A stretch of DNA of 64,000 nt from Thermomonas sp. Its GTDB lineage: Bacteria > Pseudomonadota > Gammaproteobacteria > Xanthomonadales > Xanthomonadaceae. Position 1 is the first letter of the stretch. Every line of letters starts with the position of its first letter. Position numbers and translations under genes: made by a program. The stretch spans positions 10,162 through 74,161 of the forward strand of contig NZ_JBKBPN010000008.1 of NCBI RefSeq assembly GCF_046293095.1, read 5' to 3'. This document shows positions 1 to 64,000 of this stretch, in pieces. The notes beneath the pieces were generated by a model, which made no database searches, had not been told where the DNA came from, and worked only from the letters and a program-made list of their open reading frames with translations.

Positions 1-1782
<1,782 letters not shown>

Positions 1783-1938
1783 GCCCAGACCCGGCGTCAA
1801 ACTTGCCGTGGAGTAGCACTGGCGCCCTCGCCAAGGAGTGCCGGTAGATGGAGACGCGGACGTAGGCTTATCGGGAGGGCCGGGCTTGGGGGAACCTGGA
1901 TCATGGTTGGCATTGGAGCCAGCCGGGTTGCTGCACGG

Positions 1939-2649
1939 TTACGCGAAGTCGCGGCCTTCGCCCGCTTCCTCGAAGGTCACCCCGTCTCGGATGTGGTAGA
2001 TGCGCTTGAAAGTGGGGATGATCTTCTCGTCGTGGGTCACCACGATGACCGCGGTCTGGAAGCGATGCGCCATGTCGTTGAGCAGCCGGATGACTGCCAG
2101 CGCGCGCTGCGAATCCAGCGGCGCGGTGGGTTCGTCGGCCAGGATCACCGGTGGCCGGTTGACCAGCCCGCGCGCGATCGCCACCCGTTGCTGCTCGCCG
2201 CCGGACAGCTGCGCCGGCATCGCCCGCGCGCGGTGTTGGACATCCAGCGCGGCCAGCAGTCCCAGCGCCCGTGAGCGTGCCTCGGCGTTCGGCACGCCGG
2301 CCAGCATCGGTAACAAGGCAACATTGTCGATGACGTCTAGGAACGGGATCAGATACGGCGCCTGGAACACGAAGCCAATCTTGTCGCGGCGCAGTGCGCG
2401 CAGGTCGCGCACCTTCCAGCCGTCGTCGAAGATTACTTCGTCGCCCAGCTGCATGCGCCCGGCGGTGGGGTCGATCACCGCTCCCAGGCTTTTCAGTAGC
2501 GTGCTCTTGCCCGAGCCAGAGGGGCCTATCAGGCCCACGACTTCGCCGGGCGCGACCTGCATGTTGACGTCCTTCAGCGCCAGCACCGCGGTGTCGCCGC
2601 TGCCGTAGCGCTTGCGCAGGCCTTCGATGCGGATGCCGGTGGCGGCCAT
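1939..2649 (-). CDS. ABC transporter ATP-binding protein (MacB/LolD/DevA-like)
   Basis: Walker A GPSGSGKST, ABC signature LSGGEQQR, Walker B ILADEPT. ATG at 2647-2649 lies 2 nt from the permease stop (2652-2654). The upstream part of the 383-aa track ORF is out-of-frame read-through of the neighbouring gene. Confidence 0.9.
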   Translation of the reverse strand: MAATGIRIEGLRKRYGSGDTAVLALKDVNMQVAPGEVVGLIGPSGSGKSTLLKSLGAVIDPTAGRMQLGDEVIFDDGWKVRDLRALRRDKIGFVFQAPYLIPFLDVIDNVALLPMLAGVPNAEARSRALGLLAALDVQHRARAMPAQLSGGEQQRVAIARGLVNRPPVILADEPTAPLDSQRALAVIRLLNDMAHRFQTAVIVVTHDEKIIPTFKRIYHIRDGVTFEEAGEGRDFA

Positions 2650-2651
2650 GC

Positions 2652-3854
2652 TCAACCCCCGATCGCTTCGGCCGGATCGACCTTCAGCGCCATGCGGATG
2701 GCAATCACGCTGGACGCCACGCACAGCAGCTGCACCGCGAAGAAGCCCAGGACCGAATCGCCGGGGACCAATAGCACGTACTTGGGGAACAGCGGCGCGG
2801 CGAAGGTGGCGGTGATCTTGCCCACCACGAAGCCGATCACGCCCAGCATCAGCGCCTGCTGCAGGATCATCCAAGCGATCGTCCGGTTGCGGGTGCCGAT
2901 CAATTTGAGTACGGCGATCTCGCGGATCTTGTCCATGGTCAGGGTGTAGATGATGAAGGCGACGATGGCGGCGCTGACGGCTGCCAGGATGACCAGGAAC
3001 ATCCCGATCTGGCGAGACGAGGTGGCGATCAGCTTGCCCACCAGGATTGCTTCCATCTGCGGACGGTCGTACACGGTCAGTCGCTTCCACCGCCGGATCG
3101 GGTTGGCCACTTCGCTGGCGGCGTGGCCGGGCGCCAGCCGCACCAGCACCGCGTTGACCGTGCTGTTGCTGGCCTGCGACGCGTTCACCGCGTCCAGCAG
3201 GCCGGGCACGCTAGGACGGTTGAAGACGGGATTTTCCGCGGTTCGTCGGCGCTGCATCCGGATCGCGTCGTTGTCCTTTAGGAACTGAGCCTGCTGCGCA
3301 TCCTTCAGTGGGATAAACACCATCGGATCGCCGCTGGACGACACCAGGCGGCGGGTCAGCCCGACTACCGTGTAGCGATGTCGGCGGATGCCGAGCGTGT
3401 CTCCGAGGTGAAATCCGCTGGCGATATCGGCAACCGCTTCGTAATGGCCGCGGGTGATTTGCCGGCCCGCCACCAGGTGCGGCGGCCAGCCGGGCGTGCC
3501 GGGCCCACCGGCGGCGATGCCGACAACCATTGCGCGCACGTCGCGTTCGCCCTGCCGCACCTGCATGGTCAGGTAGGTCACGTTGGCAGCCTGGGCCACC
3601 CCGGGCAGGACATGGATGTCGCGCCACAGGTCATCCGGCAGGCTGGAGGATTCCGCGTAAGGGCCCAGGGTGTCGCGCTGCACCACCCATAGATCGGCGC
3701 CGCTGTTGTCCAGCAGCGCCTTGCCGTCGTCCACCATCCCGCGGTACACGCCGGCCATGATCAGGGTGACCCCAATCAGCAGGCCCAGGCCCATGCCAGT
3801 GAACAGGAACTTGCCCCAGGCATGCAGGATGTCGCGGCCAGCCAGGCTGATCAC
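2652..3854 (-). CDS. ABC exporter permease, FtsX/MacB/DevC-type
   Basis: 400 aa with an N-terminal TM helix, a large extracytoplasmic segment and a C-terminal multi-TM FtsX-like region. It shares a 4-nt overlap with the upstream adaptor gene and is tightly coupled to the ATPase gene. Confidence 0.85.
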   Translation of the reverse strand: MISLAGRDILHAWGKFLFTGMGLGLLIGVTLIMAGVYRGMVDDGKALLDNSGADLWVVQRDTLGPYAESSSLPDDLWRDIHVLPGVAQAANVTYLTMQVRQGERDVRAMVVGIAAGGPGTPGWPPHLVAGRQITRGHYEAVADIASGFHLGDTLGIRRHRYTVVGLTRRLVSSSGDPMVFIPLKDAQQAQFLKDNDAIRMQRRRTAENPVFNRPSVPGLLDAVNASQASNSTVNAVLVRLAPGHAASEVANPIRRWKRLTVYDRPQMEAILVGKLIATSSRQIGMFLVILAAVSAAIVAFIIYTLTMDKIREIAVLKLIGTRNRTIAWMILQQALMLGVIGFVVGKITATFAAPLFPKYVLLVPGDSVLGFFAVQLLCVASSVIAIRMALKVDPAEAIGG

Positions 3855-5002
3855 GGCGCGATGCCCCGGATTCGCTCGACAACATGGATGCGGCTGTGGG
3901 CGTTCAGCGTCTTCTCGCTGTACAGCACCACCTGTTCACCCCCGGTCAAGCCCTTGAGCACTTGAACGTTGCCATCGAGGTCGCTGCGGCCAAGCGTCAG
4001 CGGCGCGAACGCAAGGTGCCCATCGACCAGTTTCCACGCGCCGCGCTGGCCGCCCACGGTGCGGAGGGCGGCATTGGGGATGACGGGCATGGAGGCCTGC
4101 GTCGGCAGGCTGACTGTCACTTCTGCCAATTCCCCGAGTGGCGGCAGCGGCGATGGCAGGCGGGTGAACACGATCTTGGCGCGGGTTTCCTCGGTTACGG
4201 CGTCGGCCATCGGTTCGGTACGCAGCACGTGGCCGTCGTGTGCATGGTTTTGGTCGGAGCGCAGGGTGATCCGAGCCGGTAGGCCTGCGGCAAGGCCGCC
4301 GGCGGCGATCTGGTCGAAGCGGGCATCGATCCACAGGCTGCCCGGGTCGATGACCTCCACGACTGCTTGCCCAGCTACCAGAGTGGTGCCAGGGTCGGCG
4401 TTGCGCGCCACCACGAGACCGTCCACCGGCGCCACCAGCGCCAGATTGGCCCGCTGTGCCTGCACCGCATCGCGTTCGGACTGCAAGCGTCGGACGTCGT
4501 CACGCGCGGCATTCAAGGCGGCAATGGCCACGTCCAGCTCCTGCTTGCGTGCCGACGCCGTTTCCACACTGACCAATTGTTGCTGCGCCAGTTGCATGTA
4601 GCGCTCCGCCTGCGCCTGCGCATAACGCTGACGTGCTTGTGCCTGCTGCAAGGCGGATTGCGCGCTGGCGATGGCGGCCTGCTGCGCGTCCAACCGGTTG
4701 TCCAGATCCACTGGAGCCATCATGCCCAGTACTTGTCCGGCCTTGACCGCATCACCCACCTGCACGTCCAGCCGCTGTAGCCGTCCGGTATACGTTGGCC
4801 CAATCTCATGGCTGTAGCGCGCCTGCACGGCACCGATGCCGTACAGCGCCGGGGTGATGTTGCGCGAGGCTACGTTGACGGTGGTGACTTCTATTGGCGT
4901 CAGCGGGCCGGAGCGCACTGCGACATAGGCGAACAGCAACACCAGTGGGACCATCGCTGCCAGCAGCATCACTGTGCGTCTGGAAATGGCGGGCAGACTC
5001 AT
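3851..5002 (-). CDS. HlyD-family periplasmic adaptor (membrane fusion protein)
   Basis: N-terminal TM anchor, a long Ala/Gln-rich coiled-coil (QQAAIASAQSALQQAQARQRYAQAQ...) and C-terminal beta domains. It overlaps both the TetR gene and the permease gene by 4 nt. Confidence 0.85.
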   Translation of the reverse strand: MSLPAISRRTVMLLAAMVPLVLLFAYVAVRSGPLTPIEVTTVNVASRNITPALYGIGAVQARYSHEIGPTYTGRLQRLDVQVGDAVKAGQVLGMMAPVDLDNRLDAQQAAIASAQSALQQAQARQRYAQAQAERYMQLAQQQLVSVETASARKQELDVAIAALNAARDDVRRLQSERDAVQAQRANLALVAPVDGLVVARNADPGTTLVAGQAVVEVIDPGSLWIDARFDQIAAGGLAAGLPARITLRSDQNHAHDGHVLRTEPMADAVTEETRAKIVFTRLPSPLPPLGELAEVTVSLPTQASMPVIPNAALRTVGGQRGAWKLVDGHLAFAPLTLGRSDLDGNVQVLKGLTGGEQVVLYSEKTLNAHSRIHVVERIRGIAP

Positions 5003-5607
5003 GGCTGGCTCCGGATACCGCGGTGATAGATGGCAAAGACCCCCGGCGCGTCGTGATGCATGCGCATCACGTCGCCGGCGATTAACGACTGCATCACCAG
5101 CCCCTGCACGGAGCCGATGAACAGGGTGGCGGCGGCGTCCACGTCCAGCGAAGGGTCGAGTTCTTGCCGTGCGATGCCGGCTGCCAGATACCCGCGCAGG
5201 CGCTGTGCGTAGCCCTGGATCAGGGCCTGCGCAATGCGCTTGGGAAGGGTGGCATCGGGGCGCTGCAGCTCGCCAAACAGCATCCGTGGCACGCCCGGGT
5301 GGCGGGCAACGAAGCCGACATGGGCCATGAACATTGCCTCCAGCGCGGCCAGCGGAGTGGTAGCCGACGCCGCGGCTTGGTCCAGCTGCGCGAGCAGACG
5401 CTCGCTAACCCAGCCCAGCACGGCCTCGAGGATCGCGTCCTTGTTGGGGAAGTGCCGGAACAGCGCGCTCTGGGTTAGGCCCATGCGCTGGGCGATGGCG
5501 GCAGTGGTGATGTCGCCGGGGTTCTGCTCGGCGGCCAGTTCGATCACGGCTTCCACTGTGGCGGCGCGACGCTCGTCGGCGGGCAGTGGGCGGGTGCGCG
5601 AGCTCAT
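4999..5607 (-). CDS. TetR/AcrR-family transcriptional regulator
   Basis: N-terminal HTH (TTAAIAQRMGLTQSALFRHFPNKDAIL) is typical of TetR. It is the first gene of the exporter operon, and a palindromic operator lies directly upstream. Confidence 0.9.
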   Translation of the reverse strand: MSSRTRPLPADERRAATVEAVIELAAEQNPGDITTAAIAQRMGLTQSALFRHFPNKDAILEAVLGWVSERLLAQLDQAAASATTPLAALEAMFMAHVGFVARHPGVPRMLFGELQRPDATLPKRIAQALIQGYAQRLRGYLAAGIARQELDPSLDVDAAATLFIGSVQGLVMQSLIAGDVMRMHHDAPGVFAIYHRGIRSQP

Positions 5608-5618
5608 CGGGAGTTCCG

Positions 5619-5646
5619 AATAGTGAGTAATTAATCACTCACTATT
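5619..5646. promoter_or_regulatory. candidate TetR operator (28-bp near-perfect palindrome)
   Basis: AATAGTGAGTAATTAATCACTCACTATT is self-complementary at 26 of 28 positions (my count). It starts 12 nt upstream of the TetR start codon. Confidence 0.7.
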
Positions 5647-5706
5647 TTGGACATCTTCTTTCCTCTGCGCAAGGGGCCCACCCAACAGTGAATCCCGACC
5701 GCCAAC

Positions 5707-5735
5707 ACAAAAGGCCCGGCAGTGCAGCCGGGCCT
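5707..5735 (-). terminator. rho-independent terminator downstream of btuB
   Basis: On the minus strand, GGCCCGGCTGCACTGCCGGGCC forms a hairpin followed by TTTTGTG, about 40 nt after the btuB stop. Confidence 0.75.
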
Positions 5736-5776
5736 GGTGCATCCCTGCACGCGCCTTGCGGTGTCGCGTCGTTACC

Positions 5777-7660
5777 TCAGTCTGGCTGCCAGCGCAGGCT
5801 GAGGGTGTACTCGCGGCCGGGCTGGTTGTACCAGGCGCTGGTTTCGTAGCGCTTGTCCAGGGCGTTGACCATATTCGCCTGCAGCGTCCAGCCGGGCGAG
5901 AACCGCCACGACACGCGCGCGTCCAGCGTGCCGTAACCGCCCACCCGCAGGGTATTGGCGACGTCGTCCCAGCGGGCGGCCTCGGCAATGCCGGTGACGC
6001 CAACGGTGACATCGCCGAGGCGACGTTCGAGCGTCAGCCGGGCGCTGCGCCCGGGGCGACGCGGCAGGGCCTTGCCGTGGTGGGCGCCGGCGCTCTCGTT
6101 GCGGGTCTGCAGCCAGCCCAGCTGACCGCGCGCGGTCCAGTCGTCCAGCTGCCACTCGCCGGTCAACTCCAGGCCGCGGATGCGCGCGCTGTCCAGGTTG
6201 CCGGGCTTGCCCAGCGCGGCATCGTAGGCGATCAGGTCACGCACGCGGGTCTGGTAGGCATTGGCCTGCACCTGCCAGCCGGCGCCGCTGCGCGCCAGTT
6301 CAAGCTCGCTGCTGCGCGCGACTTCCGGGCGCAGCAGCGGGTTGCTGAAGCCGGGGTAATACAGCTCGTTGAAGGTCGGCGCCTTGAACGCGGTGCCGTG
6401 GCTGGCGCTCACCCGCCAGCCGGCGGGCAGCATCATGCCCCAGGCCAGCGTGCCGGTGGTGTGGCTGCCGAACTGGTCGTTGTCGTCGCGGCGCAGGCTC
6501 AGTTGGAGGTCGTGCGCTCCGAAATCCCCTTGATACTGCGCGAACAGCGCGCGGTTGCCGCGGGTGCGCGCGAATGGCGACCAAGGATCGACCACGTTGG
6601 CGGCGTCGCGCAGCCAGTCGAAACCGACGCTCAGCAGTTGGCCTTTCGCCACGCCGATGTCGCCCTGCAGGCTCGCGCTGTCGCGTGTGGTCGTGTAGCG
6701 GTTGGCGAAGGTATTGCCGATGTAGTTGTCGGAATCGTCGGTGTTGCGGCCGGCGGCCAGCTTCAGTTGCACGGTGTCGGATGGCGACCAGCGCACGCTA
6801 CCGCCCACGGTTTGCTGGACGATGTCGGAGTTGTCCACGTAATCGCCGTCGTAGTCGTTGTGGCCTTCGGCGCGGAAGGCATGGGCGTCCAGCTGCCAGC
6901 CGTCGGCCGGGGCGAAATCGGCGCGCAGGCTGGCGCTGCGGTTGCGGTAGCCGTCGCGGTCGAGGTGGGTGCCCGGCACGATGAAGCAGCCGGCGCCCTG
7001 CCAGGTGAGCGGGTCGTAGAACCCGGAGCAGGCATTGATGCCGTCGGTGCGCTGGTAGGCCATGTCCACGCCCACCCCGCCGCGTGCACCGCGCAGGTCA
7101 ACGCCGGCAGAGGCTTCGCGCAGGCCGTGGCTGCCGGCGGCGATGCGGGCACGAGCCTGTTCGCCCTGGCCTTCGCCGCGACGGGTGAAGATCTGGATCA
7201 CGCCGCCGATGGCGTCGGCGCCATACAGCGAGGAGCGCGGCCCGCGCACGATCTCGATGTGGTCGATCAGTGCCAGCGGGATGTCCTGCAGCGACGCCAG
7301 CCCGGAGGTGGGCGAGCCGATCCGCACGCCGTCCACCAGCACCAGGGTGTGGTCGGACTCGGTGCCGCGCATGAACAGGGTGCTCAGCTTGCCCAGCCCG
7401 CCCTGGTTGACGAGGGTGATGCCGGCGCGGCCGCGCAGCAGTTCCGGCAGCGAGTGGGCGCCGCTGGCGTCGATCTGGGCACGATCGATCACCTCCACGG
7501 CGGCCAGCGCGTCGTCCACGCTGATCGGGGTGCGGGTGGCGGTAACGATGAGGCGATCCAGCGTCTTGGCGTCGTCGGCACGGGCCGACAGCGGCAGCGC
7601 CGCAGCCAGCGCGAGCGCAAGAGGGGCAACAGACAGCGGATGCAGGACAGCAGGTTTCAT
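5777..7660 (-). CDS. btuB: TonB-dependent outer-membrane receptor, vitamin B12 type
   Basis: Signal peptide, TonB box (DRLIVTATR), plug motifs (FMRGTESDHTLVLVDGVRI; IEIVRGPRSSLYGADAIGGVIQI) and a long beta-barrel. A cobalamin riboswitch lies in its 5' leader. Confidence 0.9.
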   Translation of the reverse strand: MKPAVLHPLSVAPLALALAAALPLSARADDAKTLDRLIVTATRTPISVDDALAAVEVIDRAQIDASGAHSLPELLRGRAGITLVNQGGLGKLSTLFMRGTESDHTLVLVDGVRIGSPTSGLASLQDIPLALIDHIEIVRGPRSSLYGADAIGGVIQIFTRRGEGQGEQARARIAAGSHGLREASAGVDLRGARGGVGVDMAYQRTDGINACSGFYDPLTWQGAGCFIVPGTHLDRDGYRNRSASLRADFAPADGWQLDAHAFRAEGHNDYDGDYVDNSDIVQQTVGGSVRWSPSDTVQLKLAAGRNTDDSDNYIGNTFANRYTTTRDSASLQGDIGVAKGQLLSVGFDWLRDAANVVDPWSPFARTRGNRALFAQYQGDFGAHDLQLSLRRDDNDQFGSHTTGTLAWGMMLPAGWRVSASHGTAFKAPTFNELYYPGFSNPLLRPEVARSSELELARSGAGWQVQANAYQTRVRDLIAYDAALGKPGNLDSARIRGLELTGEWQLDDWTARGQLGWLQTRNESAGAHHGKALPRRPGRSARLTLERRLGDVTVGVTGIAEAARWDDVANTLRVGGYGTLDARVSWRFSPGWTLQANMVNALDKRYETSAWYNQPGREYTLSLRWQPD

Positions 7661-7799
7661 GAAGTTGAACTCCGGCGCGCACGCCCGCGCGCCCTGGGGT
7701 GGTGGGCGATGGCAGTGCGGAGGAGACAGGCACGGACGGACGCGGGCGGCATGGCGCGCACGCGAGACCGCGCGATGCCCTCCGCATCGCCACCAGACG

Positions 7800-8000
7800 T
7801 GCCTGGGGCCGGTCTCCGGGCTTGCGCGCGGAACATCACGGGGATGTTCCCCGCCAGCGCCTTCCCATGCGGATGCACAGTGGCCGATGCTGGCGTCGTC
7901 ACGCTTACCGTTGCGGGGGCAGCGCCGGACTGGGGGCGCATGTGCGCCTCGTCACCGGCTTCCCGTTTCAACCCGGCGGCGTTGCCACCGGGTCACCTCA
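7800..8000 (-). promoter_or_regulatory. cobalamin (B12) riboswitch
   Basis: The minus-strand reading contains AAACGGGAAGCCGGTGA, GCTGCCCCCGCAACGGTAAGCG, GCCACTG, GGGAAGGCG and the B12 box AGCCCGGAGACCGGCC, in the canonical order, upstream of btuB. Confidence 0.9.
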
Positions 8001-8072
8001 AGCGCGCTTAGTGTAGCGGGTTGGCCGCTGGGTTCGCTTGCCCTGGATCAAGCGTTTCTGTCGCCACTGCGC

Positions 8073-8447
8073 TCAATCATCCGGGCCGCCGCTGCCGCGG
8101 TCGTCGTCGAACAGCGCGAAAGTCGGCGCGGCGGGCTCGTCGTGGTGGGTGGTGGTGACCGGTGCCGCGGTGGGCCGCCCACGTGGCGGCGGGAGCAGGG
8201 CGATTGCCGCTTCGGCCGCCTGCACCAGCTCGGTGCGCCGCGATTCCGGGACCTCCTGCCAGTGGCAGTCGGTGAGCGCGCCTTCCAGCGCGTACAACAG
8301 GTTCAGGCTGGGCTTGAAGCCGGCCCGGCGGACCTTCATGTAGGCGCCGACCGCACCGGCACTGGCCAGGTCGTCCAGCGTGCGCAACCCGACCTGGCGC
8401 AACCAGGCGGCGGACTTCGGTCCGATGTTGCGCAGCTTTGTGCTCAT
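8073..8447 (-). CDS. TfoX/Sxy C-terminal-domain protein
   Basis: The 124-aa sequence LRNIGPKSAAWLRQVGLRTLDDL...GAVGAYMKVRRAGFKPSLNLLYALEGAL matches the TfoX_C helix-hairpin-helix domain as I remember it. Confidence 0.7.
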   Translation of the reverse strand: MSTKLRNIGPKSAAWLRQVGLRTLDDLASAGAVGAYMKVRRAGFKPSLNLLYALEGALTDCHWQEVPESRRTELVQAAEAAIALLPPPRGRPTAAPVTTTHHDEPAAPTFALFDDDRGSGGPDD

Positions 8448-8929
8448 CCCAGCGCGGCCAGAAACGCGCCGGCGATGGCTTCGAGGCCCTGCTGGTCGTC
8501 CGCGTCGAAGCGCGCCGGCAGTGGGCTGTCGAGGTCGAACACGCCGATCAGCGTGTCGCCCTGGTACAGCGGCACCACCAGCTCCGAACGGCTGGCCGAA
8601 TCGCAGGCGATGTGGCCAGGGAAGGCGTGCACGTCGTCCACCCGTTGGGTCTGCCGAGTGCGCGCGGCGGCGCCGCAGACGCCTTTGTCCAGCGGGATGC
8701 GCACGCAGGCCGGCAGCCCCTGGAAGGGCCCGACCACCAGCTCAGTGCCGTCGAAGAAGTAGAAGCCCACCCAATTGAGGTCAGGCAGGGCGTGATACAC
8801 CAGCGCCGACAGGTTGGCGGCGTTGGCGATGCGGTCGCGCTCGTCGTGGAGCAGGGCGCGCGTCTGCTCCAGCAGTTGCGCGTAGCGTTCCGGCTTGGTG
8901 CCGGTCAGGGGCGTGGCGGAAAAACTCAT
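8444..8929 (-). CDS. GAF-domain protein (free methionine-R-sulfoxide reductase-like)
   Basis: MSFSATPLTG...NWVGFYFFDGTELVVGPFQGLPACVRIPLDKGVCG...VDDVHAFPGHIACDSASRSELVVPL is the YebR/MsrC-type GAF pattern. I chose the internal ATG at 8927-8929, because the 46 codons upstream in the track ORF look non-coding. Confidence 0.75.
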   Translation of the reverse strand: MSFSATPLTGTKPERYAQLLEQTRALLHDERDRIANAANLSALVYHALPDLNWVGFYFFDGTELVVGPFQGLPACVRIPLDKGVCGAAARTRQTQRVDDVHAFPGHIACDSASRSELVVPLYQGDTLIGVFDLDSPLPARFDADDQQGLEAIAGAFLAALG

Positions 8930-9110
8930 GGCCCCAGTGTAGCAATGCCGGCGCGGCCATTGCCGCGCCCGGCAGATGGCCGGGCGCGATCCACGCGCAT
9001 CCAGCGTTTGTGTGATCGATGCGTGGCCGGCCATCCGTGGCCGACGTGAATTTCCGAATGGTTCCAAGATTCCTTAACATCGCGCTCCTCCCCAGCGCCT
9101 GGAACGTCCC

Positions 9111-9788
9111 ATGCCATCGTTCTATGTCACCGGCACCGACACCGGCATCGGCAAGACCTTTTCCAGCTGCGCGCTGCTGCACACGCTGCGCGGCCGGGGG
9201 CTGCGCGCGGCCGGGATGAAGCCGGTGGCAAGCGGCTGTACGCGCATCGGCGGCGCCTGGCGCAACGAGGACGCGCTGGCGCTGCAGGCGGCCGGCGAAC
9301 CCGGGATCGCCTACGCGGACATCAATCCGTTCGCGCTGGAGCATCCGCTGGCCCCCGAACTGGCCGCCCGCGATGCCGGTATCGAGGTGACGCTGCCGCC
9401 GATTCTCAACGCGCATGCCCGCCTATCGACGCAGGCCGATGCGCTGGTGGTGGAAGGCGTGGGCGGCTGGGCGGCGCCGCTGTCGGCCACGCTGATGCAA
9501 GCGGATCTGGTGCGCGCCCTGCAGCTGCCGGTGGTGCTGGTGGTCGGGTTGCGGCTGGGCTGCATCAACCACGCGCTGCTGAGCGCGCGGGCGATCGCCG
9601 CCGACGGGTTGACCCTGGCCGGCTGGATCGGCTCGCATATCGACCCCGTGATGGCGCGCGTCGAGGACAACATCGCGATGCTGCGCGAACGCCTCGTGGC
9701 GCCGTGCTGGGGCGTGCTGCCGCATGTGCCGGGCGGCGATCCGGCCGCGCTGGCGGCCCATCTGCAGGTGCCGGCATCACTGGAATAA
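9111..9788 (+). CDS. bioD: dethiobiotin synthase
   Basis: N-terminal P-loop FYVTGTDTGIGKT, a conserved KPVASG motif and a length of 225 aa. Confidence 0.9.
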   Translation: MPSFYVTGTDTGIGKTFSSCALLHTLRGRGLRAAGMKPVASGCTRIGGAWRNEDALALQAAGEPGIAYADINPFALEHPLAPELAARDAGIEVTLPPILNAHARLSTQADALVVEGVGGWAAPLSATLMQADLVRALQLPVVLVVGLRLGCINHALLSARAIAADGLTLAGWIGSHIDPVMARVEDNIAMLRERLVAPCWGVLPHVPGGDPAALAAHLQVPASLE

Positions 9789-9830
9789 CGCACCGTCCGC
9801 GACGGCATCCGTCGCGTCGGTCATCGCAAA

Positions 9831-9860
9831 GAAAACGCCCGGGTTGCCCCGGGCGTTTTC
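9831..9860. terminator. bidirectional hairpin terminator between convergent bioD and RND genes
   Basis: GAAAACGCCCGGGTTGCCCCGGGCGTTTTC has a GC-rich stem with an A-run on one side and a T-run on the other. Confidence 0.7.
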
Positions 9861-9879
9861 GCGTTGCAGCGGCAGGCGG

Positions 9880-12800
9880 TCAGCCGTGCTGCGGTTCCGG
9901 CGTCGCGGGGTCCGCATCCGACGGGCGCTGGCCGGCATCGTGCGCATGGTCGCGGGCCAGGTACAGGTAAAACGCCGGCAGCACGAACAGGGTGAACAGC
10001 GTGCCGATGGTCATGCCGGCGGCGATGACCACGCCCATCGAGAAGCGCGAAGCGGCGCCCGGGCCCTTGGCCAGCAGCAGCGGGATCATCGCGAACACCA
10101 GCGCGGCGGTAGTCATCAGCACCGGACGCAGGCGGATGCCGGTGGCTTCCTCGATCGCCTCGCGTTTGGACAGGCCCTGCTCCATCTGCAGCTTGTTGGC
10201 GAACTCCACGATCAGGATGCCGTGCTTGGAGATCACGCCGACCAGCGTCACCAGGCCCACCTGCGTGTAGATGTTGATGCTCATCCCCGGGAAGGCCTCG
10301 ATGCCGGCGAACTGCAGCACGTTGGCCGCCAGCGCCAGCACGTTCAACGCCAGCAGCGCGCCGCAGATCGCCATCGGCACGGTCAGCAGCATGATCAACG
10401 CGTCGCGGAAACTTTCGAACTGCGCCGACAGCACCAGGAAGATCATCACCAGCGCCAGCGCCAGCGTCAGCAGCATCGCCGAGCCCTCCTGCTTGAACTG
10501 CCGCGACTCGCCGGCGTAGTCCACGCTGTAGCCCTGCGGCAGGACCTCCTTGGCGGCCTGGTCCAGGATCGCCAGCGCCTCGCCCTTGCTCACGCCGGGG
10601 CGCGGGGCGAAGGTGATCGCCACCGCGTTGAGCTGCTGGAAGCGCTTGAGCGATTGCGGCTGCGCGCTTTCCTTCAGGGTCACGAGGGTGGACAGCGGGA
10701 TCAGCTGGCCGTCGCGGGTGCGGGTGTAGTAGTTCTCCAGGTCTTGGGCATTGAGGCGGTCGCTGCGCTGCACCTGCGGGATCACCCGGTAGGAACGGTT
10801 CTGCATCGCGAACAGGTTGGTGTAGCCACCCGCCAGCATCGCCGACATGTCGGCCGCCAGCGTTCGCATGTCGATGCCCAGCGTGGCCGCCTTGTCGCGG
10901 TCGATCTCCACCTCGATGCGCGGCTTGTCGATCTTCAGGTCCTTGTCCAGGAAGATGAAGCGCTTGCTGGCCCTGGCCTTCTGCAGCACCTGGTCGGCCA
11001 GCTCGGCCAGCTGCGACAGCTCGCCCACGCCGCCGATGATGAACTCGCCGCCACCGGCGCCACCGCCCGCGCTGGGCAGCGATGGCGGCACCAAGGCAAA
11101 CACGTTGAGGCCGCTTACCTGCGCCATCTTCGGCTGCAGCGCCTGCTGCAGCACCGCGTTGGTGGAACGGCTGCGCTGGCTCCACGGCTTCAGCACGAAG
11201 CCGGCCATCGCCATTGGGCTGGCGCCGCCGCCGCTGCCACGGAAGCCGCCGTTGAACAGGAAGTAGTCCTGCACCTCGGGCACGGTCTTGGAGATATTGG
11301 TGATCTCTGCGGTGTAGCGCTCGACGTAGTCCAAGGTTGCCACCGGGTCCGCAGTGGCCACCGAGAAGATGAAGCCCTCGTCTTCCAGCGGCGCCGGTTC
11401 CTTCGGTGCGGTCATGTACAGGAACGCGCAGCTCACCAGCACGATCAGGCCGAAGGCGGCGATCACAGACTTCGTTTCCAGCAGGCCGTGTAGGCGCCGC
11501 CGATAGGCCTGATGCAGCCTGTCGAACTTCGCGTCCAGCCAGGCTTCGAAGCCGCGCTTGGCGTGGCCGGGATCGTGCGGCTGCAGGATCTTGGCGCTCA
11601 TCATCGGCGTCAGCGTCAGCGCGATCACGCCGGACAGCAGCACCGCGCCCGCCAGGGTGAAGGCGAACTCGGTGAACAGCACGCCGGTGAGGCCGCCCTG
11701 GAAGCCGATCGGCAGGTACACCGCGATCAGCGTGGTGGTCATCGCCACCACCGGCCAGGCCAGCTCGCGGGCGCCGCGGATGGCGGCGTCGAACGGCGAC
11801 ATGCCTTCTTCGATGTGGCGGTGGATGTTCTCCAGCACGATGATCGCGTCGTCCACCACGATGCCGATCGCCAGCACCATCGCCAGCAGGGTCAGCAGGT
11901 TGATGGTGAAGCCCATCAGCAGCATCAGGAACAGGCCGCCGATCAGCGACAGCGGAATGGTCACCGCCGGAATCACCACGCTGCGCAGCGAGCCCAGGAA
12001 CAGGTAGATCACCACGATCACGATCACCAGCGCCTCGATGAGGGTGCGGATCACCTCGTTGATGGCGTCCTGGATCGCCTCGGTGCTGTCATACGGAATG
12101 GTGGCGGTGATGCCTTGCGGAAGCTGCGGCACGATCTGGCCGTCCCAGAGCTTGCGCACGGCTTTGATCACGTCCAGCGAGTTGGCGTCCGGGGCGACAT
12201 AGATGCCCATGAACGTGGCGGCCTCGCCGTTGATGCGCACCGAGGTGCCGTAGCTTTCCGAGCCCAGCGCCACGTCGGCGATGTCGCCCAGCCGCACGAT
12301 GGCGCCATCCTGTTCGCGCACCACCAGCTTGCGGAACTCGTCCGGGTTGCGCAGGTCGGTGCGCGCGGTCATGTCGATGGCGACCATCTGGCCCTTGGTG
12401 GAGCCCACCGCGGCCAGCACATTGTTGGACTGCAGCGCGCTGGACACATCGCTGGCGGTCACCTTCAGCGCCGCCATCTTTTCCGGCTTCAGCCAGATGC
12501 GCATGGCGAAGGTGCCGGCCCCCAGGATTTCCGCGCGCTGCACGCCGTCCACCGTCACCAGCTTCGGCTGGATGACGCGGGTCAGATAGTCGGTGATCTG
12601 GTTGTTGTCCAGCGTGTTGCTGGCGAACGAGACGTACATCGCCGCGATCTGCTCGCCCTGCTGCAGGTCGATCACCGGGTCTTCCGACTGCGGCGGCAGC
12701 TGGCCGCGCAGCTTGTTGACCTTGGCGCTGATCTGGGTGAGCGCCTCGCTGGGGTCCTTGTCCAGCCGGATGTAGGCCTGGATGGTGCTGATACCCGCCG

Positions 12801-13053
12801 AGCTGGTCGAGGCGATGTAGTCGATGCCCTCGGCGCTGGCGATCTCGCGTTCCAGCGGGGTGGTGATGAAGCCCTGGATCAGGTCCGCATCAGCGCCGAA
12901 GTAGGTGGTGCTGACGTTCACCACCGCGTTGCGCATTTCCGGGTACTTGCGCACGTTCAACTCGGTGAACGCGCGCAGGCCGAACAGCAGGATGAACAGG
13001 CTGACGACCATCGCCAGCACCGGCTTCCTGATGAAGATGTCGGTGAATTTCAT
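9880..13053 (-). CDS. RND efflux transporter permease (HAE1/AcrB family)
   Basis: 1057 aa with N-terminus MKFTDIFIRKPVLAMVVSL and a 12-TM architecture with two large periplasmic loops. An adaptor gene lies directly upstream. No outer-membrane factor gene is adjacent. Confidence 0.9.
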   Translation of the reverse strand: MKFTDIFIRKPVLAMVVSLFILLFGLRAFTELNVRKYPEMRNAVVNVSTTYFGADADLIQGFITTPLEREIASAEGIDYIASTSSAGISTIQAYIRLDKDPSEALTQISAKVNKLRGQLPPQSEDPVIDLQQGEQIAAMYVSFASNTLDNNQITDYLTRVIQPKLVTVDGVQRAEILGAGTFAMRIWLKPEKMAALKVTASDVSSALQSNNVLAAVGSTKGQMVAIDMTARTDLRNPDEFRKLVVREQDGAIVRLGDIADVALGSESYGTSVRINGEAATFMGIYVAPDANSLDVIKAVRKLWDGQIVPQLPQGITATIPYDSTEAIQDAINEVIRTLIEALVIVIVVIYLFLGSLRSVVIPAVTIPLSLIGGLFLMLLMGFTINLLTLLAMVLAIGIVVDDAIIVLENIHRHIEEGMSPFDAAIRGARELAWPVVAMTTTLIAVYLPIGFQGGLTGVLFTEFAFTLAGAVLLSGVIALTLTPMMSAKILQPHDPGHAKRGFEAWLDAKFDRLHQAYRRRLHGLLETKSVIAAFGLIVLVSCAFLYMTAPKEPAPLEDEGFIFSVATADPVATLDYVERYTAEITNISKTVPEVQDYFLFNGGFRGSGGGASPMAMAGFVLKPWSQRSRSTNAVLQQALQPKMAQVSGLNVFALVPPSLPSAGGGAGGGEFIIGGVGELSQLAELADQVLQKARASKRFIFLDKDLKIDKPRIEVEIDRDKAATLGIDMRTLAADMSAMLAGGYTNLFAMQNRSYRVIPQVQRSDRLNAQDLENYYTRTRDGQLIPLSTLVTLKESAQPQSLKRFQQLNAVAITFAPRPGVSKGEALAILDQAAKEVLPQGYSVDYAGESRQFKQEGSAMLLTLALALVMIFLVLSAQFESFRDALIMLLTVPMAICGALLALNVLALAANVLQFAGIEAFPGMSINIYTQVGLVTLVGVISKHGILIVEFANKLQMEQGLSKREAIEEATGIRLRPVLMTTAALVFAMIPLLLAKGPGAASRFSMGVVIAAGMTIGTLFTLFVLPAFYLYLARDHAHDAGQRPSDADPATPEPQHG

Positions 13054-13095
13054 GGGAGTCCCGCAAGTCAGGATGGGAGCGACGCACGGCCGCTC

Positions 13096-14289
13096 TTAGC
13101 GGTTTTCGACCTGCGGCTGGGCGTCGGCGGCAGGCTGCACGCTGTTGTTGATCGTCACCTCGGCACCGTTGCGCAGCTTCAGCAGGCCGGAAGTCGCCAC
13201 CTGCTCGCCGGGCTTGAGGCCCTCGGTGACCGCGATCAGATCGCCACGGGTGGCGCCGGTCTTGATGAAACGCTGGGTCGCCACCAGCTTGTCGCCGGTC
13301 AACGGCTTGCCCTGCATGTCGGTTTCGCCGGGTTTGCGCTTGACCTTGCTGATCACGAACACCGCGTTGCCGTAGGGGTTGAAGCTGACGGCGGTCTGCG
13401 GAATGACCACCACGTCACGCGCGTTGCCAAGGTCGAAGCCGACCTTGGCGAAGACGCCCGGGCGCAGGGCCCCGTCGGGGTTGCGCAGGGTGGCCTGGGC
13501 CTTGAAGTTGCGGGTGCTGGCGTCAACCTGCGGCTCCACCGCGCTGATCCTGCCTTCGAAGGTCCGGCCGGGCAGGGCGTCGATGCGGGCCTGCACCGGC
13601 ATGCCTTCGGCCAGCTTGCCGATCAGCTGCTCGGGCAGGGTGAAATCCAGATAGATCGGGTCGAGCTGCTGCAGCGAGACGATGGCCATGCCGGGCGCCA
13701 CGTACTGGCCCAGGTTGACTTTGCGCAGGCCCAGCACGCCGGCAAACGGCGCGCGGATGGTTTTCTGTGCGATCAGTGCACGCTGTGCTTCCACCTGGGC
13801 ACGTGCGCTGGCGGCGGCGGCCGTGCGCTGCTGCACTTCGTCCAGCGAGACCAGCTTGTCCTGGCCCAGCTGCTGCCAGCGGTGGGCCTGGGTTTCGGCC
13901 AGCGTGGCCGAGGTTTCCAGCGCCTTCAGCGTGGCGTCCTCGTTGGCGCTGTTCAGGCGCACCAGCGCGGCACCCGCGGCGACAGGCTGGCCGGCCTCGA
14001 ACTCGATGCTGCGGACGACGCCGCCCGCTTCGGTAGTCACGTCGGTGCCGTTGACGGCCACCAAGGTGCCGACGGCTTCTCCACCCTCCGCCCAGCGCTG
14101 TTGCCTGGCGGGCGCGGCGGAGACCGTCGCGGCCGGCTGCGGCATGTTGTCGAAGAAATTGTTGGTCTGCTTGGCGAAGAACGCCTTGATGGCGAACACG
14201 CCGCCGAACACGACAAGCACGCCCGCCAGCATCAGAATCCAGCGCAGGGCCGGGCGGGGCGGACGTTGGGGGGAGTGGTTGGCCGTCAT
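13096..14289 (-). CDS. RND efflux periplasmic adaptor subunit
   Basis: TM anchor (WILMLAGVLVVFGGVFAI), a coiled-coil hairpin and beta-barrel domains. Start chosen at the ATG at 14287-14289, because the upstream 58 codons of the track ORF look non-coding. Confidence 0.85.
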   Translation of the reverse strand: MTANHSPQRPPRPALRWILMLAGVLVVFGGVFAIKAFFAKQTNNFFDNMPQPAATVSAAPARQQRWAEGGEAVGTLVAVNGTDVTTEAGGVVRSIEFEAGQPVAAGAALVRLNSANEDATLKALETSATLAETQAHRWQQLGQDKLVSLDEVQQRTAAAASARAQVEAQRALIAQKTIRAPFAGVLGLRKVNLGQYVAPGMAIVSLQQLDPIYLDFTLPEQLIGKLAEGMPVQARIDALPGRTFEGRISAVEPQVDASTRNFKAQATLRNPDGALRPGVFAKVGFDLGNARDVVVIPQTAVSFNPYGNAVFVISKVKRKPGETDMQGKPLTGDKLVATQRFIKTGATRGDLIAVTEGLKPGEQVATSGLLKLRNGAEVTINNSVQPAADAQPQVENR

Positions 14290-14493
14290 GATGAGATCCG
14301 GGCAGGAGGAGGCTGGGGGCGGGCTACGGGGCCTGTGCAAGGTCCGGTACGCAGGCGCGCAGGGCAGGGATGCAGTGATCCTACACCGCGCAGTATAAAA
14401 ATAGGAATGACAGTCATTCCCTGTGGCAAACGTCACGATCGTGCCGGAACATGCCGGCCACATGATGACAGTGGATCAGCGCGAGGTGTGGGC

Positions 14494-16764
14494 ATGCGGC
14501 AACCACAAGCTGTGAAGGGCCCGGGAAACCGCCGTCAGCGCAGGTCGATGCTTGCGTGGCCTGTTGTGCTGGCGGCGCTGATTGCGGCGTTTGACGTGCA
14601 GGCCGCGCCGACCGGAGCGGATCCCCCCTGCGTCGGGCTGGTGCTGGGCGGCGGCGGCGCCCGTGGCATTGCCCACGTCGGCGTGCTCAAGGTCCTGGAG
14701 CGCGAGCACGTCCCTGTCTGTGCGGTGGCCGGTACCAGCATGGGCGCGATCGTCGGTGGCCTGTATGCAGCCGGCTACGATGCCGCCGAGCTGGAGCGGG
14801 TGGTGGACGGCTTGGACTGGGCCGATGCGCTCAGTGATGGCCCCGCGCGGCAGGACCTGCCGATGGAGCGCAAGGACGAGGACTTCCGCCATCTGCTGGA
14901 TCTGGAGATTGGCTATCGCGACGGCCGCCTGGGCGTCCCCGCCGGGCTGGTGCGCGGGCAGAAGCTGATGCTGCTGCTGCGCCGCCTCACGCTGTCAACC
15001 TGGCGCACGGAGCGTTTCGACGACCTGCCGATCCCGTTCCGCGCGGTGGCCACCGACATCGTCAGTGGCCGCAAGCAGGTGTTTGCAGACGGTGATCTGG
15101 CGGTGGCGATGCGCGCCAGCATGTCGGTGCCGGGGGCGTTCGCGCCGGTGAAGGTGGGCGATCGCCTGCTGGTGGATGGCGGGCTGGCCGAGAACGTGCC
15201 CGTGTCCGAAGTGCGCGCGATGGGGGCGCAGCGGCTGGTGGTGGTGGATGTCAGCTCACCGTTGCTGGAGCAGGCGGCGCTGCGCAACCCGGCCACCATC
15301 CTCGACCAGGTGGTCACCGCGCTGATGGCGGAGAAGACCGCACGCGAGCTGGCCACGCTGGGGCCGGGCGATGTCCTGCTGAAACCCGAGCTGGGCGACC
15401 TGACCGCCGGCCAGTTCAACCGGGCCGCCGAGGCGGTGGCGGCGGGCGAACGTGCGGCCGAAGCCCTGCTGCCGCAGTTGCGGGCGCTGGCGCTGCCGCC
15501 TGATCGCTATGCCGCGCTGCGCGTACGCCAGCGCCATCGCGACTTCGATCCGGGGCTGCTGGCTTTCCTTGAGGTCGAGCCGGGCCTGTCGCCCTCGGCG
15601 ACGCGCCGCGCGGCGTGGGCCACCGAGGCACTGGTCGGTCGCCCCTTCGACGTCGATGCGGTCGAACGCGGCATCGGCCGTGCTTACGGCGATGGCCGCT
15701 TCGAGACCATCGACTACCGGTTGATCCGGCGCGACGGCCAGACCGGCCTCGAGCTGCTACCGCGGCAGAAGCCATGGACCGCCTTCGGCAAGGTGGGCCT
15801 GCAGCTGGACGACGATTTCAACGGCCGCAGCAATTACCTGCTCTCCGCCGAGCTGGTGTTCAACGACGTCAACCGCAGCGGCGGGCAGTGGCGCAACCTG
15901 CTGCAGCTGGGGCGGACCACCGGCCTGCGCAGCCAGTTTCGCCAGCCGTTCGGCGACGGTGGTGCCTTCTACGTGGAGCCGGCCATTGCCCTGGGCAGCG
16001 AGTCGCTGCCGCTATGGCGGGACGGCGAGGTGCAGCTGGCCGAATACCGCCTGCTGCGGCGCGAGGCCAGCCTGGAGGCGGGCTATTCGCCATCGCCCGC
16101 CTGGCGGGTGGGCATTGCGCTGGTGGGTGGCAAGGACGCCGCGCGGCTCGGCATCGGCGATCCTGCGCTGTTGCGGAACGCGTCGGAAAGTTTCGCCGGC
16201 CTGCGCCTGATCGCCACCCGCGACACGCTGGACAGCATCAGCTTTCCCACCCGTGGCGCCCGTGCCGATCTGGAGTGGCTGTCGCTGCATCCATGGGCGG
16301 GTGCGGACGCAGAGGGCGAGGTGGTTCGCGTCGCCTATGACCACGCGCTGTCATGGCGGCGCTACCACGTCCTGCTCGGGGCGCGGTTGGCCAGCGCGGT
16401 CGATGATCCTGCCGCTTTCCGCGCGCAGACGTTCCTTGGTGGCTTCCTCAACCTGTCTGGATTCTCCGAGCGCTCGCTGGTGGGTACGCAAGCTGCGCTG
16501 GCACGGGCGGTGTTCTACCGGCGCAGTGGCGATACCAGCCGGTTGTTCTCGCTGCCGCTGTACGTGGGCGCCAGTCTGGAAGCCGGCAACGTCTGGCAAT
16601 CGCAGGGCGCATTCGGAACCGGTGCCCCGGTAGTGGCCGGCAGTCTGTTTGGCGGCCTGGACACCCCGCTGGGGCCGGTCTTCCTGGGCTTCGGCCGCAA
16701 CAGCCGCGGCGCCGACGCCTGGTACCTCAGCTTCGGCTCGATGTTGCGGCAAGCACCTCGCTGA
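14494..16764 (+). CDS. patatin-like phospholipase with C-terminal Omp85/surface-antigen-type beta-barrel
   Basis: Signal peptide, oxyanion GGGGARG, lipase serine GTSMG and catalytic DGG. The long C-terminal part resembles an Omp85-type barrel. It is the in-frame 3' part of the artefactual 1750-aa track ORF. The start could instead be the downstream in-frame Met of MLAWPVV. Confidence 0.85.
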   Translation: MRQPQAVKGPGNRRQRRSMLAWPVVLAALIAAFDVQAAPTGADPPCVGLVLGGGGARGIAHVGVLKVLEREHVPVCAVAGTSMGAIVGGLYAAGYDAAELERVVDGLDWADALSDGPARQDLPMERKDEDFRHLLDLEIGYRDGRLGVPAGLVRGQKLMLLLRRLTLSTWRTERFDDLPIPFRAVATDIVSGRKQVFADGDLAVAMRASMSVPGAFAPVKVGDRLLVDGGLAENVPVSEVRAMGAQRLVVVDVSSPLLEQAALRNPATILDQVVTALMAEKTARELATLGPGDVLLKPELGDLTAGQFNRAAEAVAAGERAAEALLPQLRALALPPDRYAALRVRQRHRDFDPGLLAFLEVEPGLSPSATRRAAWATEALVGRPFDVDAVERGIGRAYGDGRFETIDYRLIRRDGQTGLELLPRQKPWTAFGKVGLQLDDDFNGRSNYLLSAELVFNDVNRSGGQWRNLLQLGRTTGLRSQFRQPFGDGGAFYVEPAIALGSESLPLWRDGEVQLAEYRLLRREASLEAGYSPSPAWRVGIALVGGKDAARLGIGDPALLRNASESFAGLRLIATRDTLDSISFPTRGARADLEWLSLHPWAGADAEGEVVRVAYDHALSWRRYHVLLGARLASAVDDPAAFRAQTFLGGFLNLSGFSERSLVGTQAALARAVFYRRSGDTSRLFSLPLYVGASLEAGNVWQSQGAFGTGAPVVAGSLFGGLDTPLGPVFLGFGRNSRGADAWYLSFGSMLRQAPR

Positions 16765-16786
16765 GTGCCGCGGCGCGGCGTTGGCA

Positions 16787-16817
16787 CAAAAAAACCCGGC
16801 AGCCGCAGCTGCCGGGC
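16787..16817 (-). terminator. rho-independent terminator downstream of the phasin gene
   Basis: The minus strand reads GGCCCGGCAGCTGCGGCTGCCGGG followed by TTTTTTT. Confidence 0.8.
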
Positions 16818-16866
16818 CATGGATGCGCCCGTCGGAGGGGGAAGGCGGGCGCGATCCGGTGGACGG

Positions 16867-17262
16867 TTACTTGGCGGCCTTGGCGCCGGCCTTGGCGGCC
16901 TTTTCGACTTCGGCCTTGACCTGCGCGCCGGCCTGCTCGAACTGGCTCTTGGCCAGAGCGCTGATGGCTTCATTGGTCTTGATGGTGCCGGCGAAGGCTT
17001 CCTGCACGGCGCCGAAGCTGCGCTCGGCGTTGGTGCGGGCCACCTGCAGACCTTTCGGCCACACGCTCTTCAGGCCCTCGGGGTCGCGCACGTCCAGCAG
17101 CTCGCCGGCAAAGGCGAAGGTGGCGTTCATGTTGTCCTCGAGGGCGGCCATGTGCAGACCGAACACCTTGCTGGCGTTCTCCAGCGCAAGGTGATGGATG
17201 CTGGCGGCGGCGTCGGCGAACTGGCGGGCGGTGTTGTTGAACTGGTCGTTGAACTGGTACAT
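16867..17262 (-). CDS. phasin-family (PHA granule-associated) protein
   Basis: 131 aa, alpha-helical and Ala/Lys-rich, with the tail AKAGAKAAK. The N-terminus MYQFNDQFNNTARQFADAA is typical of phasin_2 proteins. Confidence 0.75.
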   Translation of the reverse strand: MYQFNDQFNNTARQFADAAASIHHLALENASKVFGLHMAALEDNMNATFAFAGELLDVRDPEGLKSVWPKGLQVARTNAERSFGAVQEAFAGTIKTNEAISALAKSQFEQAGAQVKAEVEKAAKAGAKAAK

Positions 17263-17412
17263 GGCGTTCTCCTGCGGTGCCTGTGTGAGGGCCGGCGAAG
17301 GGATATGCCGGTTGTGCAGTGCAACATATGCGCGGCTTTGTTGCGATGCAACATGTTTCCGACGAGCGGTCGCCGCCCGTTCAGGTTTGTGCCGGGCAAG
17401 CGGGTGGCTGGA

Positions 17413-17955
17413 TCAGCGCTGGCGGAGATAGCCGGGACGCGGCCGCGGCCAGGTCGTCTCCGGCACGGCTTCGCACCCGGCCACGGCGCGCGCCAGGGGC
17501 GCCAGGTGGGCCAGCGCGCGGGCATACACGCTGCGCTTGAAGGGCACCACGTGCTGCAGCGGGTACCAGAAGTCCACCCAGCGCCAGCCGTCGAATTCCG
17601 GCGTCTCGGTCAGGTCCAGCCGCAGGTCGGCGTCGGAGCCGCGGAAGCGCAGCAGGTACCAGACCTGCTTCTGGCCGATGCAGACCAGGCGGTCACGGTG
17701 GCGGATGGCGTGCGGCGGCAAGCGGTAGCGCAGCCAGCCGGGCGTGGCGCCCAGCACCTCCACATGCGCGGGCAGCAGCCCGGTTTCTTCCCGCAGCTCG
17801 CGGTACATGGCCTCCAGAGGCGTTTCGTCGCTGTTGATCCCGCCCTGCGGGAACTGCCAGCCGTCCCGGCGCACACGTCGCGCCCAGAACACCCGCCCGT
17901 CCTCGTGCATCAGCACGATGCCCACGTTGGGCCTGAAACCGTCCGGATCGATCAC
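17413..17955 (-). CDS. rppH: RNA pyrophosphohydrolase (Nudix)
   Basis: Nudix box [23 protein letters not shown]. The N-terminus (V/M)[13 protein letters not shown] matches RppH. I chose the GTG at 17953-17955. The longer 211-aa version is possible but less likely. Confidence 0.85.
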
Positions 17956-18074
17956 GATGCGGACTCCACGATATCCACTGCCCCCGACTCTGCCAGCCGC
18001 GCCGGCATGCTGCAAGCCAGCCGCGCACTGATTGACGACGCACCGCAAAGCCGGAATAATTCCCGGCCCACGTA

Positions 18075-18123
18075 GGCTATGTAGCTCAGCCGGTTAGAGC
18101 ACAGCACTCATAATGTCGGGGTC
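18075..18123 (+). pseudogene. 5' half-copy of tRNA-Met (truncated after the anticodon arm)
   Basis: 41/41 identity to the first 41 nt of the intact tRNA at 18147. The next 8 nt have 2 mismatches, and similarity then ends. Confidence 0.8.
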
Positions 18124-18146
18124 AACGCAAACAATTTGGGAAATCT

Positions 18147-18223
18147 GGCTATGTAGCTCAGCCGGTTAGAGCACAGCACTCATAATGCTGGGGTCGGTGG
18201 TTCGAGTCCACCCATAGCCACCA
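18147..18223 (+). tRNA. tRNA-Met (anticodon CAU, elongator type)
   Basis: 77 nt with a GGCTATG/CATAGCC acceptor stem, a CTCATAA anticodon loop, a GGTTCGAGTCC T-arm and an encoded CCA. It closely resembles E. coli metT/metU. Confidence 0.95.
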
Positions 18224-18258
18224 GAGTTTCCCTAAAAAATCAATGCGTTAGATGACCA

Positions 18259-18286
18259 AAGCCCGCCTCGAAAGCGGGCTTTTTTG
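18259..18286 (+). terminator. rho-independent terminator after tRNA-Met
   Basis: AAGCCCGCCTCGAAAGCGGGCTTTTTTG forms a hairpin followed by a T-run. Confidence 0.8.
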
Positions 18287-18554
18287 TGCCAGTTCGACTG
18301 TCACAGCCAACTTGCAGGCCACTTCTGAAGGATCGCCACTGGTCATCCCCGGAACCCACCGGAATGGCTTGTGACAAGTTCTGTGACAGTTCCATGTGTC
18401 ACAGCAACAGCCAGACCCGCGAAAGCGACCCCAACACTGGAATCCGGCACACCTGTACGACAGTGCCATCGCCGGGCTCGAGCTCCACGGCCCCCAATTC
18501 CATGAGCCATTCGGCGGCATACTGCCCTGGGGGACATCGGGACTGCGCAAGGTA

Positions 18555-21500
18555 ATGAAGGAACATCACCTCGAAGACGCCTGCCTGGAGTGGCTGGCCA
18601 ACACGGGCTGGGCCATCGCCGAGGGCGAGGCAGTTGCGCCAGGTGGCGAGCTGGGCGTGCGCGATCGCTGGTCAGACGTGGTGCTGGCGCCGCGGCTCCG
18701 CGAAGCCACCATCCGCCTCAATCCCAAACTCCCGGCATCCGATGTGGACGCTGTGGTTATGAAGATCGCCGGCTATGGGCACCAGTCCCTGGTCGACGGC
18801 AACCGAGAGCTCTACGATTGGCTGCGTAACGGCGTGCCCCTTGAGTGCAATGCCAGCGACGGCCGACGCGAGGTGCTGCGCGTCCCGGTGATCGACCCTG
18901 ATGACCACAACGACCTGCTAGCCGTGCGCCAGTTCACAGTGCAGGGCGCGAAGCTGCGACGGCCGGACATCGTGCTGTTCGTCAACGGCTTGCCGCTCGT
19001 GGTGGTCGAGCTGAAGAACCCGGCCGATCTCAACGCGGACTTTGAGTCCGCCTGGAACCAGATCCAGAACTACAAGTCCGAGATTCCGCAGCTGTTCTGG
19101 TTCAACCTGCTCAATGTCGTTTCCGACGGCACGGTGGCGCGCTACGGTTCGCTCAGTGCCGATCTGTCGCGCTACTCGCGCTGGCGGCTGTTGGGCGGTA
19201 AGAAGGTCCGCGACGGGCAGCTGGAGCTGGAAGTACTCATGCGCGGCCTGCTCAACCCGGCGACGCTGCTGGACTTCTTCCGAGGCTTCGTTGCTTATGC
19301 CGGGGCCGACGGTGGCGCCAGCTTCAAGATCATCGCCCAGTGGCACCAGTATCACGGGGTGAAGAAGTCAGTCGAGCGCGCGGTCGAAGCGCTAACCCAG
19401 CGCAAGGACGGCAAGGGCGGCGTGATCTGGTTCACCCAGGGCTCGGGCAAGTCGCTGCTGGCCCTGTTCTATGTTATGGCACTTCGCGATCGGCAGGAGT
19501 TCCGCAATCCCACGGTGGTGCTGGTTACCGACCGCAACGACTTGGACGGCCAGCTCTACGAAACATTCTCCGATAGCGCCTGGTCGCTGCGCGCCACGCC
19601 CACCCAGGCCGACAGTCGCGAGGATCTGCGCCGGATGCTGTCGGAGGTGCAGGCCGGCGGAGTGTTCTTCACCACCATCAACAAGTTTGCGCCCGAGCCA
19701 GGCCTGACCTCGGTGCCGGTACTGTGCGAGCGCGACAACGTGGTGGTGATCGCCGACGAAGCACAGCGCACCCAGTATGGCTTTCGCGCCGACCTGGACA
19801 CAAGGACTGGCAAAACCAAGTACGGCTTGGCCAAGTACATGCGCGATGCCCTGCCGAATGCAATCTACCTGGGCATGACCGGCACGCCTGTGAGCTTGGA
19901 CGACCGCGACACCGAGGCCGTCTTCGGCAGCTACGTCGACGTCTACGACATGATCGCCGCACAGGAAGACGAGGCGGTGGTGCCGGTCAGCTACGAGTCT
20001 CGGATCATCGAGCTGCGCTTCAACGAGGCCGAGAAGCAGGCGCTGATGCACGAGTTCCTCGACGCTACCGGCGACGAGGACGAGGCCGAACAGAATCGCA
20101 CTGCCAGCCGCTACACCCGACTGGAGGCATTGGCCATGGCCGACGGGCGGATGGCGACCCTGGCCGAAGACCTTGTGGCTCACTGGGAAGCACGCAAGGA
20201 GTCGGTGGCCGGCAAGGCGATGATCGTGGCCGTTTCGCGCGAGGCCGCGGTTCGGCTGTATGACGAGATCGTGAAGTTGCGCCCGGACTGGCATGCGGAC
20301 GACATCAACTCCGGTCGGATCAAGGTCGTCATGACCGGCAGCTCCGCCGATCCTCCGCACTTCCACCCGCACCGCACCGACAAGGCCGATCGCAAGCTGC
20401 TGGAGAAGCGCTTCAAACAGTCACCCGACGAGCTGAAGCCGCACGAGACGCCGCTGGAGGTGGTGATCGTGCGCGACATGTGGCTGACTGGCTTCGATGC
20501 CCCGCCCGTGCACACCCTGTACGTGGACAAGCCCATGCAGGGCCACGGCCTGATGCAGGCCATTGCCCGCACCAACCGCATCTGGATGGATAAGCCTGGC
20601 GGCCTGGTTGTCGACTACATCGGAATTGGCGAGGAACTGAAGAAGGCCATCCGCCAATACACACGCGACAGCGGTGCAGAGCGCGAGCCGGTGGACACCT
20701 CCGGCGCGGCGCTATGCATCTTGCTCGATACCCTGGACGTGGTTCGCAAGGAGTTCTTCCCAAGCTTCGACTGCAGCGGATTCGAAGATCCGAAGCGCGC
20801 CCTCGCGCTGCTGGCGCCAGCGATGGAGCACATCCTCAAGCTGGACCCAGAACCCGACGATAAGGGTCGCAACCGTGGCGTGCGCTCGTACCTCGACCAG
20901 GTCGCAAAGCTGACCAAGGCGCAGGCACTGGCCGGCACCCGGCCCGAGGCGATGGCGGTGCGCGAAGAGATCGCCTTCTTCCAGGCGGTCCGCGTGAGCC
21001 TCATCAAGCTAACCCGTTCGGCCGGCGGCCTGTCGCGACTGGAAAAGGAGGCCGCGCTGCGCCAGCTCGTGGCTCGGGGCGTGCTGGTGGAAGGCGTCAA
21101 CGACCTCTACGGCACGCTCGGCCTGGACAAGCCGGACATCAGTCTGCTGGACGAACGCTTCCTAGCCCAGATCCGCGAGATGCCGACGAAGAACCTAGCG
21201 GCCGAACTGCTGGAACGCCTGTTAGCCGACCAGATCCGGTCGCGCGGGCAAAGGAACGCACTGCAGGGCAAGGAATTCGCCACCCGGCTGGAGGAAGCGA
21301 TCAACCGCTACCAGAACCGAGGCCTGACCACGGTCGAAGTGATCGAAGAGCTGATCCGGCTGGCTCGGGAGATCAACGAGGCTCGCCCGCCGGACGGCAT
21401 GAGCGAGGAAGAGTTCGCCTTCTACCAGGCATTGGCAGAGAACGAATCTGCCGTGCGTGAGCTCGGCCATCCCGTGTTGCGCGCGCTGGCGCAGGAGTTG

Positions 21501-21683
21501 ACCGACAAGCTACGTAAGTCGGCGACGATCAACTGGCAGAACCGTAAGGACTCGCGCGCGAAGATGGTTGCGATGGTGAAGGTGCTGCTGGCCACACACC
21601 GGTATCCACCGGACAAGCAGCCGGAGGCGATTGAGAAGGTCATAGCGCAAGCGGAGCTGTTGGCGGATGTATGGGCGGTGTAG
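18555..21683 (+). CDS. hsdR: type I restriction enzyme R subunit
   Basis: N-terminal nuclease region (DIVLFVNGLPLVVVELK), helicase motif I FTQGSGKS, DEAD-like IADEAQR and the HsdR C-terminal domain. Start at the ATG at 18555 (MKEHHLEDACLEWL). No hsdM or hsdS is present anywhere in the window. Confidence 0.9.
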   Translation: MKEHHLEDACLEWLANTGWAIAEGEAVAPGGELGVRDRWSDVVLAPRLREATIRLNPKLPASDVDAVVMKIAGYGHQSLVDGNRELYDWLRNGVPLECNASDGRREVLRVPVIDPDDHNDLLAVRQFTVQGAKLRRPDIVLFVNGLPLVVVELKNPADLNADFESAWNQIQNYKSEIPQLFWFNLLNVVSDGTVARYGSLSADLSRYSRWRLLGGKKVRDGQLELEVLMRGLLNPATLLDFFRGFVAYAGADGGASFKIIAQWHQYHGVKKSVERAVEALTQRKDGKGGVIWFTQGSGKSLLALFYVMALRDRQEFRNPTVVLVTDRNDLDGQLYETFSDSAWSLRATPTQADSREDLRRMLSEVQAGGVFFTTINKFAPEPGLTSVPVLCERDNVVVIADEAQRTQYGFRADLDTRTGKTKYGLAKYMRDALPNAIYLGMTGTPVSLDDRDTEAVFGSYVDVYDMIAAQEDEAVVPVSYESRIIELRFNEAEKQALMHEFLDATGDEDEAEQNRTASRYTRLEALAMADGRMATLAEDLVAHWEARKESVAGKAMIVAVSREAAVRLYDEIVKLRPDWHADDINSGRIKVVMTGSSADPPHFHPHRTDKADRKLLEKRFKQSPDELKPHETPLEVVIVRDMWLTGFDAPPVHTLYVDKPMQGHGLMQAIARTNRIWMDKPGGLVVDYIGIGEELKKAIRQYTRDSGAEREPVDTSGAALCILLDTLDVVRKEFFPSFDCSGFEDPKRALALLAPAMEHILKLDPEPDDKGRNRGVRSYLDQVAKLTKAQALAGTRPEAMAVREEIAFFQAVRVSLIKLTRSAGGLSRLEKEAALRQLVARGVLVEGVNDLYGTLGLDKPDISLLDERFLAQIREMPTKNLAAELLERLLADQIRSRGQRNALQGKEFATRLEEAINRYQNRGLTTVEVIEELIRLAREINEARPPDGMSEEEFAFYQALAENESAVRELGHPVLRALAQELTDKLRKSATINWQNRKDSRAKMVAMVKVLLATHRYPPDKQPEAIEKVIAQAELLADVWAV

Positions 21684-21702
21684 TGCCAATGCAGGAGCGG
21701 CT

Positions 21703-21722
21703 GCTTTCGACCCAAAGCGGAC
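21703..21722 (+). repeat. 20-mer junction repeat, copy 1 (GCTTTCGACCCAAAGCGGAC)
   Basis: 19/20 identity to 57882-57901 and 18/20 identity to 60576-60595, all in the same orientation. Confidence 0.8.
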
Positions 21723-21805
21723 TCTCACCGGACTTTATTAGCTCTTTCTCAACGGACCGCGAGGCTCCGATGCATGGCCCGTTGATGGGCCAGGATCCTC
21801 GATAA

Positions 21806-22039
21806 TCAGTTCGACGTTGCATACACCAACCTGCTCCAGCAGGACATGGGCAAGCGTGGATCGCACCACGTGACCGCTCCATGATCCTCGGTAGCGATGT
21901 GAGTTTGGTCCAGACCGTGGCCCAACTCATGCAGCTCACCGATAGCCGCCAGAGTCGGTTGCAACACGAGCGCCAACATCAGGCTGACGATGGTCAGCCA
22001 GTGCAGAAGCTTGCGGCGGTGGCGGGCGGCTGGCGTCAT
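21806..22039 (-). CDS. small CopL/CzcI-like protein, probably truncated or degenerate
   Basis: The first ~40 aa (LMLALVLQPTLAAIGELHELGHG) parallel the 119-aa protein at 24400-24759 (LALSVVLQPVLGSVSELHELSHG). The Cys/His cluster and the RPP tail are lost. ATGA overlap with the upstream CDF gene. Confidence 0.45.
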   Translation of the reverse strand: MTPAARHRRKLLHWLTIVSLMLALVLQPTLAAIGELHELGHGLDQTHIATEDHGAVTWCDPRLPMSCWSRLVYATSN

Positions 22040-22650
22040 TTGCTGGACTTGGACTCTGAACGCGCATTGCGCGCGTCCGACAGGATCTCAAGAGCTTCCT
22101 TAATTACGTACAGGCCGATAAGGGTACCAATCACGTAATCGGGATACGGTGAGGCCAGCACGAGGACCAGGATGCCGGCCACGATGACGCCGACGTTCGC
22201 GACCACGTCGGCGCGGGTGAAGATCCAGGTGGCACGCAGGTGGACTTCGCCGGACTTCAAGGGTGCCAGCAGCCGCAGGACGGTCAGATTGACAACCAGC
22301 GACAGGCACGCAGTGCCGATCATCCAGCCGCTGAGCGGCTCGGCGCCCTGGAATACGCGGCGGCCGACTTCCAGCAGCAGCCCCAGACCTAGCATCAGCA
22401 GCACGCTGCCGCTGAGCCATGCGGCATTCGCTTTGAAACGGGCACCGCGCCCAATGGCCACGAGACCAATTGCGTAGGCCGTTGCATCCGACAACATGTC
22501 CAGCGCATCGGCGAGGAGGCCGGTCGACTGGCCCATCCAGCCCGCCACGCCGCCGATCACCGCCATGGCTGCGTTGAGCACCAGCGCGATGGTTAGGATC
22601 CGGCGTTCTTGCGCACTCTTCGCTTCGTGGTGGCAGCCGCAGTCGCTCAT
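22036..22650 (-). CDS. cation diffusion facilitator transporter (short CzcD-like form)
   Basis: 204 aa with N-terminal MSDCGCHHE and the TM2 motif LLADALDMLSDA, which is typical of CDF proteins. It is about 85% identical by eye to the paralogue at 23786-24403. Confidence 0.85.
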   Translation of the reverse strand: MSDCGCHHEAKSAQERRILTIALVLNAAMAVIGGVAGWMGQSTGLLADALDMLSDATAYAIGLVAIGRGARFKANAAWLSGSVLLMLGLGLLLEVGRRVFQGAEPLSGWMIGTACLSLVVNLTVLRLLAPLKSGEVHLRATWIFTRADVVANVGVIVAGILVLVLASPYPDYVIGTLIGLYVIKEALEILSDARNARSESKSSK

Positions 22651-22676
22651 CGTTGTCCGGGGTTGGCTCGGACTAC

Positions 22677-22707
22677 ATACTAAAGTCCGTAGCCACTACA
22701 GGGTCAA
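22677..22707 (-). promoter_or_regulatory. MerR-type promoter with 19-bp spacer (drives the CDF gene)
   Basis: The minus strand reads TTGACC-CTGTAGTGGCTACGGACTT-TAGTAT. The 19-bp spacer contains a CTGTAG/CTACGG dyad, the hallmark of MerR/ZntR/CadR operators. Confidence 0.7.
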
Positions 22708-22709
22708 CC

Positions 22710-23111
22710 ATGAAGATCGGGGAAGTGTCCGCCTCCAGCGGCTGCCACATCGAAACAATCCGCTACTACGAGCGGATCGGCCTGATGACCGCACCCGACC
22801 GAACGGCGAGCGGGTATCGGCAATATCGCGACGCCGACATTGATCGCCTCCGCTTCATAACGCGCGGCCGTGCGCTCGGCTTCAGCCTCGAAGAGTTGAA
22901 GAGCCTGCTGCGGCTAGCGGAGGAATCCCAGCTTTCATGCAGCGATGTGGATCGCTTGGCACGGATCCATCTCGTGGATATCCAACGGCGTCTCGCCGAT
23001 TTGCAGCGCATGGAACGCGAGCTTCAGCGCACGATCGAAAGCTGCAGCGGGCGGGAGCGTGCAAGCTGCAGCATTCTTGGTGCTTTGAAGGCCGACACAT
23101 CCAGTATGTAA
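22710..23111 (+). CDS. MerR-family heavy-metal-responsive regulator (CadR/ZntR/PbrR-like)
   Basis: HTH MKIGEVSASSGCHIETIRYYERIGL and C-terminal Cys residues (ESCSGRERASCSILG). It is divergent from the CDF gene. Confidence 0.85.
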   Translation: MKIGEVSASSGCHIETIRYYERIGLMTAPDRTASGYRQYRDADIDRLRFITRGRALGFSLEELKSLLRLAEESQLSCSDVDRLARIHLVDIQRRLADLQRMERELQRTIESCSGRERASCSILGALKADTSSM

Positions 23112-23263
23112 CGCAATGTGCGATGTCCGCTTCTGGCCGCATGCGGACGTTGCCCGGGGAGGGCAGGGCGGCGGATAAGGGGCCGTTATCGTGGCTAGCA
23201 GCCGACAAGTTCGCCTGCGCTGCGTGTTTTTGCGTCCGGCGGCCTCCAGATACCGTTCGAGGC

Positions 23264-23695
23264 TCATGAGCGGCACCCCGGTTCCGGACATGAAACCTGG
23301 GCGCTGCCCGGCCGGCGCAGTGCCCCCAGGATGGTGCACGTTCCGCGCTCGCCGCCGGCGCAGTCGGCAATGACCCGTTCCAGTTCCGACGCCATACGCT
23401 GCAACTCTGCGATGCGCCCCTGGATATCGGCCAGATGGGTGCGGGCCATGGCGTCGACGTCGCGGCACGACATGGTGGGGTCGTCGTCCAGGCGCAGCAG
23501 GCTGCGGATCTCCTCCAGGCTGAAGCCCAGCTCGCGCCCTCGGCTGATGAAGCGCAGCCGGTCGACATCGGCGGGGGTGTAGGAGCGATAGCCGCTGTGC
23601 GTGCGCTTGGGCGGCGACACCAGGCCCGAGCGCTCGTAGTAGCGGATGGTCTCCAGGTGGCAGCCACTGGCGGCGGCCGCTTCGCTGATCTTCAC
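23264..23695 (-). CDS. MerR-family heavy-metal-responsive regulator, second copy
   Basis: (V)KISEAAAASGCHLETIRYYERSGL ... CAGGERGTCTILG. GTG start at 23693-23695. The rest of the 396-aa track ORF is an antisense artefact over the CDF gene. Confidence 0.8.
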   Translation of the reverse strand: MKISEAAAASGCHLETIRYYERSGLVSPPKRTHSGYRSYTPADVDRLRFISRGRELGFSLEEIRSLLRLDDDPTMSCRDVDAMARTHLADIQGRIAELQRMASELERVIADCAGGERGTCTILGALRRPGSAQVSCPEPGCRS

Positions 23696-23699
23696 GTGC

Positions 23700-23730
23700 T
23701 TGACTCCGTAGCTACTACAGACTTTATCCT
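23700..23730 (+). promoter_or_regulatory. MerR-type promoter with 19-bp spacer (drives the second CDF gene and probably czc)
   Basis: TTGACT-CCGTAGCTACTACAGACTT-TATCCT, with a dyad within the 19-bp spacer. Confidence 0.7.
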
Positions 23731-23785
23731 TCGCCGCATTCCGCCGCCACCCTGGCCGGGTGGCATCTGTTCGACGAGGACCCCG

Positions 23786-24403
23786 ATGAGCGATTGCGGC
23801 TGCCACCATGAGGCAAAGAACGCACAGGAGCGGCGCGTACTGCGCATCGCCCTGGTGCTCAACGCCGCCATGGCGGTGATCGGCGGCCTTGCCGGCTGGA
23901 TCGCCCAGTCGACCGGCCTGCTGGCCGACGCCCTGGACATGCTGTCCGACGCCACCGCCTACGCGATCGGCCTGGTGGCCATTGGGCGCACCGCCCGCTT
24001 CAAGGCGAACGCGGCTTGGCTCAGTGGCAGCGTGCTGCTCGTGCTCGGTATCGGCGTGCTGGTGGAGGTGGGCCGGCGCGTCGTCTATGGCGCCGAGCCG
24101 CTCAGCGGCTGGATGATCGGCACCGCGCTGCTGTCGCTTGCGGTCAACGTCACCGTCCTGCGCCTGCTTGCCCCGCTGAAGGCGGGCGAGGTCCACCTGC
24201 GTGCCACCTGGCTGTTCACCCGCGCCGACGTGGTGGCCAACATCGGCGTCATCCTGGCCGGTGTATTGGTACTCTGGCTCGCCACCCCGTACCCGGATTA
24301 CGTCATCGGCACCCTGATCGGCCTGTACGTGATCAAGGAAGCCATCGAGATCCTCGGCGATGCCCGCCGTGCCCGCGCCGAATCGAAATCGCCCTCTGCA
24401 TGA
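23786..24403 (+). CDS. cation diffusion facilitator transporter (short CzcD-like form), second copy
   Basis: MSDCGCHHEAKNAQERRVL..., a paralogue of 22036-22650. ATGA overlap with the next small gene. Confidence 0.85.
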   Translation: MSDCGCHHEAKNAQERRVLRIALVLNAAMAVIGGLAGWIAQSTGLLADALDMLSDATAYAIGLVAIGRTARFKANAAWLSGSVLLVLGIGVLVEVGRRVVYGAEPLSGWMIGTALLSLAVNVTVLRLLAPLKAGEVHLRATWLFTRADVVANIGVILAGVLVLWLATPYPDYVIGTLIGLYVIKEAIEILGDARRARAESKSPSA

Positions 24404-24759
24404 CCTCGCGCCGTCCCCCGCTGTCCCTCTGTCGCTGGCTGATGCTGGCGGCATTGGCGTTGAGCGTGGTCCTGCAGCCGGTGCTGGGCTCGGTGAGCGA
24501 ATTGCACGAGCTGTCGCACGGCGCCGCGAGCGTGCACGACATCAGCGAAACCGGAGCGCCCGATGAAGAGGGCAATGCCGCCGGCACGCTGCACGTCATG
24601 CACCACTTGGCTCACTGCTGCGGGCATGTGGTGCCTACACCCGCTGCACCGCTGGTGCTGCCCCGGATCAGTCACAGCGAACCCACGAACCTGACGGACT
24701 CGCGCCTTGTGCCTAGCGGGCGATGGCTCGCCCCCTTCCGACCTCCGATCTCGGCCTGA
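24400..24759 (+). CDS. small CopL/CzcI-like Cys/His protein preceding czcCBA
   Basis: 119 aa with a signal/TM segment, a HHLAHCCGH cluster and the C-terminal PFRPPISA motif shared with CopL (LLRPPIG). It is in frame with the 3' part of track ORF 24016-24759. Confidence 0.6.
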   Translation: MTSRRPPLSLCRWLMLAALALSVVLQPVLGSVSELHELSHGAASVHDISETGAPDEEGNAAGTLHVMHHLAHCCGHVVPTPAAPLVLPRISHSEPTNLTDSRLVPSGRWLAPFRPPISA

Positions 24760-24799
24760 CGCCCCACCGGCGCTGGCCCTTTCCGATTGGAGTGTTTCC

Positions 24800-26073
24800 A
24801 TGTCTGTGCGACTTGCGGCGTTCGCCGCACTGGTCGCCGTGTCCGCCATTGCATGGCCGGCGAACGCGGCTGATCGACTCTCCCTGGACGACGCATTTGC
24901 GCGCGTCGCCGAATCCCATCCCGATCTGCGCCTGCTCGGGGCGCGACACAACGTGCTCGCCGCCGAACTGGGCCGCGCAACCCTGCGCCCCCCACTGGTC
25001 GCCGGCGCCAGCGTCGAGAACGCTTTCGGCACCGGCGAGGCGAGTGGCCTGAGCGGCGCGGAGCTGACCCTGACCCTGGCGTCGGTGCTGGAGCGTGGCG
25101 GCAAGCTCGATGCGCGTCGCACGCTGGCGCAAAGTCGCATCGATGCCCTGGCGGTCGAGCGCGAGGCCCGGCGCCTCGACCTGCTGGCGGAAGTCGCGCG
25201 TCGCTACTTGGCGATGGTCGCCGCGCAACGCCAGCGCGAGATCGCCGAGCTCGACATTGCCCAGCGGCAACGTACCGTCGCCGGAGCGCGGCAACGGCTG
25301 CAGGCCGGCGCTTCGCCCGAGTCGGTCGTGCTGACCGCGCAGGCGGCCCTGGCCCGAGCGGAGTTGGATCGTGCCCGTGCCGAGCAACGCCATGCGGCGG
25401 CGCGGCAGCACCTGGCCGCCCTGTGGGGCGAGCGATCACCCACCTTCGACGCGGTGGCTGGCGACCCGACGGTCCTGCCCGAGGTGCCTGCGTTTGCCAC
25501 CCTGGCGAGCTTGCTGGAACAGACGCCCGAGCTTGCGCAGTTCGTCGGTGAGCGCCGTATCCGTGAGGCGCGCCTGCAACTCGCGCGTGCCGATGCCAAG
25601 GCGGATCTGGATTGGGAAGTCGGCATCCGCAGGTTGCAGTCAACAGACGACTTGGCCCTCGTGGGCAGTGTGTCGATGCCGCTGGGCGCGAGTCGCCGCG
25701 CGCAGCCGGAGATCCGCGTGGCCGAGGCCGAACTCACCGCGCTGGAGATCGAACGCGAGTCCAAGGGGCTGTCGCTGTATTCGACACTGGCCGAAGCGCA
25801 CGGGCGCTACCTCACGGCGCAGGTGGAGCTGGATCGGCTGCGCACCGACGTGATGCCCAAGCTCGCCAGGGCCGAAGCGGCGGCCGAGCGCGCCTACCGC
25901 GCCGGGGCCATCAGCTACCTGGAATGGGCGCAGTTGCAGTCCGAACGCACCGCCGCGCGCAAACAACAACTCGACGCCGCGTTTGAAGCCCAGCGCGCCC
26001 TTATCGAAATCCAACGCCTGACCGGAGCGCCTTTCGTGGCGGCACCGACACGGGCGACGCAAGGAGACACCCC

Positions 26074-26077
<4 letters not shown>
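24800..26077 (+). CDS. czcC: heavy-metal RND outer-membrane factor (TolC family)
   Basis: Signal peptide MSVRLAAFAALVAVSAIAWPANA and two TolC-type helical repeats. 4-nt overlap with czcB. Confidence 0.85.
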
Positions 26078-30232
<4,155 letters not shown>

Positions 30233-30274
30233 TCGAAACTTCATGCAGGCTGCGGCCACTTAGGAGCACAAGAC

Positions 30275-30433
30275 ATGGGTGCAGGACACGATCACGGGCT
30301 GGGCGAAGTCCAGCATGAGAAACCGTTGTGGTGGGCCTTCGGACTCACCGCCGCCTTCCTGGTCGCCGAGGTGGTGGGTGGCCTCGTCACCAACAGCTTG
30401 GCGCTGCTGTCCGACGCGGCTCACATGGCCACC
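30275..30433 (+). pseudogene. czcD: czcD-type CDF gene truncated after ~53 codons by IS insertion
   Basis: MGAGHDHG...LVAEVVGGLVTNSLALLSDAAHMAT matches the CzcD N-terminus and TM1-TM2. The reading frame then runs into the IS terminal repeat. Confidence 0.8.
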
Positions 30434-30497
30434 GAGGGTTCACCCCCGTTTTCACGGACACTTACGAGAAGGCCGATCGAGGCCATGAGGAGTGTTC

Positions 30498-30785
30498 ATG
30501 TCGAAGCGAAGGAAGTTCAGTGCAGAGTTCAAGCGTGGCGCGGTTGAGCAGGCGAGCCAGCCGGGCGTCAGCTGCGCTCAGGTGGCACGGGAGCTGGGGA
30601 TCCGGGACACGCTGCTGACCCGCTGGAAGCGAGAGGCCCAGAGCCAAGGCAAGGTGGCCTTCGGCGGCACCGGCTCGCCCCGGGATGAGGAACTCGCCCG
30701 CCTGAAGCGCGAGCTGGCCCGGGTGAAGAAGGAGCGGGATTTTTTAAGAGAAGCGGCGACGTTCTTTGCCAAGGGATCGTCCTGA
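30498..30785 (+). CDS. IS3-family transposase OrfA
   Basis: [18 protein letters not shown]... HTH followed by a leucine-zipper-like region ([19 protein letters not shown]). A T-rich slippery stretch (GATTTTTTAAG) lies near its 3' end. Confidence 0.85.
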
Positions 30786-30832
30786 GGTATCAGGCGATCG
30801 AACGTTGCCGCGATGAGTTCCCGGTTCGGCTG

Positions 30833-31653
30833 ATGTGCCGCTGCCTGCGGGTCTCGGCCAGTGGTTACTACGACTGGAGCAAGCGCCTGCCAAGCACCCG
30901 CCAGCTCGACAACGAGCGCTTGCTCGACCGCATCCGTGAGCTGCATGAAGACAGCCGGGGCACGCTGGGCGCCGGTCGGATGCAGGAAGATCTGGCCGAT
31001 GCCGGCGAACCCGTCAGCCTGAACCGGGTGGCGCGCCTGATGGCTGAAGATGGCCTGGAGGGCTGGCCGCGGCCGAAGCGGCGTGGGCAGCGTGGCCGGC
31101 CCGCGCTGACGCCGCCGGGCGTGCGCAACCTGCTGGAACGGGACTTCACTGCGCTGGAGCCGGAGACCAAGTGGGTCACCGACATCACCGAACTCAAGAC
31201 CGGCAGGGCAAGCTGTGCCTGTGCATCGTGCTGGACCTGTTCGACCAGCGCGTGGTGGGCTGGTCGATGCACCATCGGCAGGATCGGCAGATGGTGATCC
31301 GGGCCGTGCAGATGGCGGTCTGGCAGCGTCAGGGCAGCGACCCGGTGATCCTGCATTCCGATCGCGGCAGCCAGTTCCGGAGCGGCGACTACCAGCGTTA
31401 CCTGGCGGCCAACGAACTGGTGTGCTCGATGAGCGCGGTGGGCCATTGCGGTGACAACGCGGCGTGCGAAGGCTTCTTCGGCCTGCTCGAGCGCGAGCGG
31501 GTCCACCGCATGACGTATCCGACACCCGATGCCGCCAGGGCTGATGTGTTCGAATACATCGAGCGGTTCCACAACCCGAGGATGCGGCGCAGGGTGGCCA
31601 GGAAAGACCGGAAGCTGTCAGCTCTTTTACAACCGTCCGTGATTTCGGGGTAG
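30833..31653 (+). pseudogene. IS3-family transposase OrfB (DDE), interrupted by an extra frameshift
   Basis: The two track ORFs (30833-31297 and 31171-31653) together give [11 protein letters not shown] / [22 protein letters not shown] ... HSDRGSQF ... The frame changes at ~31202-31204, consistent with a 1-nt deletion. This is separate from the normal orfA/orfB programmed shift. Confidence 0.7.
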
Positions 31654-31659
31654 AACCCC

Positions 31660-31941
31660 GCGGTACGGATGGTGCTGGAGCATCAGGGCGAGCACGGATC
31701 GCAGTGGGCGGCGATTGTCTCGATCGCAGGCAAGGTAGGGTGCACGCCCGAGTCGCTGCGTCGCTGGGTCCGTCAGGCCGAGCGTGACCGCGGCTTGCGC
31801 AGCGGGCCGACTACCGACGAGCAGGCGCGGATAAAGGCGTTGGAGCGGGAAGTACGCGAGCTGCGCCAGGCCAACGAGATCCTGCGCAAGGCGTCAGCGT
31901 ATTTTGCCCAGGCGGAGCTCGACCGCCGGTTCAAGCCATGA
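31660..31941 (+). pseudogene. remnant of a second IS3-family orfA (5'-truncated, no orfB)
   Basis: [43 protein letters not shown]...[20 protein letters not shown] is a typical IS3-group OrfA lacking about 20 N-terminal residues. It starts exactly at the right end of the intact IS. Confidence 0.75.
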
Positions 31942-31943
31942 GA

Positions 31944-31988
31944 GGGTCGGCAGGGATTCGTGTAAAAACGGGCCGAAAGTGAGCTAAC
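31944..31988. repeat. possible Tn3-family terminal inverted repeat abutting merR
   Basis: GGGTCGGCAGGGATTCGTGTAAAAACGGGCCGAAAGTGAGCTAAC has a GGG(G)TC outer end and a ...GCTAA inner end containing the merR stop codon, as in Tn21/Tn501-type mer transposons. No second copy is seen in the window. Confidence 0.3.
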
Positions 31989-32409
31989 TGCCTGTCGCAG
32001 CTGGCTTTCTTGGCCGCTCCAGAAAATCGAGGGTTGGGCAGCACTCTCCCGCCGGCACTTGGGCGCACCGCGCTATTTTCTGTTCGAGATCCCTCTCCAG
32101 CTGTCGCAGCTCGCGGATTCGTAGACGGACATCGACGAGCTTTCGCTCGGTCAGCTGACGGGTCTGCTCGCAAGAACGTTCGCCTGTGATCTCTAGCAGG
32201 CCAGCGATCTCGTCGAGGCTGAATCCCATCATCTGAGCGCGCCGGATGAACTGAAGCCGATTGACATCGTTTTCGTCGTAACGACGCACGCCTCCTATGG
32301 GTCGCTCGGGTTGACGCAGCAGCCTACGTCGCTGGTAGTAGCGCACGGTTTCGACGTGCACATCGGCCGCCGCCGCCAGCCGGCTGATCGTAAACGTGTT
32401 CGGACGCAC
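31984..32409 (-). CDS. merR: mercuric resistance regulator MerR
   Basis: HTH ISRLAAAADVHVETVRYYQRRRLL, with Cys residues at a MerR-like spacing (SCEQ ... ECCP). It is divergent from merT across a mer-type dyad. GTG start. Confidence 0.8.
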   Translation of the reverse strand: MRPNTFTISRLAAAADVHVETVRYYQRRRLLRQPERPIGGVRRYDENDVNRLQFIRRAQMMGFSLDEIAGLLEITGERSCEQTRQLTERKLVDVRLRIRELRQLERDLEQKIARCAQVPAGECCPTLDFLERPRKPAATGS

Positions 32410-32450
32410 GGCTTGACTCCGTACCTAGGTACAGAGGCTAGTATGCTCTG
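32410..32450. promoter_or_regulatory. merOP: MerR operator/promoter
   Basis: TTGACT-CCGTACCTAGGTACAGAGG-(C)TAGTAT. The dyad TCCGTAC-CTAG-GTACAGA resembles the Tn501 dyad TCCGTAC-N4-GTACGGA. The spacer is 19-20 bp. Confidence 0.75.
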
Positions 32451-32807
32451 ATGCAAACAACCCCGGCCAAATCGTCTGTTCCAGCCATCGTTGGCGCGAG
32501 CATCGCCGCCATTGGCGCATCGGTCTGCTGCGTCGTGCCGCTGGTGCTGGTCCTGCTGGGCATCAGTGGCGCCTGGATCGGCACCCTGACAGCTCTCGAT
32601 CCCTTGAGGCCCTGGTTCAGCGCCGCCGCCGTACTGTCCTTGGCCGTGGCGTTTTGGATGCTGTATCGACCGGCGGCACGGTGCGGTGTGGATGGCAGTT
32701 GCATCGCCCCGGACGCTCTGCGACGCAGGCGACGTTGGCTCTGGTTGGCGACAGCCCTCATCGTCCTGTTGCTGCTGTTTCCCTATTACATCGTCTGGAT
32801 TCTGTAG
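32451..32807 (+). CDS. merT: mercuric ion transport protein MerT
   Basis: 118 aa. TM1 carries the vicinal Cys pair (ASVCCVVPLVLVLLG), followed by GAWIGTLTALDPLRP and a second Cys pair in the loop. It is co-linear with Tn501 MerT. Confidence 0.85.
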   Translation: MQTTPAKSSVPAIVGASIAAIGASVCCVVPLVLVLLGISGAWIGTLTALDPLRPWFSAAAVLSLAVAFWMLYRPAARCGVDGSCIAPDALRRRRRWLWLATALIVLLLLFPYYIVWIL

Positions 32808-32815
32808 GAGGCGCG

Positions 32816-33103
32816 ATGCACAAGTGGATACTGGCCCTGGTGGCTGCTCTGTCGGTCGGTGCCGCTCTTGCGACGCCCGCAACCGTAGTGATGCTCGATG
32901 CTGAGAACATGACCTGTCCCGCCTGCGGCATCACCATCAGGAAGGCGCTGGAGAAGGTGCCGGGCGTGGCCGATGTGAAGGTGGACACCCGGGCTGAAAC
33001 AGTCACGGTGACGTTCGAATCGAGCCAGACGGATGCAGCCGGAATCGCGCGTGCAGTCACGGAAGCAGGCTTCCCGGCCAAGGTGCGGACTGGCGGTGAG
33101 TGA
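32816..33103 (+). CDS. merP: periplasmic mercuric ion binding protein MerP
   Basis: Signal peptide plus an HMA fold with MTCPACG. Start at the ATG at 32816, in frame within track ORF 32654-33103. Confidence 0.85.
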   Translation: MHKWILALVAALSVGAALATPATVVMLDAENMTCPACGITIRKALEKVPGVADVKVDTRAETVTVTFESSQTDAAGIARAVTEAGFPAKVRTGGE

Positions 33104-33308
33104 CGTCAAGCTGGAAAGCATCTTGACCTGCCCGGAGTGCGGCCATCGGGCGACCGAGACAATGCCCATCACAGCGTGTCAATTCTTCTATGAGTGCACG
33201 GGCTGTGGAGCGGTTTTGCGTCCGCATCAAGGCGACTGCTGTGTGTTCTGCTCGTTCGGAACAGTGCCATGTCCACCGATCCAACAGAACAATCCCTGTT
33301 GTGGTTGA
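33096..33308 (+). CDS. GDCCVxC-domain small Cys-rich protein (mer-associated)
   Basis: (V)SDVKLESILTCPECGH...CQFFYECTGCGAVLRPHQGDCCVFCSFGTVPCPP contains the GDCCVxC signature. GTG start at 33096 overlaps the merP stop. Confidence 0.65.
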   Translation: MSDVKLESILTCPECGHRATETMPITACQFFYECTGCGAVLRPHQGDCCVFCSFGTVPCPPIQQNNPCCG

Positions 33309-34602
33309 ACCGCGGACTCCGATAATAGTTGGACAGACAGGCTGCGAGATCGACTGTGCCACCCTGGAAAGCGCGCCGCTCAACCAGCGGTGTGCATGCG
33401 AAGTGGTCGACATCCTCCGTCTGCACGAGTCGATCCGGGGTGCCTTTCCGGAGTTCACGACTGATCCCGCCGTACACGCGCACTTATTTTCACCCTATGC
33501 CTTGTTCGTTGATCGGCCCGCGTTGGAGGCCATGGGACGAGTCGCGGCGGCGGTCTTCGACGTCGCAGGAAACCCGGGATATAGCCAACGGGTCCTGCAA
33601 TGGGCCCCTGACATTGCAACCCATGATCCGGGTTCGGCGGGGGGCGTCCTGGGTCTGGACTTTCACCTGACGGTCGATGGGCCGCGGCTGATCGAGGTCA
33701 ACACCAATCCAGGCGGTCTGCTCCTCAATGCCTTGTTGCTCGATGCCGTGCGGTCTTGCGCGCCGCCAGCATGGGCCACCTGGACCAACGCGGCCCAAGC
33801 GCGTGATGCGGCCGTCACGGCCTGGATGGAGGATGCTCGGCAGCAATCCGGGCGCACGCCGTCGCGCCTGGCCATCGTGGACAGCACTCCGCGAGCGCAG
33901 TTCCTTTACCCCGAGTTTGAGCTGTACGCGAACGCGTTTCGGGACCATGGCGTGGACTGCGTGATCAGCGCTCCCGAGGATTTGTCGTTTGGTTCGGACG
34001 GGCTTGAGGATGCCCACGGTCGAATCGACACTGTCTACAACCGGTTGACCGATTTCGCGCTCGAGGATGCCTCGCATGCAGACATTCGTGAGGCTTACCT
34101 GGCAGGGGACGTCGCGCTGATGCCGCATCCCCGAGCACACGCGCTGTTTGCCGACAAGCGCAACCTTGCGGTGCTCGGGGACCCGGCTCTGCTCGGCGGG
34201 TTCGGGGTCGATGCGGGTTCGACGGCACTGCTGGGCCAGGTGATCCCGCCCACGGTCGAACTCGTGCCCGCGAACCGGGATGCGTTGTGGGCAGTGCGCA
34301 ACGGATATTTCTTCAAGCCTGCAGCAGGGTTTGGCAGCCGTGGGAGTTATCGGGGCGACAAGTTGACCCGGCGGACTTGGGCGTCTATGGCGTCGGCGAC
34401 CTACATCGCACAGGCCTTCGCGCCACCGAGCATGCGGATCGTGCATGGGGGCCAGTCCCTCAAGGCGGATGTGCGCTGCTTCGCGTCCGAGGCGGGTGTC
34501 CTGTTGTTCGCGGCCAGGCTGTACCAGGGCCAGACCACGAACATGCGCACCCCCGGTGGTGGATTCGCAGCGGTGCTCACGTCGTCACGGATCGAGGAGT
34601 GA
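33301..34602 (+). CDS. hypothetical protein, possibly ATP-grasp-like
   Basis: Long ORF with coding-like GC3. LIEVNTNPGG and VYNRLTDF resemble motifs of (circularly permuted) ATP-grasp enzymes. The start is uncertain: GTG at 33301 was chosen, and the only internal Met is much later. Confidence 0.5.
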   Translation: MVEPRTPIIVGQTGCEIDCATLESAPLNQRCACEVVDILRLHESIRGAFPEFTTDPAVHAHLFSPYALFVDRPALEAMGRVAAAVFDVAGNPGYSQRVLQWAPDIATHDPGSAGGVLGLDFHLTVDGPRLIEVNTNPGGLLLNALLLDAVRSCAPPAWATWTNAAQARDAAVTAWMEDARQQSGRTPSRLAIVDSTPRAQFLYPEFELYANAFRDHGVDCVISAPEDLSFGSDGLEDAHGRIDTVYNRLTDFALEDASHADIREAYLAGDVALMPHPRAHALFADKRNLAVLGDPALLGGFGVDAGSTALLGQVIPPTVELVPANRDALWAVRNGYFFKPAAGFGSRGSYRGDKLTRRTWASMASATYIAQAFAPPSMRIVHGGQSLKADVRCFASEAGVLLFAARLYQGQTTNMRTPGGGFAAVLTSSRIEE

Positions 34603-34638
34603 TTCCCCACCGGAGCCGACCCTTGGGGCGTGTCGTGG

Positions 34639-35742
34639 CTACAGCCAGGCGAGTGCCGATTCAGCCAGTTCGCGTTCCTCATCGATCGCGACGTTCCATA
34701 TGCTCGGCCCGCCGCCGCGGTCGATCCGCGTGGCTCCAGCATCGTTGACGTCAGGTGCCAGCGCCAGGCCGAGCCAGGCCAGTCGCGCGACGATGCGAGC
34801 CCGCAAAACCGGCGCGCGATGGCCGATGCCGCCGGAAAAGACGACATGGTCGAGACCGCCAATTGCCGTGGCCATGGCCGCGATGGACTGCGCAATCCGG
34901 ACTGCAAAGAGCTCCACGGCAAGCTGGGCCTGCGGGCCGGGATCCGTCAGCAACACGCGCATGTCGCCATGGCCGGCGATTCCGGCAAGGCCTGCACTGC
35001 GGTACAGGCCGTTTTCAAGCGCCTGCGCATCCAGGCGTTCATGCCTCAGCAGATACAGCAACGCGCCGGGATCGAGATCTCCGGAGCGGGTAGGGCTCGG
35101 GATTCCACCCAGCGGAGTGAGCGCCATGGTGGTGTCGCGGCTGCGGCCGCCCTCGACGGCGCAGACGCTGCAGCCACCCCCCAGATGCGCGAAGACAGCG
35201 CGGCCCTTCAGGATTCCAGCGTCGTGGCTGGCCAATATGCGGAGCGCGGAGGCAAAGGCGAGTCCATGGAAACCGTAGCGGCGGATGCCCAGCGCATCCC
35301 ATGCTTCAGGGACAGGCAAGCGCCGGCTCCAGGGCGCGAGCGACGCGTGGAAGTCGGTGTCGAAGGCCACGCCTTGGCGCGCGTGCGGCCAACGCATGCG
35401 CGCGGCACGCGCGAAAGCGAGGGCTACCGGCTGGTGCAAGGGTGCGAACGGCACCAATGCATCCAGTTTCGCGAGCACGGTTTCGTCGAGCTCGCGGGCG
35501 TCGTGCAGGTCACCGCCATGTACGATTCGGTGCACCACCACGTCGGGGCTGGGCCACGGCTCCGACAATGCCTCGAGCAGGGTGGCAAGGCGCTCCTGCG
35601 CATCCACGCCGACTGGAATTTCGGCCCGGGAGCGCTCGAGCAGACGAGACTGCGCGCCGTGTCCCTCAGTGTTGAACAGATAGGACGCGCCCTTGAGGGT
35701 GGACGAGCCAACGTTGAGTGCAAGAAGCCGGCGCGTGGTCAC
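34639..35742 (-). CDS. ackA: acetate/propionate kinase
   Basis: LALNVGSSTLKG (phosphate-1 motif), RYGFHGLAF and VVFSGGIG. GTG start at 35740-35742 with GGGGA upstream, 20 nt after the ATPase stop. Confidence 0.8.
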   Translation of the reverse strand: MTTRRLLALNVGSSTLKGASYLFNTEGHGAQSRLLERSRAEIPVGVDAQERLATLLEALSEPWPSPDVVVHRIVHGGDLHDARELDETVLAKLDALVPFAPLHQPVALAFARAARMRWPHARQGVAFDTDFHASLAPWSRRLPVPEAWDALGIRRYGFHGLAFASALRILASHDAGILKGRAVFAHLGGGCSVCAVEGGRSRDTTMALTPLGGIPSPTRSGDLDPGALLYLLRHERLDAQALENGLYRSAGLAGIAGHGDMRVLLTDPGPQAQLAVELFAVRIAQSIAAMATAIGGLDHVVFSGGIGHRAPVLRARIVARLAWLGLALAPDVNDAGATRIDRGGGPSIWNVAIDEERELAESALAWL

Positions 35743-35761
35743 AGGTGTCCCCGAATCATGT

Positions 35762-37837
35762 TCATGGGGACCGCACCGCCCGGCGCAACAACTGCGCATT
35801 GATTGCCACAACGACGGTGCTCAGCGACATGAGCACTGCCCCAAGCGCAGGTTGCAGCAGGATCCCCCATGCGGCGAGAACGCCAGCGGCGAGAGGGATG
35901 GCGACGATGTTGTAGCCGGCGGCCCACCACAGGTTCTGGATCATCTTGCGATAGGTGGCCTTGCTCAATTCGATGATCGCTGGCACGTCGCGCGGGTCGC
36001 TGCGCACGAGTACGACGTCGCCGGCCTCGACCGCGACGTCCGTCCCTGTGCCGATGGCGATGCCGACGTCGGACGTGAGCAGCGCCGGAGCGTCATTGAC
36101 ACCGTCACCCACCATCGCGACGCGCTTGCCCTGGGCCTGCAGCTCCTCGATCTTTGCCACCTTGTCCTCGGGCAATACCTCGGCGAAGACGGTGTCGATG
36201 TTGAGTTCCTTCGCGACCGCGTTTGCGACCGCCGTGGAATCACCCGTCAGCAGGACAACCTCCAGTCCTTCGTCGTGCAGCCGCTTGACCGCGTCGAACG
36301 ATTCGGGACGGATGGCATCCGCGATCGCAAATACGGCGAGCACCCGGTCGCCTTCCACCAGGTAGGTTGCAGATTGACCATCGGCTGCCGCTGATTCGGC
36401 AGCCCGCCGAAGCGTCTCCGGCGGTTCGACCGCGAGCATTCTCAACAGACCCGGCCCGCCAACGTGAAGCGAGCGCTCCTCGACGACTGCGCGCACGCCG
36501 CGTCCCGGCATGGACTCGAAGTCCTGCGACATCGGAACGTCGATGCCATGTTCCTTGGCGCTGGTCATCAGCGCCTGCGCGATCGGATGTTCAGCGTCGC
36601 GCTGGACCGACGCGGCCACGCGAAGCACCTCGTCGTCGGTGAGTCCATCGGCGGCAGTGGTCTTTACGACGCGGTGCGAACCGAGCGTGAGCGTGCCTGT
36701 CTTGTCGAACACGACCGTGTTCAGCAAACGGGCCTCTTCCAGGCCGCGTCGATCGCGCACGAGCAGGCCGTTCCGTGCACCAATCGTGGTCGAGATGGCG
36801 GTCACCAGCGGGATGGCCAAACCCAGCGCATGGGGACAGGCGATCACGAGCACGGTCACTACGCGCTCGATCGTGAAGCTCCACGGTCGACCGAGGAGTG
36901 GCCAGACAATGGCGGTAACCGCGGCGGAGACGATGGCGATGATCGTGAGGTAGAACGCCGCCCGGTCCGCCAGGGCCTGGGCGCGCGAGCGCGACGTCTG
37001 GGCCTGCTCGACGAGCCGCATGATACCCGCGAGCGCGGTCTCGTCGCCGGTTCCCGTCACCTCGACACGCAACGAGCCCTGTCCGTTGACGGTGCCGGCG
37101 ATCACCCGGTCGCCCGTCGACTTGTCCATCGGCTTGGACTCGCCGGTGATCATCGCTTCGTTGACGGCGCTGGTCCCTTCCTTCACGACGCCGTCGGCGG
37201 GAATGCTCGCGCCGGGCCTGATGAGCAGCAGGTCGCCGCGCTTCAGTTCCGCGACGGGGACTTCCTTCGCGGTACCGGCCTCATCCAACCGCACCGCCAT
37301 GTCAGGCAGCAGCTTCGCGAGTTCCTTGAGAGCGCCCTGTGCCTGGTTGATCGAACGCATCTCGATCCAGTGGCCGAGCAACATGATCGCCACCAGCGTC
37401 GCCAGCTCCCACCACAGATCCAGTCCCTCGACAAGGCCGAGCGTGACCACGGCGCTGTAAACAAAGGCGACGGTGATCGCAAGCGAGATCAGCGTCATCA
37501 TCCCCGGCAAACGACTGCGCAGTTCCTGGTATCCGCCGCGGAGGAACGGCGAGCCGCCGTAGAAGTACACGACCGTGCCGAACATCGCGGGGATGTACGC
37601 CGCGCCCGGGAACTGCGGTGCGGTGTAGTCGAACCAATGCTGGATCATCCCGCTCCAGATCAACGTGGGGATGGTCAGCAGCAGCGTGAGCCAGAACTTG
37701 TCGCGGAAGCCCGCCGCGCTGTGGCCGGCATGCTTGTCGTGCCCGGCATGGGCGTCGCCATCGCCACGCTTGCGGGAAACAGGCGATTGTTCGCTATGTG
37801 CCTGGTGATCTTGATGATGGTGGTTGTGTTGCGTCAT
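35762..37837 (-). CDS. heavy-metal P1B-type ATPase with CPH motif and His-rich N-terminus (CopB/P1B-3-like)
   Basis: TGES, TM6 ACPHALGLA, DKTGT and GDGVNDAPAL. The N-terminus MTQHNHHHQDHQAH...HAGHDKHAGH has no CxxC HMA domain. Confidence 0.85.
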   Translation of the reverse strand: MTQHNHHHQDHQAHSEQSPVSRKRGDGDAHAGHDKHAGHSAAGFRDKFWLTLLLTIPTLIWSGMIQHWFDYTAPQFPGAAYIPAMFGTVVYFYGGSPFLRGGYQELRSRLPGMMTLISLAITVAFVYSAVVTLGLVEGLDLWWELATLVAIMLLGHWIEMRSINQAQGALKELAKLLPDMAVRLDEAGTAKEVPVAELKRGDLLLIRPGASIPADGVVKEGTSAVNEAMITGESKPMDKSTGDRVIAGTVNGQGSLRVEVTGTGDETALAGIMRLVEQAQTSRSRAQALADRAAFYLTIIAIVSAAVTAIVWPLLGRPWSFTIERVVTVLVIACPHALGLAIPLVTAISTTIGARNGLLVRDRRGLEEARLLNTVVFDKTGTLTLGSHRVVKTTAADGLTDDEVLRVAASVQRDAEHPIAQALMTSAKEHGIDVPMSQDFESMPGRGVRAVVEERSLHVGGPGLLRMLAVEPPETLRRAAESAAADGQSATYLVEGDRVLAVFAIADAIRPESFDAVKRLHDEGLEVVLLTGDSTAVANAVAKELNIDTVFAEVLPEDKVAKIEELQAQGKRVAMVGDGVNDAPALLTSDVGIAIGTGTDVAVEAGDVVLVRSDPRDVPAIIELSKATYRKMIQNLWWAAGYNIVAIPLAAGVLAAWGILLQPALGAVLMSLSTVVVAINAQLLRRAVRSP

Positions 37838-37952
37838 GGGTCTGCCTTCCTGGATGCACTGATGCACTGGGCGTCAGCGGGGAGATAGATCAGGGGTTTT
37901 GTTACAGACTGTCGGGAAATCGGCCATTCCCGATGTTCGTTGCTCCGGCTGG

Positions 37953-39545
37953 TCACAGGTGCCCCGATCTGGCGATGGCCATTACCAGCCGCAGGGATAG
38001 CAGGCCCGCTGCAGTGAAGGCCAGCACCGCCATGACAGGCAGGTGACCGAACACTTGCGGGCCGTCGGAATGCAGGCTCAACAGCGCACCGCTTACGTAC
38101 AGGCCCAAGGTGACCAGGGCCAACGCCAGCCGGTTGCCCGTGCGCGCGATTGCCTCCTGCGTGGAACTCAGGCCATGGTGGTGTACGGAGAAGGCGGGTC
38201 GTCCGTCGCTCAGTTGCGCCTGCCGCAACAGGTCGGTGGCGATCTGTGGCAGTTGGCGCGCAGTGCGGGCCAGCCGCATGGCAAGCGGCCTGTTGCCGCT
38301 GGGGCGGCTGGCTTCGGCAATGTCGGCGATCGCGGCCGCCTGCGCGGACAGCGTCCCCAGCAGGTCCAGATCCGGATCCAGCGCCCGCAGCGTGTTCTCG
38401 ACCAGGAACAGCGTCCGGATCAGGGACAGCAGGTGGGCCGGAAGCCGGAAGCCAGCGCCCTGCCCAATGCGTGCCACGCGCCAGATTGCCTCGGCAATGG
38501 ACCACTGCGCCAGCGGACGGCTGGCCATCTCGGCCAGGATCAGGTGGATCTCGCGCACATGCGAGCGGCGGTCGACCTGCGGCGGGAAGAAGCCCATGGC
38601 GATCGCTGCATCCAGCACGCCCTCGGCGTCGTCGGCCGCAATGGCCTCGACCATGCCGCCGAGCGCGAGCCGGGATGCAGGGTCGAGCACGCCGATCGAG
38701 CCAAAGTCATGCAGGCACAGGCGACCGTCGTCAAAGAAGAACAGATTCCCCGGGTGCGGGTCGGCATGGAAGACGCCGGCGCCGAAGAGCTGATGCACGT
38801 AGGCACCGAGCAGCGCCCTTGCCAGTGCGGGAGCGGCCGCTGTGCCGTACGCGGCCTCCAGACGGGTCCCGTGGCTTCGATCCTGCACAAGCACGTTGCG
38901 GGTGGCATACGGCTCGACGACGTGCGGCTGGGTGATGCCGGGCAGGGCATCCAGCACCTTGGCCATGCGCCGCATGTTCTGCGCCTCGTGACGCATGTCG
39001 ATCTCGTCACGCAGGAATGCGCCTAGTTCGTCCACCAGTTCGAGCGGCCGGTGGCGTTTCAGTGGCGGCCAGATCCACTGGGCGACGCGCATCGTGCGCC
39101 GCAGGAGCAGCAGATCCGCCTGCACCTGGGCATGGATCCCGGGGCGGGTGATCTTGACGACCACATCGCGACCATCATGCATGCGCGCTGGATGGATCTG
39201 GGCCACTGAAGCCGCGGCCAGGGGCTTGTCATCGAAGCTGGCGAAAAGTTCGCCGACCGGCGCGCCAAACGCCTGTTCGACGATACGCATGGCCTCCTCC
39301 GCCGGGAAGGGGGGCACATCGCTGTGCAATCGCGACAACGCCTCGCGGTAGGGTGCCGGCAGCAGGTCCCAGCGCAGACTCAAGCCTTGGCCCAGCTTGA
39401 CGAAGGTGGTGCCCAACCCCACCAGGGTGGTGCTGACGTATGCGGGGAGCAGGTCGGGTGCGCGCCGGCGCAGGCGCAGCACGGCGACTCCGAGCTTCAG
39501 TCCGGCCCAGGCAATCTGACCTCCGCGCCGCACTGTACCCGCCAT
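37953..39545 (-). CDS. ABC1/UbiB-family atypical kinase
   Basis: AAASVAQIH, VVVKITRPG and FHADPHPGNL motifs, with two C-terminal TM helices. Start at the ATG at 39545, 26 nt after the phosphoketolase stop. Confidence 0.8.
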   Translation of the reverse strand: MAGTVRRGGQIAWAGLKLGVAVLRLRRRAPDLLPAYVSTTLVGLGTTFVKLGQGLSLRWDLLPAPYREALSRLHSDVPPFPAEEAMRIVEQAFGAPVGELFASFDDKPLAAASVAQIHPARMHDGRDVVVKITRPGIHAQVQADLLLLRRTMRVAQWIWPPLKRHRPLELVDELGAFLRDEIDMRHEAQNMRRMAKVLDALPGITQPHVVEPYATRNVLVQDRSHGTRLEAAYGTAAAPALARALLGAYVHQLFGAGVFHADPHPGNLFFFDDGRLCLHDFGSIGVLDPASRLALGGMVEAIAADDAEGVLDAAIAMGFFPPQVDRRSHVREIHLILAEMASRPLAQWSIAEAIWRVARIGQGAGFRLPAHLLSLIRTLFLVENTLRALDPDLDLLGTLSAQAAAIADIAEASRPSGNRPLAMRLARTARQLPQIATDLLRQAQLSDGRPAFSVHHHGLSSTQEAIARTGNRLALALVTLGLYVSGALLSLHSDGPQVFGHLPVMAVLAFTAAGLLSLRLVMAIARSGHL

Positions 39546-39570
39546 CAGCGCGAGGTCCTGGCCGGGCGAC

Positions 39571-42036
39571 TCACGACGCTGGCCCCGTGGCAGGGCGCAG
39601 GATCGTGGCCGGATCGCCGCGGCCATCCACTGCCGCCAGCTCCGCTTCGGACAGCAGGCTGCCACGGGACTGGCCGAGGACGTGCGCAGCCGCGTCGACC
39701 ACGTGTGCCCAGGTGCTGCGGTTGGCGAACAGCAGGCCCGGCACGTCCAGCGTGCCGCCGCGGTTGACGAAGCCCAGCGCCGCGGTGGTGGCCGGGCCGG
39801 TGTCGAGCCGGCGGAGCGCGCCGAGGAAGGGCTCCGGACGGGTGTGGGTGACGAATACGCGCGGCCTGCTCACCGGGAACAGCGCCTGAACCGCGGTGTC
39901 GGAGTGCACGTACCGTGCCTCCTCCGGATCGCGCGGCGCGCGGAACCGGCCGGGCTCGGCGAGATAGACGATCGCGGCCGACACACCGCGTTCGACCAGA
40001 CGCGCCTGCGCGCGGCGCACTTCCTGCAGCTGGTACGCGCCGGTGGCTACGAGCAGGATCGCCGCCGTCGCCGGATCGCCGGCCAGGCACGTCGCTCCGA
40101 TCTCGGCCAGCGCCTTGGCCTGCTGTGGCGTCAACTCATGGGGCACCGGCCGCTTGGGGACGACCAGGGTGGTGACCGTGCCGCGTTGCGCGTAGGCGTG
40201 GGTGAGGGCTGCGGCGGCGCCGTTGGCATCGGGCGGAAACACCACGCGCGAGATGTCGGCCATCTCGCCCATGAGCGCCTCGGCCATGGTCGGATCCTGG
40301 TGCGACTGCTCGTTCTTCGAGTTTTCCCACGTGTGCGAAGTCAGCACCAGAGGCACGCCCAGCCAGCCGGGCGGGCGTCCGGCCTGCTTCTGATGGCGGG
40401 CAAAGATCAGTTCCTGGCGCACGGCGCCGAGCATCTTCGGCGCGAACGCCTCGTAGGTGACCACCAGGTTCAGCCCGCCCTTGTTGCCGAGCGCCGCGCA
40501 GACCACGGCCTCCTCGTTGAGCGCGGTGATGACCGCGCCGGTGGTCGATTCGGCGACACCGGGTTCGGGCTCGTGCACCCGGTGCTTCATCGCGTCCAGG
40601 GTGCGGTCGAGCTTGTTGCTGCGCAGCTCGTCGGGATTGCCCACGCGCACGCGCAGGCCCGGGTTCGCTTCGGCGATCGCGACAAACTGCTCGTCCAGCG
40701 CGGTCATCGGCGAGCTCTCGCCGCCGGCGCCGCGGTCGGCGATCGCCGGCACGCGGGGCGGTTCCACCTGGCGATCGGCCAGCGCATGGTCGCGCTCGCG
40801 CACCCGCTGCTGGTCATCGTGGCTGTTGAGTGCGGCGACGGCTTCCTCGAGTTCGGGGAAGGTCACGAACAGAGCTGCAGCGCCCTCATTGAAGAGCGTG
40901 CGCGCCTCTGCATCCACCGCCGGATTTCCGGGCAGGGGAAGATTGTGCGAGGCGTTGGTCCCGGCGCCGGGGAAGCCGAAGCCCTTCACGGTTTCGGCGA
41001 TGCCATAGGGCAGCCGCACGTCGGTATCGGGGACGGCGGCGCCCGCTTGCAGGCGCGATTCCATCACGTGGATGCCCCACGCGATGCTGGCCGGATCGCG
41101 CCCGTCCAGCGCGATCGGATCAAAGCCGTTCAAGCGCAGGTGCCGGTCCAACCAGCGCTCGCCGCCTTGCTGGGTGATCTGGCTGCGCTGTTCGATACGC
41201 CGCCCGTTGAGGATGATGATCGGGCTGACCAGCCCGCTGTCTTCGGCACGCCACCAGCGCGGCGCCCAGTCGCTGCCGCGCTGTTCTTCGAACGCACCGT
41301 CGCTGAGGAACGCCACCAGGCGTTCATCCTTGAGCGGCGCATGCACGTACTGAAGCTCGGCAAAGCCGAGATAGCCACCTTCCATCACGCCCCCGGCGGT
41401 ATGCGCATTGACGTGGGAGCCCAGCGGCGACGCCGGCGTCCCGTCCGGATTGAGCGTGTAGGCGTAGAAGTCGCCGACGAACCGGCTCAGTCCGGCGTCG
41501 GAGCGGTCATAGCGTTCGGCGTGCCTGTCGGTCATGTTGCCAACCAACACGTTCAGCGCGTCGATCGCGGCCACGCAGTGCCCTTGGCCCATCATCCAAG
41601 CGCGGGTGACACCATCCAGGGCGTCCATCAGGAGGTAGCCGGCGTAGGCGGGCACCATGTTGAGGGACCCGCCGGTGTGGCCTTCAGGCGTGAGCTTGAA
41701 ATCGTCGGCCTCAAGGACCGTGCCGTCGGTACGGACCCGCTGGCTGTAGGTCATGTGCGCCACCAGCCACATGCCGGCACTGGCGACGCGATCGGCCGCG
41801 GCGAGCCGCTGCCAAGCAGTGCCGGTATTGGGCGTGCGGCCCAGGGCCACCAGTTCGTCCACCATCTGGCGGACCCGCAGCTGGGTGAGCGGGTCATGCC
41901 GGATCACGCCGTAGCCGGCTGCCCAATGTGCGAACGCGCGATCAGCCTGCCGGTGGGCATCGGCCAGTTCAAGGATCCGCTGGCGCTCGGCGGCTGACAG
42001 CTGGTCGGCGGTGCAGCAGTTGGGGTGCAGGTTCAT
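39571..42036 (-). CDS. xfp: phosphoketolase (xylulose-5-P/fructose-6-P)
   Basis: 821 aa. It has a ThDP-enzyme layout with GHTGGSLN and EGGYLGF (an EGGELGY-like signature). The length and N-terminal region are typical of XFP. Confidence 0.85.
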   Translation of the reverse strand: MNLHPNCCTADQLSAAERQRILELADAHRQADRAFAHWAAGYGVIRHDPLTQLRVRQMVDELVALGRTPNTGTAWQRLAAADRVASAGMWLVAHMTYSQRVRTDGTVLEADDFKLTPEGHTGGSLNMVPAYAGYLLMDALDGVTRAWMMGQGHCVAAIDALNVLVGNMTDRHAERYDRSDAGLSRFVGDFYAYTLNPDGTPASPLGSHVNAHTAGGVMEGGYLGFAELQYVHAPLKDERLVAFLSDGAFEEQRGSDWAPRWWRAEDSGLVSPIIILNGRRIEQRSQITQQGGERWLDRHLRLNGFDPIALDGRDPASIAWGIHVMESRLQAGAAVPDTDVRLPYGIAETVKGFGFPGAGTNASHNLPLPGNPAVDAEARTLFNEGAAALFVTFPELEEAVAALNSHDDQQRVRERDHALADRQVEPPRVPAIADRGAGGESSPMTALDEQFVAIAEANPGLRVRVGNPDELRSNKLDRTLDAMKHRVHEPEPGVAESTTGAVITALNEEAVVCAALGNKGGLNLVVTYEAFAPKMLGAVRQELIFARHQKQAGRPPGWLGVPLVLTSHTWENSKNEQSHQDPTMAEALMGEMADISRVVFPPDANGAAAALTHAYAQRGTVTTLVVPKRPVPHELTPQQAKALAEIGATCLAGDPATAAILLVATGAYQLQEVRRAQARLVERGVSAAIVYLAEPGRFRAPRDPEEARYVHSDTAVQALFPVSRPRVFVTHTRPEPFLGALRRLDTGPATTAALGFVNRGGTLDVPGLLFANRSTWAHVVDAAAHVLGQSRGSLLSEAELAAVDGRGDPATILRPATGPAS

Positions 42037-43424
42037 GGGGTCTCCGGGGAATCCAGTGCAACGCGGTCCAGGTGCTCCGGCACGCGCGCGCGCCAGCCCA
42101 GTTCGCGTTGCACGCGCCCGCGCAACGTGTCGGCTGCATCGGGCTCGCCGTGGGTGAGGTAAACGACGCGCGGCGCAGACGGTGCGGTGCGCATCCAGTC
42201 CAGCAGCTCGCCCGCATCGGCGTGGCCGGAGAAGCCTTCCAGCTGCACTACCTCGGCGCGAATGGAAACCTCGCGGCCGAACATGCGCAATGTTCGCTTT
42301 CCCGCCGCCAGCGCGGCACCGCGTGTTCCACCGGCTTGGTAGCCCGCCAGCAAGATCGCGTTGCGGTCATCCTGGCCGAACGCCTCGACGTGGTGCAGCA
42401 CGCGCCCGCCGGTGATCATGCCACTGGCCGAGATGATGATCATCGGCCCGCGCTGGCGGTTGAGCGCCTTGGACTCATCCACAGTGTTGACGAAGGTGGC
42501 GACCTCAAACATCCGCTGGCAGTCCTCTTGAGACACGCGATGCTCGGAATGGTGAGCGTGGTAGAGGCCGGTGGCGTTGGCCGCCATCGGACTGTTGAGG
42601 TAGACCGGTATCCGAGGGATCTCTCCGCGCTCGCGCAGCCGGGCGATATGCAACATAAGTGTCTGGGCGCGACCGACAGCGAACGCCGGGATGACGATCA
42701 CACCGCCACGGGCAGCCACGCGGCGGATGATCGGCGCGAGTTCCGCCTCTTGGTCGATCGCAACGTGTTCGCGATTGCCATAGGTGGATTCGCAGACCAG
42801 CACGTCACAGGCGGGCAGGGGGGTCGGCGGATTCATCAGCGACTCCTGCTGCCGCCCGAGGTCGCCACTGAAATGCAGGCGCTGGCCCTGCGCGTCCACG
42901 CTGACGTGGGCAGCGCCCAGGATGTGGCCGGCGGGATGGAAGCGGACTGTGATGCCCGGTGCGACCTCGACATCGCGCTCGTAGTCATGCCCCTTGAGCT
43001 GCTTCAGGCTGCGGTGAGCATCGTCTTCGGTGTACAGCGGCCGTGGTTCCTTGTGCTTGGAATAGCCCTTGCGCGCGGCGTATTTCGCCTCTTCTTCGAG
43101 CAGGTGCCCGCTGTCGGGCAGCAGCAGACCGCACAGGGCCACGCTGCCGTAGGTGCAGTGGATCCGGCCGCGGAACCCCTGCTTGACCAGCGCCGGCAGA
43201 TAGCCCGAATGGTCAAGGTGGGCGTGGGTCAGGACGACCGCGTCGATGGTCGAAGGGTCGACCGGAAACGGCGCCCAGTTGCGCTCGCGCAATTGCTTGT
43301 AGCCCTGGAACAGGCCGCAGTCGACCAGCACGCGCTGGCCGTTGGCCTCGACTAGATAGCGCGAGCCGGTGACGGTGCCGGCGGCGCCGAGGAACTGCAG
43401 GGTGGGGCTGGAATACGTTGCCAT
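42033..43424 (-). CDS. MBL-fold metallo-hydrolase, beta-CASP/RNA-metabolising type
   Basis: LQFLGAAGTVTGS, HAHLDHSG (HxHxDH) and a beta-CASP-like middle region, followed by a C-terminal domain. 4-nt overlap with xfp. Confidence 0.8.
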   Translation of the reverse strand: MATYSSPTLQFLGAAGTVTGSRYLVEANGQRVLVDCGLFQGYKQLRERNWAPFPVDPSTIDAVVLTHAHLDHSGYLPALVKQGFRGRIHCTYGSVALCGLLLPDSGHLLEEEAKYAARKGYSKHKEPRPLYTEDDAHRSLKQLKGHDYERDVEVAPGITVRFHPAGHILGAAHVSVDAQGQRLHFSGDLGRQQESLMNPPTPLPACDVLVCESTYGNREHVAIDQEAELAPIIRRVAARGGVIVIPAFAVGRAQTLMLHIARLRERGEIPRIPVYLNSPMAANATGLYHAHHSEHRVSQEDCQRMFEVATFVNTVDESKALNRQRGPMIIISASGMITGGRVLHHVEAFGQDDRNAILLAGYQAGGTRGAALAAGKRTLRMFGREVSIRAEVVQLEGFSGHADAGELLDWMRTAPSAPRVVYLTHGEPDAADTLRGRVQRELGWRARVPEHLDRVALDSPETP

Positions 43425-43503
43425 GACGTGACTCCTGTTCGCGAAGGAAGTGATTGCAAATGACATGACGGACCGCCGCGGATCCTCGTCACTGCGCGCC
43501 CGG

Positions 43504-43923
43504 TCAGGGGCGAACCAGCTCCACCGTGTCGTTGACCTTGGGGCTGCCGGCGATCACCTCAGCCTCCGCGTAGTGACCGTCGAACAGCCCGGTGATGCGC
43601 ACCTGACCGACGGATTCCCGGCGATAACGTGGCCCGACATCCCGTGGACCGCGATTACGGCGCTTGTGCCGGATCACTTCCAACACCTGTCCGACCTGGG
43701 CGCCGTCGGCCTGTCCGACGCAGACGACAAGCGTTTGGTCCTCTTTCTCCAGCACTTGGCCGCGCATCAAGACGTTGTGGCGGAAGCCGCCCTCGTTCGC
43801 GGACGCGACACCCGGCGCTGCGAACGAGAAGGCGAGTGCGCCAGCCATCGCCAGCGCGGCGAACCAGCGGTAGGGATTCGTACGTGGGGCTGCGGAACAG
43901 GCAACGGGTGTGACCGTATTCAT
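43504..43923 (-). CDS. hypothetical exported protein
   Basis: It has a signal-like segment, WFAALAMAGALAFSFAAPGVASA. An alternative GTG start at 44052 (GTGA overlap with the upstream gene) would give 182 aa. Confidence 0.5.
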   Translation of the reverse strand: MNTVTPVACSAAPRTNPYRWFAALAMAGALAFSFAAPGVASANEGGFRHNVLMRGQVLEKEDQTLVVCVGQADGAQVGQVLEVIRHKRRNRGPRDVGPRYRRESVGQVRITGLFDGHYAEAEVIAGSPKVNDTVELVRP

Positions 43924-44048
43924 TGAGCGGACTCCTTGGATGGGGCTTGAATGGAAACGACGATCGGGGACAAGAGCCAGAACGGAAGAGACATGCAGGT
44001 CGATAACTGGAACGGCCAAACGCTTTTCAGGCAGTTCCTCAACCTGGG

Positions 44049-44714
44049 TCACCGGGTTCCTCCCGCCGATGGGGCGGGGGCGCGCCGACGTCGCGGAATG
44101 AAGGCGGGGATCTCCTGCATGTAGCTGACGTAATCATTGCCGAAACGGCTCAGGCAGTCTTTTTCCTCACGGCGCGCGAGGCGGGCATAGGCCCACACGA
44201 GCACCGGATAGCTGGCGAGTGTGAGCAGCGTGGGCCACTGCAGCAGGAAGCCAGTCAACACCAGCACGAAGGCGACGTACTGCGGGTGGCGCATGCGGGC
44301 ATACACGCCCTCTCGAGTTATCCGGCCCTCGCGCTGTGCCCGATACAGCACGGGCCAGGAAGCCGACAGCAGCCAGAAGCCACCGCCGATCAGGAAGAGG
44401 CTCGCGACGTGGAATGGACCAAAATGCGGGTTGGCGCGCCAGCCGAACCACATCTCGAACAGGTGGCCCGCGTCGTGACTGAGCCAATTGACCTGCGGAT
44501 AGTTGGCGCTGAGCCAGCCGCCCAGAACGTAGAGCGTCAGCGGGAAGCCATACATTTCCGCAAACAGCGCCACGATGAAGGCGGAGAACATTCCGAACCC
44601 CCGCCAGTCCCACCGGGTCAACGGCTTGTAGAAGCTCCAGGCGAAGAAGATGAAGAACGCGGCGTTGACGGCCGCAAGGAGCCAGAGGCCATAGCCATCT
44701 TCAGATGCATGCAT
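44049..44714 (-). CDS. isoprenylcysteine carboxyl methyltransferase (ICMT/PEMT)-family membrane protein
   Basis: Multi-TM protein with a C-terminal GVYARMRHPQYVAFVL motif (RHPxY). Start chosen at the ATG at 44712-44714, directly after the DUF2933 stop. The upstream ATG at 44750 is also possible. Confidence 0.75.
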   Translation of the reverse strand: MHASEDGYGLWLLAAVNAAFFIFFAWSFYKPLTRWDWRGFGMFSAFIVALFAEMYGFPLTLYVLGGWLSANYPQVNWLSHDAGHLFEMWFGWRANPHFGPFHVASLFLIGGGFWLLSASWPVLYRAQREGRITREGVYARMRHPQYVAFVLVLTGFLLQWPTLLTLASYPVLVWAYARLARREEKDCLSRFGNDYVSYMQEIPAFIPRRRRAPAPSAGGTR

Positions 44715-44715
44715 G

Positions 44716-45024
44716 TCAGTGTCCTCTGTGTGAGGTGTCGGACCTTTCATCGGTCATTGCAGGCTTGCCACGGGTGTCGGGGCTGCCATTGGGTGTGTCG
44801 TCGGCATTGCCGCCGCGCCCGTGACCTCCATGCCCGCCATGTCCTTTGTGCATGAACATGTGCATGAACGGGCACAGCAGCAGGATGGCCAGCGGCAACC
44901 AGCGGAGCGTTCCCGCAAGGTGGGCGCGGTGCTCGAAGCCGAGATAGAACAAGGCCAGCACCAAGAACATCCAGAAGACCCAACGTCGGGACCCGGTCGC
45001 GTTTTGTGTAGGTTTGGCAGTCAT
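44716..45024 (-). CDS. DUF2933-like small membrane protein with His/Gly-rich tail
   Basis: Two TM helices, LLLCPFMHMFMHKGHGGHGGHG. This pattern often accompanies metal-efflux genes. Confidence 0.65.
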   Translation of the reverse strand: MTAKPTQNATGSRRWVFWMFLVLALFYLGFEHRAHLAGTLRWLPLAILLLCPFMHMFMHKGHGGHGGHGRGGNADDTPNGSPDTRGKPAMTDERSDTSHRGH

Positions 45025-45142
45025 GACGATCCCCTCGGGAAGCGGCGATGGATCACATTCCTCCGGCCGCGCCGCAGACGACCGGAAGAACGGCTCCGCG
45101 CGTGCGCGGACCGCCCTGGATCAGGTGCGTGGAAAGTGGGCA

Positions 45143-48100
45143 TCACGGCCCGTCCACGGGCAGTGCGGCAGGTGCCGGCGGCTTCCTGGCCAGTTGCCGC
45201 TGCTTGATCAGCGAGTACAGCGCCGGAATCACCGCCAACGTCAGGATGGTCGACGAGACCATCCCGCCCACCATCGGTGCGGCGATGCGGCGCATGACCT
45301 CGGAGCCGGTGCCGCTGCTCCACATGATCGGCAGCAGGCCGGCCATGATCGCGACCACGGTCATCATCTTCGGGCGCACGCGGTCGACCGCGCCTTCAAT
45401 GATCGCTTCGCGCAGGTCCCGTGCATCCAGCGGGCGGCCTTCGGCCTGCCGCTGCGCGGCGCGCACCTCCAGTGCGTGGTCGAGGTAGATCAGCATCACC
45501 ACGCCGGTTTCCGCGGCGACGCCGGCCAATGCAATGAAGCCCACGATAACCGCGACGCTGGTGTTGTAGTCGAGCAGCCACATCAGCCAGATACCGCCGA
45601 CCAGGGCGAACGGCACCGACAGCATCACGATCAGCGACTCGGTGACGCGGCGGAAGTTGAGGTACAGCAGCAGGAAAATCAGCGCCAGCGTCACCGGAAT
45701 GACGACCCGCATTTTTTCGGCGGCGCGCTGCATGTACTCGTATTGACCGCTCCAGGTCACGTAGTAGCCCGATGGGAACTGCACCTGTCGAGTGACCGCT
45801 TCCTGCGCCGCCTTCACGTAGCGGCCGAGGTCGCTTTCGCGGGTATCGACATAGATGTATGCGGCCAGCATGGCGTTCTCGGTGCGGATGCTGGGCGCCC
45901 CTTTCCTAACCTCGATCTTCGCCAACTCGCCGAGCGGCACCTGCGCACCGCCGGGCACCGGCACCAGCACCTGGGTCCCGATGCGCTGCGGGTCGTCGCG
46001 CAGTTCGCGCGGATAGCGCACGATCGCGCTGAAACGCTCGCGGCCCTGCAGGATGGTGGTGACCATCTCGCCACCCAGCGCGGCCGCCACCACGTCCTGC
46101 ACCTCGCCCAGGGTCACTCCGTATTGAGCCAGGCTGGCCAGGTCTGGGGTGATGTCGAGGTAGTAGGCACCGGTCAGGCGTTCGGCGAAGGCGCTGGTCG
46201 TCCCCGGCACCTGCCGCACCACGGCTTCGATCTCGGTGGCCAGGGCTTCCAGCTGGTCCAGGTTGTTGCCGAAGATCTTGATGCCCACGGGCGTTCGGAT
46301 GCCCGTGGCCAGCATGTCGGTGCGGGCTTTGATCGGCATCGTCCAGGAGTTGGCGACACCCGGGAACTTCAGCGCCGCGTCCATCTCGGCAATGAGCTTG
46401 TCGGTGGTCATGCCGTCGCGCCACTGGTCCTCGGGCTTGAGGTTGATGACGGTTTCGAACATTTCCAGCGGCGCCGGATCGGTGGCGGTCAGGGCGCGCC
46501 CCGCCTTGCCGAACACCGATTCCACTTCCGGGAAACCCTTGATGACCCGGTCCTGCTGCTGCAGCAGCTCGGAGGCCTTGGTCACCGACATGCCCGGCAG
46601 CGACGCAGGCATGTACAGCAGCGTGCCCTCGTTGAGCGTGGGCATGAACTCGCTGCCTACGCGCGATGCCGGCCACAGGCTGGCGAACAGGGCGACCAGC
46701 GCGAGCACGATCGTGGCCATGCGGTGCCGCAGCACGACGTCGATCACCGGTCGATAAGCCGCGACCAGGAACCGGTTCATCGGGTTCTTGTGCTCGGGCA
46801 CGATCTTGCCGCGCACGAACAGCAGCATGAGCACCGGCACCAGCGTCACCGACAGCAGCGCGCCTCCGGCCATGGCGAAGGTCTTGGTGAACGCGAGCGG
46901 CTTGAACAGGCGGCCTTCCTGCGCCTCCAGCGCGAACACCGGCAGGAACGAGACGGTGATGATCATCAGGCTGAAGAACAGCGCCGGCCCGACTTCGCGG
47001 CAGGCGTCGATGATCAGCTGGGTGCGGCTGCGAGAGCCATCGGAGCGCTCGATGTGCTTGTGCGCGTTCTCGATCATCACGATCGCCGCGTCGACCATCA
47101 CGCCGATCGAGATTGCGATGCCTCCCAAGCTCATGATGTTGGAGTTCATGCCCAGCACACGCATCGCGATCACCGCGATCAACACGCCGACCGGCAGCAT
47201 GACGATCGCCACCAGCGCGCTGCGCGCATGGAACAGGAACATCAGGCACACCAGGGCGACGATCAGGCTCTCCTCGAGCAGGGTCGTGCGCAGGGTCTTG
47301 ATCGCACGCACGATGAGATCGGACCGGTCGTAGACCGCCTGCACGCTGACGCCCTCCGGCAGTCCGCGCGCAAGCTGGGCGATCTTGTCCTTCACCCCAC
47401 CGATCACGGCCAGGGCGTTCTCGCCGAATCGCGCAATCACGATCCCGCCCACCACGTCGCCTTTGCCGTCCAGGTCGGCGATCCCGCGGCGCTCATCGGG
47501 CACAAGCTCGACCCGGGCAACATCGCCTATCAGCACCGGTGCGCCGCCTTCGGCGCGCAGCACCAGGTTCTCGATGTCCTCGATGCCGCGCAGGTAGCCA
47601 CGGCCCCGCACCATGTACTCGGTCTCGGCCATTTCGATCACACGGCCGCCAACGTCGCGGTTGCTCGCGGCGATCACCTCGGACACCCGCGAAATCGGGA
47701 TGTCGAACGCGCGCAGCCGCACCGGATCGACGGTGATCGAGTACTGGCGCACGAAGCCACCGACGCTGGCGACCTCGGCCACCCCGGGCGCGGTGGTCAG
47801 CTGGTAGCGCAGATACCAGTCCTGCATCGCGCGCAGTTCGTCCAGCGAGTGGCGGTCACTCTTGAGGACGTACTGATAGACCCAACCCACGCCGGTGGCG
47901 TCAGGGCCGAGTGCGGGTGCCACGCCGGGCGGCAGGTTCTTCGACGCGACGTTGAGGTTTTCGAGCACGCGCGAGCGCGCCCAGTACAGGTCCGTACCTT
48001 CCTCGAAGATGACGTAGATGAAGGAGGCGCCGAAGAACGAGAAGCCGCGGACGTCTCGCGATTTCGGAACTGCGAGCAGGGCGCTGGTCAGCGGATAGGT

Positions 48101-48295
48101 GACCTGATCCTCGACCACCTGGGGCGCCTGCCCTGGGTACTCGGTGAACACGATCACCTGTACGTCCGAGAGGTCCGGCTGGGCGTCCAGCGGCGTGTTC
48201 GTCAGCGCGTAGATGCCACCGGCGACGATCGCCAGCGCCATCACCAGCACCAGGAAGACGTTGCGTACCGACCATTCAATGAGACGGCCAAGCAT
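45143..48295 (-). CDS. cusA: Cu(I)/Ag(I) RND efflux transporter
   Basis: The N-terminal ~140 aa are co-linear with E. coli CusA (PDLSDVQVI..T.YPGQAPQ.VE.QVTYPLT...GTD.YWARSRVLE.LN...GPDATGVGW.Y.Y). Start at the ATG at 48293-48295, next to the cusB stop. Confidence 0.9.
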   Translation of the reverse strand: MLGRLIEWSVRNVFLVLVMALAIVAGGIYALTNTPLDAQPDLSDVQVIVFTEYPGQAPQVVEDQVTYPLTSALLAVPKSRDVRGFSFFGASFIYVIFEEGTDLYWARSRVLENLNVASKNLPPGVAPALGPDATGVGWVYQYVLKSDRHSLDELRAMQDWYLRYQLTTAPGVAEVASVGGFVRQYSITVDPVRLRAFDIPISRVSEVIAASNRDVGGRVIEMAETEYMVRGRGYLRGIEDIENLVLRAEGGAPVLIGDVARVELVPDERRGIADLDGKGDVVGGIVIARFGENALAVIGGVKDKIAQLARGLPEGVSVQAVYDRSDLIVRAIKTLRTTLLEESLIVALVCLMFLFHARSALVAIVMLPVGVLIAVIAMRVLGMNSNIMSLGGIAISIGVMVDAAIVMIENAHKHIERSDGSRSRTQLIIDACREVGPALFFSLMIITVSFLPVFALEAQEGRLFKPLAFTKTFAMAGGALLSVTLVPVLMLLFVRGKIVPEHKNPMNRFLVAAYRPVIDVVLRHRMATIVLALVALFASLWPASRVGSEFMPTLNEGTLLYMPASLPGMSVTKASELLQQQDRVIKGFPEVESVFGKAGRALTATDPAPLEMFETVINLKPEDQWRDGMTTDKLIAEMDAALKFPGVANSWTMPIKARTDMLATGIRTPVGIKIFGNNLDQLEALATEIEAVVRQVPGTTSAFAERLTGAYYLDITPDLASLAQYGVTLGEVQDVVAAALGGEMVTTILQGRERFSAIVRYPRELRDDPQRIGTQVLVPVPGGAQVPLGELAKIEVRKGAPSIRTENAMLAAYIYVDTRESDLGRYVKAAQEAVTRQVQFPSGYYVTWSGQYEYMQRAAEKMRVVIPVTLALIFLLLYLNFRRVTESLIVMLSVPFALVGGIWLMWLLDYNTSVAVIVGFIALAGVAAETGVVMLIYLDHALEVRAAQRQAEGRPLDARDLREAIIEGAVDRVRPKMMTVVAIMAGLLPIMWSSGTGSEVMRRIAAPMVGGMVSSTILTLAVIPALYSLIKQRQLARKPPAPAALPVDGP

Positions 48296-48296
48296 G

Positions 48297-49835
48297 TCAG
48301 TGCCCCTCGTGCCCGGTGGGGGAAGTAGGTGCGGCGTGGTCGCCCATCGTCCCGTGGCCGCCATGGCCGCCATGGCCGTCTTGGCCGGCGGGTGCGTCAA
48401 GGGCGCTGGCGGGAGCCGGCGCATCCGCCGGCGCCGCAGGCATGGCATGGCCGGCATGTGGGTCAGCCGCCTCCTCGCTGTGCCCGGCGTGCGGATCCGC
48501 TGCCTCGGCACCATGGCCGGCGTGCGGGTCGGCGGCGCCATCGCCTGACTGTTCGCGCTGCGGATCTTCACTGGTGCCGGAGGGCGACCCGTGTCCTGCG
48601 TGACCCTCAAGCCCCTTGAGTGCCGACTGCAGGTTGCTCTCGGCGTCGATCAGGAAGTTGGCGGACACCACGACCTGTTCGCCTTCAGACAACCCGTCGA
48701 GGATCTCGATGCGCTCGCCGCCGCGACGACCCAGGGTCACGTCGCGCGGTACAAAACGGCCCGCGCCGGTCTCAACCAGCACCATCTGGCGCGTGCCGCT
48801 GTCCAGCACGGCCGAACGCGGAACGGTGAGCACCGGGCCGGTTCCCGGCGCCTCGAGCAGCACCGTCCCGTAGAGCCCGGGCCGCAGGTCGCCGTTGGGA
48901 TTGGGCAATGCGATGCGCACGTCCACGGTGCGCGTCATTGCATCGATGACGGGCTGCACGAAGGTGACCTTGCCCTTGGCCACTTGGCCTGGCAGGGCTA
49001 CGGTTTCAAAGCGGGCGGGCTGGCCGATTGCTATGCCCGCGGCCTGCGCCGCCGGCACCTTGGCGACCACCCACACCATCGACAGGTCGGCCAGGCGCAG
49101 GATGGTCTCGCCCGCCTCGAACCGGGCGCCCTGGACCACCGGTTTTTCGATCACCACCGCATTTGCCGGCGCGGTGAGGATCAGGGCCTTCTTGCCCATC
49201 TGCGCATTGCTGATTTCCCAGTTGCGCAGGCGGGTACGGGCGGCATCGCGTAGGCGGGTCATCGATGCCGCGCTGGCGGGATCGGATCCGGCCAGCCTGC
49301 GGGCGGTCTCGTCAGCGAGCCTGTATTCCTGCTGCGCCGCAGCCAACTGCGGGCTGTAGACGGATAGCAGCGGCTGCCCGGCGCGGACCCGCATGCCGGT
49401 CTGGTTCGCGTACAGCCGCTCCACCCAGCCTTCGAAGCGCGGGGCAATGACGTACTGTCGGGTCTCGTCGACCTCGACCGTGCCGCTGGTGCGCACGGTG
49501 GCGGACAGTGCCCCGCGCGTAACCGCTTCCGTGCGCACGCCCAGCGCCTGCACCTTGTCCGGCGGCAGCACCACCGTGCCCGGCGCCGCCGGCGGCGCGT
49601 CGTCGGCATAGACCGGAACGTAGTCCATGCCCATCGGATCCTTCTTCGGCACCGGCGAGGTGTCGGGGAGCCCCATGGGATTTCGGTAATAAAGCACCTT
49701 GCGCTCCGCGGCAGGCGCCTCGGCGGATGTAGCTGCGGTCGGCGAATCGTTGGTCGCGCGGCCGGCCATCCAGCCTGTGGTGAGGGCGGCGAGTGCGACG
49801 CCGATGGCGAGCGACAGGGTCTGGACACGGGTCAT
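48297..49835 (-). CDS. cusB: Cu/Ag RND periplasmic adaptor with extended His-rich C-terminal tail
   Basis: The MFP core (MGLPDTSPVPKKDPMGMDYVPVY...) is followed by ~100 aa containing three ADPHAGH repeats and a GHGGHGGHG run. Confidence 0.85.
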   Translation of the reverse strand: MTRVQTLSLAIGVALAALTTGWMAGRATNDSPTAATSAEAPAAERKVLYYRNPMGLPDTSPVPKKDPMGMDYVPVYADDAPPAAPGTVVLPPDKVQALGVRTEAVTRGALSATVRTSGTVEVDETRQYVIAPRFEGWVERLYANQTGMRVRAGQPLLSVYSPQLAAAQQEYRLADETARRLAGSDPASAASMTRLRDAARTRLRNWEISNAQMGKKALILTAPANAVVIEKPVVQGARFEAGETILRLADLSMVWVVAKVPAAQAAGIAIGQPARFETVALPGQVAKGKVTFVQPVIDAMTRTVDVRIALPNPNGDLRPGLYGTVLLEAPGTGPVLTVPRSAVLDSGTRQMVLVETGAGRFVPRDVTLGRRGGERIEILDGLSEGEQVVVSANFLIDAESNLQSALKGLEGHAGHGSPSGTSEDPQREQSGDGAADPHAGHGAEAADPHAGHSEEAADPHAGHAMPAAPADAPAPASALDAPAGQDGHGGHGGHGTMGDHAAPTSPTGHEGH

Positions 49836-51154
49836 CGGATATCTCCTTCGATGGCGCGCACGGCGGCGGCGCCCAACAGTTCGTCACGCAATGCATCGAC
49901 CCGTGCGAGGTCGGCGCCCTGCCATTCATTGAGTGCTTCCAGCAGCGTCCCGAAGTCGACTTCGCCGACCTGGTAGCTCGCCAGCGCCGACTGCCAGGTG
50001 GCGTCGGCCTGCGGCAGCAGCGTGTTCTGGATCAGTTGCCGGCGTTCGCGGGCGCTGGTCCACTGCGACCAGGCGGAAGCGCCTCGCTCCTCGACGGCCC
50101 GCAGCGTGGCGTCCCTGCGGGCCAGCGCGGCTTCCTCGAGCAGGCGCGATTCGCGCTCGCGCTCGCGGCGGGCGCGCTGCTGGAACGGGATCTCCACCTC
50201 GAGCATCAGCTCGGTACTCTGGATGCCGTTGCCCAGCTGCATCGCACCCACGCCGACGGTGATGTCGGGAAAGCGGTTGCGACGCTGCAGCACCACATTC
50301 GTGCGCGCGGCCTCGGCGCGGGCCTGCTGCGAACGGACCGCGGGGTGCGTGTCGGCGGCGTCCAGAGCCTCGGCAAGCGAAGCGCTGCGGACGGCAAGGC
50401 GCGGCGCCTCGTCGGGAGCCGCCAGCGGTGCATCGGAACGGCGCCCCAGCACCGCGTTCAAGGTGGCGGCCGCCTCCTGCTTGGCGGCGAGGCGTTCGAT
50501 CCGCTCGCGCTGCAGGCTGGTCTGCTCGACCTGGGCGCGGATGGCATCCTGCTGTGGCGCGCGGCCAAGGGCGTAGCGCACTCCCGCGATCTCTTCGACC
50601 TGGCGGAGCAGGGCGATGCGGCGATCGAGCACGGCTACCGCTTGATCGGCATGCCAATAACGTGCGTAGGCCGCCTCGGCGTCGGACAGCAGGTCGCGCG
50701 CCGCGGTGATGCGATCGAGCCCGATCGCGACCGCGTCCTGGCTGGCCGCAGTCCGCATCAGGTCGCGCTTGCCCCAGAGCGGGAAGCGCTGGCGCAGCGC
50801 GTAGTTGACCTCACGGTCGGCACCGACGGTGCGCCAGGGTTTGTCCGGATCGAGGCCGCGAAATCCCACTGAGGCCATTGGGTCGGGCAGGGCGCCCGCC
50901 GGCAGGATCCGCGCTTCGGCAGCCTGGGTTTCCAAGCCCATGGCCCGAAGCTCGGGGTTGTGTTCGAGCACCCAGGTCCGGATCGACTCGAGACTGTGTC
51001 CCGGGATGGGCTCGGTTGCGGTCACCGGCAGCGCCAGCGCCCACAAGGCGCCGGCGAGCACGCAGGCGAGCAGGCGCCGCCGCGGTGGCCGCTGGCAGGA
51101 CAGCGGGTGGCAGTGCAGGCGGCTGGCCTGCCACAGGTAGAACGGAGATGCCAT
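49832..51154 (-). CDS. cusC: Cu/Ag RND outer-membrane factor
   Basis: TolC-family repeats. 4-nt overlap with cusB. Start at the ATG at 51152-51154, which leaves a long n-region before the hydrophobic signal, so the start is uncertain. Confidence 0.8.
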   Translation of the reverse strand: MASPFYLWQASRLHCHPLSCQRPPRRRLLACVLAGALWALALPVTATEPIPGHSLESIRTWVLEHNPELRAMGLETQAAEARILPAGALPDPMASVGFRGLDPDKPWRTVGADREVNYALRQRFPLWGKRDLMRTAASQDAVAIGLDRITAARDLLSDAEAAYARYWHADQAVAVLDRRIALLRQVEEIAGVRYALGRAPQQDAIRAQVEQTSLQRERIERLAAKQEAAATLNAVLGRRSDAPLAAPDEAPRLAVRSASLAEALDAADTHPAVRSQQARAEAARTNVVLQRRNRFPDITVGVGAMQLGNGIQSTELMLEVEIPFQQRARRERERESRLLEEAALARRDATLRAVEERGASAWSQWTSARERRQLIQNTLLPQADATWQSALASYQVGEVDFGTLLEALNEWQGADLARVDALRDELLGAAAVRAIEGDIR

Positions 51155-51279
51155 ATCAGTGTCCTTGGGCCGACGCGACGCAGTCGCTCGGCCGGGGCAG
51201 GAACACATGCCGTGACGCGCACGGCACGAACGCACAGCACTGCACCGCACAGGCGTGCGGCGCAGTCAGCGTTCGGGCA

Positions 51280-51699
51280 TCAGATCAGCAGGAGGGCCGC
51301 GGGATGCGCGGTGGGTCGGTGCCAGGCAGGCGTGGGTGGCGAATCGACCCATGTGGACGTAACCCCGGGGCCACCGTCCGCGACTTCCGCGACCGCGAAC
51401 CAGGAGAACCACACGCCGACAAGCAGCGGCGGAACCGGCGGGATGCGTCCGCTGTCTGCCGAGAGGTCGCCTTCGCTGCAGTGCGCGGTACACAGTGCCT
51501 CGTCAGCCGAGGGAAGCTCGGCGCCACAACCGTGACCGTGGTCGTGGTGGGTGTCCGCGTCGGCCGCGACTGCGGCGGTTGTGGCCTTGAGATCCAGACA
51601 GCCGCCATGACCGGCCAGTGCGAACTGGGACCAGAGCAACGCCACCATCGCGAGGAGGGCAGTGCGCTTGAACCAGTTCCGATGGCGAAGGCGGATCAT
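51280..51699 (-). CDS. small Cys/His-rich CopL/DUF2946-like protein preceding cusCBA
   Basis: 139 aa with signal/TM ALLAMVALLWSQFALAGHGGC and clusters DTHHDHGHGC and CTAHCSEG. It occupies the same position relative to cusCBA as copL does to copAB. Confidence 0.55.
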   Translation of the reverse strand: MIRLRHRNWFKRTALLAMVALLWSQFALAGHGGCLDLKATTAAVAADADTHHDHGHGCGAELPSADEALCTAHCSEGDLSADSGRIPPVPPLLVGVWFSWFAVAEVADGGPGVTSTWVDSPPTPAWHRPTAHPAALLLI

Positions 51700-51831
51700 G
51701 GTCGGAGCTTACTCTTTGTCTGATCCGGTGCAACTGATCCAGATCAATTTCTGGTCAGGAACAGAGACGGCGGGGGAGTTCGTGCCGATGCTCGGCGGGG
51801 GAGGGACCATCAAGACTATGCGCCATCGCGC

Positions 51832-52767
51832 TCAGGCAGCCGCGGGGCTGAGCGTTCCCAGCACAGAAACGACGATCAGGATCAGGATGGCCAGTGCTGC
51901 TTCAGCCGCGACACTCTGCCGCAGGGCGCGCACCTCCTGCACAGGATCGCCGCTTTCCAAGGCGCGTCCCAGGCGCGGCACCAGCGTCCAGCGGTGCAAT
52001 GCACCCAGACCCAGCATGCCTCCGAACAGGGCAAGCTTCACCAGCAGCAGGTTCCCGTACGTGCTCTCGAGCAGTGTCGACAACGACCATGCGGTGAGAT
52101 CACCGTAGTGCGTGATGCCGGACACGATGAGCGCAGCGACGAAGACCGTGCCGAGCGTCGAGAATCCGTGCAGAAGATCATGCGTCGTTCGAAGGTGCCC
52201 ACTGCCGGAGACCGCCTCCCTGCGCAGGAGCAGGCCCAGGAACACCAGTACCGCGGCAACCCAGCCGCCTGCCGCGAGAAGGTGGACCAGGCCCGCAGCA
52301 AGCCGCAGCGCACCGGACGCGCCTTCACCGGCGGCGGCGTGGCCGTTCCATGCCAGCGTAGCAAGTGCGCCGCCCGCCAGCATTGCCAGCCGCGGAAAGG
52401 CGGACTCCACCTTTCCGCGGCGGCGCTGCCATCCGAGCACGACGATCAGGATGACCAGCAATGCGCCCCTCGCTGTCGCTGCCAGGCCTGCGGACGTCTC
52501 GAACAAATACCAGCCCAGCGATGCGCGATCGACGTCGGCAACCGGCATCCCCAAGATGCTCGCGGTCTTGACCACGACGTCGGTCCCGGTGAGCATGAGA
52601 CCGACGGCGGCACCCAGCAACAGAACTCCCCTGAGCGGCCAATCGCTCAAGGCGTCGGCGATGGCGGTTCGATGCGAACCGTACCATCCGAACAATGGCA
52701 CCCCGAACAGGACCATCAGGACCAGATACTCGAGGAACCGCAACACGTACGCCGCCGGGTCGAACAT
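51832..52767 (-). CDS. copD: copper resistance membrane protein CopD
   Basis: 311 aa, about 8 TM helices, immediately downstream of copC. Confidence 0.8.
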   Translation of the reverse strand: MFDPAAYVLRFLEYLVLMVLFGVPLFGWYGSHRTAIADALSDWPLRGVLLLGAAVGLMLTGTDVVVKTASILGMPVADVDRASLGWYLFETSAGLAATARGALLVILIVVLGWQRRRGKVESAFPRLAMLAGGALATLAWNGHAAAGEGASGALRLAAGLVHLLAAGGWVAAVLVFLGLLLRREAVSGSGHLRTTHDLLHGFSTLGTVFVAALIVSGITHYGDLTAWSLSTLLESTYGNLLLVKLALFGGMLGLGALHRWTLVPRLGRALESGDPVQEVRALRQSVAAEAALAILILIVVSVLGTLSPAAA

Positions 52768-52777
52768 GTCGGGATCC

Positions 52778-53161
52778 TCAGCGCACAGTGAAGCTGAAGC
52801 TGCCCGTCATCGGGTGGTTGTCGCCCCCAACGGCGCGGTATTCCACGCGATAGGCACCCGCAGCCAGTGGCTTGGGCAGCTTGGCACGCAGCGTCTTGCC
52901 GTTGTTGACGATCTCGGTCGTGAAATTCTCGACCGGCATGGTGGAGCTGCCGTGCTTCATGAGCAACTTGAGGCGCGAGGCCCGCGGAATCAGCGTTTCG
53001 TTGAATACCAGATCAATCTGGCTCGGCGAGGCCACCACCGCATTTGCCGCCGGCGTGGACTGCTGCAGCGCGGCGTGGGCGTGGGCAACTTGCAGCGAGA
53101 ACTGGCCCGCTGCGATCGCGAAGACGAGCGCCATGGAGCGAAAAACGTTTGACAAGTTCAT
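52778..53161 (-). CDS. copC: periplasmic copper-binding protein CopC
   Basis: Signal peptide followed by a mature N-terminal HA(A)L sequence (AHAHAALQQSTPAANAVV). It has a CopC beta-sandwich length of 127 aa. Confidence 0.85.
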   Translation of the reverse strand: MNLSNVFRSMALVFAIAAGQFSLQVAHAHAALQQSTPAANAVVASPSQIDLVFNETLIPRASRLKLLMKHGSSTMPVENFTTEIVNNGKTLRAKLPKPLAAGAYRVEYRAVGGDNHPMTGSFSFTVR

Positions 53162-53225
53162 ATCGATGATCCTCGTTGCGAAGGTGGTGCAATGCCTCCG
53201 TTCGGCGGCATTGCTTGGTGGCTGT

Positions 53226-53750
53226 TCAGTGCTGTGAGAACGGCTCAGTGGTTCCGTCGTGCCGGACCAGTTCGACCGTGTACGGCTGCTGGCGCCCGTC
53301 CGGCACCTCCATGCCGGGCGAACCGAGCGGCATTCCCGGCAGGACTAGGCCGCGTGCGTCCGGCTTCTCTGCAAGCAGGCGCTTGATGTCCTCGGCCGGG
53401 ATATGGCCCTCGATGAGGTATCCGCCGACCTCGGCCGTATGGCAGGAGCCCTTGGCATAGGGAACACCCAGGCGCTCCTTGACCGGACCCAGGTCGTCCA
53501 TGTCATGCACATCCACGGTGAAGCCTGCTTTTTTCACGTGGTCGATCCAGCTGCCGCAGCACCCGCAGGTCGGGGTCTTGTGGACGGTCATGCGGGGCAG
53601 GGCAGCGGGAGTCGCGTCGGCTGTTTCCTGGACGACCTGTGCAGCGGGCGCGATGGTGGATTGCGTGGGTGTAGCCGCCTGGGTGCAAGCACCCAGGCCC
53701 GCCACCGCAAAGGCAACCCAGGTCAGGCGGTTCAATCTGTAAGCCTTCAT
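53226..53750 (-). CDS. copG: DUF411 metal-binding protein (CopG-like)
   Basis: Signal peptide, then TCGCCGSWIDHVKKAGF and GSCHTAEVGGYLIEGHIP, which are DUF411 signatures. Start at the ATG at 53748-53750. Confidence 0.8.
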   Translation of the reverse strand: MKAYRLNRLTWVAFAVAGLGACTQAATPTQSTIAPAAQVVQETADATPAALPRMTVHKTPTCGCCGSWIDHVKKAGFTVDVHDMDDLGPVKERLGVPYAKGSCHTAEVGGYLIEGHIPAEDIKRLLAEKPDARGLVLPGMPLGSPGMEVPDGRQQPYTVELVRHDGTTEPFSQH

Positions 53751-53764
53751 TTCGGAGTCCCCGC

Positions 53765-54277
53765 TCAGCGTTTGGTTCGCGAGGACCAATGGATGTGGAC
53801 GATGCGCCAGCCGTCCGCGGTCTGTTGCAGCACCATCGTCTCGGTGCTCTGGACGGTCAGTGGCTTGCCGTCCTTCTTGGCGTGCAGCTCGCTTTCGGTG
53901 CCGACCCAAGCGAACTCGCCCGCGACCCGTGCACGCTGGCGGAGCAGCTGGCGATGCGCGCCCTTGAGGAATGCCGCATCGCTGACGGCGTGGTGGCCCA
54001 TGTATTCCTCGCGGCTGCGCTCGGCGCCTCCGGATTCCAGGATGAGGACGTCGGCTGCGAGCAGCGCTTCGACCGTGGCCATGTCACCGCTGGACAGCGC
54101 GCCGTGGAAGCGTTCGGCCACCGCGACCGCGGCTGTTGCGTCGGTAGGAACATCCACGTCCGCGCTGGCCGCGGCGACGGGGTGATGTTGTGCATGGGAC
54201 TGCGTCGCCTTTGCCATCGCTGGCGGCACGATGGCGAGCGCCAGGGCGAGGGTGATGGAAGTTGTCATTGCGTTCAT
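53765..54277 (-). CDS. NTF2/SnoaL-like (DUF4440-type) exported protein in the cop cluster
   Basis: Signal peptide. VAERFHGALSSGDMATVEALLAADVLILESGG ... WRIVHIHWSS matches the SnoaL/DUF4440 fold pattern. It occupies the copM slot of the Xanthomonas copLABMGCD order (from memory). Confidence 0.6.
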   Translation of the reverse strand: MNAMTTSITLALALAIVPPAMAKATQSHAQHHPVAAASADVDVPTDATAAVAVAERFHGALSSGDMATVEALLAADVLILESGGAERSREEYMGHHAVSDAAFLKGAHRQLLRQRARVAGEFAWVGTESELHAKKDGKPLTVQSTETMVLQQTADGWRIVHIHWSSRTKR

Positions 54278-54368
54278 GCAGAGACTCCAGTAGATCGATG
54301 GTTGTGTGCTTGCCAGCCGTCACAGTCAGGCGTGGTTCGGGTGTCGGGTTTCAATGTGCGTTTGCCTG

Positions 54369-55451
54369 TCAGAACCAGATACGAACGCCCGCCACGATCC
54401 GGGTGTCGTCGATGTCCCCGGACTGCGCGCGACGCTGATCCGCGGTTCGGCCATAAGCGCGTTCCCAGACCACGCCGAGGTAGGGCGCAAACCGGCGATG
54501 GAACTCGTAGCGCAGGCGGAAACCGGCTTCGACCTTGCTCAGTCCGCTGCCGATGCCAACCGCCGGATCGTCCTTGCTCCATGCTTCGCCCTCGACCAGC
54601 CACTGGCCGATCAGGCGGTTGGTGAACAGCGTTTCGTATTCGGCTTCCGCGCCGAGTCCGACCTGGCCGGACTGCCCGAGATAGGCGGTCGCCTTGATTT
54701 CAAACTTGTACGGGGCAAGGCCGATGACGCCGAGCGCGGCATAGGTGCGCGACAGGGCGCCGCCAAAGCCGAAGTCATGGCGAATGCCGGCGACGGCGTC
54801 CCACCAGGGGGCGATCGCGCGGCCGTACAGGACTTCCACATCCGCCGATTCGGTAGAGCCGCCTGCACGCTCGCCCTCGCTGCGGAGCCAGAGCCGGTTC
54901 AAGTCGGAGCCGACCCAGCCTTGCGCTTCCCAGAACATGCCGGTGCCGCGCTCATCCGCGTCCCACGCTTCAAGCCGGTCAAGCGACCAGTACGAGTTGA
55001 TCGATTCGCCGTGCATCACGTGGGCGTCGAGTGGTTGGAACGCGGCGGCCCGATCTGCCGGTGTAACGACCGGGATGGGCTCGCGCGGCTCGGCCGTGGC
55101 TGGAAGATCCTGGCTGGCAGCAGGCTGATGAACCATCGACGAGTGGTCCATCTTGGAGTGATCATCGCCAGCCATGACTGCGGCCCCTTGCTTCATGGCG
55201 CCGTGGCCCATGTTGGCGTGGTCCATCGCCCCCTCGTCCTCGGAACTCCTGGCGGGCGGGCTCGGCTGGTGGCCGGCATGCGGGTCCACAGGCTTGGCCG
55301 GCGGCTGGCTTGCAGCGGGTTTCGCTGGCGGCTGGTGCGCCGCATGGTCCGCCTGCTGCGCCCACACCGGCGCGATGCCGGCTGCGAGTGATAGTGCAGA
55401 GGCCAGGCCGATGGCCAGAGAATGGCGGTGGGAACGGATCATGGCGTTCAT
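54369..55451 (-). CDS. copB: copper resistance outer-membrane protein CopB
   Basis: Signal peptide, a Met/His-rich N-terminal region (DHANMGHGAM..DHSKMDHSSMVH), a C-terminal beta-barrel and a terminal WF. ATGA overlap with copA. Confidence 0.85.
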   Translation of the reverse strand: MNAMIRSHRHSLAIGLASALSLAAGIAPVWAQQADHAAHQPPAKPAASQPPAKPVDPHAGHQPSPPARSSEDEGAMDHANMGHGAMKQGAAVMAGDDHSKMDHSSMVHQPAASQDLPATAEPREPIPVVTPADRAAAFQPLDAHVMHGESINSYWSLDRLEAWDADERGTGMFWEAQGWVGSDLNRLWLRSEGERAGGSTESADVEVLYGRAIAPWWDAVAGIRHDFGFGGALSRTYAALGVIGLAPYKFEIKATAYLGQSGQVGLGAEAEYETLFTNRLIGQWLVEGEAWSKDDPAVGIGSGLSKVEAGFRLRYEFHRRFAPYLGVVWERAYGRTADQRRAQSGDIDDTRIVAGVRIWF

Positions 55452-57286
55452 TCCTCCACCCGCACTTCGCGGAACATGCCGGCTTCCATGTGGTAGAGCA
55501 GGTGGCAGTGGTAGGCCCAACGGCCAAGGGCATCGGCACGCACCCGGTAGCTGCGCCGGGTGCCGGGCGGCATGTCGATGGTGTGCTTGCGCACCATGAA
55601 GTTGCCCGATTCGTCCTCGAGGTCGCTCCACATGCCGTGGAGATGGATCGGGTGCGACATCATCGTGTCGTTGACCAGCACGATCCGCAGGCGCTCGCCG
55701 TAGTTCAGGCGCAGCGGCTGTGCGTCGGCGAACTTCACGCCGTTGAACGACCAGGAGAAGCGCTCCATGTGTCCGGTCAGGTGCAGCTCGATCGTGCGCC
55801 CGGGCTCGCGCCCGTCGGGGTCGCGGAAGGTGCTGCGCAGATCGGCGTAGGTCAGCACACGGCGACCGTTGTCGCGCAGGCCGATGCCCGGGTCATCCAA
55901 CCTGGGCACGGGCGCCATCGTCTGCATGTCGACCAGGGGATTGCCGGTTTCGGTGACAGGGTGTTCCTGCATCCCGCCGCCACCGTGGTCCATGCCGGCC
56001 ATGCTGCCGCCGGCTGTCGCATTGGAGGACATTGACGACATGTCGTGGCCGCTGTGATCCATTCCGGCCATGGCACCGCCGGCCATCGACGACATGTCGT
56101 GGCCGCCGCCACCCATTCCGCCATGGCCCATGTCGTCCATGCTGAGGATCGGCTTTGGGTCGACGCTCGGAATCGGCGCGCGCAAGCCTTCCCTGGCCGC
56201 GAGGGTGCCGCTGATGTAGCCGGAGCGGCCGCTGTCCTGGGCGAAGATGGTGAATGCATCCTGCCCGGTGGGTTCGACAATGACGTCGAAGGTCTCGGCG
56301 GTGGCGATGCGGAACTCGTCAACGGTCACCGGACGCACGTACTGGCCATCGGCCGCGACCACGGTCATCTTCAGGCCGGGAATACGCACGTCGAAGTACG
56401 TCATCGCGGAGCCGTTGATGAAGCGCAGGCGCACCTTCTCGCCCGACCGAAACAGCCCGGTCCAGTTGCCGAGCGAGGTCGTGCCGTTCATGAGGTAGGT
56501 ATAGGTGTTGGCGTTGACGTCCGACAGGTCGGTCGGCGTCATCCGCATCTGGCCCCACATCTTGCGGTCTTCGACGGTAGCGGCCAGGCCGTTCTGCTCC
56601 ACGTCGTGGAAGAAATCGCCAACCGTCCGCTTGGAAAAGTTGTCGAAATCCGAGCGCTTCTTGAGCCGGGCGAACAGGCGCTTCGCATCAAGATCGGTCC
56701 AGTCGCTGAGCATGACCACGTAATCGCGGTCATATGCGAACGGTTCGGGTTCCAGCGGCTCGATGATCAGCGGCCCGTAGAGGCCGGCCTGCTCCTGGAA
56801 GCCGGAATGGCTGTGGTACCAGTAGGTGCCGCCCTGCACGACGTCGAAGCGGTATTGATACGTCTCGCCGCGGTTGATGCCGTTGAAGCTGAGCCCGGGC
56901 ACGCCGTCCATGTTGGCCGGCAGCAGGATCCCGTGCCAGTGGATCGACGCCTGGCTGCCATGGATGGAGCCGGCGGGCAGGGCATTGCGGACCCGCAGGT
57001 TGACGGTGGTGCCTTCGCGCCAGCGCAGCAGCGGTGCCGGAATGGATCCGTTGACCGTGATCGCGGTGCGCGTGGCGCCGGTGAAGTTCATCGGCGTCTC
57101 GCCGATGGTCAGGTCGAAGTCGGTGCCCGAGAGCACGTTGGGTACGCCCTCGGCCTGGACGGCCCAGCTCGAACGGGGCCAGAGGCCGAGTGCCGCAACG
57201 GCGCCGCCGGCGGCTAGTCCCTGAACAAAGAGGCGGCGCGACGGGACAGACAGCCCCTCGGCACGGCCGAAAGAATCGGAAGACAT
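55448..57286 (-). CDS. copA: copper resistance multicopper oxidase CopA
   Basis: Tat signal (SRRLFVQGLAAGGAVAALG), Cu sites HWHG and HCHLLYHMEAGM, and a Met/Gly/His-rich insert (MGHGGMGGGGHDMSSM). Confidence 0.9.
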   Translation of the reverse strand: MSSDSFGRAEGLSVPSRRLFVQGLAAGGAVAALGLWPRSSWAVQAEGVPNVLSGTDFDLTIGETPMNFTGATRTAITVNGSIPAPLLRWREGTTVNLRVRNALPAGSIHGSQASIHWHGILLPANMDGVPGLSFNGINRGETYQYRFDVVQGGTYWYHSHSGFQEQAGLYGPLIIEPLEPEPFAYDRDYVVMLSDWTDLDAKRLFARLKKRSDFDNFSKRTVGDFFHDVEQNGLAATVEDRKMWGQMRMTPTDLSDVNANTYTYLMNGTTSLGNWTGLFRSGEKVRLRFINGSAMTYFDVRIPGLKMTVVAADGQYVRPVTVDEFRIATAETFDVIVEPTGQDAFTIFAQDSGRSGYISGTLAAREGLRAPIPSVDPKPILSMDDMGHGGMGGGGHDMSSMAGGAMAGMDHSGHDMSSMSSNATAGGSMAGMDHGGGGMQEHPVTETGNPLVDMQTMAPVPRLDDPGIGLRDNGRRVLTYADLRSTFRDPDGREPGRTIELHLTGHMERFSWSFNGVKFADAQPLRLNYGERLRIVLVNDTMMSHPIHLHGMWSDLEDESGNFMVRKHTIDMPPGTRRSYRVRADALGRWAYHCHLLYHMEAGMFREVRVEE

Positions 57287-57390
57287 GGAAACTCCGGGAA
57301 AAGGTCGAAGGCTCGCGAAGCGAGCATTACTCTGTCAGTGCGGAACTCACGGACAGATCCAGCGGCGCCGATGACGGCGCGCCGCGACAC

Positions 57391-57813
57391 TTAGCCGATC
57401 GGAGGTCGCAGGAGGTTGGCCCGGGCCGCGGATGCGTGCCCGGACAGGAAAGGTTCGGCGGTCTGCCGGTAGCCGGTGCTGAGGTCGGCAAGCATCGACC
57501 AGGCAAGTGCCGCTGAGCAATGGTGCATGCATGCGCAGCAATCGCCCGCCCGGCAGCAGTCATCCGCTGGCGATGCGTCGCCGGCCTCATTCGTAGCCTG
57601 CGGGGGGCCGTGATCCACGGCCGCTGGAGCGGTCGCTTCGGCCCCGTGGCAGGCGGTTATTGCCTCTGCTGCTGCCTGCACCGCAGCCACGTCAGACAGA
57701 TCGCCGGAGTTGCGCAGGTGCTCCAGATGCATGGACGCGCCCGCGACGCCCGGACCGTTGGCCAAAAGCGCAACGACCAGGAACAACCGCATCAGGAGCG
57801 CACGCAGAGCCAT
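57391..57813 (-). CDS. copL: CopL-family Cys/His-rich regulatory protein
   Basis: 140 aa with a signal/TM segment, a DDCCRAGDCCACMHHC cluster and a C-terminal LLRPPIG. It lies directly upstream of copAB, as in Xanthomonas copLAB. Confidence 0.7.
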   Translation of the reverse strand: MALRALLMRLFLVVALLANGPGVAGASMHLEHLRNSGDLSDVAAVQAAAEAITACHGAEATAPAAVDHGPPQATNEAGDASPADDCCRAGDCCACMHHCSAALAWSMLADLSTGYRQTAEPFLSGHASAARANLLRPPIG

Positions 57814-57881
57814 GCACCCGATTATACATCCGCATGTAAACGTGGAATGAATGCAGCGATACCAGGCGAGTGCAGTAGTCA

Positions 57882-57901
57882 GCTTTCGACCCAAAGCAGA
57901 C
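57882..57901 (+). repeat. 20-mer junction repeat, copy 2 (GCTTTCGACCCAAAGCAGAC)
   Basis: 19/20 identity to copy 1. It lies 69 nt beyond the copL start, at the right edge of the metal block. Confidence 0.8.
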
Positions 57902-57929
57902 GTTGCCTCCTCGATGCTCGCGCAAGGCT

Positions 57930-58448
57930 CTACAGCGCCGGCAAGAGGTCGTGGGTCAGCAGCTTGAACGTCAGCATGTGCGGCTGCCGTTCGTTGTAGT
58001 TGGTGGTAGTGATCACGACCACGGCGTGCATTTTCGGCAGCAGGAACACCGCGTTTCCGCCGGTGCCGGCCATCGTAGGCACCGTGATGGTCGCATCGCC
58101 ATACGAAATCTTCATCAGCCACCACAGGCAACCGTAGTCCGCGTCCTCACGCGCCATCGCCTGTGCGTTGATCGAGCGTTGGACCCACTCGGCTGGAATG
58201 AGTTGCTTGCCACCGTAGCGCCCGCCATCAAGGTACAACTGGCCGAGCTTCCACAGGTCGCGGGTTCGCAGGCCAAAACCACCCCCGGCCTGGGCCAGTC
58301 CCAATGGGGAGACTACCATTCGGGCGTCTGGATGCCCTGCGGATCGAACAGCCGACGTTGCGCGTAGCTCTGCAAGGGTTCGTGCACCGCGCATTAGACG
58401 ACCCGGCAATCTCGAACCCAAAGAGTCTGCCGGATCGGCCGAGCGCAT
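57930..58448 (-). pseudogene. C-terminal fragment of a serine hydrolase (beta-lactamase/PBP fold)
   Basis: GGGFGLRTRDLWKLGQLYLDGGRYGGKQLIPAEWV ... YGCLWW ... matches the C-terminal third of class-C-type serine hydrolases. No SxxK-containing N-terminal part is present. Confidence 0.5.
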
Positions 58449-58478
58449 CTCTACGCTCAGTTGGGATGACCACGAAAA

Positions 58479-58498
58479 ACGGCCCGCGAAAGCGGGCC
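58479..58498 (-). terminator. orphan hairpin terminator (T-run on minus strand)
   Basis: CGGCCCGCGAAAGCGGGCCG is preceded on the plus strand by GAAAAA, which is a T-run on the minus strand. No intact minus-strand gene ends just upstream of it. Confidence 0.5.
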
Positions 58499-58647
58499 GT
58501 CGAAGAAGTGGGGCGGAATTCGCGGCGGGAGCAAGCCCAGGCCCGCGCTCCTTTCCCCTTTAGTTTTCGGATGACCCGAAGGTCAGGCGTCTAGTATAAC
58601 GAGCAGGCTGCGCCGAATGTCAAGCCACCCCTCACCGGACTGAATGC

Positions 58648-60441
58648 ATGCGAATCGACAAGCGCCTCGGGGCACTTACCGCACCCACCGACGCCCAGCG
58701 CTACTTCCTGTCTTGCTGGTTCAACCTGGTTCATGAGTACTCACTGGATTCCTATCGTGTCCGAGTCATGAACCCCGGGACCATGCTGCGCGAGATCCAG
58801 CGCGCCCTGACCTTCGCCGAAGCCAAGCCCGAGGACAAGGCCATGATCTTGGATGAGGCGCAGCAATTACTCGCGGCCGATCGTGTCCTCACCGTCGGGC
58901 CGTTTCCTCCGGTCATGGCACGTCTGAACGCCTTGCTGAACGGTGACAAGCTCAAGCTGGTCAGTGCCAGGGGCCCTGATGAACGGATGCTCGCTTACAC
59001 CGTCAATGAACTTCAGCCGCTCTTGGACCAGCAATACATCCCGATTGCTTTCAGCCAACTCGAGGATCTTCTGATCACCCAACCCGATCAAGGCCATGCG
59101 CCGGATCTGACGGTAGTGCACGGAATCACAGCGGCGCTTCTAAGCACGTTGCTTGACCGCAATTTTTCGCTTGAGTCACTTTATCGCATCTACGCCGAGG
59201 TACTCGTTCCGCGCAAGCCAGACCGGGTGTACCGCTTCGATCGTAAGCTTGGGCTAACACGCTTGCTGTTGACGCAACCTAGTCAGATATTCGACGTAAC
59301 CTTCGCGCTGGATCAGATCACCAAGCCTGAAGAAATCCCGGCAGCGCTAGGGCATCTGGCTATTTCCGACACACCGCCGTTTGCCCTGCACGTTAGGCAT
59401 GCCAAGACCAGCTACCTCACACCTTTGCCCAAGCGTCGTTTCGTTACCATTCGGGGGCTCTCAGCCGCCGACCGTAGGGCGGCGGGGTTACAGGCCTACG
59501 ATCAGCTCGCAAACGTCATCAACCTGCTTCGGTTCGAATACGAACAGGCTAGGTTGCAGATCCCAGGCCAGTTTGCGGTCCTGGATCTGTCGCGGCCCGA
59601 GCAAGGAGGCCGGGTCTACTACTTGCCTAGAGTTGTGCCCAATCCCACGTTGGCGCTCAATGGTAACGATGCGGCAGATTTTGTCGCCAGTGTGAACGAA
59701 CTTATCGGCGGTTCCCGCTTCAGCGATGAGGGTCGAGATCGGATTACCTCTGCATTTCGCCTTTACCGCCAGGGGCGCGATCAGGACACCATTGAGACCA
59801 AGTTGGTACATTGGTGGACCGCGCTGGAATACCTTGTGCGGGGCGGTCAGGCAGGCAGCGGCATTGGGAAATCGGTGGAATCGAGCTTGGCGCCCGTCAT
59901 TGGCCTGAGCTACGCCCCCAAGCTCCTCATCGTCGTACGCAACCTTCTTACGGACTTTGGCATCGGCTTGGTCGATGCCAACTGCCAACCACTGAATCTG
60001 CGCGCTTTGACCCTGGGCCAGCTATGGGACGTGTTCAAGGACCCGACTCAGCAGGCCGCCATTCATGCCGGTTTGGCCGCTGAGCCATTCCTGCAGATCC
60101 AAGTCCAGCAGTTCCTGAGTGAAGTCGCCACGCCCGCCACAATGCTCGAACGGCTGCGTAAGCATGATCAGCGGGTACGCTGGCAGATTCAGCGCCTCTG
60201 GCGGACCCGCTGTGACATCGTCCACAGCGCAGGGCGTGGAGCAAACCATCTATTACTCTGTTCGAACTTAGAGTACTACCTCAAGACGGCCTTGCATGGC
60301 GTCCTAGCCGCGCTGCGCTCGGTACCTACGTTGAGTGGTCCACTTGAGTACTTTGATCGGGAGGCCTATCGGTACGACTGCATAATCAAGGCTCTGGCTG
60401 CCGGAAATGATGCTGAGGTGCGGGCCAGCTTCCCGACTTAG
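58648..60441 (+). CDS. 597-aa hypothetical protein with C-terminal HEPN-like domain (Rx4H)
   Basis: Long ORF in a lower-GC segment. The C-terminal helical region has ...LVHWWTALEYLV... and RLWRTRCDIVHSAG, matching the h-[YW]-x-x-R-x-x-[IV]-V-H-[GS] pattern of HEPN RNase domains. I recognise no motif in the N-terminal ~380 aa. Confidence 0.75.
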   Translation: MRIDKRLGALTAPTDAQRYFLSCWFNLVHEYSLDSYRVRVMNPGTMLREIQRALTFAEAKPEDKAMILDEAQQLLAADRVLTVGPFPPVMARLNALLNGDKLKLVSARGPDERMLAYTVNELQPLLDQQYIPIAFSQLEDLLITQPDQGHAPDLTVVHGITAALLSTLLDRNFSLESLYRIYAEVLVPRKPDRVYRFDRKLGLTRLLLTQPSQIFDVTFALDQITKPEEIPAALGHLAISDTPPFALHVRHAKTSYLTPLPKRRFVTIRGLSAADRRAAGLQAYDQLANVINLLRFEYEQARLQIPGQFAVLDLSRPEQGGRVYYLPRVVPNPTLALNGNDAADFVASVNELIGGSRFSDEGRDRITSAFRLYRQGRDQDTIETKLVHWWTALEYLVRGGQAGSGIGKSVESSLAPVIGLSYAPKLLIVVRNLLTDFGIGLVDANCQPLNLRALTLGQLWDVFKDPTQQAAIHAGLAAEPFLQIQVQQFLSEVATPATMLERLRKHDQRVRWQIQRLWRTRCDIVHSAGRGANHLLLCSNLEYYLKTALHGVLAALRSVPTLSGPLEYFDREAYRYDCIIKALAAGNDAEVRASFPT

Positions 60442-60575
60442 CAGGCCTTGAACTTGCGCAAGTGCTGCGTCGCGTTCGAGCACACTTGATCAACAAACAC
60501 CGGCTCGGGTAACTGGGTACGCCGAGAGCTGGTGTGCAAGGAGATCAGATGGATTGATCAGGGGTAGGGATGAGC

Positions 60576-60595
60576 AGCTTCCGACCCAAAGTGGA
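60576..60595 (+). repeat. 20-mer junction repeat, copy 3 (GCTTCCGACCCAAAGTGGAC)
   Basis: 18/20 identity to copy 1. It lies in the gap between the HEPN-like gene and the HNH gene. Confidence 0.75.
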
Positions 60596-60713
60596 CATCG
60601 AATGCGGACTGTCGGGTGCGGACTGACCTACAGGTCGACGAACTGCTGTCATATGGCTGGAAGCCCGTCAGCGAAGCATGCACGGTCACTCCAATTGTCC
60701 GTGAACCGCTACC

Positions 60714-61628
60714 ATGGGTTCTGCACCCATCTTTAATCACCACAGGGCAATGGAAAGCGAGAAGGAAAGAATCGCCAAGTGGCGAGCCGAGAAGCAGCGC
60801 CGACGCAACGAGCAGAAGGCCCAAGCCGTCAAGCAGACCTATCGAACCTTGTTCGCAATTGACGACAACGAACTTATCGACCCCCCTGAATTTCAGGAAT
60901 ACCTTGTCCGGCAAAATCTGGCGAAGGGCAACCTCGCCCGACGGATGAGCAGCGGTGAGGTCCGGGTAGCGTTGAGGACTTGGAGCCTGGACGAGCTGAA
61001 TCAGCTGTGGAGCATGCGCCGAGAAAAGCTCACGTACCTTGAAGACGCGGCACTGCTGCTGTCCCACATCCGCCATCGGTCCGGAATTGACGCGCACCTG
61101 CATCCAGTTGGAGAGTTTCTTGGATACGAGGCCATCCAAGCCCTCCGAGGTGTGCTTGAAGATAGTGGGCGATTGGTGGTTTCGGAGCCGTATCCCCTAA
61201 CGGGGGAAGCCATAGTGGCTGAGGGCAAACGTGTGGAGCAAGTGCTCCGGGTCATCCGCGAGGGCCAATCAGAGTTCCGCAAGCGCTTAGTGGCTCACTA
61301 TGGAGCGGTATGCATGGTGACAGGGACCGCCCAAGCGGTCGTCATTGACGCTGCCCACATTGTCCCCTACAACGGGGCATCGACCAACACGCTGAGCAAC
61401 GGGCTGCTGCTGCGGAAGGATATCCACGCGTTGTTCGATGCGGGCTTGCTGGCGATAGGACCGGACTTGGTCGTCTACGTCGCCGCAAGAGTGGAGGATC
61501 CGCTCTACCGTTCCCTAGACGGCCAGGAACTGACGCTGTCAGCCGAACCCAAGATGTCGAAGGAAGCTCTGAGGCGGCGTCTTGCTGGTGAGGAATTATC
61601 CGAGCTTGGAGCGAGATCAACCCCTTAA
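60714..61628 (+). CDS. HNH endonuclease (HNH_2 / PF13391-like) with charged N-terminal extension
   Basis: GQSEFRKRLVAHYGAVCMVTGTAQAVVIDAAHIVPYNGASTNTLSNGLLLRKDIHALFDAGLLAI is the canonical HNH_2 core. The alternative start at ATG 60750 (MESEKERIAKW) is equally plausible. Confidence 0.8.
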   Translation: MGSAPIFNHHRAMESEKERIAKWRAEKQRRRNEQKAQAVKQTYRTLFAIDDNELIDPPEFQEYLVRQNLAKGNLARRMSSGEVRVALRTWSLDELNQLWSMRREKLTYLEDAALLLSHIRHRSGIDAHLHPVGEFLGYEAIQALRGVLEDSGRLVVSEPYPLTGEAIVAEGKRVEQVLRVIREGQSEFRKRLVAHYGAVCMVTGTAQAVVIDAAHIVPYNGASTNTLSNGLLLRKDIHALFDAGLLAIGPDLVVYVAARVEDPLYRSLDGQELTLSAEPKMSKEALRRRLAGEELSELGARSTP

Positions 61629-61749
61629 ACTTGCCCCACGTCTCTATCGTCAACCGCCTCAGGGGGACATTGTTGATGCGGGACGATCGCAAGGTCGAAA
61701 GCCAGACGGGTGCTGACTTCGACTTGTGGATCGCCAGCCGATGGGAAAA

Positions 61750-61810
61750 GGCTTCGTTTCGCCATTCAGCCGAGATCGCTTCGCGGCGCGGCTTAACTCA
61801 GGTGTTAGCC
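61750..61810 (+). repeat. integron attC site A (left half degenerate)
   Basis: The right two-thirds (CATTCAGCCGAGATCGCTTCGCGGCGCGGCTTAACTCAGGTGTTAGCC) match the attC family below, including the core GTTAGCC at 61804-61810. The inverse-core region reads GGCTTCGTTTCGC instead of GGCTAACAATT. Confidence 0.75.
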
Positions 61811-61826
61811 GTCAAAGGAGACTGTC

Positions 61827-62222
61827 TTGCTATCCGACGTTCTTGGCCTCGCTGGTGTTCTGATTGGTGTCGCTAGCCTCGGGTACGCCATTTGGCAGGG
61901 GTCCGAGAAGCGAAAGCTCGAAAGGCTCGTCCGGGCCCAGAATTGGCATCTGTACTCAAAAGCAACTAATGCCAATGGCTCGCTGCAACTTGCAGCAGAC
62001 AAGTACAAGTCTGCGCATGCCGGCGCACTTTCCCACGATGTTATTGAATGGCTTTCGAAGGCCGACGCGTTCAACCAAGACGTGCTCAAAGACATCGCTC
62101 GCTCAATTCAGTCGTCCGAGCGAAAATTCGGAGAAGAGCAGATAGTGAGCTGGGTCTCAACAGGAAAAATCAGTGAACATCATGCAAAAGAGATCTTCAG
62201 GAAGATCGCGGTTGACGGCTAA
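61827..62222 (+). CDS. cassette 1 ORF: 131-aa N-terminally membrane-anchored helical protein, unknown function
   Basis: TTG start 6 nt after AAGGAG. TM helix VLGLAGVLIGVASLGYAIW. The TAA stop lies inside the inverse core of attC B. Confidence 0.7.
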   Translation: MLSDVLGLAGVLIGVASLGYAIWQGSEKRKLERLVRAQNWHLYSKATNANGSLQLAADKYKSAHAGALSHDVIEWLSKADAFNQDVLKDIARSIQSSERKFGEEQIVSWVSTGKISEHHAKEIFRKIAVDG

Positions 62223-62276
62223 CAATTCATTCAAGCCGAAGCCGCTTCGCGGCGCGGCTTAACTCAGGTGTTAGGG
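62217..62276 (+). repeat. integron attC site B
   Basis: GGCTAACAATTCATTCAAGCCGAAGCCGCTTCGCGGCGCGGCTTAACTCAGGTGTTAGGG is 60 bp and almost identical to the aadA1-type/Xanthomonas-type 59-base element as I remember it. Confidence 0.9.
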
Positions 62277-62285
62277 CGCACCCAA

Positions 62286-63008
62286 ATGTCGAAATTCGAT
62301 CGCTACCCAATTAGCGTGCCACTATTCCTATACGGCTACGCAGTATTGTTGAGCGGTGCGTATTTGTACGCTTACTGGACTCCGATTGGCTTCGATCCCT
62401 TCCCGTACTTGACCGTACAACAGGTTCTGACAGCCCCACTCTCCAGCCTGATCACAGTCTTTGCGCCGTTTCTCATCATGTTGGCTGTGATTCCATTCGA
62501 CAAGAGCGACCTGCCTAAAGACAAAAAGTATCTTTGGTCAATTGTTGCCGCCCATCTGCTCTTTTATCTTGGCGGCATCATTCAATCGCTTTATCTCACA
62601 AACACCAATACGACTAGGGGCGCAGAAGACTCTCTTCTTGCCATCACTGGCATCTTGGCAATGGGTTCATTAGGCGTAATGCGCAGATTCATGCGAGAAC
62701 CCGAGCAGCTATTTTTCCCGCTACTCGCGGTAGCGTTCGCACAACTTGCTGTTGCTTTGACCTACGGTCACTTAGCAGGCAAAAAAATACTATCCGCAAA
62801 CACAATAGTGACCTATCAGATTAGAACGCTCACGCCAAGAACAGAAGTTTGTGGTGAGTCACCCGCCCACGGCTGGACGTACTATCAAACATTAGGCGAC
62901 CACACCTTCTACGTTGACAGATCATCCAAGAGTATCTGTATCTCGGATAGCCAAAACGTTGTCTTAGATCAGAATACTTTCAAGCCGCATAGCAAAAGTG
63001 CGCCCTAA
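62286..63008 (+). CDS. cassette 2 ORF: ~240-aa polytopic membrane protein, unknown function
   Basis: About 5-6 hydrophobic helices, then a ~70-aa C-terminal soluble segment with two Cys. ATG at 62286 was chosen, because the track start at 62268 lies inside the attC core. The TAA stop lies inside attC C. Confidence 0.7.
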   Translation: MSKFDRYPISVPLFLYGYAVLLSGAYLYAYWTPIGFDPFPYLTVQQVLTAPLSSLITVFAPFLIMLAVIPFDKSDLPKDKKYLWSIVAAHLLFYLGGIIQSLYLTNTNTTRGAEDSLLAITGILAMGSLGVMRRFMREPEQLFFPLLAVAFAQLAVALTYGHLAGKKILSANTIVTYQIRTLTPRTEVCGESPAHGWTYYQTLGDHTFYVDRSSKSICISDSQNVVLDQNTFKPHSKSAP

Positions 63009-63062
63009 CAATTCATTCAAGCCGACGCCCCTTCGCGGCGCAGCTTAACTCAGGTGTTAGGC
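63003..63062 (+). repeat. integron attC site C
   Basis: CCCTAACAATTCATTCAAGCCGACGCCCCTTCGCGGCGCAGCTTAACTCAGGTGTTAGGC, 60 bp. Confidence 0.9.
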
Positions 63063-63078
63063 CGCAGGAGACCATGCA

Positions 63079-63744
63079 ATGCAACCTGACCCGCTCCTAC
63101 AAGTGCTCGAAGCAATACAAACGAGAACTCGGGCTGAGCTAATTGCCGCCGGACTCTTGATTGCTTTAGCTACACTTGCCAGCTACTTTGGCGCTAGGCT
63201 GCGTAAGTCGGGTGAACTCAAAGAAATAGAGGCGAACTTCGGCAAGATTCTCACCCAACAGACCCAAATTGCTGAAGCAACCGGGAAAATCAAAGCTTCG
63301 CTGGAACAAGGCAATCTTCGCTATCAGATTCAACTTTCTGCTTATCAACAGAATGCGGTTCTAGCCATTGATGAGATCTACAACGCTTGCCTCATTCTTA
63401 GAGATTCAGCTATTGCTGTCTCCCATACCCGCGCCGGGCGTGAAGCTCTTTTTGAGAGCTCACGATCGTTCATTACCGTCTACGACAAAAAGAAAATCTG
63501 GCTGCCTGACGAGCTAAGCGAGCACATTAGACAGATCGCCAATGATCTTGACCTTCGTAGCAGACGTTTTATGCGTGCGCAAGACACGTTGGACAATGTT
63601 CAAACCGCACCCCAAACAGCCATTCAAAATGCTTGCGACGAGCAGGAATCCTTCTATGACTTCGTCAACCAAGAGATTCACATGCTGTTTGAACAACTCT
63701 CGTCAAGAATTCGGGCAATTGTCGAGCCAAAGCCTGCGGCCTAA
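63079..63744 (+). CDS. cassette 3 ORF: 221-aa membrane-anchored coiled-coil-like protein, unknown function
   Basis: AGGAGA lies 7 nt upstream of the ATG. TM helix LIAAGLLIALATLASYFGA, then a helical region. The TAA stop lies inside the inverse core of attC D. Confidence 0.7.
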   Translation: MQPDPLLQVLEAIQTRTRAELIAAGLLIALATLASYFGARLRKSGELKEIEANFGKILTQQTQIAEATGKIKASLEQGNLRYQIQLSAYQQNAVLAIDEIYNACLILRDSAIAVSHTRAGREALFESSRSFITVYDKKKIWLPDELSEHIRQIANDLDLRSRRFMRAQDTLDNVQTAPQTAIQNACDEQESFYDFVNQEIHMLFEQLSSRIRAIVEPKPAA

Positions 63745-63752
63745 CAATTCAT
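63739..63752 (+). repeat. integron attC site D, truncated after 14 bp
   Basis: GCCTAACAATTCAT matches the family. The sequence then diverges (ATATGGACTCC...), and no GTTRRRY core follows. Confidence 0.7.
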
Positions 63753-63786
63753 ATATGGACTCCTCCGTCAACCAGTAATTGCGCGA

Positions 63787-64000
63787 TGGATCCTGCGGTC
63801 GGGAAGCGGTGCGGTTGCATTCGTATATTCGGCCTTGCGGTGGGCGCATGCGCCCGGGCCATCATGGAAGTCGCGAAGCGGGTGCCTGTCGTTCAAGCGG
63901 CCTCGTGGGCCGGCATTGTTATCGGCGTGTTCCGCTTCGGGACCGAACCCTTCGCCATGAGCAAGATGTTTCCGGAAGTGCCTGATCGGGTGGAACGGTG
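63787..64000 (+). CDS. possible 5' part of an ORF running off the window end
   Basis: My own translation from ATG 63787 is MDPAVGKRCGCIRIFGLAVGACARAIMEVAKRVPVVQAASWAGIVIGVFRFGTEPFAMSKMFPEVPDRVER, open to the window end, with higher GC again. It is not in the supplied track and I recognise no family. Confidence 0.3.

Follow-up and report, generated by a model that had tools for sequence, protein, structure and literature searches.

The row of small genes at the right-hand end of this Thermomonas sp. DNA raises the question of whether it belongs to a complete integron or to a cassette array that has no integrase of its own. The window (the whole stretch of 64,000 nucleotides that was analysed) very probably ends in a fragmentary integron cassette array of the Xanthomonadales (Lysobacterales) type, which occupies positions 61754-64000 and beyond of the Thermomonas sp. 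chromosome without an integrase of its own, i.e., a CALIN. The host was assigned to Thermomonas sp. through exact matches of backbone proteins. The array contained two intact attC sites, one decayed site, and one site split by an IS, with spacings of 466, 786, and 736 bp; the first two, measured start to start, agree with the cassette lengths of 466 and 786 bp given by an earlier sequence-only reading. The features of the locus are as follows:

61629..61753, plus strand: non-coding leader of 125 bp, from the stop codon of the HNH gene up to site 1
61754..61812, plus strand: site 1, decayed or truncated attC (69% identity; 31.7 bits; no fold)
61805..62270, plus strand: cassette 1, 466 bp, with an ORF at 61827-62222 (131 aa, N-terminal hydrophobic segment)
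62215..62278, plus strand: attC2, intact, with CTAAC at 62219-62223 and GTTAG at 62270-62274 (82.4 bits, E 1.5e-20)
62271..63056, plus strand: cassette 2, 786 bp, with an ORF at 62286-63008 (240 aa, several hydrophobic segments)
63001..63064, plus strand: attC3, intact, with CTAAC at 63005-63009 and GTTAG at 63056-63060 (79.6 bits, E 9e-20)
63057..63751, plus strand: 5' part of cassette 3, with an ORF at 63079-63744 (221 aa) and the attC4 5' stub GCCTAACAATTCA at 63739-63751
63752..64000, minus strand: transposase-distal, non-coding end of ISPa25 (IS1111 family, attC-targeting), from comparison with contig L002 and pHPA0698-3

The right half of attC, CTTCGCGGCGCNGCTTAACTCAGGTGTTAG (30 nt), was present in three copies without mismatches and the left half (21 nt) in two copies, and shuffled sequences gave an expectation of zero for each. 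A covariance model (R1), built with 17 pairs from 47 independent Lysobacterales attCs of other genomes, detected three sites at 82.4, 79.6, and 31.7 bits and no further attC matches on both strands of the 64 kb; the model is family-specific, and other attC types upstream could be missed by it. Rejection by a covariance model, named in the sequence-only reading as a refutation, did not occur: this model, constructed for the present analysis, accepted attC2 and attC3 strongly and site 1 weakly. A strict RYYYAAC...GTTRRRY regular expression applied to 57-64 kb was over-strict and missed GGCTAAC. The inverse core R'' (nnCTAAC) and the core R' (GTTAGnn), which are mutually complementary, were found in 62215-62278 and 63001-63064, whereas R'' stood alone at 63739-63751 because the IS was inserted there. 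Folded as single-stranded DNA, the bottom strands of attC2 (-14.2 kcal/mol, z -3.8) and attC3 (z -3.6) each gave an R stem followed by an unpaired spacer and then an L stem with a variable top.

Site 1 lacked the CTAAC inverse core R'', its covariance alignment had two broken R-stem pairs and a 5-nt deletion, and its single-stranded fold showed no excess structure (z = 0.02). In a local alignment to the consensus, its family homology was limited to the part from 61763 (CATTCA-GCCGA...) to the GTTAG at 61804-61808. Near-identity of the four attCs to the aadA1/Xanthomonas-type 59-base element, as originally proposed, stood for the intact attC2 and attC3 and fell for 61750-61810 (69% identity, no CTAAC, z = 0.0). 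The attC homology of site 1 begins no more than 1-2 nt from the point at which ISPa25 inserts, and the 147 bp to its left scored 21 for similarity to ISPa25 against a shuffle mean of 20.7. Site 1 is not claimed to be the footprint of an IS1111-attC element; these 147 bp were unlike ISPa25, the plasmids, and all fetched loci.

The TAA stop codons of the three ORFs were located within the inverse cores GGCTAAC, CCCTAAC, and GCCTAAC (62220-62222, 63006-63008, and 63742-63744, respectively; that of cassette 1 thus falls in attC2), exactly as had been noticed from the sequence alone. The complementarity between the two ends of each cassette (GTTAGCCGTCAA/TTGACGGCTAAC, GTTAGGGCGCAC/GTGCGCCCTAAC, and TGTTAGGCCGCAGG/CCTGCGGCCTAACA) was also real, and longer than the six bases first claimed. 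Such self-consistent ends are a general property of the attC family and not special to this array, because the modal end complementarity among 182 reference cassettes was 7 nt beyond GTTAG. The assignment to the aadA1/aadB/Xanthomonas attC family, with one-ORF cassettes in a single orientation, was borne out. attC2 aligned with the aadB attC, and the sites, which nearly match it, would be recombined by an integron integrase at G|TT.

The 30-mer CTTCGCGGCGCNGCTTAACTCAGGTGTTAG was found in >118 genome stretches. The named records were mostly Lysobacterales (Thermomonas, Lysobacter, Luteimonas, Xanthomonas, and Stenotrophomonas), with a minority of MAG contigs labelled otherwise, and many of the stretches adjoined an intI that was 50-57% identical to IntI1 and lay on the opposite strand to the left of the array. 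Xanthomonadales-like attCs have been reported to occur to 99.4% in Xanthomonadales, including Thermomonas, and aadA1a and aadB were assigned to this type (PMC8352920).

The proteins of cassettes 1-3 had no Pfam, NCBIfam, PADLOC, PHROG, or PDB sequence match. Hydrophobic segments were present in each of these three ORFan proteins. The AlphaFold model of the cassette 3 protein consisted entirely of helices (pLDDT 75), the first long helix starting in the N-terminal hydrophobic segment, and its comparison with known structures returned only weak, non-significant helical-bundle matches (E > 0.01). A protein-guided scan of genome contigs with cassette 3 yielded no relative. A homologue with 92% amino acid identity was found in other arrays whose attCs belong to this family (L146-L151); there it was preceded by a different upstream cassette, shared the cassette 5' end TTAGGCCGCAGGAGA, and was followed by an attC that is intact. 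The dN/dS between cassette 3 and this homologue was 0.053, a sign of strong purifying selection on the gene. Because the cassette 3 homologue lies behind a different neighbour and the dN/dS is 0.05, the cassettes can be regarded as genuine modular genes.

The fourth site (63739-63752) is not the end of the array: these 14 nt are the 5' stub of an attC that is broken at 63752 by ISPa25, and the window stops 249 bp into the IS. Since attC4 is IS-split and not an array end, the array continues rightward past the end of the window. A metagenomic contig (L002) was 100% identical to 62248-64000 and continued through a 352-aa DEDD transposase to ...CCATTCCAT|TCGTCCAAGCCGACGCCGCGTCGCGGCG; in this contig the IS was 1407 bp long, and the remaining half of attC4, located outside the window, resumed after it. 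The transposase gene, which likewise lies outside the window and was read in the identical contig, matched Pfam DEDD_Tnp_IS110 and Transposase_20 and the NCBIfam IS110 RNA-guided transposase (328 bits). The IS was ~98% identical in nucleotides and 99.4% in amino acids to an annotated ISPa25-family element that is inserted in the same orientation in the blaOXA-17 attC of P. aeruginosa pHPA0698-3. Both independent insertions, in attC4 and in the blaOXA-17 attC, were situated 6 nt 3' of CTAAC with the transposase gene antisense to the cassettes. The insertion of ISPa25 in attC is site- and orientation-specific.

ISPa25 is known to target attC via a seekRNA (PMC11187229). At the present locus the element may likewise have located the R''-L'' spacer of attCs via an RNA guide encoded in its own non-coding end, and the seekRNA is predicted at ~63850-63950 on the minus strand, with TAACAAU and GCUUGAACGA segments. 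The non-coding region contained TAACAAT and, by eye, GCTTGAACGA, matching the two attC flanks; taken singly, neither the 7-mer nor the 10-mer, which has one mismatch, is better than chance, and their weight comes from position alone.

The array is partly immobilised, with attC1 (site 1) devoid of an inverse core and attC4 split by ISPa25. Only cassette 2 had intact attCs on both sides; since site 1 is decayed and attC4 is IS-split, cassette 2 (62271-63056) looks to be the only one of the three cassettes that may still be movable. Each unit is a promoterless one-gene cassette with attC at its end. An integron integrase from elsewhere in the genome, acting in trans, would bring the bottom strands of the attCs into their folded form and carry out recombination between adjacent sites at G|TT, by which cassettes would be excised or reshuffled. 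The route by which the array fragment reached its present locus is one that we infer.

The array adjoins an ApeA/HNH defence pair and a copper-resistance (cop/cus) module. The left limit of the integron-derived DNA lies between 57897 and 61754. The leader showed no Rfam match or excess structure, and neither it nor the array or the IS contained a structured RNA or a member of an Rfam family. A search of 58300-64000 for sigma-70-like promoters gave no match, and a 39-mer of the leader, sought exactly, had none in the first metagenome scan. A rearrangement breakpoint at 61619/61620, where the metagenomic contigs L001 and L003 diverge from the window, was considered and rejected: the divergence is an IS1595-family insertion polymorphism among metagenomic variants, because the divergent flank is an IS1595-family end that abuts unrelated DNA in L143 and L144. 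The window carries the uninterrupted allele, which was also found in L124 and L125. The 3' end of a tRNA-Met was likewise discarded as a repeated island boundary, with no second copy in the window.

The absence of a tyrosine recombinase upstream, noted at the outset, was confirmed. A tblastn search with IntI1, XerC, and five Lysobacterales IntI detected only noise and no IntI/XerC-like gene or pseudogene in the 64 kb, neither in the 61.7 kb leftward nor elsewhere in the window. The IntI1 query matched annotated intI1 at 99.7%. A weak IntI match at 15528-15941 (E 0.003), antisense to a patatin-like gene, was dismissed as noise. No intI was found within ~4 kb of the cluster on its left side, the sequence having been read to 64000 only, and the combination of intI, attI, and Pc adjoining the first cassette that marks a complete integron was not found within the window. 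The label of CALIN, already applied in the sequence-only reading, holds for the 64-kb window under an IntegronFinder-style definition, because no integrase occurs on the expected side or anywhere in it.

It is very unlikely that the array belongs to a complete integron with its intI/attI platform a short way past the window, in the rest of the contig or displaced by inversion or IS-mediated rearrangement. The window stops 249 bp into the IS while the array continues, and the source contig, which encodes the proteins MFN3704214-MFN3704225, measures 90,028 bp; moreover, Thermomonas relatives possess complete integrons with this attC type. However, in every reference locus intI stood to the left of its array and was encoded on the other strand, and the 61.7 kb leftward contained no IntI-like sequence or pseudogene. 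In addition, the leftmost attC is decayed, and the flanking ApeA, HNH, and cop/cus module differ from the intI neighbours in the integron loci L051 and L077. It is highly improbable that the cassettes were inserted singly at a secondary site (attG) by a trans-acting integrase and are not a fragment of an earlier array. Such insertion has been shown experimentally, in work cited by PMC12444791, and the locus is pieced together from acquired DNA, its GC falling from 0.66-0.70 to 0.57 and further to 0.49. A junction of attC x attG, in contrast, keeps only G|TT leftward, whereas cassette 1 is preceded by 46 nt from the right-hand portion of an attC (61763-61808) and was therefore already downstream of another attC.

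An assembly chimera, in which repeats were collapsed or contigs of different organisms were joined in a metagenome-assembled genome, is scarcely credible. Short-read assemblies of the same DNA do break at the attC repeats and within the IS, and the cassettes have 49-52% GC against 67-70% for the genome. Nevertheless, contigs from independent samples overlapped at 99.9-100% (L125 at 57726-61806, L124 at 60618-61806, and L001 at 61620-64000), and another, L002, spanned from 62248 through the IS to the remainder of attC (99.9-100% identity). Every junction recurs in independent assemblies from other samples. The fragment of a Xanthomonadales-type array without its own integrase is thus retained as the preferred reading.

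Chromosomal integrons have been proposed as defence biobanks (bioRxiv 10.1101/2024.07.02.601686). It is unlikely that ApeA and the HNH nuclease form an integron-derived cassette block up to the decayed attC1, with cassettes 1-3 as undescribed anti-phage genes in a defence islet frozen by attC decay and ISPa25; if true, this would widen the defence-biobank idea to Thermomonas and CALINs. Because of the adjoining defence genes, it would be reasonable to include the cassette genes, at low priority, in a screen for defence functions. The array shows how mobility is lost by attC decay and IS insertion, and it is a further example of Xanthomonadales-type cassettes circulating in environmental Thermomonas. 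Such cassettes are thought to be the reservoir of the aadA, aadB, catB3, and qac cassettes. The attC-seeking ISPa25 (~98% identical) occurs both in the Thermomonas chromosome and in a class 1 integron from a clinical Pseudomonas. Beyond correct annotation, the significance of the locus is small. CALINs, the Xanthomonadales-type attC family, and IS1111-attC insertions are all already documented, and this array is an ordinary case of them; CALINs distant from intI are present in about half of Xanthomonas genomes (PMC12444791).

The sedentary chromosomal arrays and CALINs of Xanthomonadales/Lysobacterales, including the ilvD-linked integron of Xanthomonas and those of Lysobacter, Luteimonas, and Thermomonas, share with the present array a 59-60-nt attC family with an exact right half, and cassettes that each contain one ORF, all point the same way, end their ORF within the inverse core, and have R-box complementarity over ~12 bp. 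Most of their cassettes are ORFans, as they are here (PMC12444791, PMC8352920). Complete integrons with the same attC type were observed in Thermomonas relatives. The array differs from the integrons of this group in having no intI/attI in 64 kb and a decayed first attC, and from the intI loci of two other Thermomonas genomes in its position beside ApeA/HNH and the copper-resistance module. The aadB attC equals the Lysobacterales consensus, from which attC2 and attC3 differ at ~4-5 positions, located in the R''-L'' spacer and in the upper part of the stem, and plasmid matches span attC1 and attC2 at 88-90% identity. Unlike the aadB and aadA1 cassettes of class 1 integrons, the present cassettes lack resistance genes and lie in a chromosome instead of a mobile integron. 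The IS1111-attC group (ISPa25, ISKpn4, ISPst6, and ISPa21) resembles the element at attC4 in several respects: the transposase is of the DEDD IS110 type and runs antisense to the cassettes, the inverted repeats are subterminal (GGACTCCTCC/GGAGGAGTCC), and the R''-L'' spacer of an attC is the place of insertion (PMC11187229). The present copy, of which the window includes only the non-coding end (249 bp), differs in its host, which is the chromosome of an environmental Thermomonas and not a Pseudomonas or clinical integron.

Direct reading of the region revealed a 62-nt repeat in three copies, spaced 466 and 786 bp from start to start, and an 18-nt repeat family, the third copy of which (63735-63752) opens a fourth site at 63739, 736 bp further on. 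The right half of the repeat (30 nt) occurred three times with 0 mismatches and the left half (21 nt) twice, against an expected number of 0 in dinucleotide-preserving shuffles. Each interval contained one ORF, as follows:

61753-61814, 62-nt repeat, first copy
61827-62222, plus strand, cassette 1 ORF, 131 aa
62219-62280, 62-nt repeat, second copy
62286-63008, plus strand, cassette 2 ORF, 240 aa
63005-63066, 62-nt repeat, third copy
63079-63744, plus strand, cassette 3 ORF, 221 aa

In a scan covering one genome per species, the 30-mer was found in more than 118 genome stretches among the matches listed, often tandemly repeated with as many as 16 copies. The named records among these matches were mostly Lysobacterales (Thermomonas, Lysobacter, Cognatilysobacter, Luteimonas, Novilysobacter, Arenimonas, Stenotrophomonas, and Xanthomonas), with a minority of MAG contigs carrying other taxon labels. 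Many of these reference arrays were adjoined by integrases 50-57% identical to IntI1 (the IntI1 query matched an annotated intI1 at 99.7%), and Pfam integrase domains were present in two such integrases, both from Thermomonas.

A covariance model was built from 47 distinct attCs of the reference genomes, none from the window, with an imposed structure of R-stem, spacer, L-stem, and top-stem, and was searched against the entire window with filters off. Of the four attC sites proposed in the sequence-only reading, two were strongly recovered, namely attC2 (62215-62278; 82.4 bits, E 1.5e-20) and attC3 (63001-63064; 79.6 bits), and their bottom strands folded as ssDNA into the expected shape (z -3.8 and -3.6, respectively). 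Site 1 (61754-61812), in which R-stem pairs are broken and 5 nt are deleted, scored only 31.7 bits and showed no attC-like folding (z 0.02); its supposed near-identity to the others amounted to 69%, without CTAAC. At the fourth site, the window contains only a 13-nt stub of an attC that an insertion sequence (IS) has split. This model of Lysobacterales-array attCs gave no further matches on either strand of the window. The assignment to an aadA1/Xanthomonas-type family held, as the clinical aadB cassette has an attC that is exactly the Lysobacterales consensus and could be aligned with the window sites, and aadA1a is typed as Xanthomonadales (PMC8352920). The Xanthomonadales attC type also includes aadB, aadA2, and others, and 99.4% of such attCs occur in Xanthomonadales genomes, Thermomonas among them (Ghaly et al., PMC8352920); the attC family of the window sites is therefore already known.

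The TAA of the inverse core was the stop codon in all three ORFs, as had been read from the sequence, and the pairing of each cassette start with its own 3' end was exact over 12-14 nt rather than the six bases originally described. Beyond GTTAG/CTAAC, complementarity had a mode of 7 nt among 182 adjacent attC pairs of the reference arrays, and ran for 7, 7, and 8 nt in the window cassettes. This agrees with the standard view that the last bases of each core site (R') are part of the next cassette; the self-consistent ends are the norm for reference arrays and no peculiarity of this locus.

The fate of the fourth attC was read from L002, a metagenome contig that matches window 62248-64000 at 100% identity and extends past the window end. 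There, a 1407-bp element starts after GCCTAACAATTCA, carries the subterminal inverted repeats GGACTCCTCC/GGAGGAGTCC, and encodes on the minus strand a 352-aa DEDD transposase (Pfam DEDD_Tnp_IS110 and Transposase_20; NCBIfam IS110 RNA-guided transposase, 328 bits), past which the attC continues as TCGTCCAAGCCGACGCCGCGTCGCGGCG. The fourth attC is therefore one split by an IS. The element shared ~98% DNA identity and 99.4% protein identity with an annotated "ISPa25 family" IS that lies inside the blaOXA-17 attC of a class 1 integron on the P. aeruginosa plasmid pHPA0698-3, and both copies are located at an equal distance from CTAAC in matching orientation. The clinical ISPa25 copy is on a P. aeruginosa plasmid from South Korea (NZ_CP137509.1), the class 1 integron of which carries aac(6')-Ib and blaOXA-17. 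ISPa25 is one of the attC-targeting IS1111 elements (Post & Hall 2009 and Tetu & Holmes 2008, as cited in PMC11187229 and PMC12444791). These IS are reported to choose their target by a seekRNA encoded downstream of tnp, and the predicted ISPa25 seekRNA has the same target matches as that of ISKpn4 (Siddiquee et al., PMC11187229). Window 63752-64000 is the non-coding IS end where the seekRNA would be encoded; in it TAACAAT matches the left flank of the insertion point, and GCTTGAACGA, from a by-eye reading of the IS end, matches the complement of the right flank, both being short matches that are no proof alone. The ~98% identity between an environmental Thermomonas and a clinical plasmid implies that the IS was exchanged recently between both settings.

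At the reference loci, the intI gene is located on the left side of its array and is encoded by the opposite strand. The claim that no tyrosine recombinase occurs upstream could be extended to the 61.7 kb left of the array: queries with IntI1 (best E 0.31), XerC, and five Lysobacterales IntI proteins over 64 kb returned only noise. The best integrase-query match (E 0.003) was antisense to a patatin-like gene and was dismissed. Pfam scans found no recombinase among the main ORFs at 18 to 58 kb, which encoded a type I restriction enzyme subunit, cation efflux, RND, and P-type ATPase transporters, phosphoketolase, acetate kinase, and cop genes. Since intI is expected to the left and none was found there, the array is, on that side, a cluster of attC sites lacking an integron integrase (CALIN).

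Proteins encoded by the backbone at 2.6-18 kb were identical to NCBI proteins of Thermomonas sp. from a 90,028-bp contig. The GC content was 0.66-0.71 in the backbone, dropped to 0.57-0.58 at 59-62 kb, and was lower still in the cassettes (0.49-0.52). A cus/cop copper-resistance module (45439-57897; RND pump, CopABCD, DUF411), shared at 98-99.9% identity by many unrelated contigs and genomes, precedes the array, and its similarity to other genomes stops sharply at 57897. It is followed by:

57930-58448, minus strand, serine-hydrolase-like gene fragment, 172 aa, first after 57897
58648-60441, plus strand, full-length homologue of anti-phage ApeA (E 4e-41 to Ec4ApeA, PDB 9hxm) with an RCDIVH HEPN-like motif near the C-terminus
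60714-61628, plus strand, HNH_2 endonuclease similar to type II restriction enzymes and to phosphorothioate-dependent ones
between the HNH endonuclease gene and site 1, non-coding leader, 125 bp

With this gene order, the left limit of the integron-derived DNA may lie anywhere between 57897 and 61754. Judged by homology, the ApeA and HNH pair (GC 0.57), which immediately precedes the array and shares its orientation, constitutes a putative small defence unit. Loci L001 and L003 contain the array but depart from the window left of 61620. A rearrangement breakpoint at 61619/61620 was ruled out because the divergent flank encodes an IS1595-family transposase, and a metagenome scan found this flank joined to unrelated DNA in three further contigs (L143-L145). 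The divergence is thus an insertion polymorphism of an IS1595-family, ISXO2-like IS located after the HNH gene and before the array leader, with the uninterrupted allele present in the window, L124, and L125. A different cassette array adjoins this IS end in L144.

Farther left, a 24-nt near-duplicate (18100-18123) of the anticodon-arm region of tRNA-Met (18147-18223) precedes that gene, after which came a GC drop, a type I restriction R subunit (18396-21683 region), and ~40 kb of metal-resistance and accessory genes. This stretch looks like a genomic island; the window contained neither a second copy of the tRNA-Met 3' end nor an integrase for the island. Window 30436-31659, with ORFs lacking a Pfam match, was ~90% identical to DNA of Alterluteimonas muca (L079) and contig L144, adjoins a 31660-41 region 80% identical to an IS3-family element, and is probably a repeated mobile remnant. 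A TonB-dependent receptor (5777-7660, minus strand), annotated elsewhere as a vitamin B12 transporter, has a cobalamin riboswitch upstream (7790-8015, minus strand, 101.7 bits), an ordinary arrangement.

The cassettes are real, modular genes. An exact look-up of the cassette-3 protein retrieved four short metagenome contigs, and its 11 detectable homologues were all metagenomic. One of them (contigs L146-L151; 92% aa and 86% nt identity, dN/dS 0.053 against the window copy) lies behind a consensus attC, in a cassette that begins with the same TTAGGCCGCAGGAGA; the cassette upstream is a different one, and the homologue has an intact, longer attC of its own. On a marine contig, a remoter homologue was flanked by repeats of a different attC-like type. 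Family, defence, and structure libraries gave no names for the three cassette proteins. The predicted cassette 3 model (pLDDT 75) was all helices, with a hydrophobic N-terminal segment in which the first long helix starts, and gave only weak helical-bundle matches in Foldseek.

An integrase acting in trans would excise a cassette only by recombining the attCs on both its sides. With attC1 unable to fold and attC4 interrupted, mobilisation is predicted to be possible for cassette 2 (62271-63056) alone. No sigma-70-like promoter was matched in 58300-64000; the ApeA gene and all genes after it share a single orientation, so read-through transcription is possible.

The integrase-less array proposed from sequence alone was correct in substance. 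CALINs located away from intI occur in approximately half of Xanthomonas genomes (PMC12444791), and both the attC family and IS1111 insertions into attCs are known; thus, this array is a fresh instance of a thoroughly documented phenomenon and nothing new in kind.
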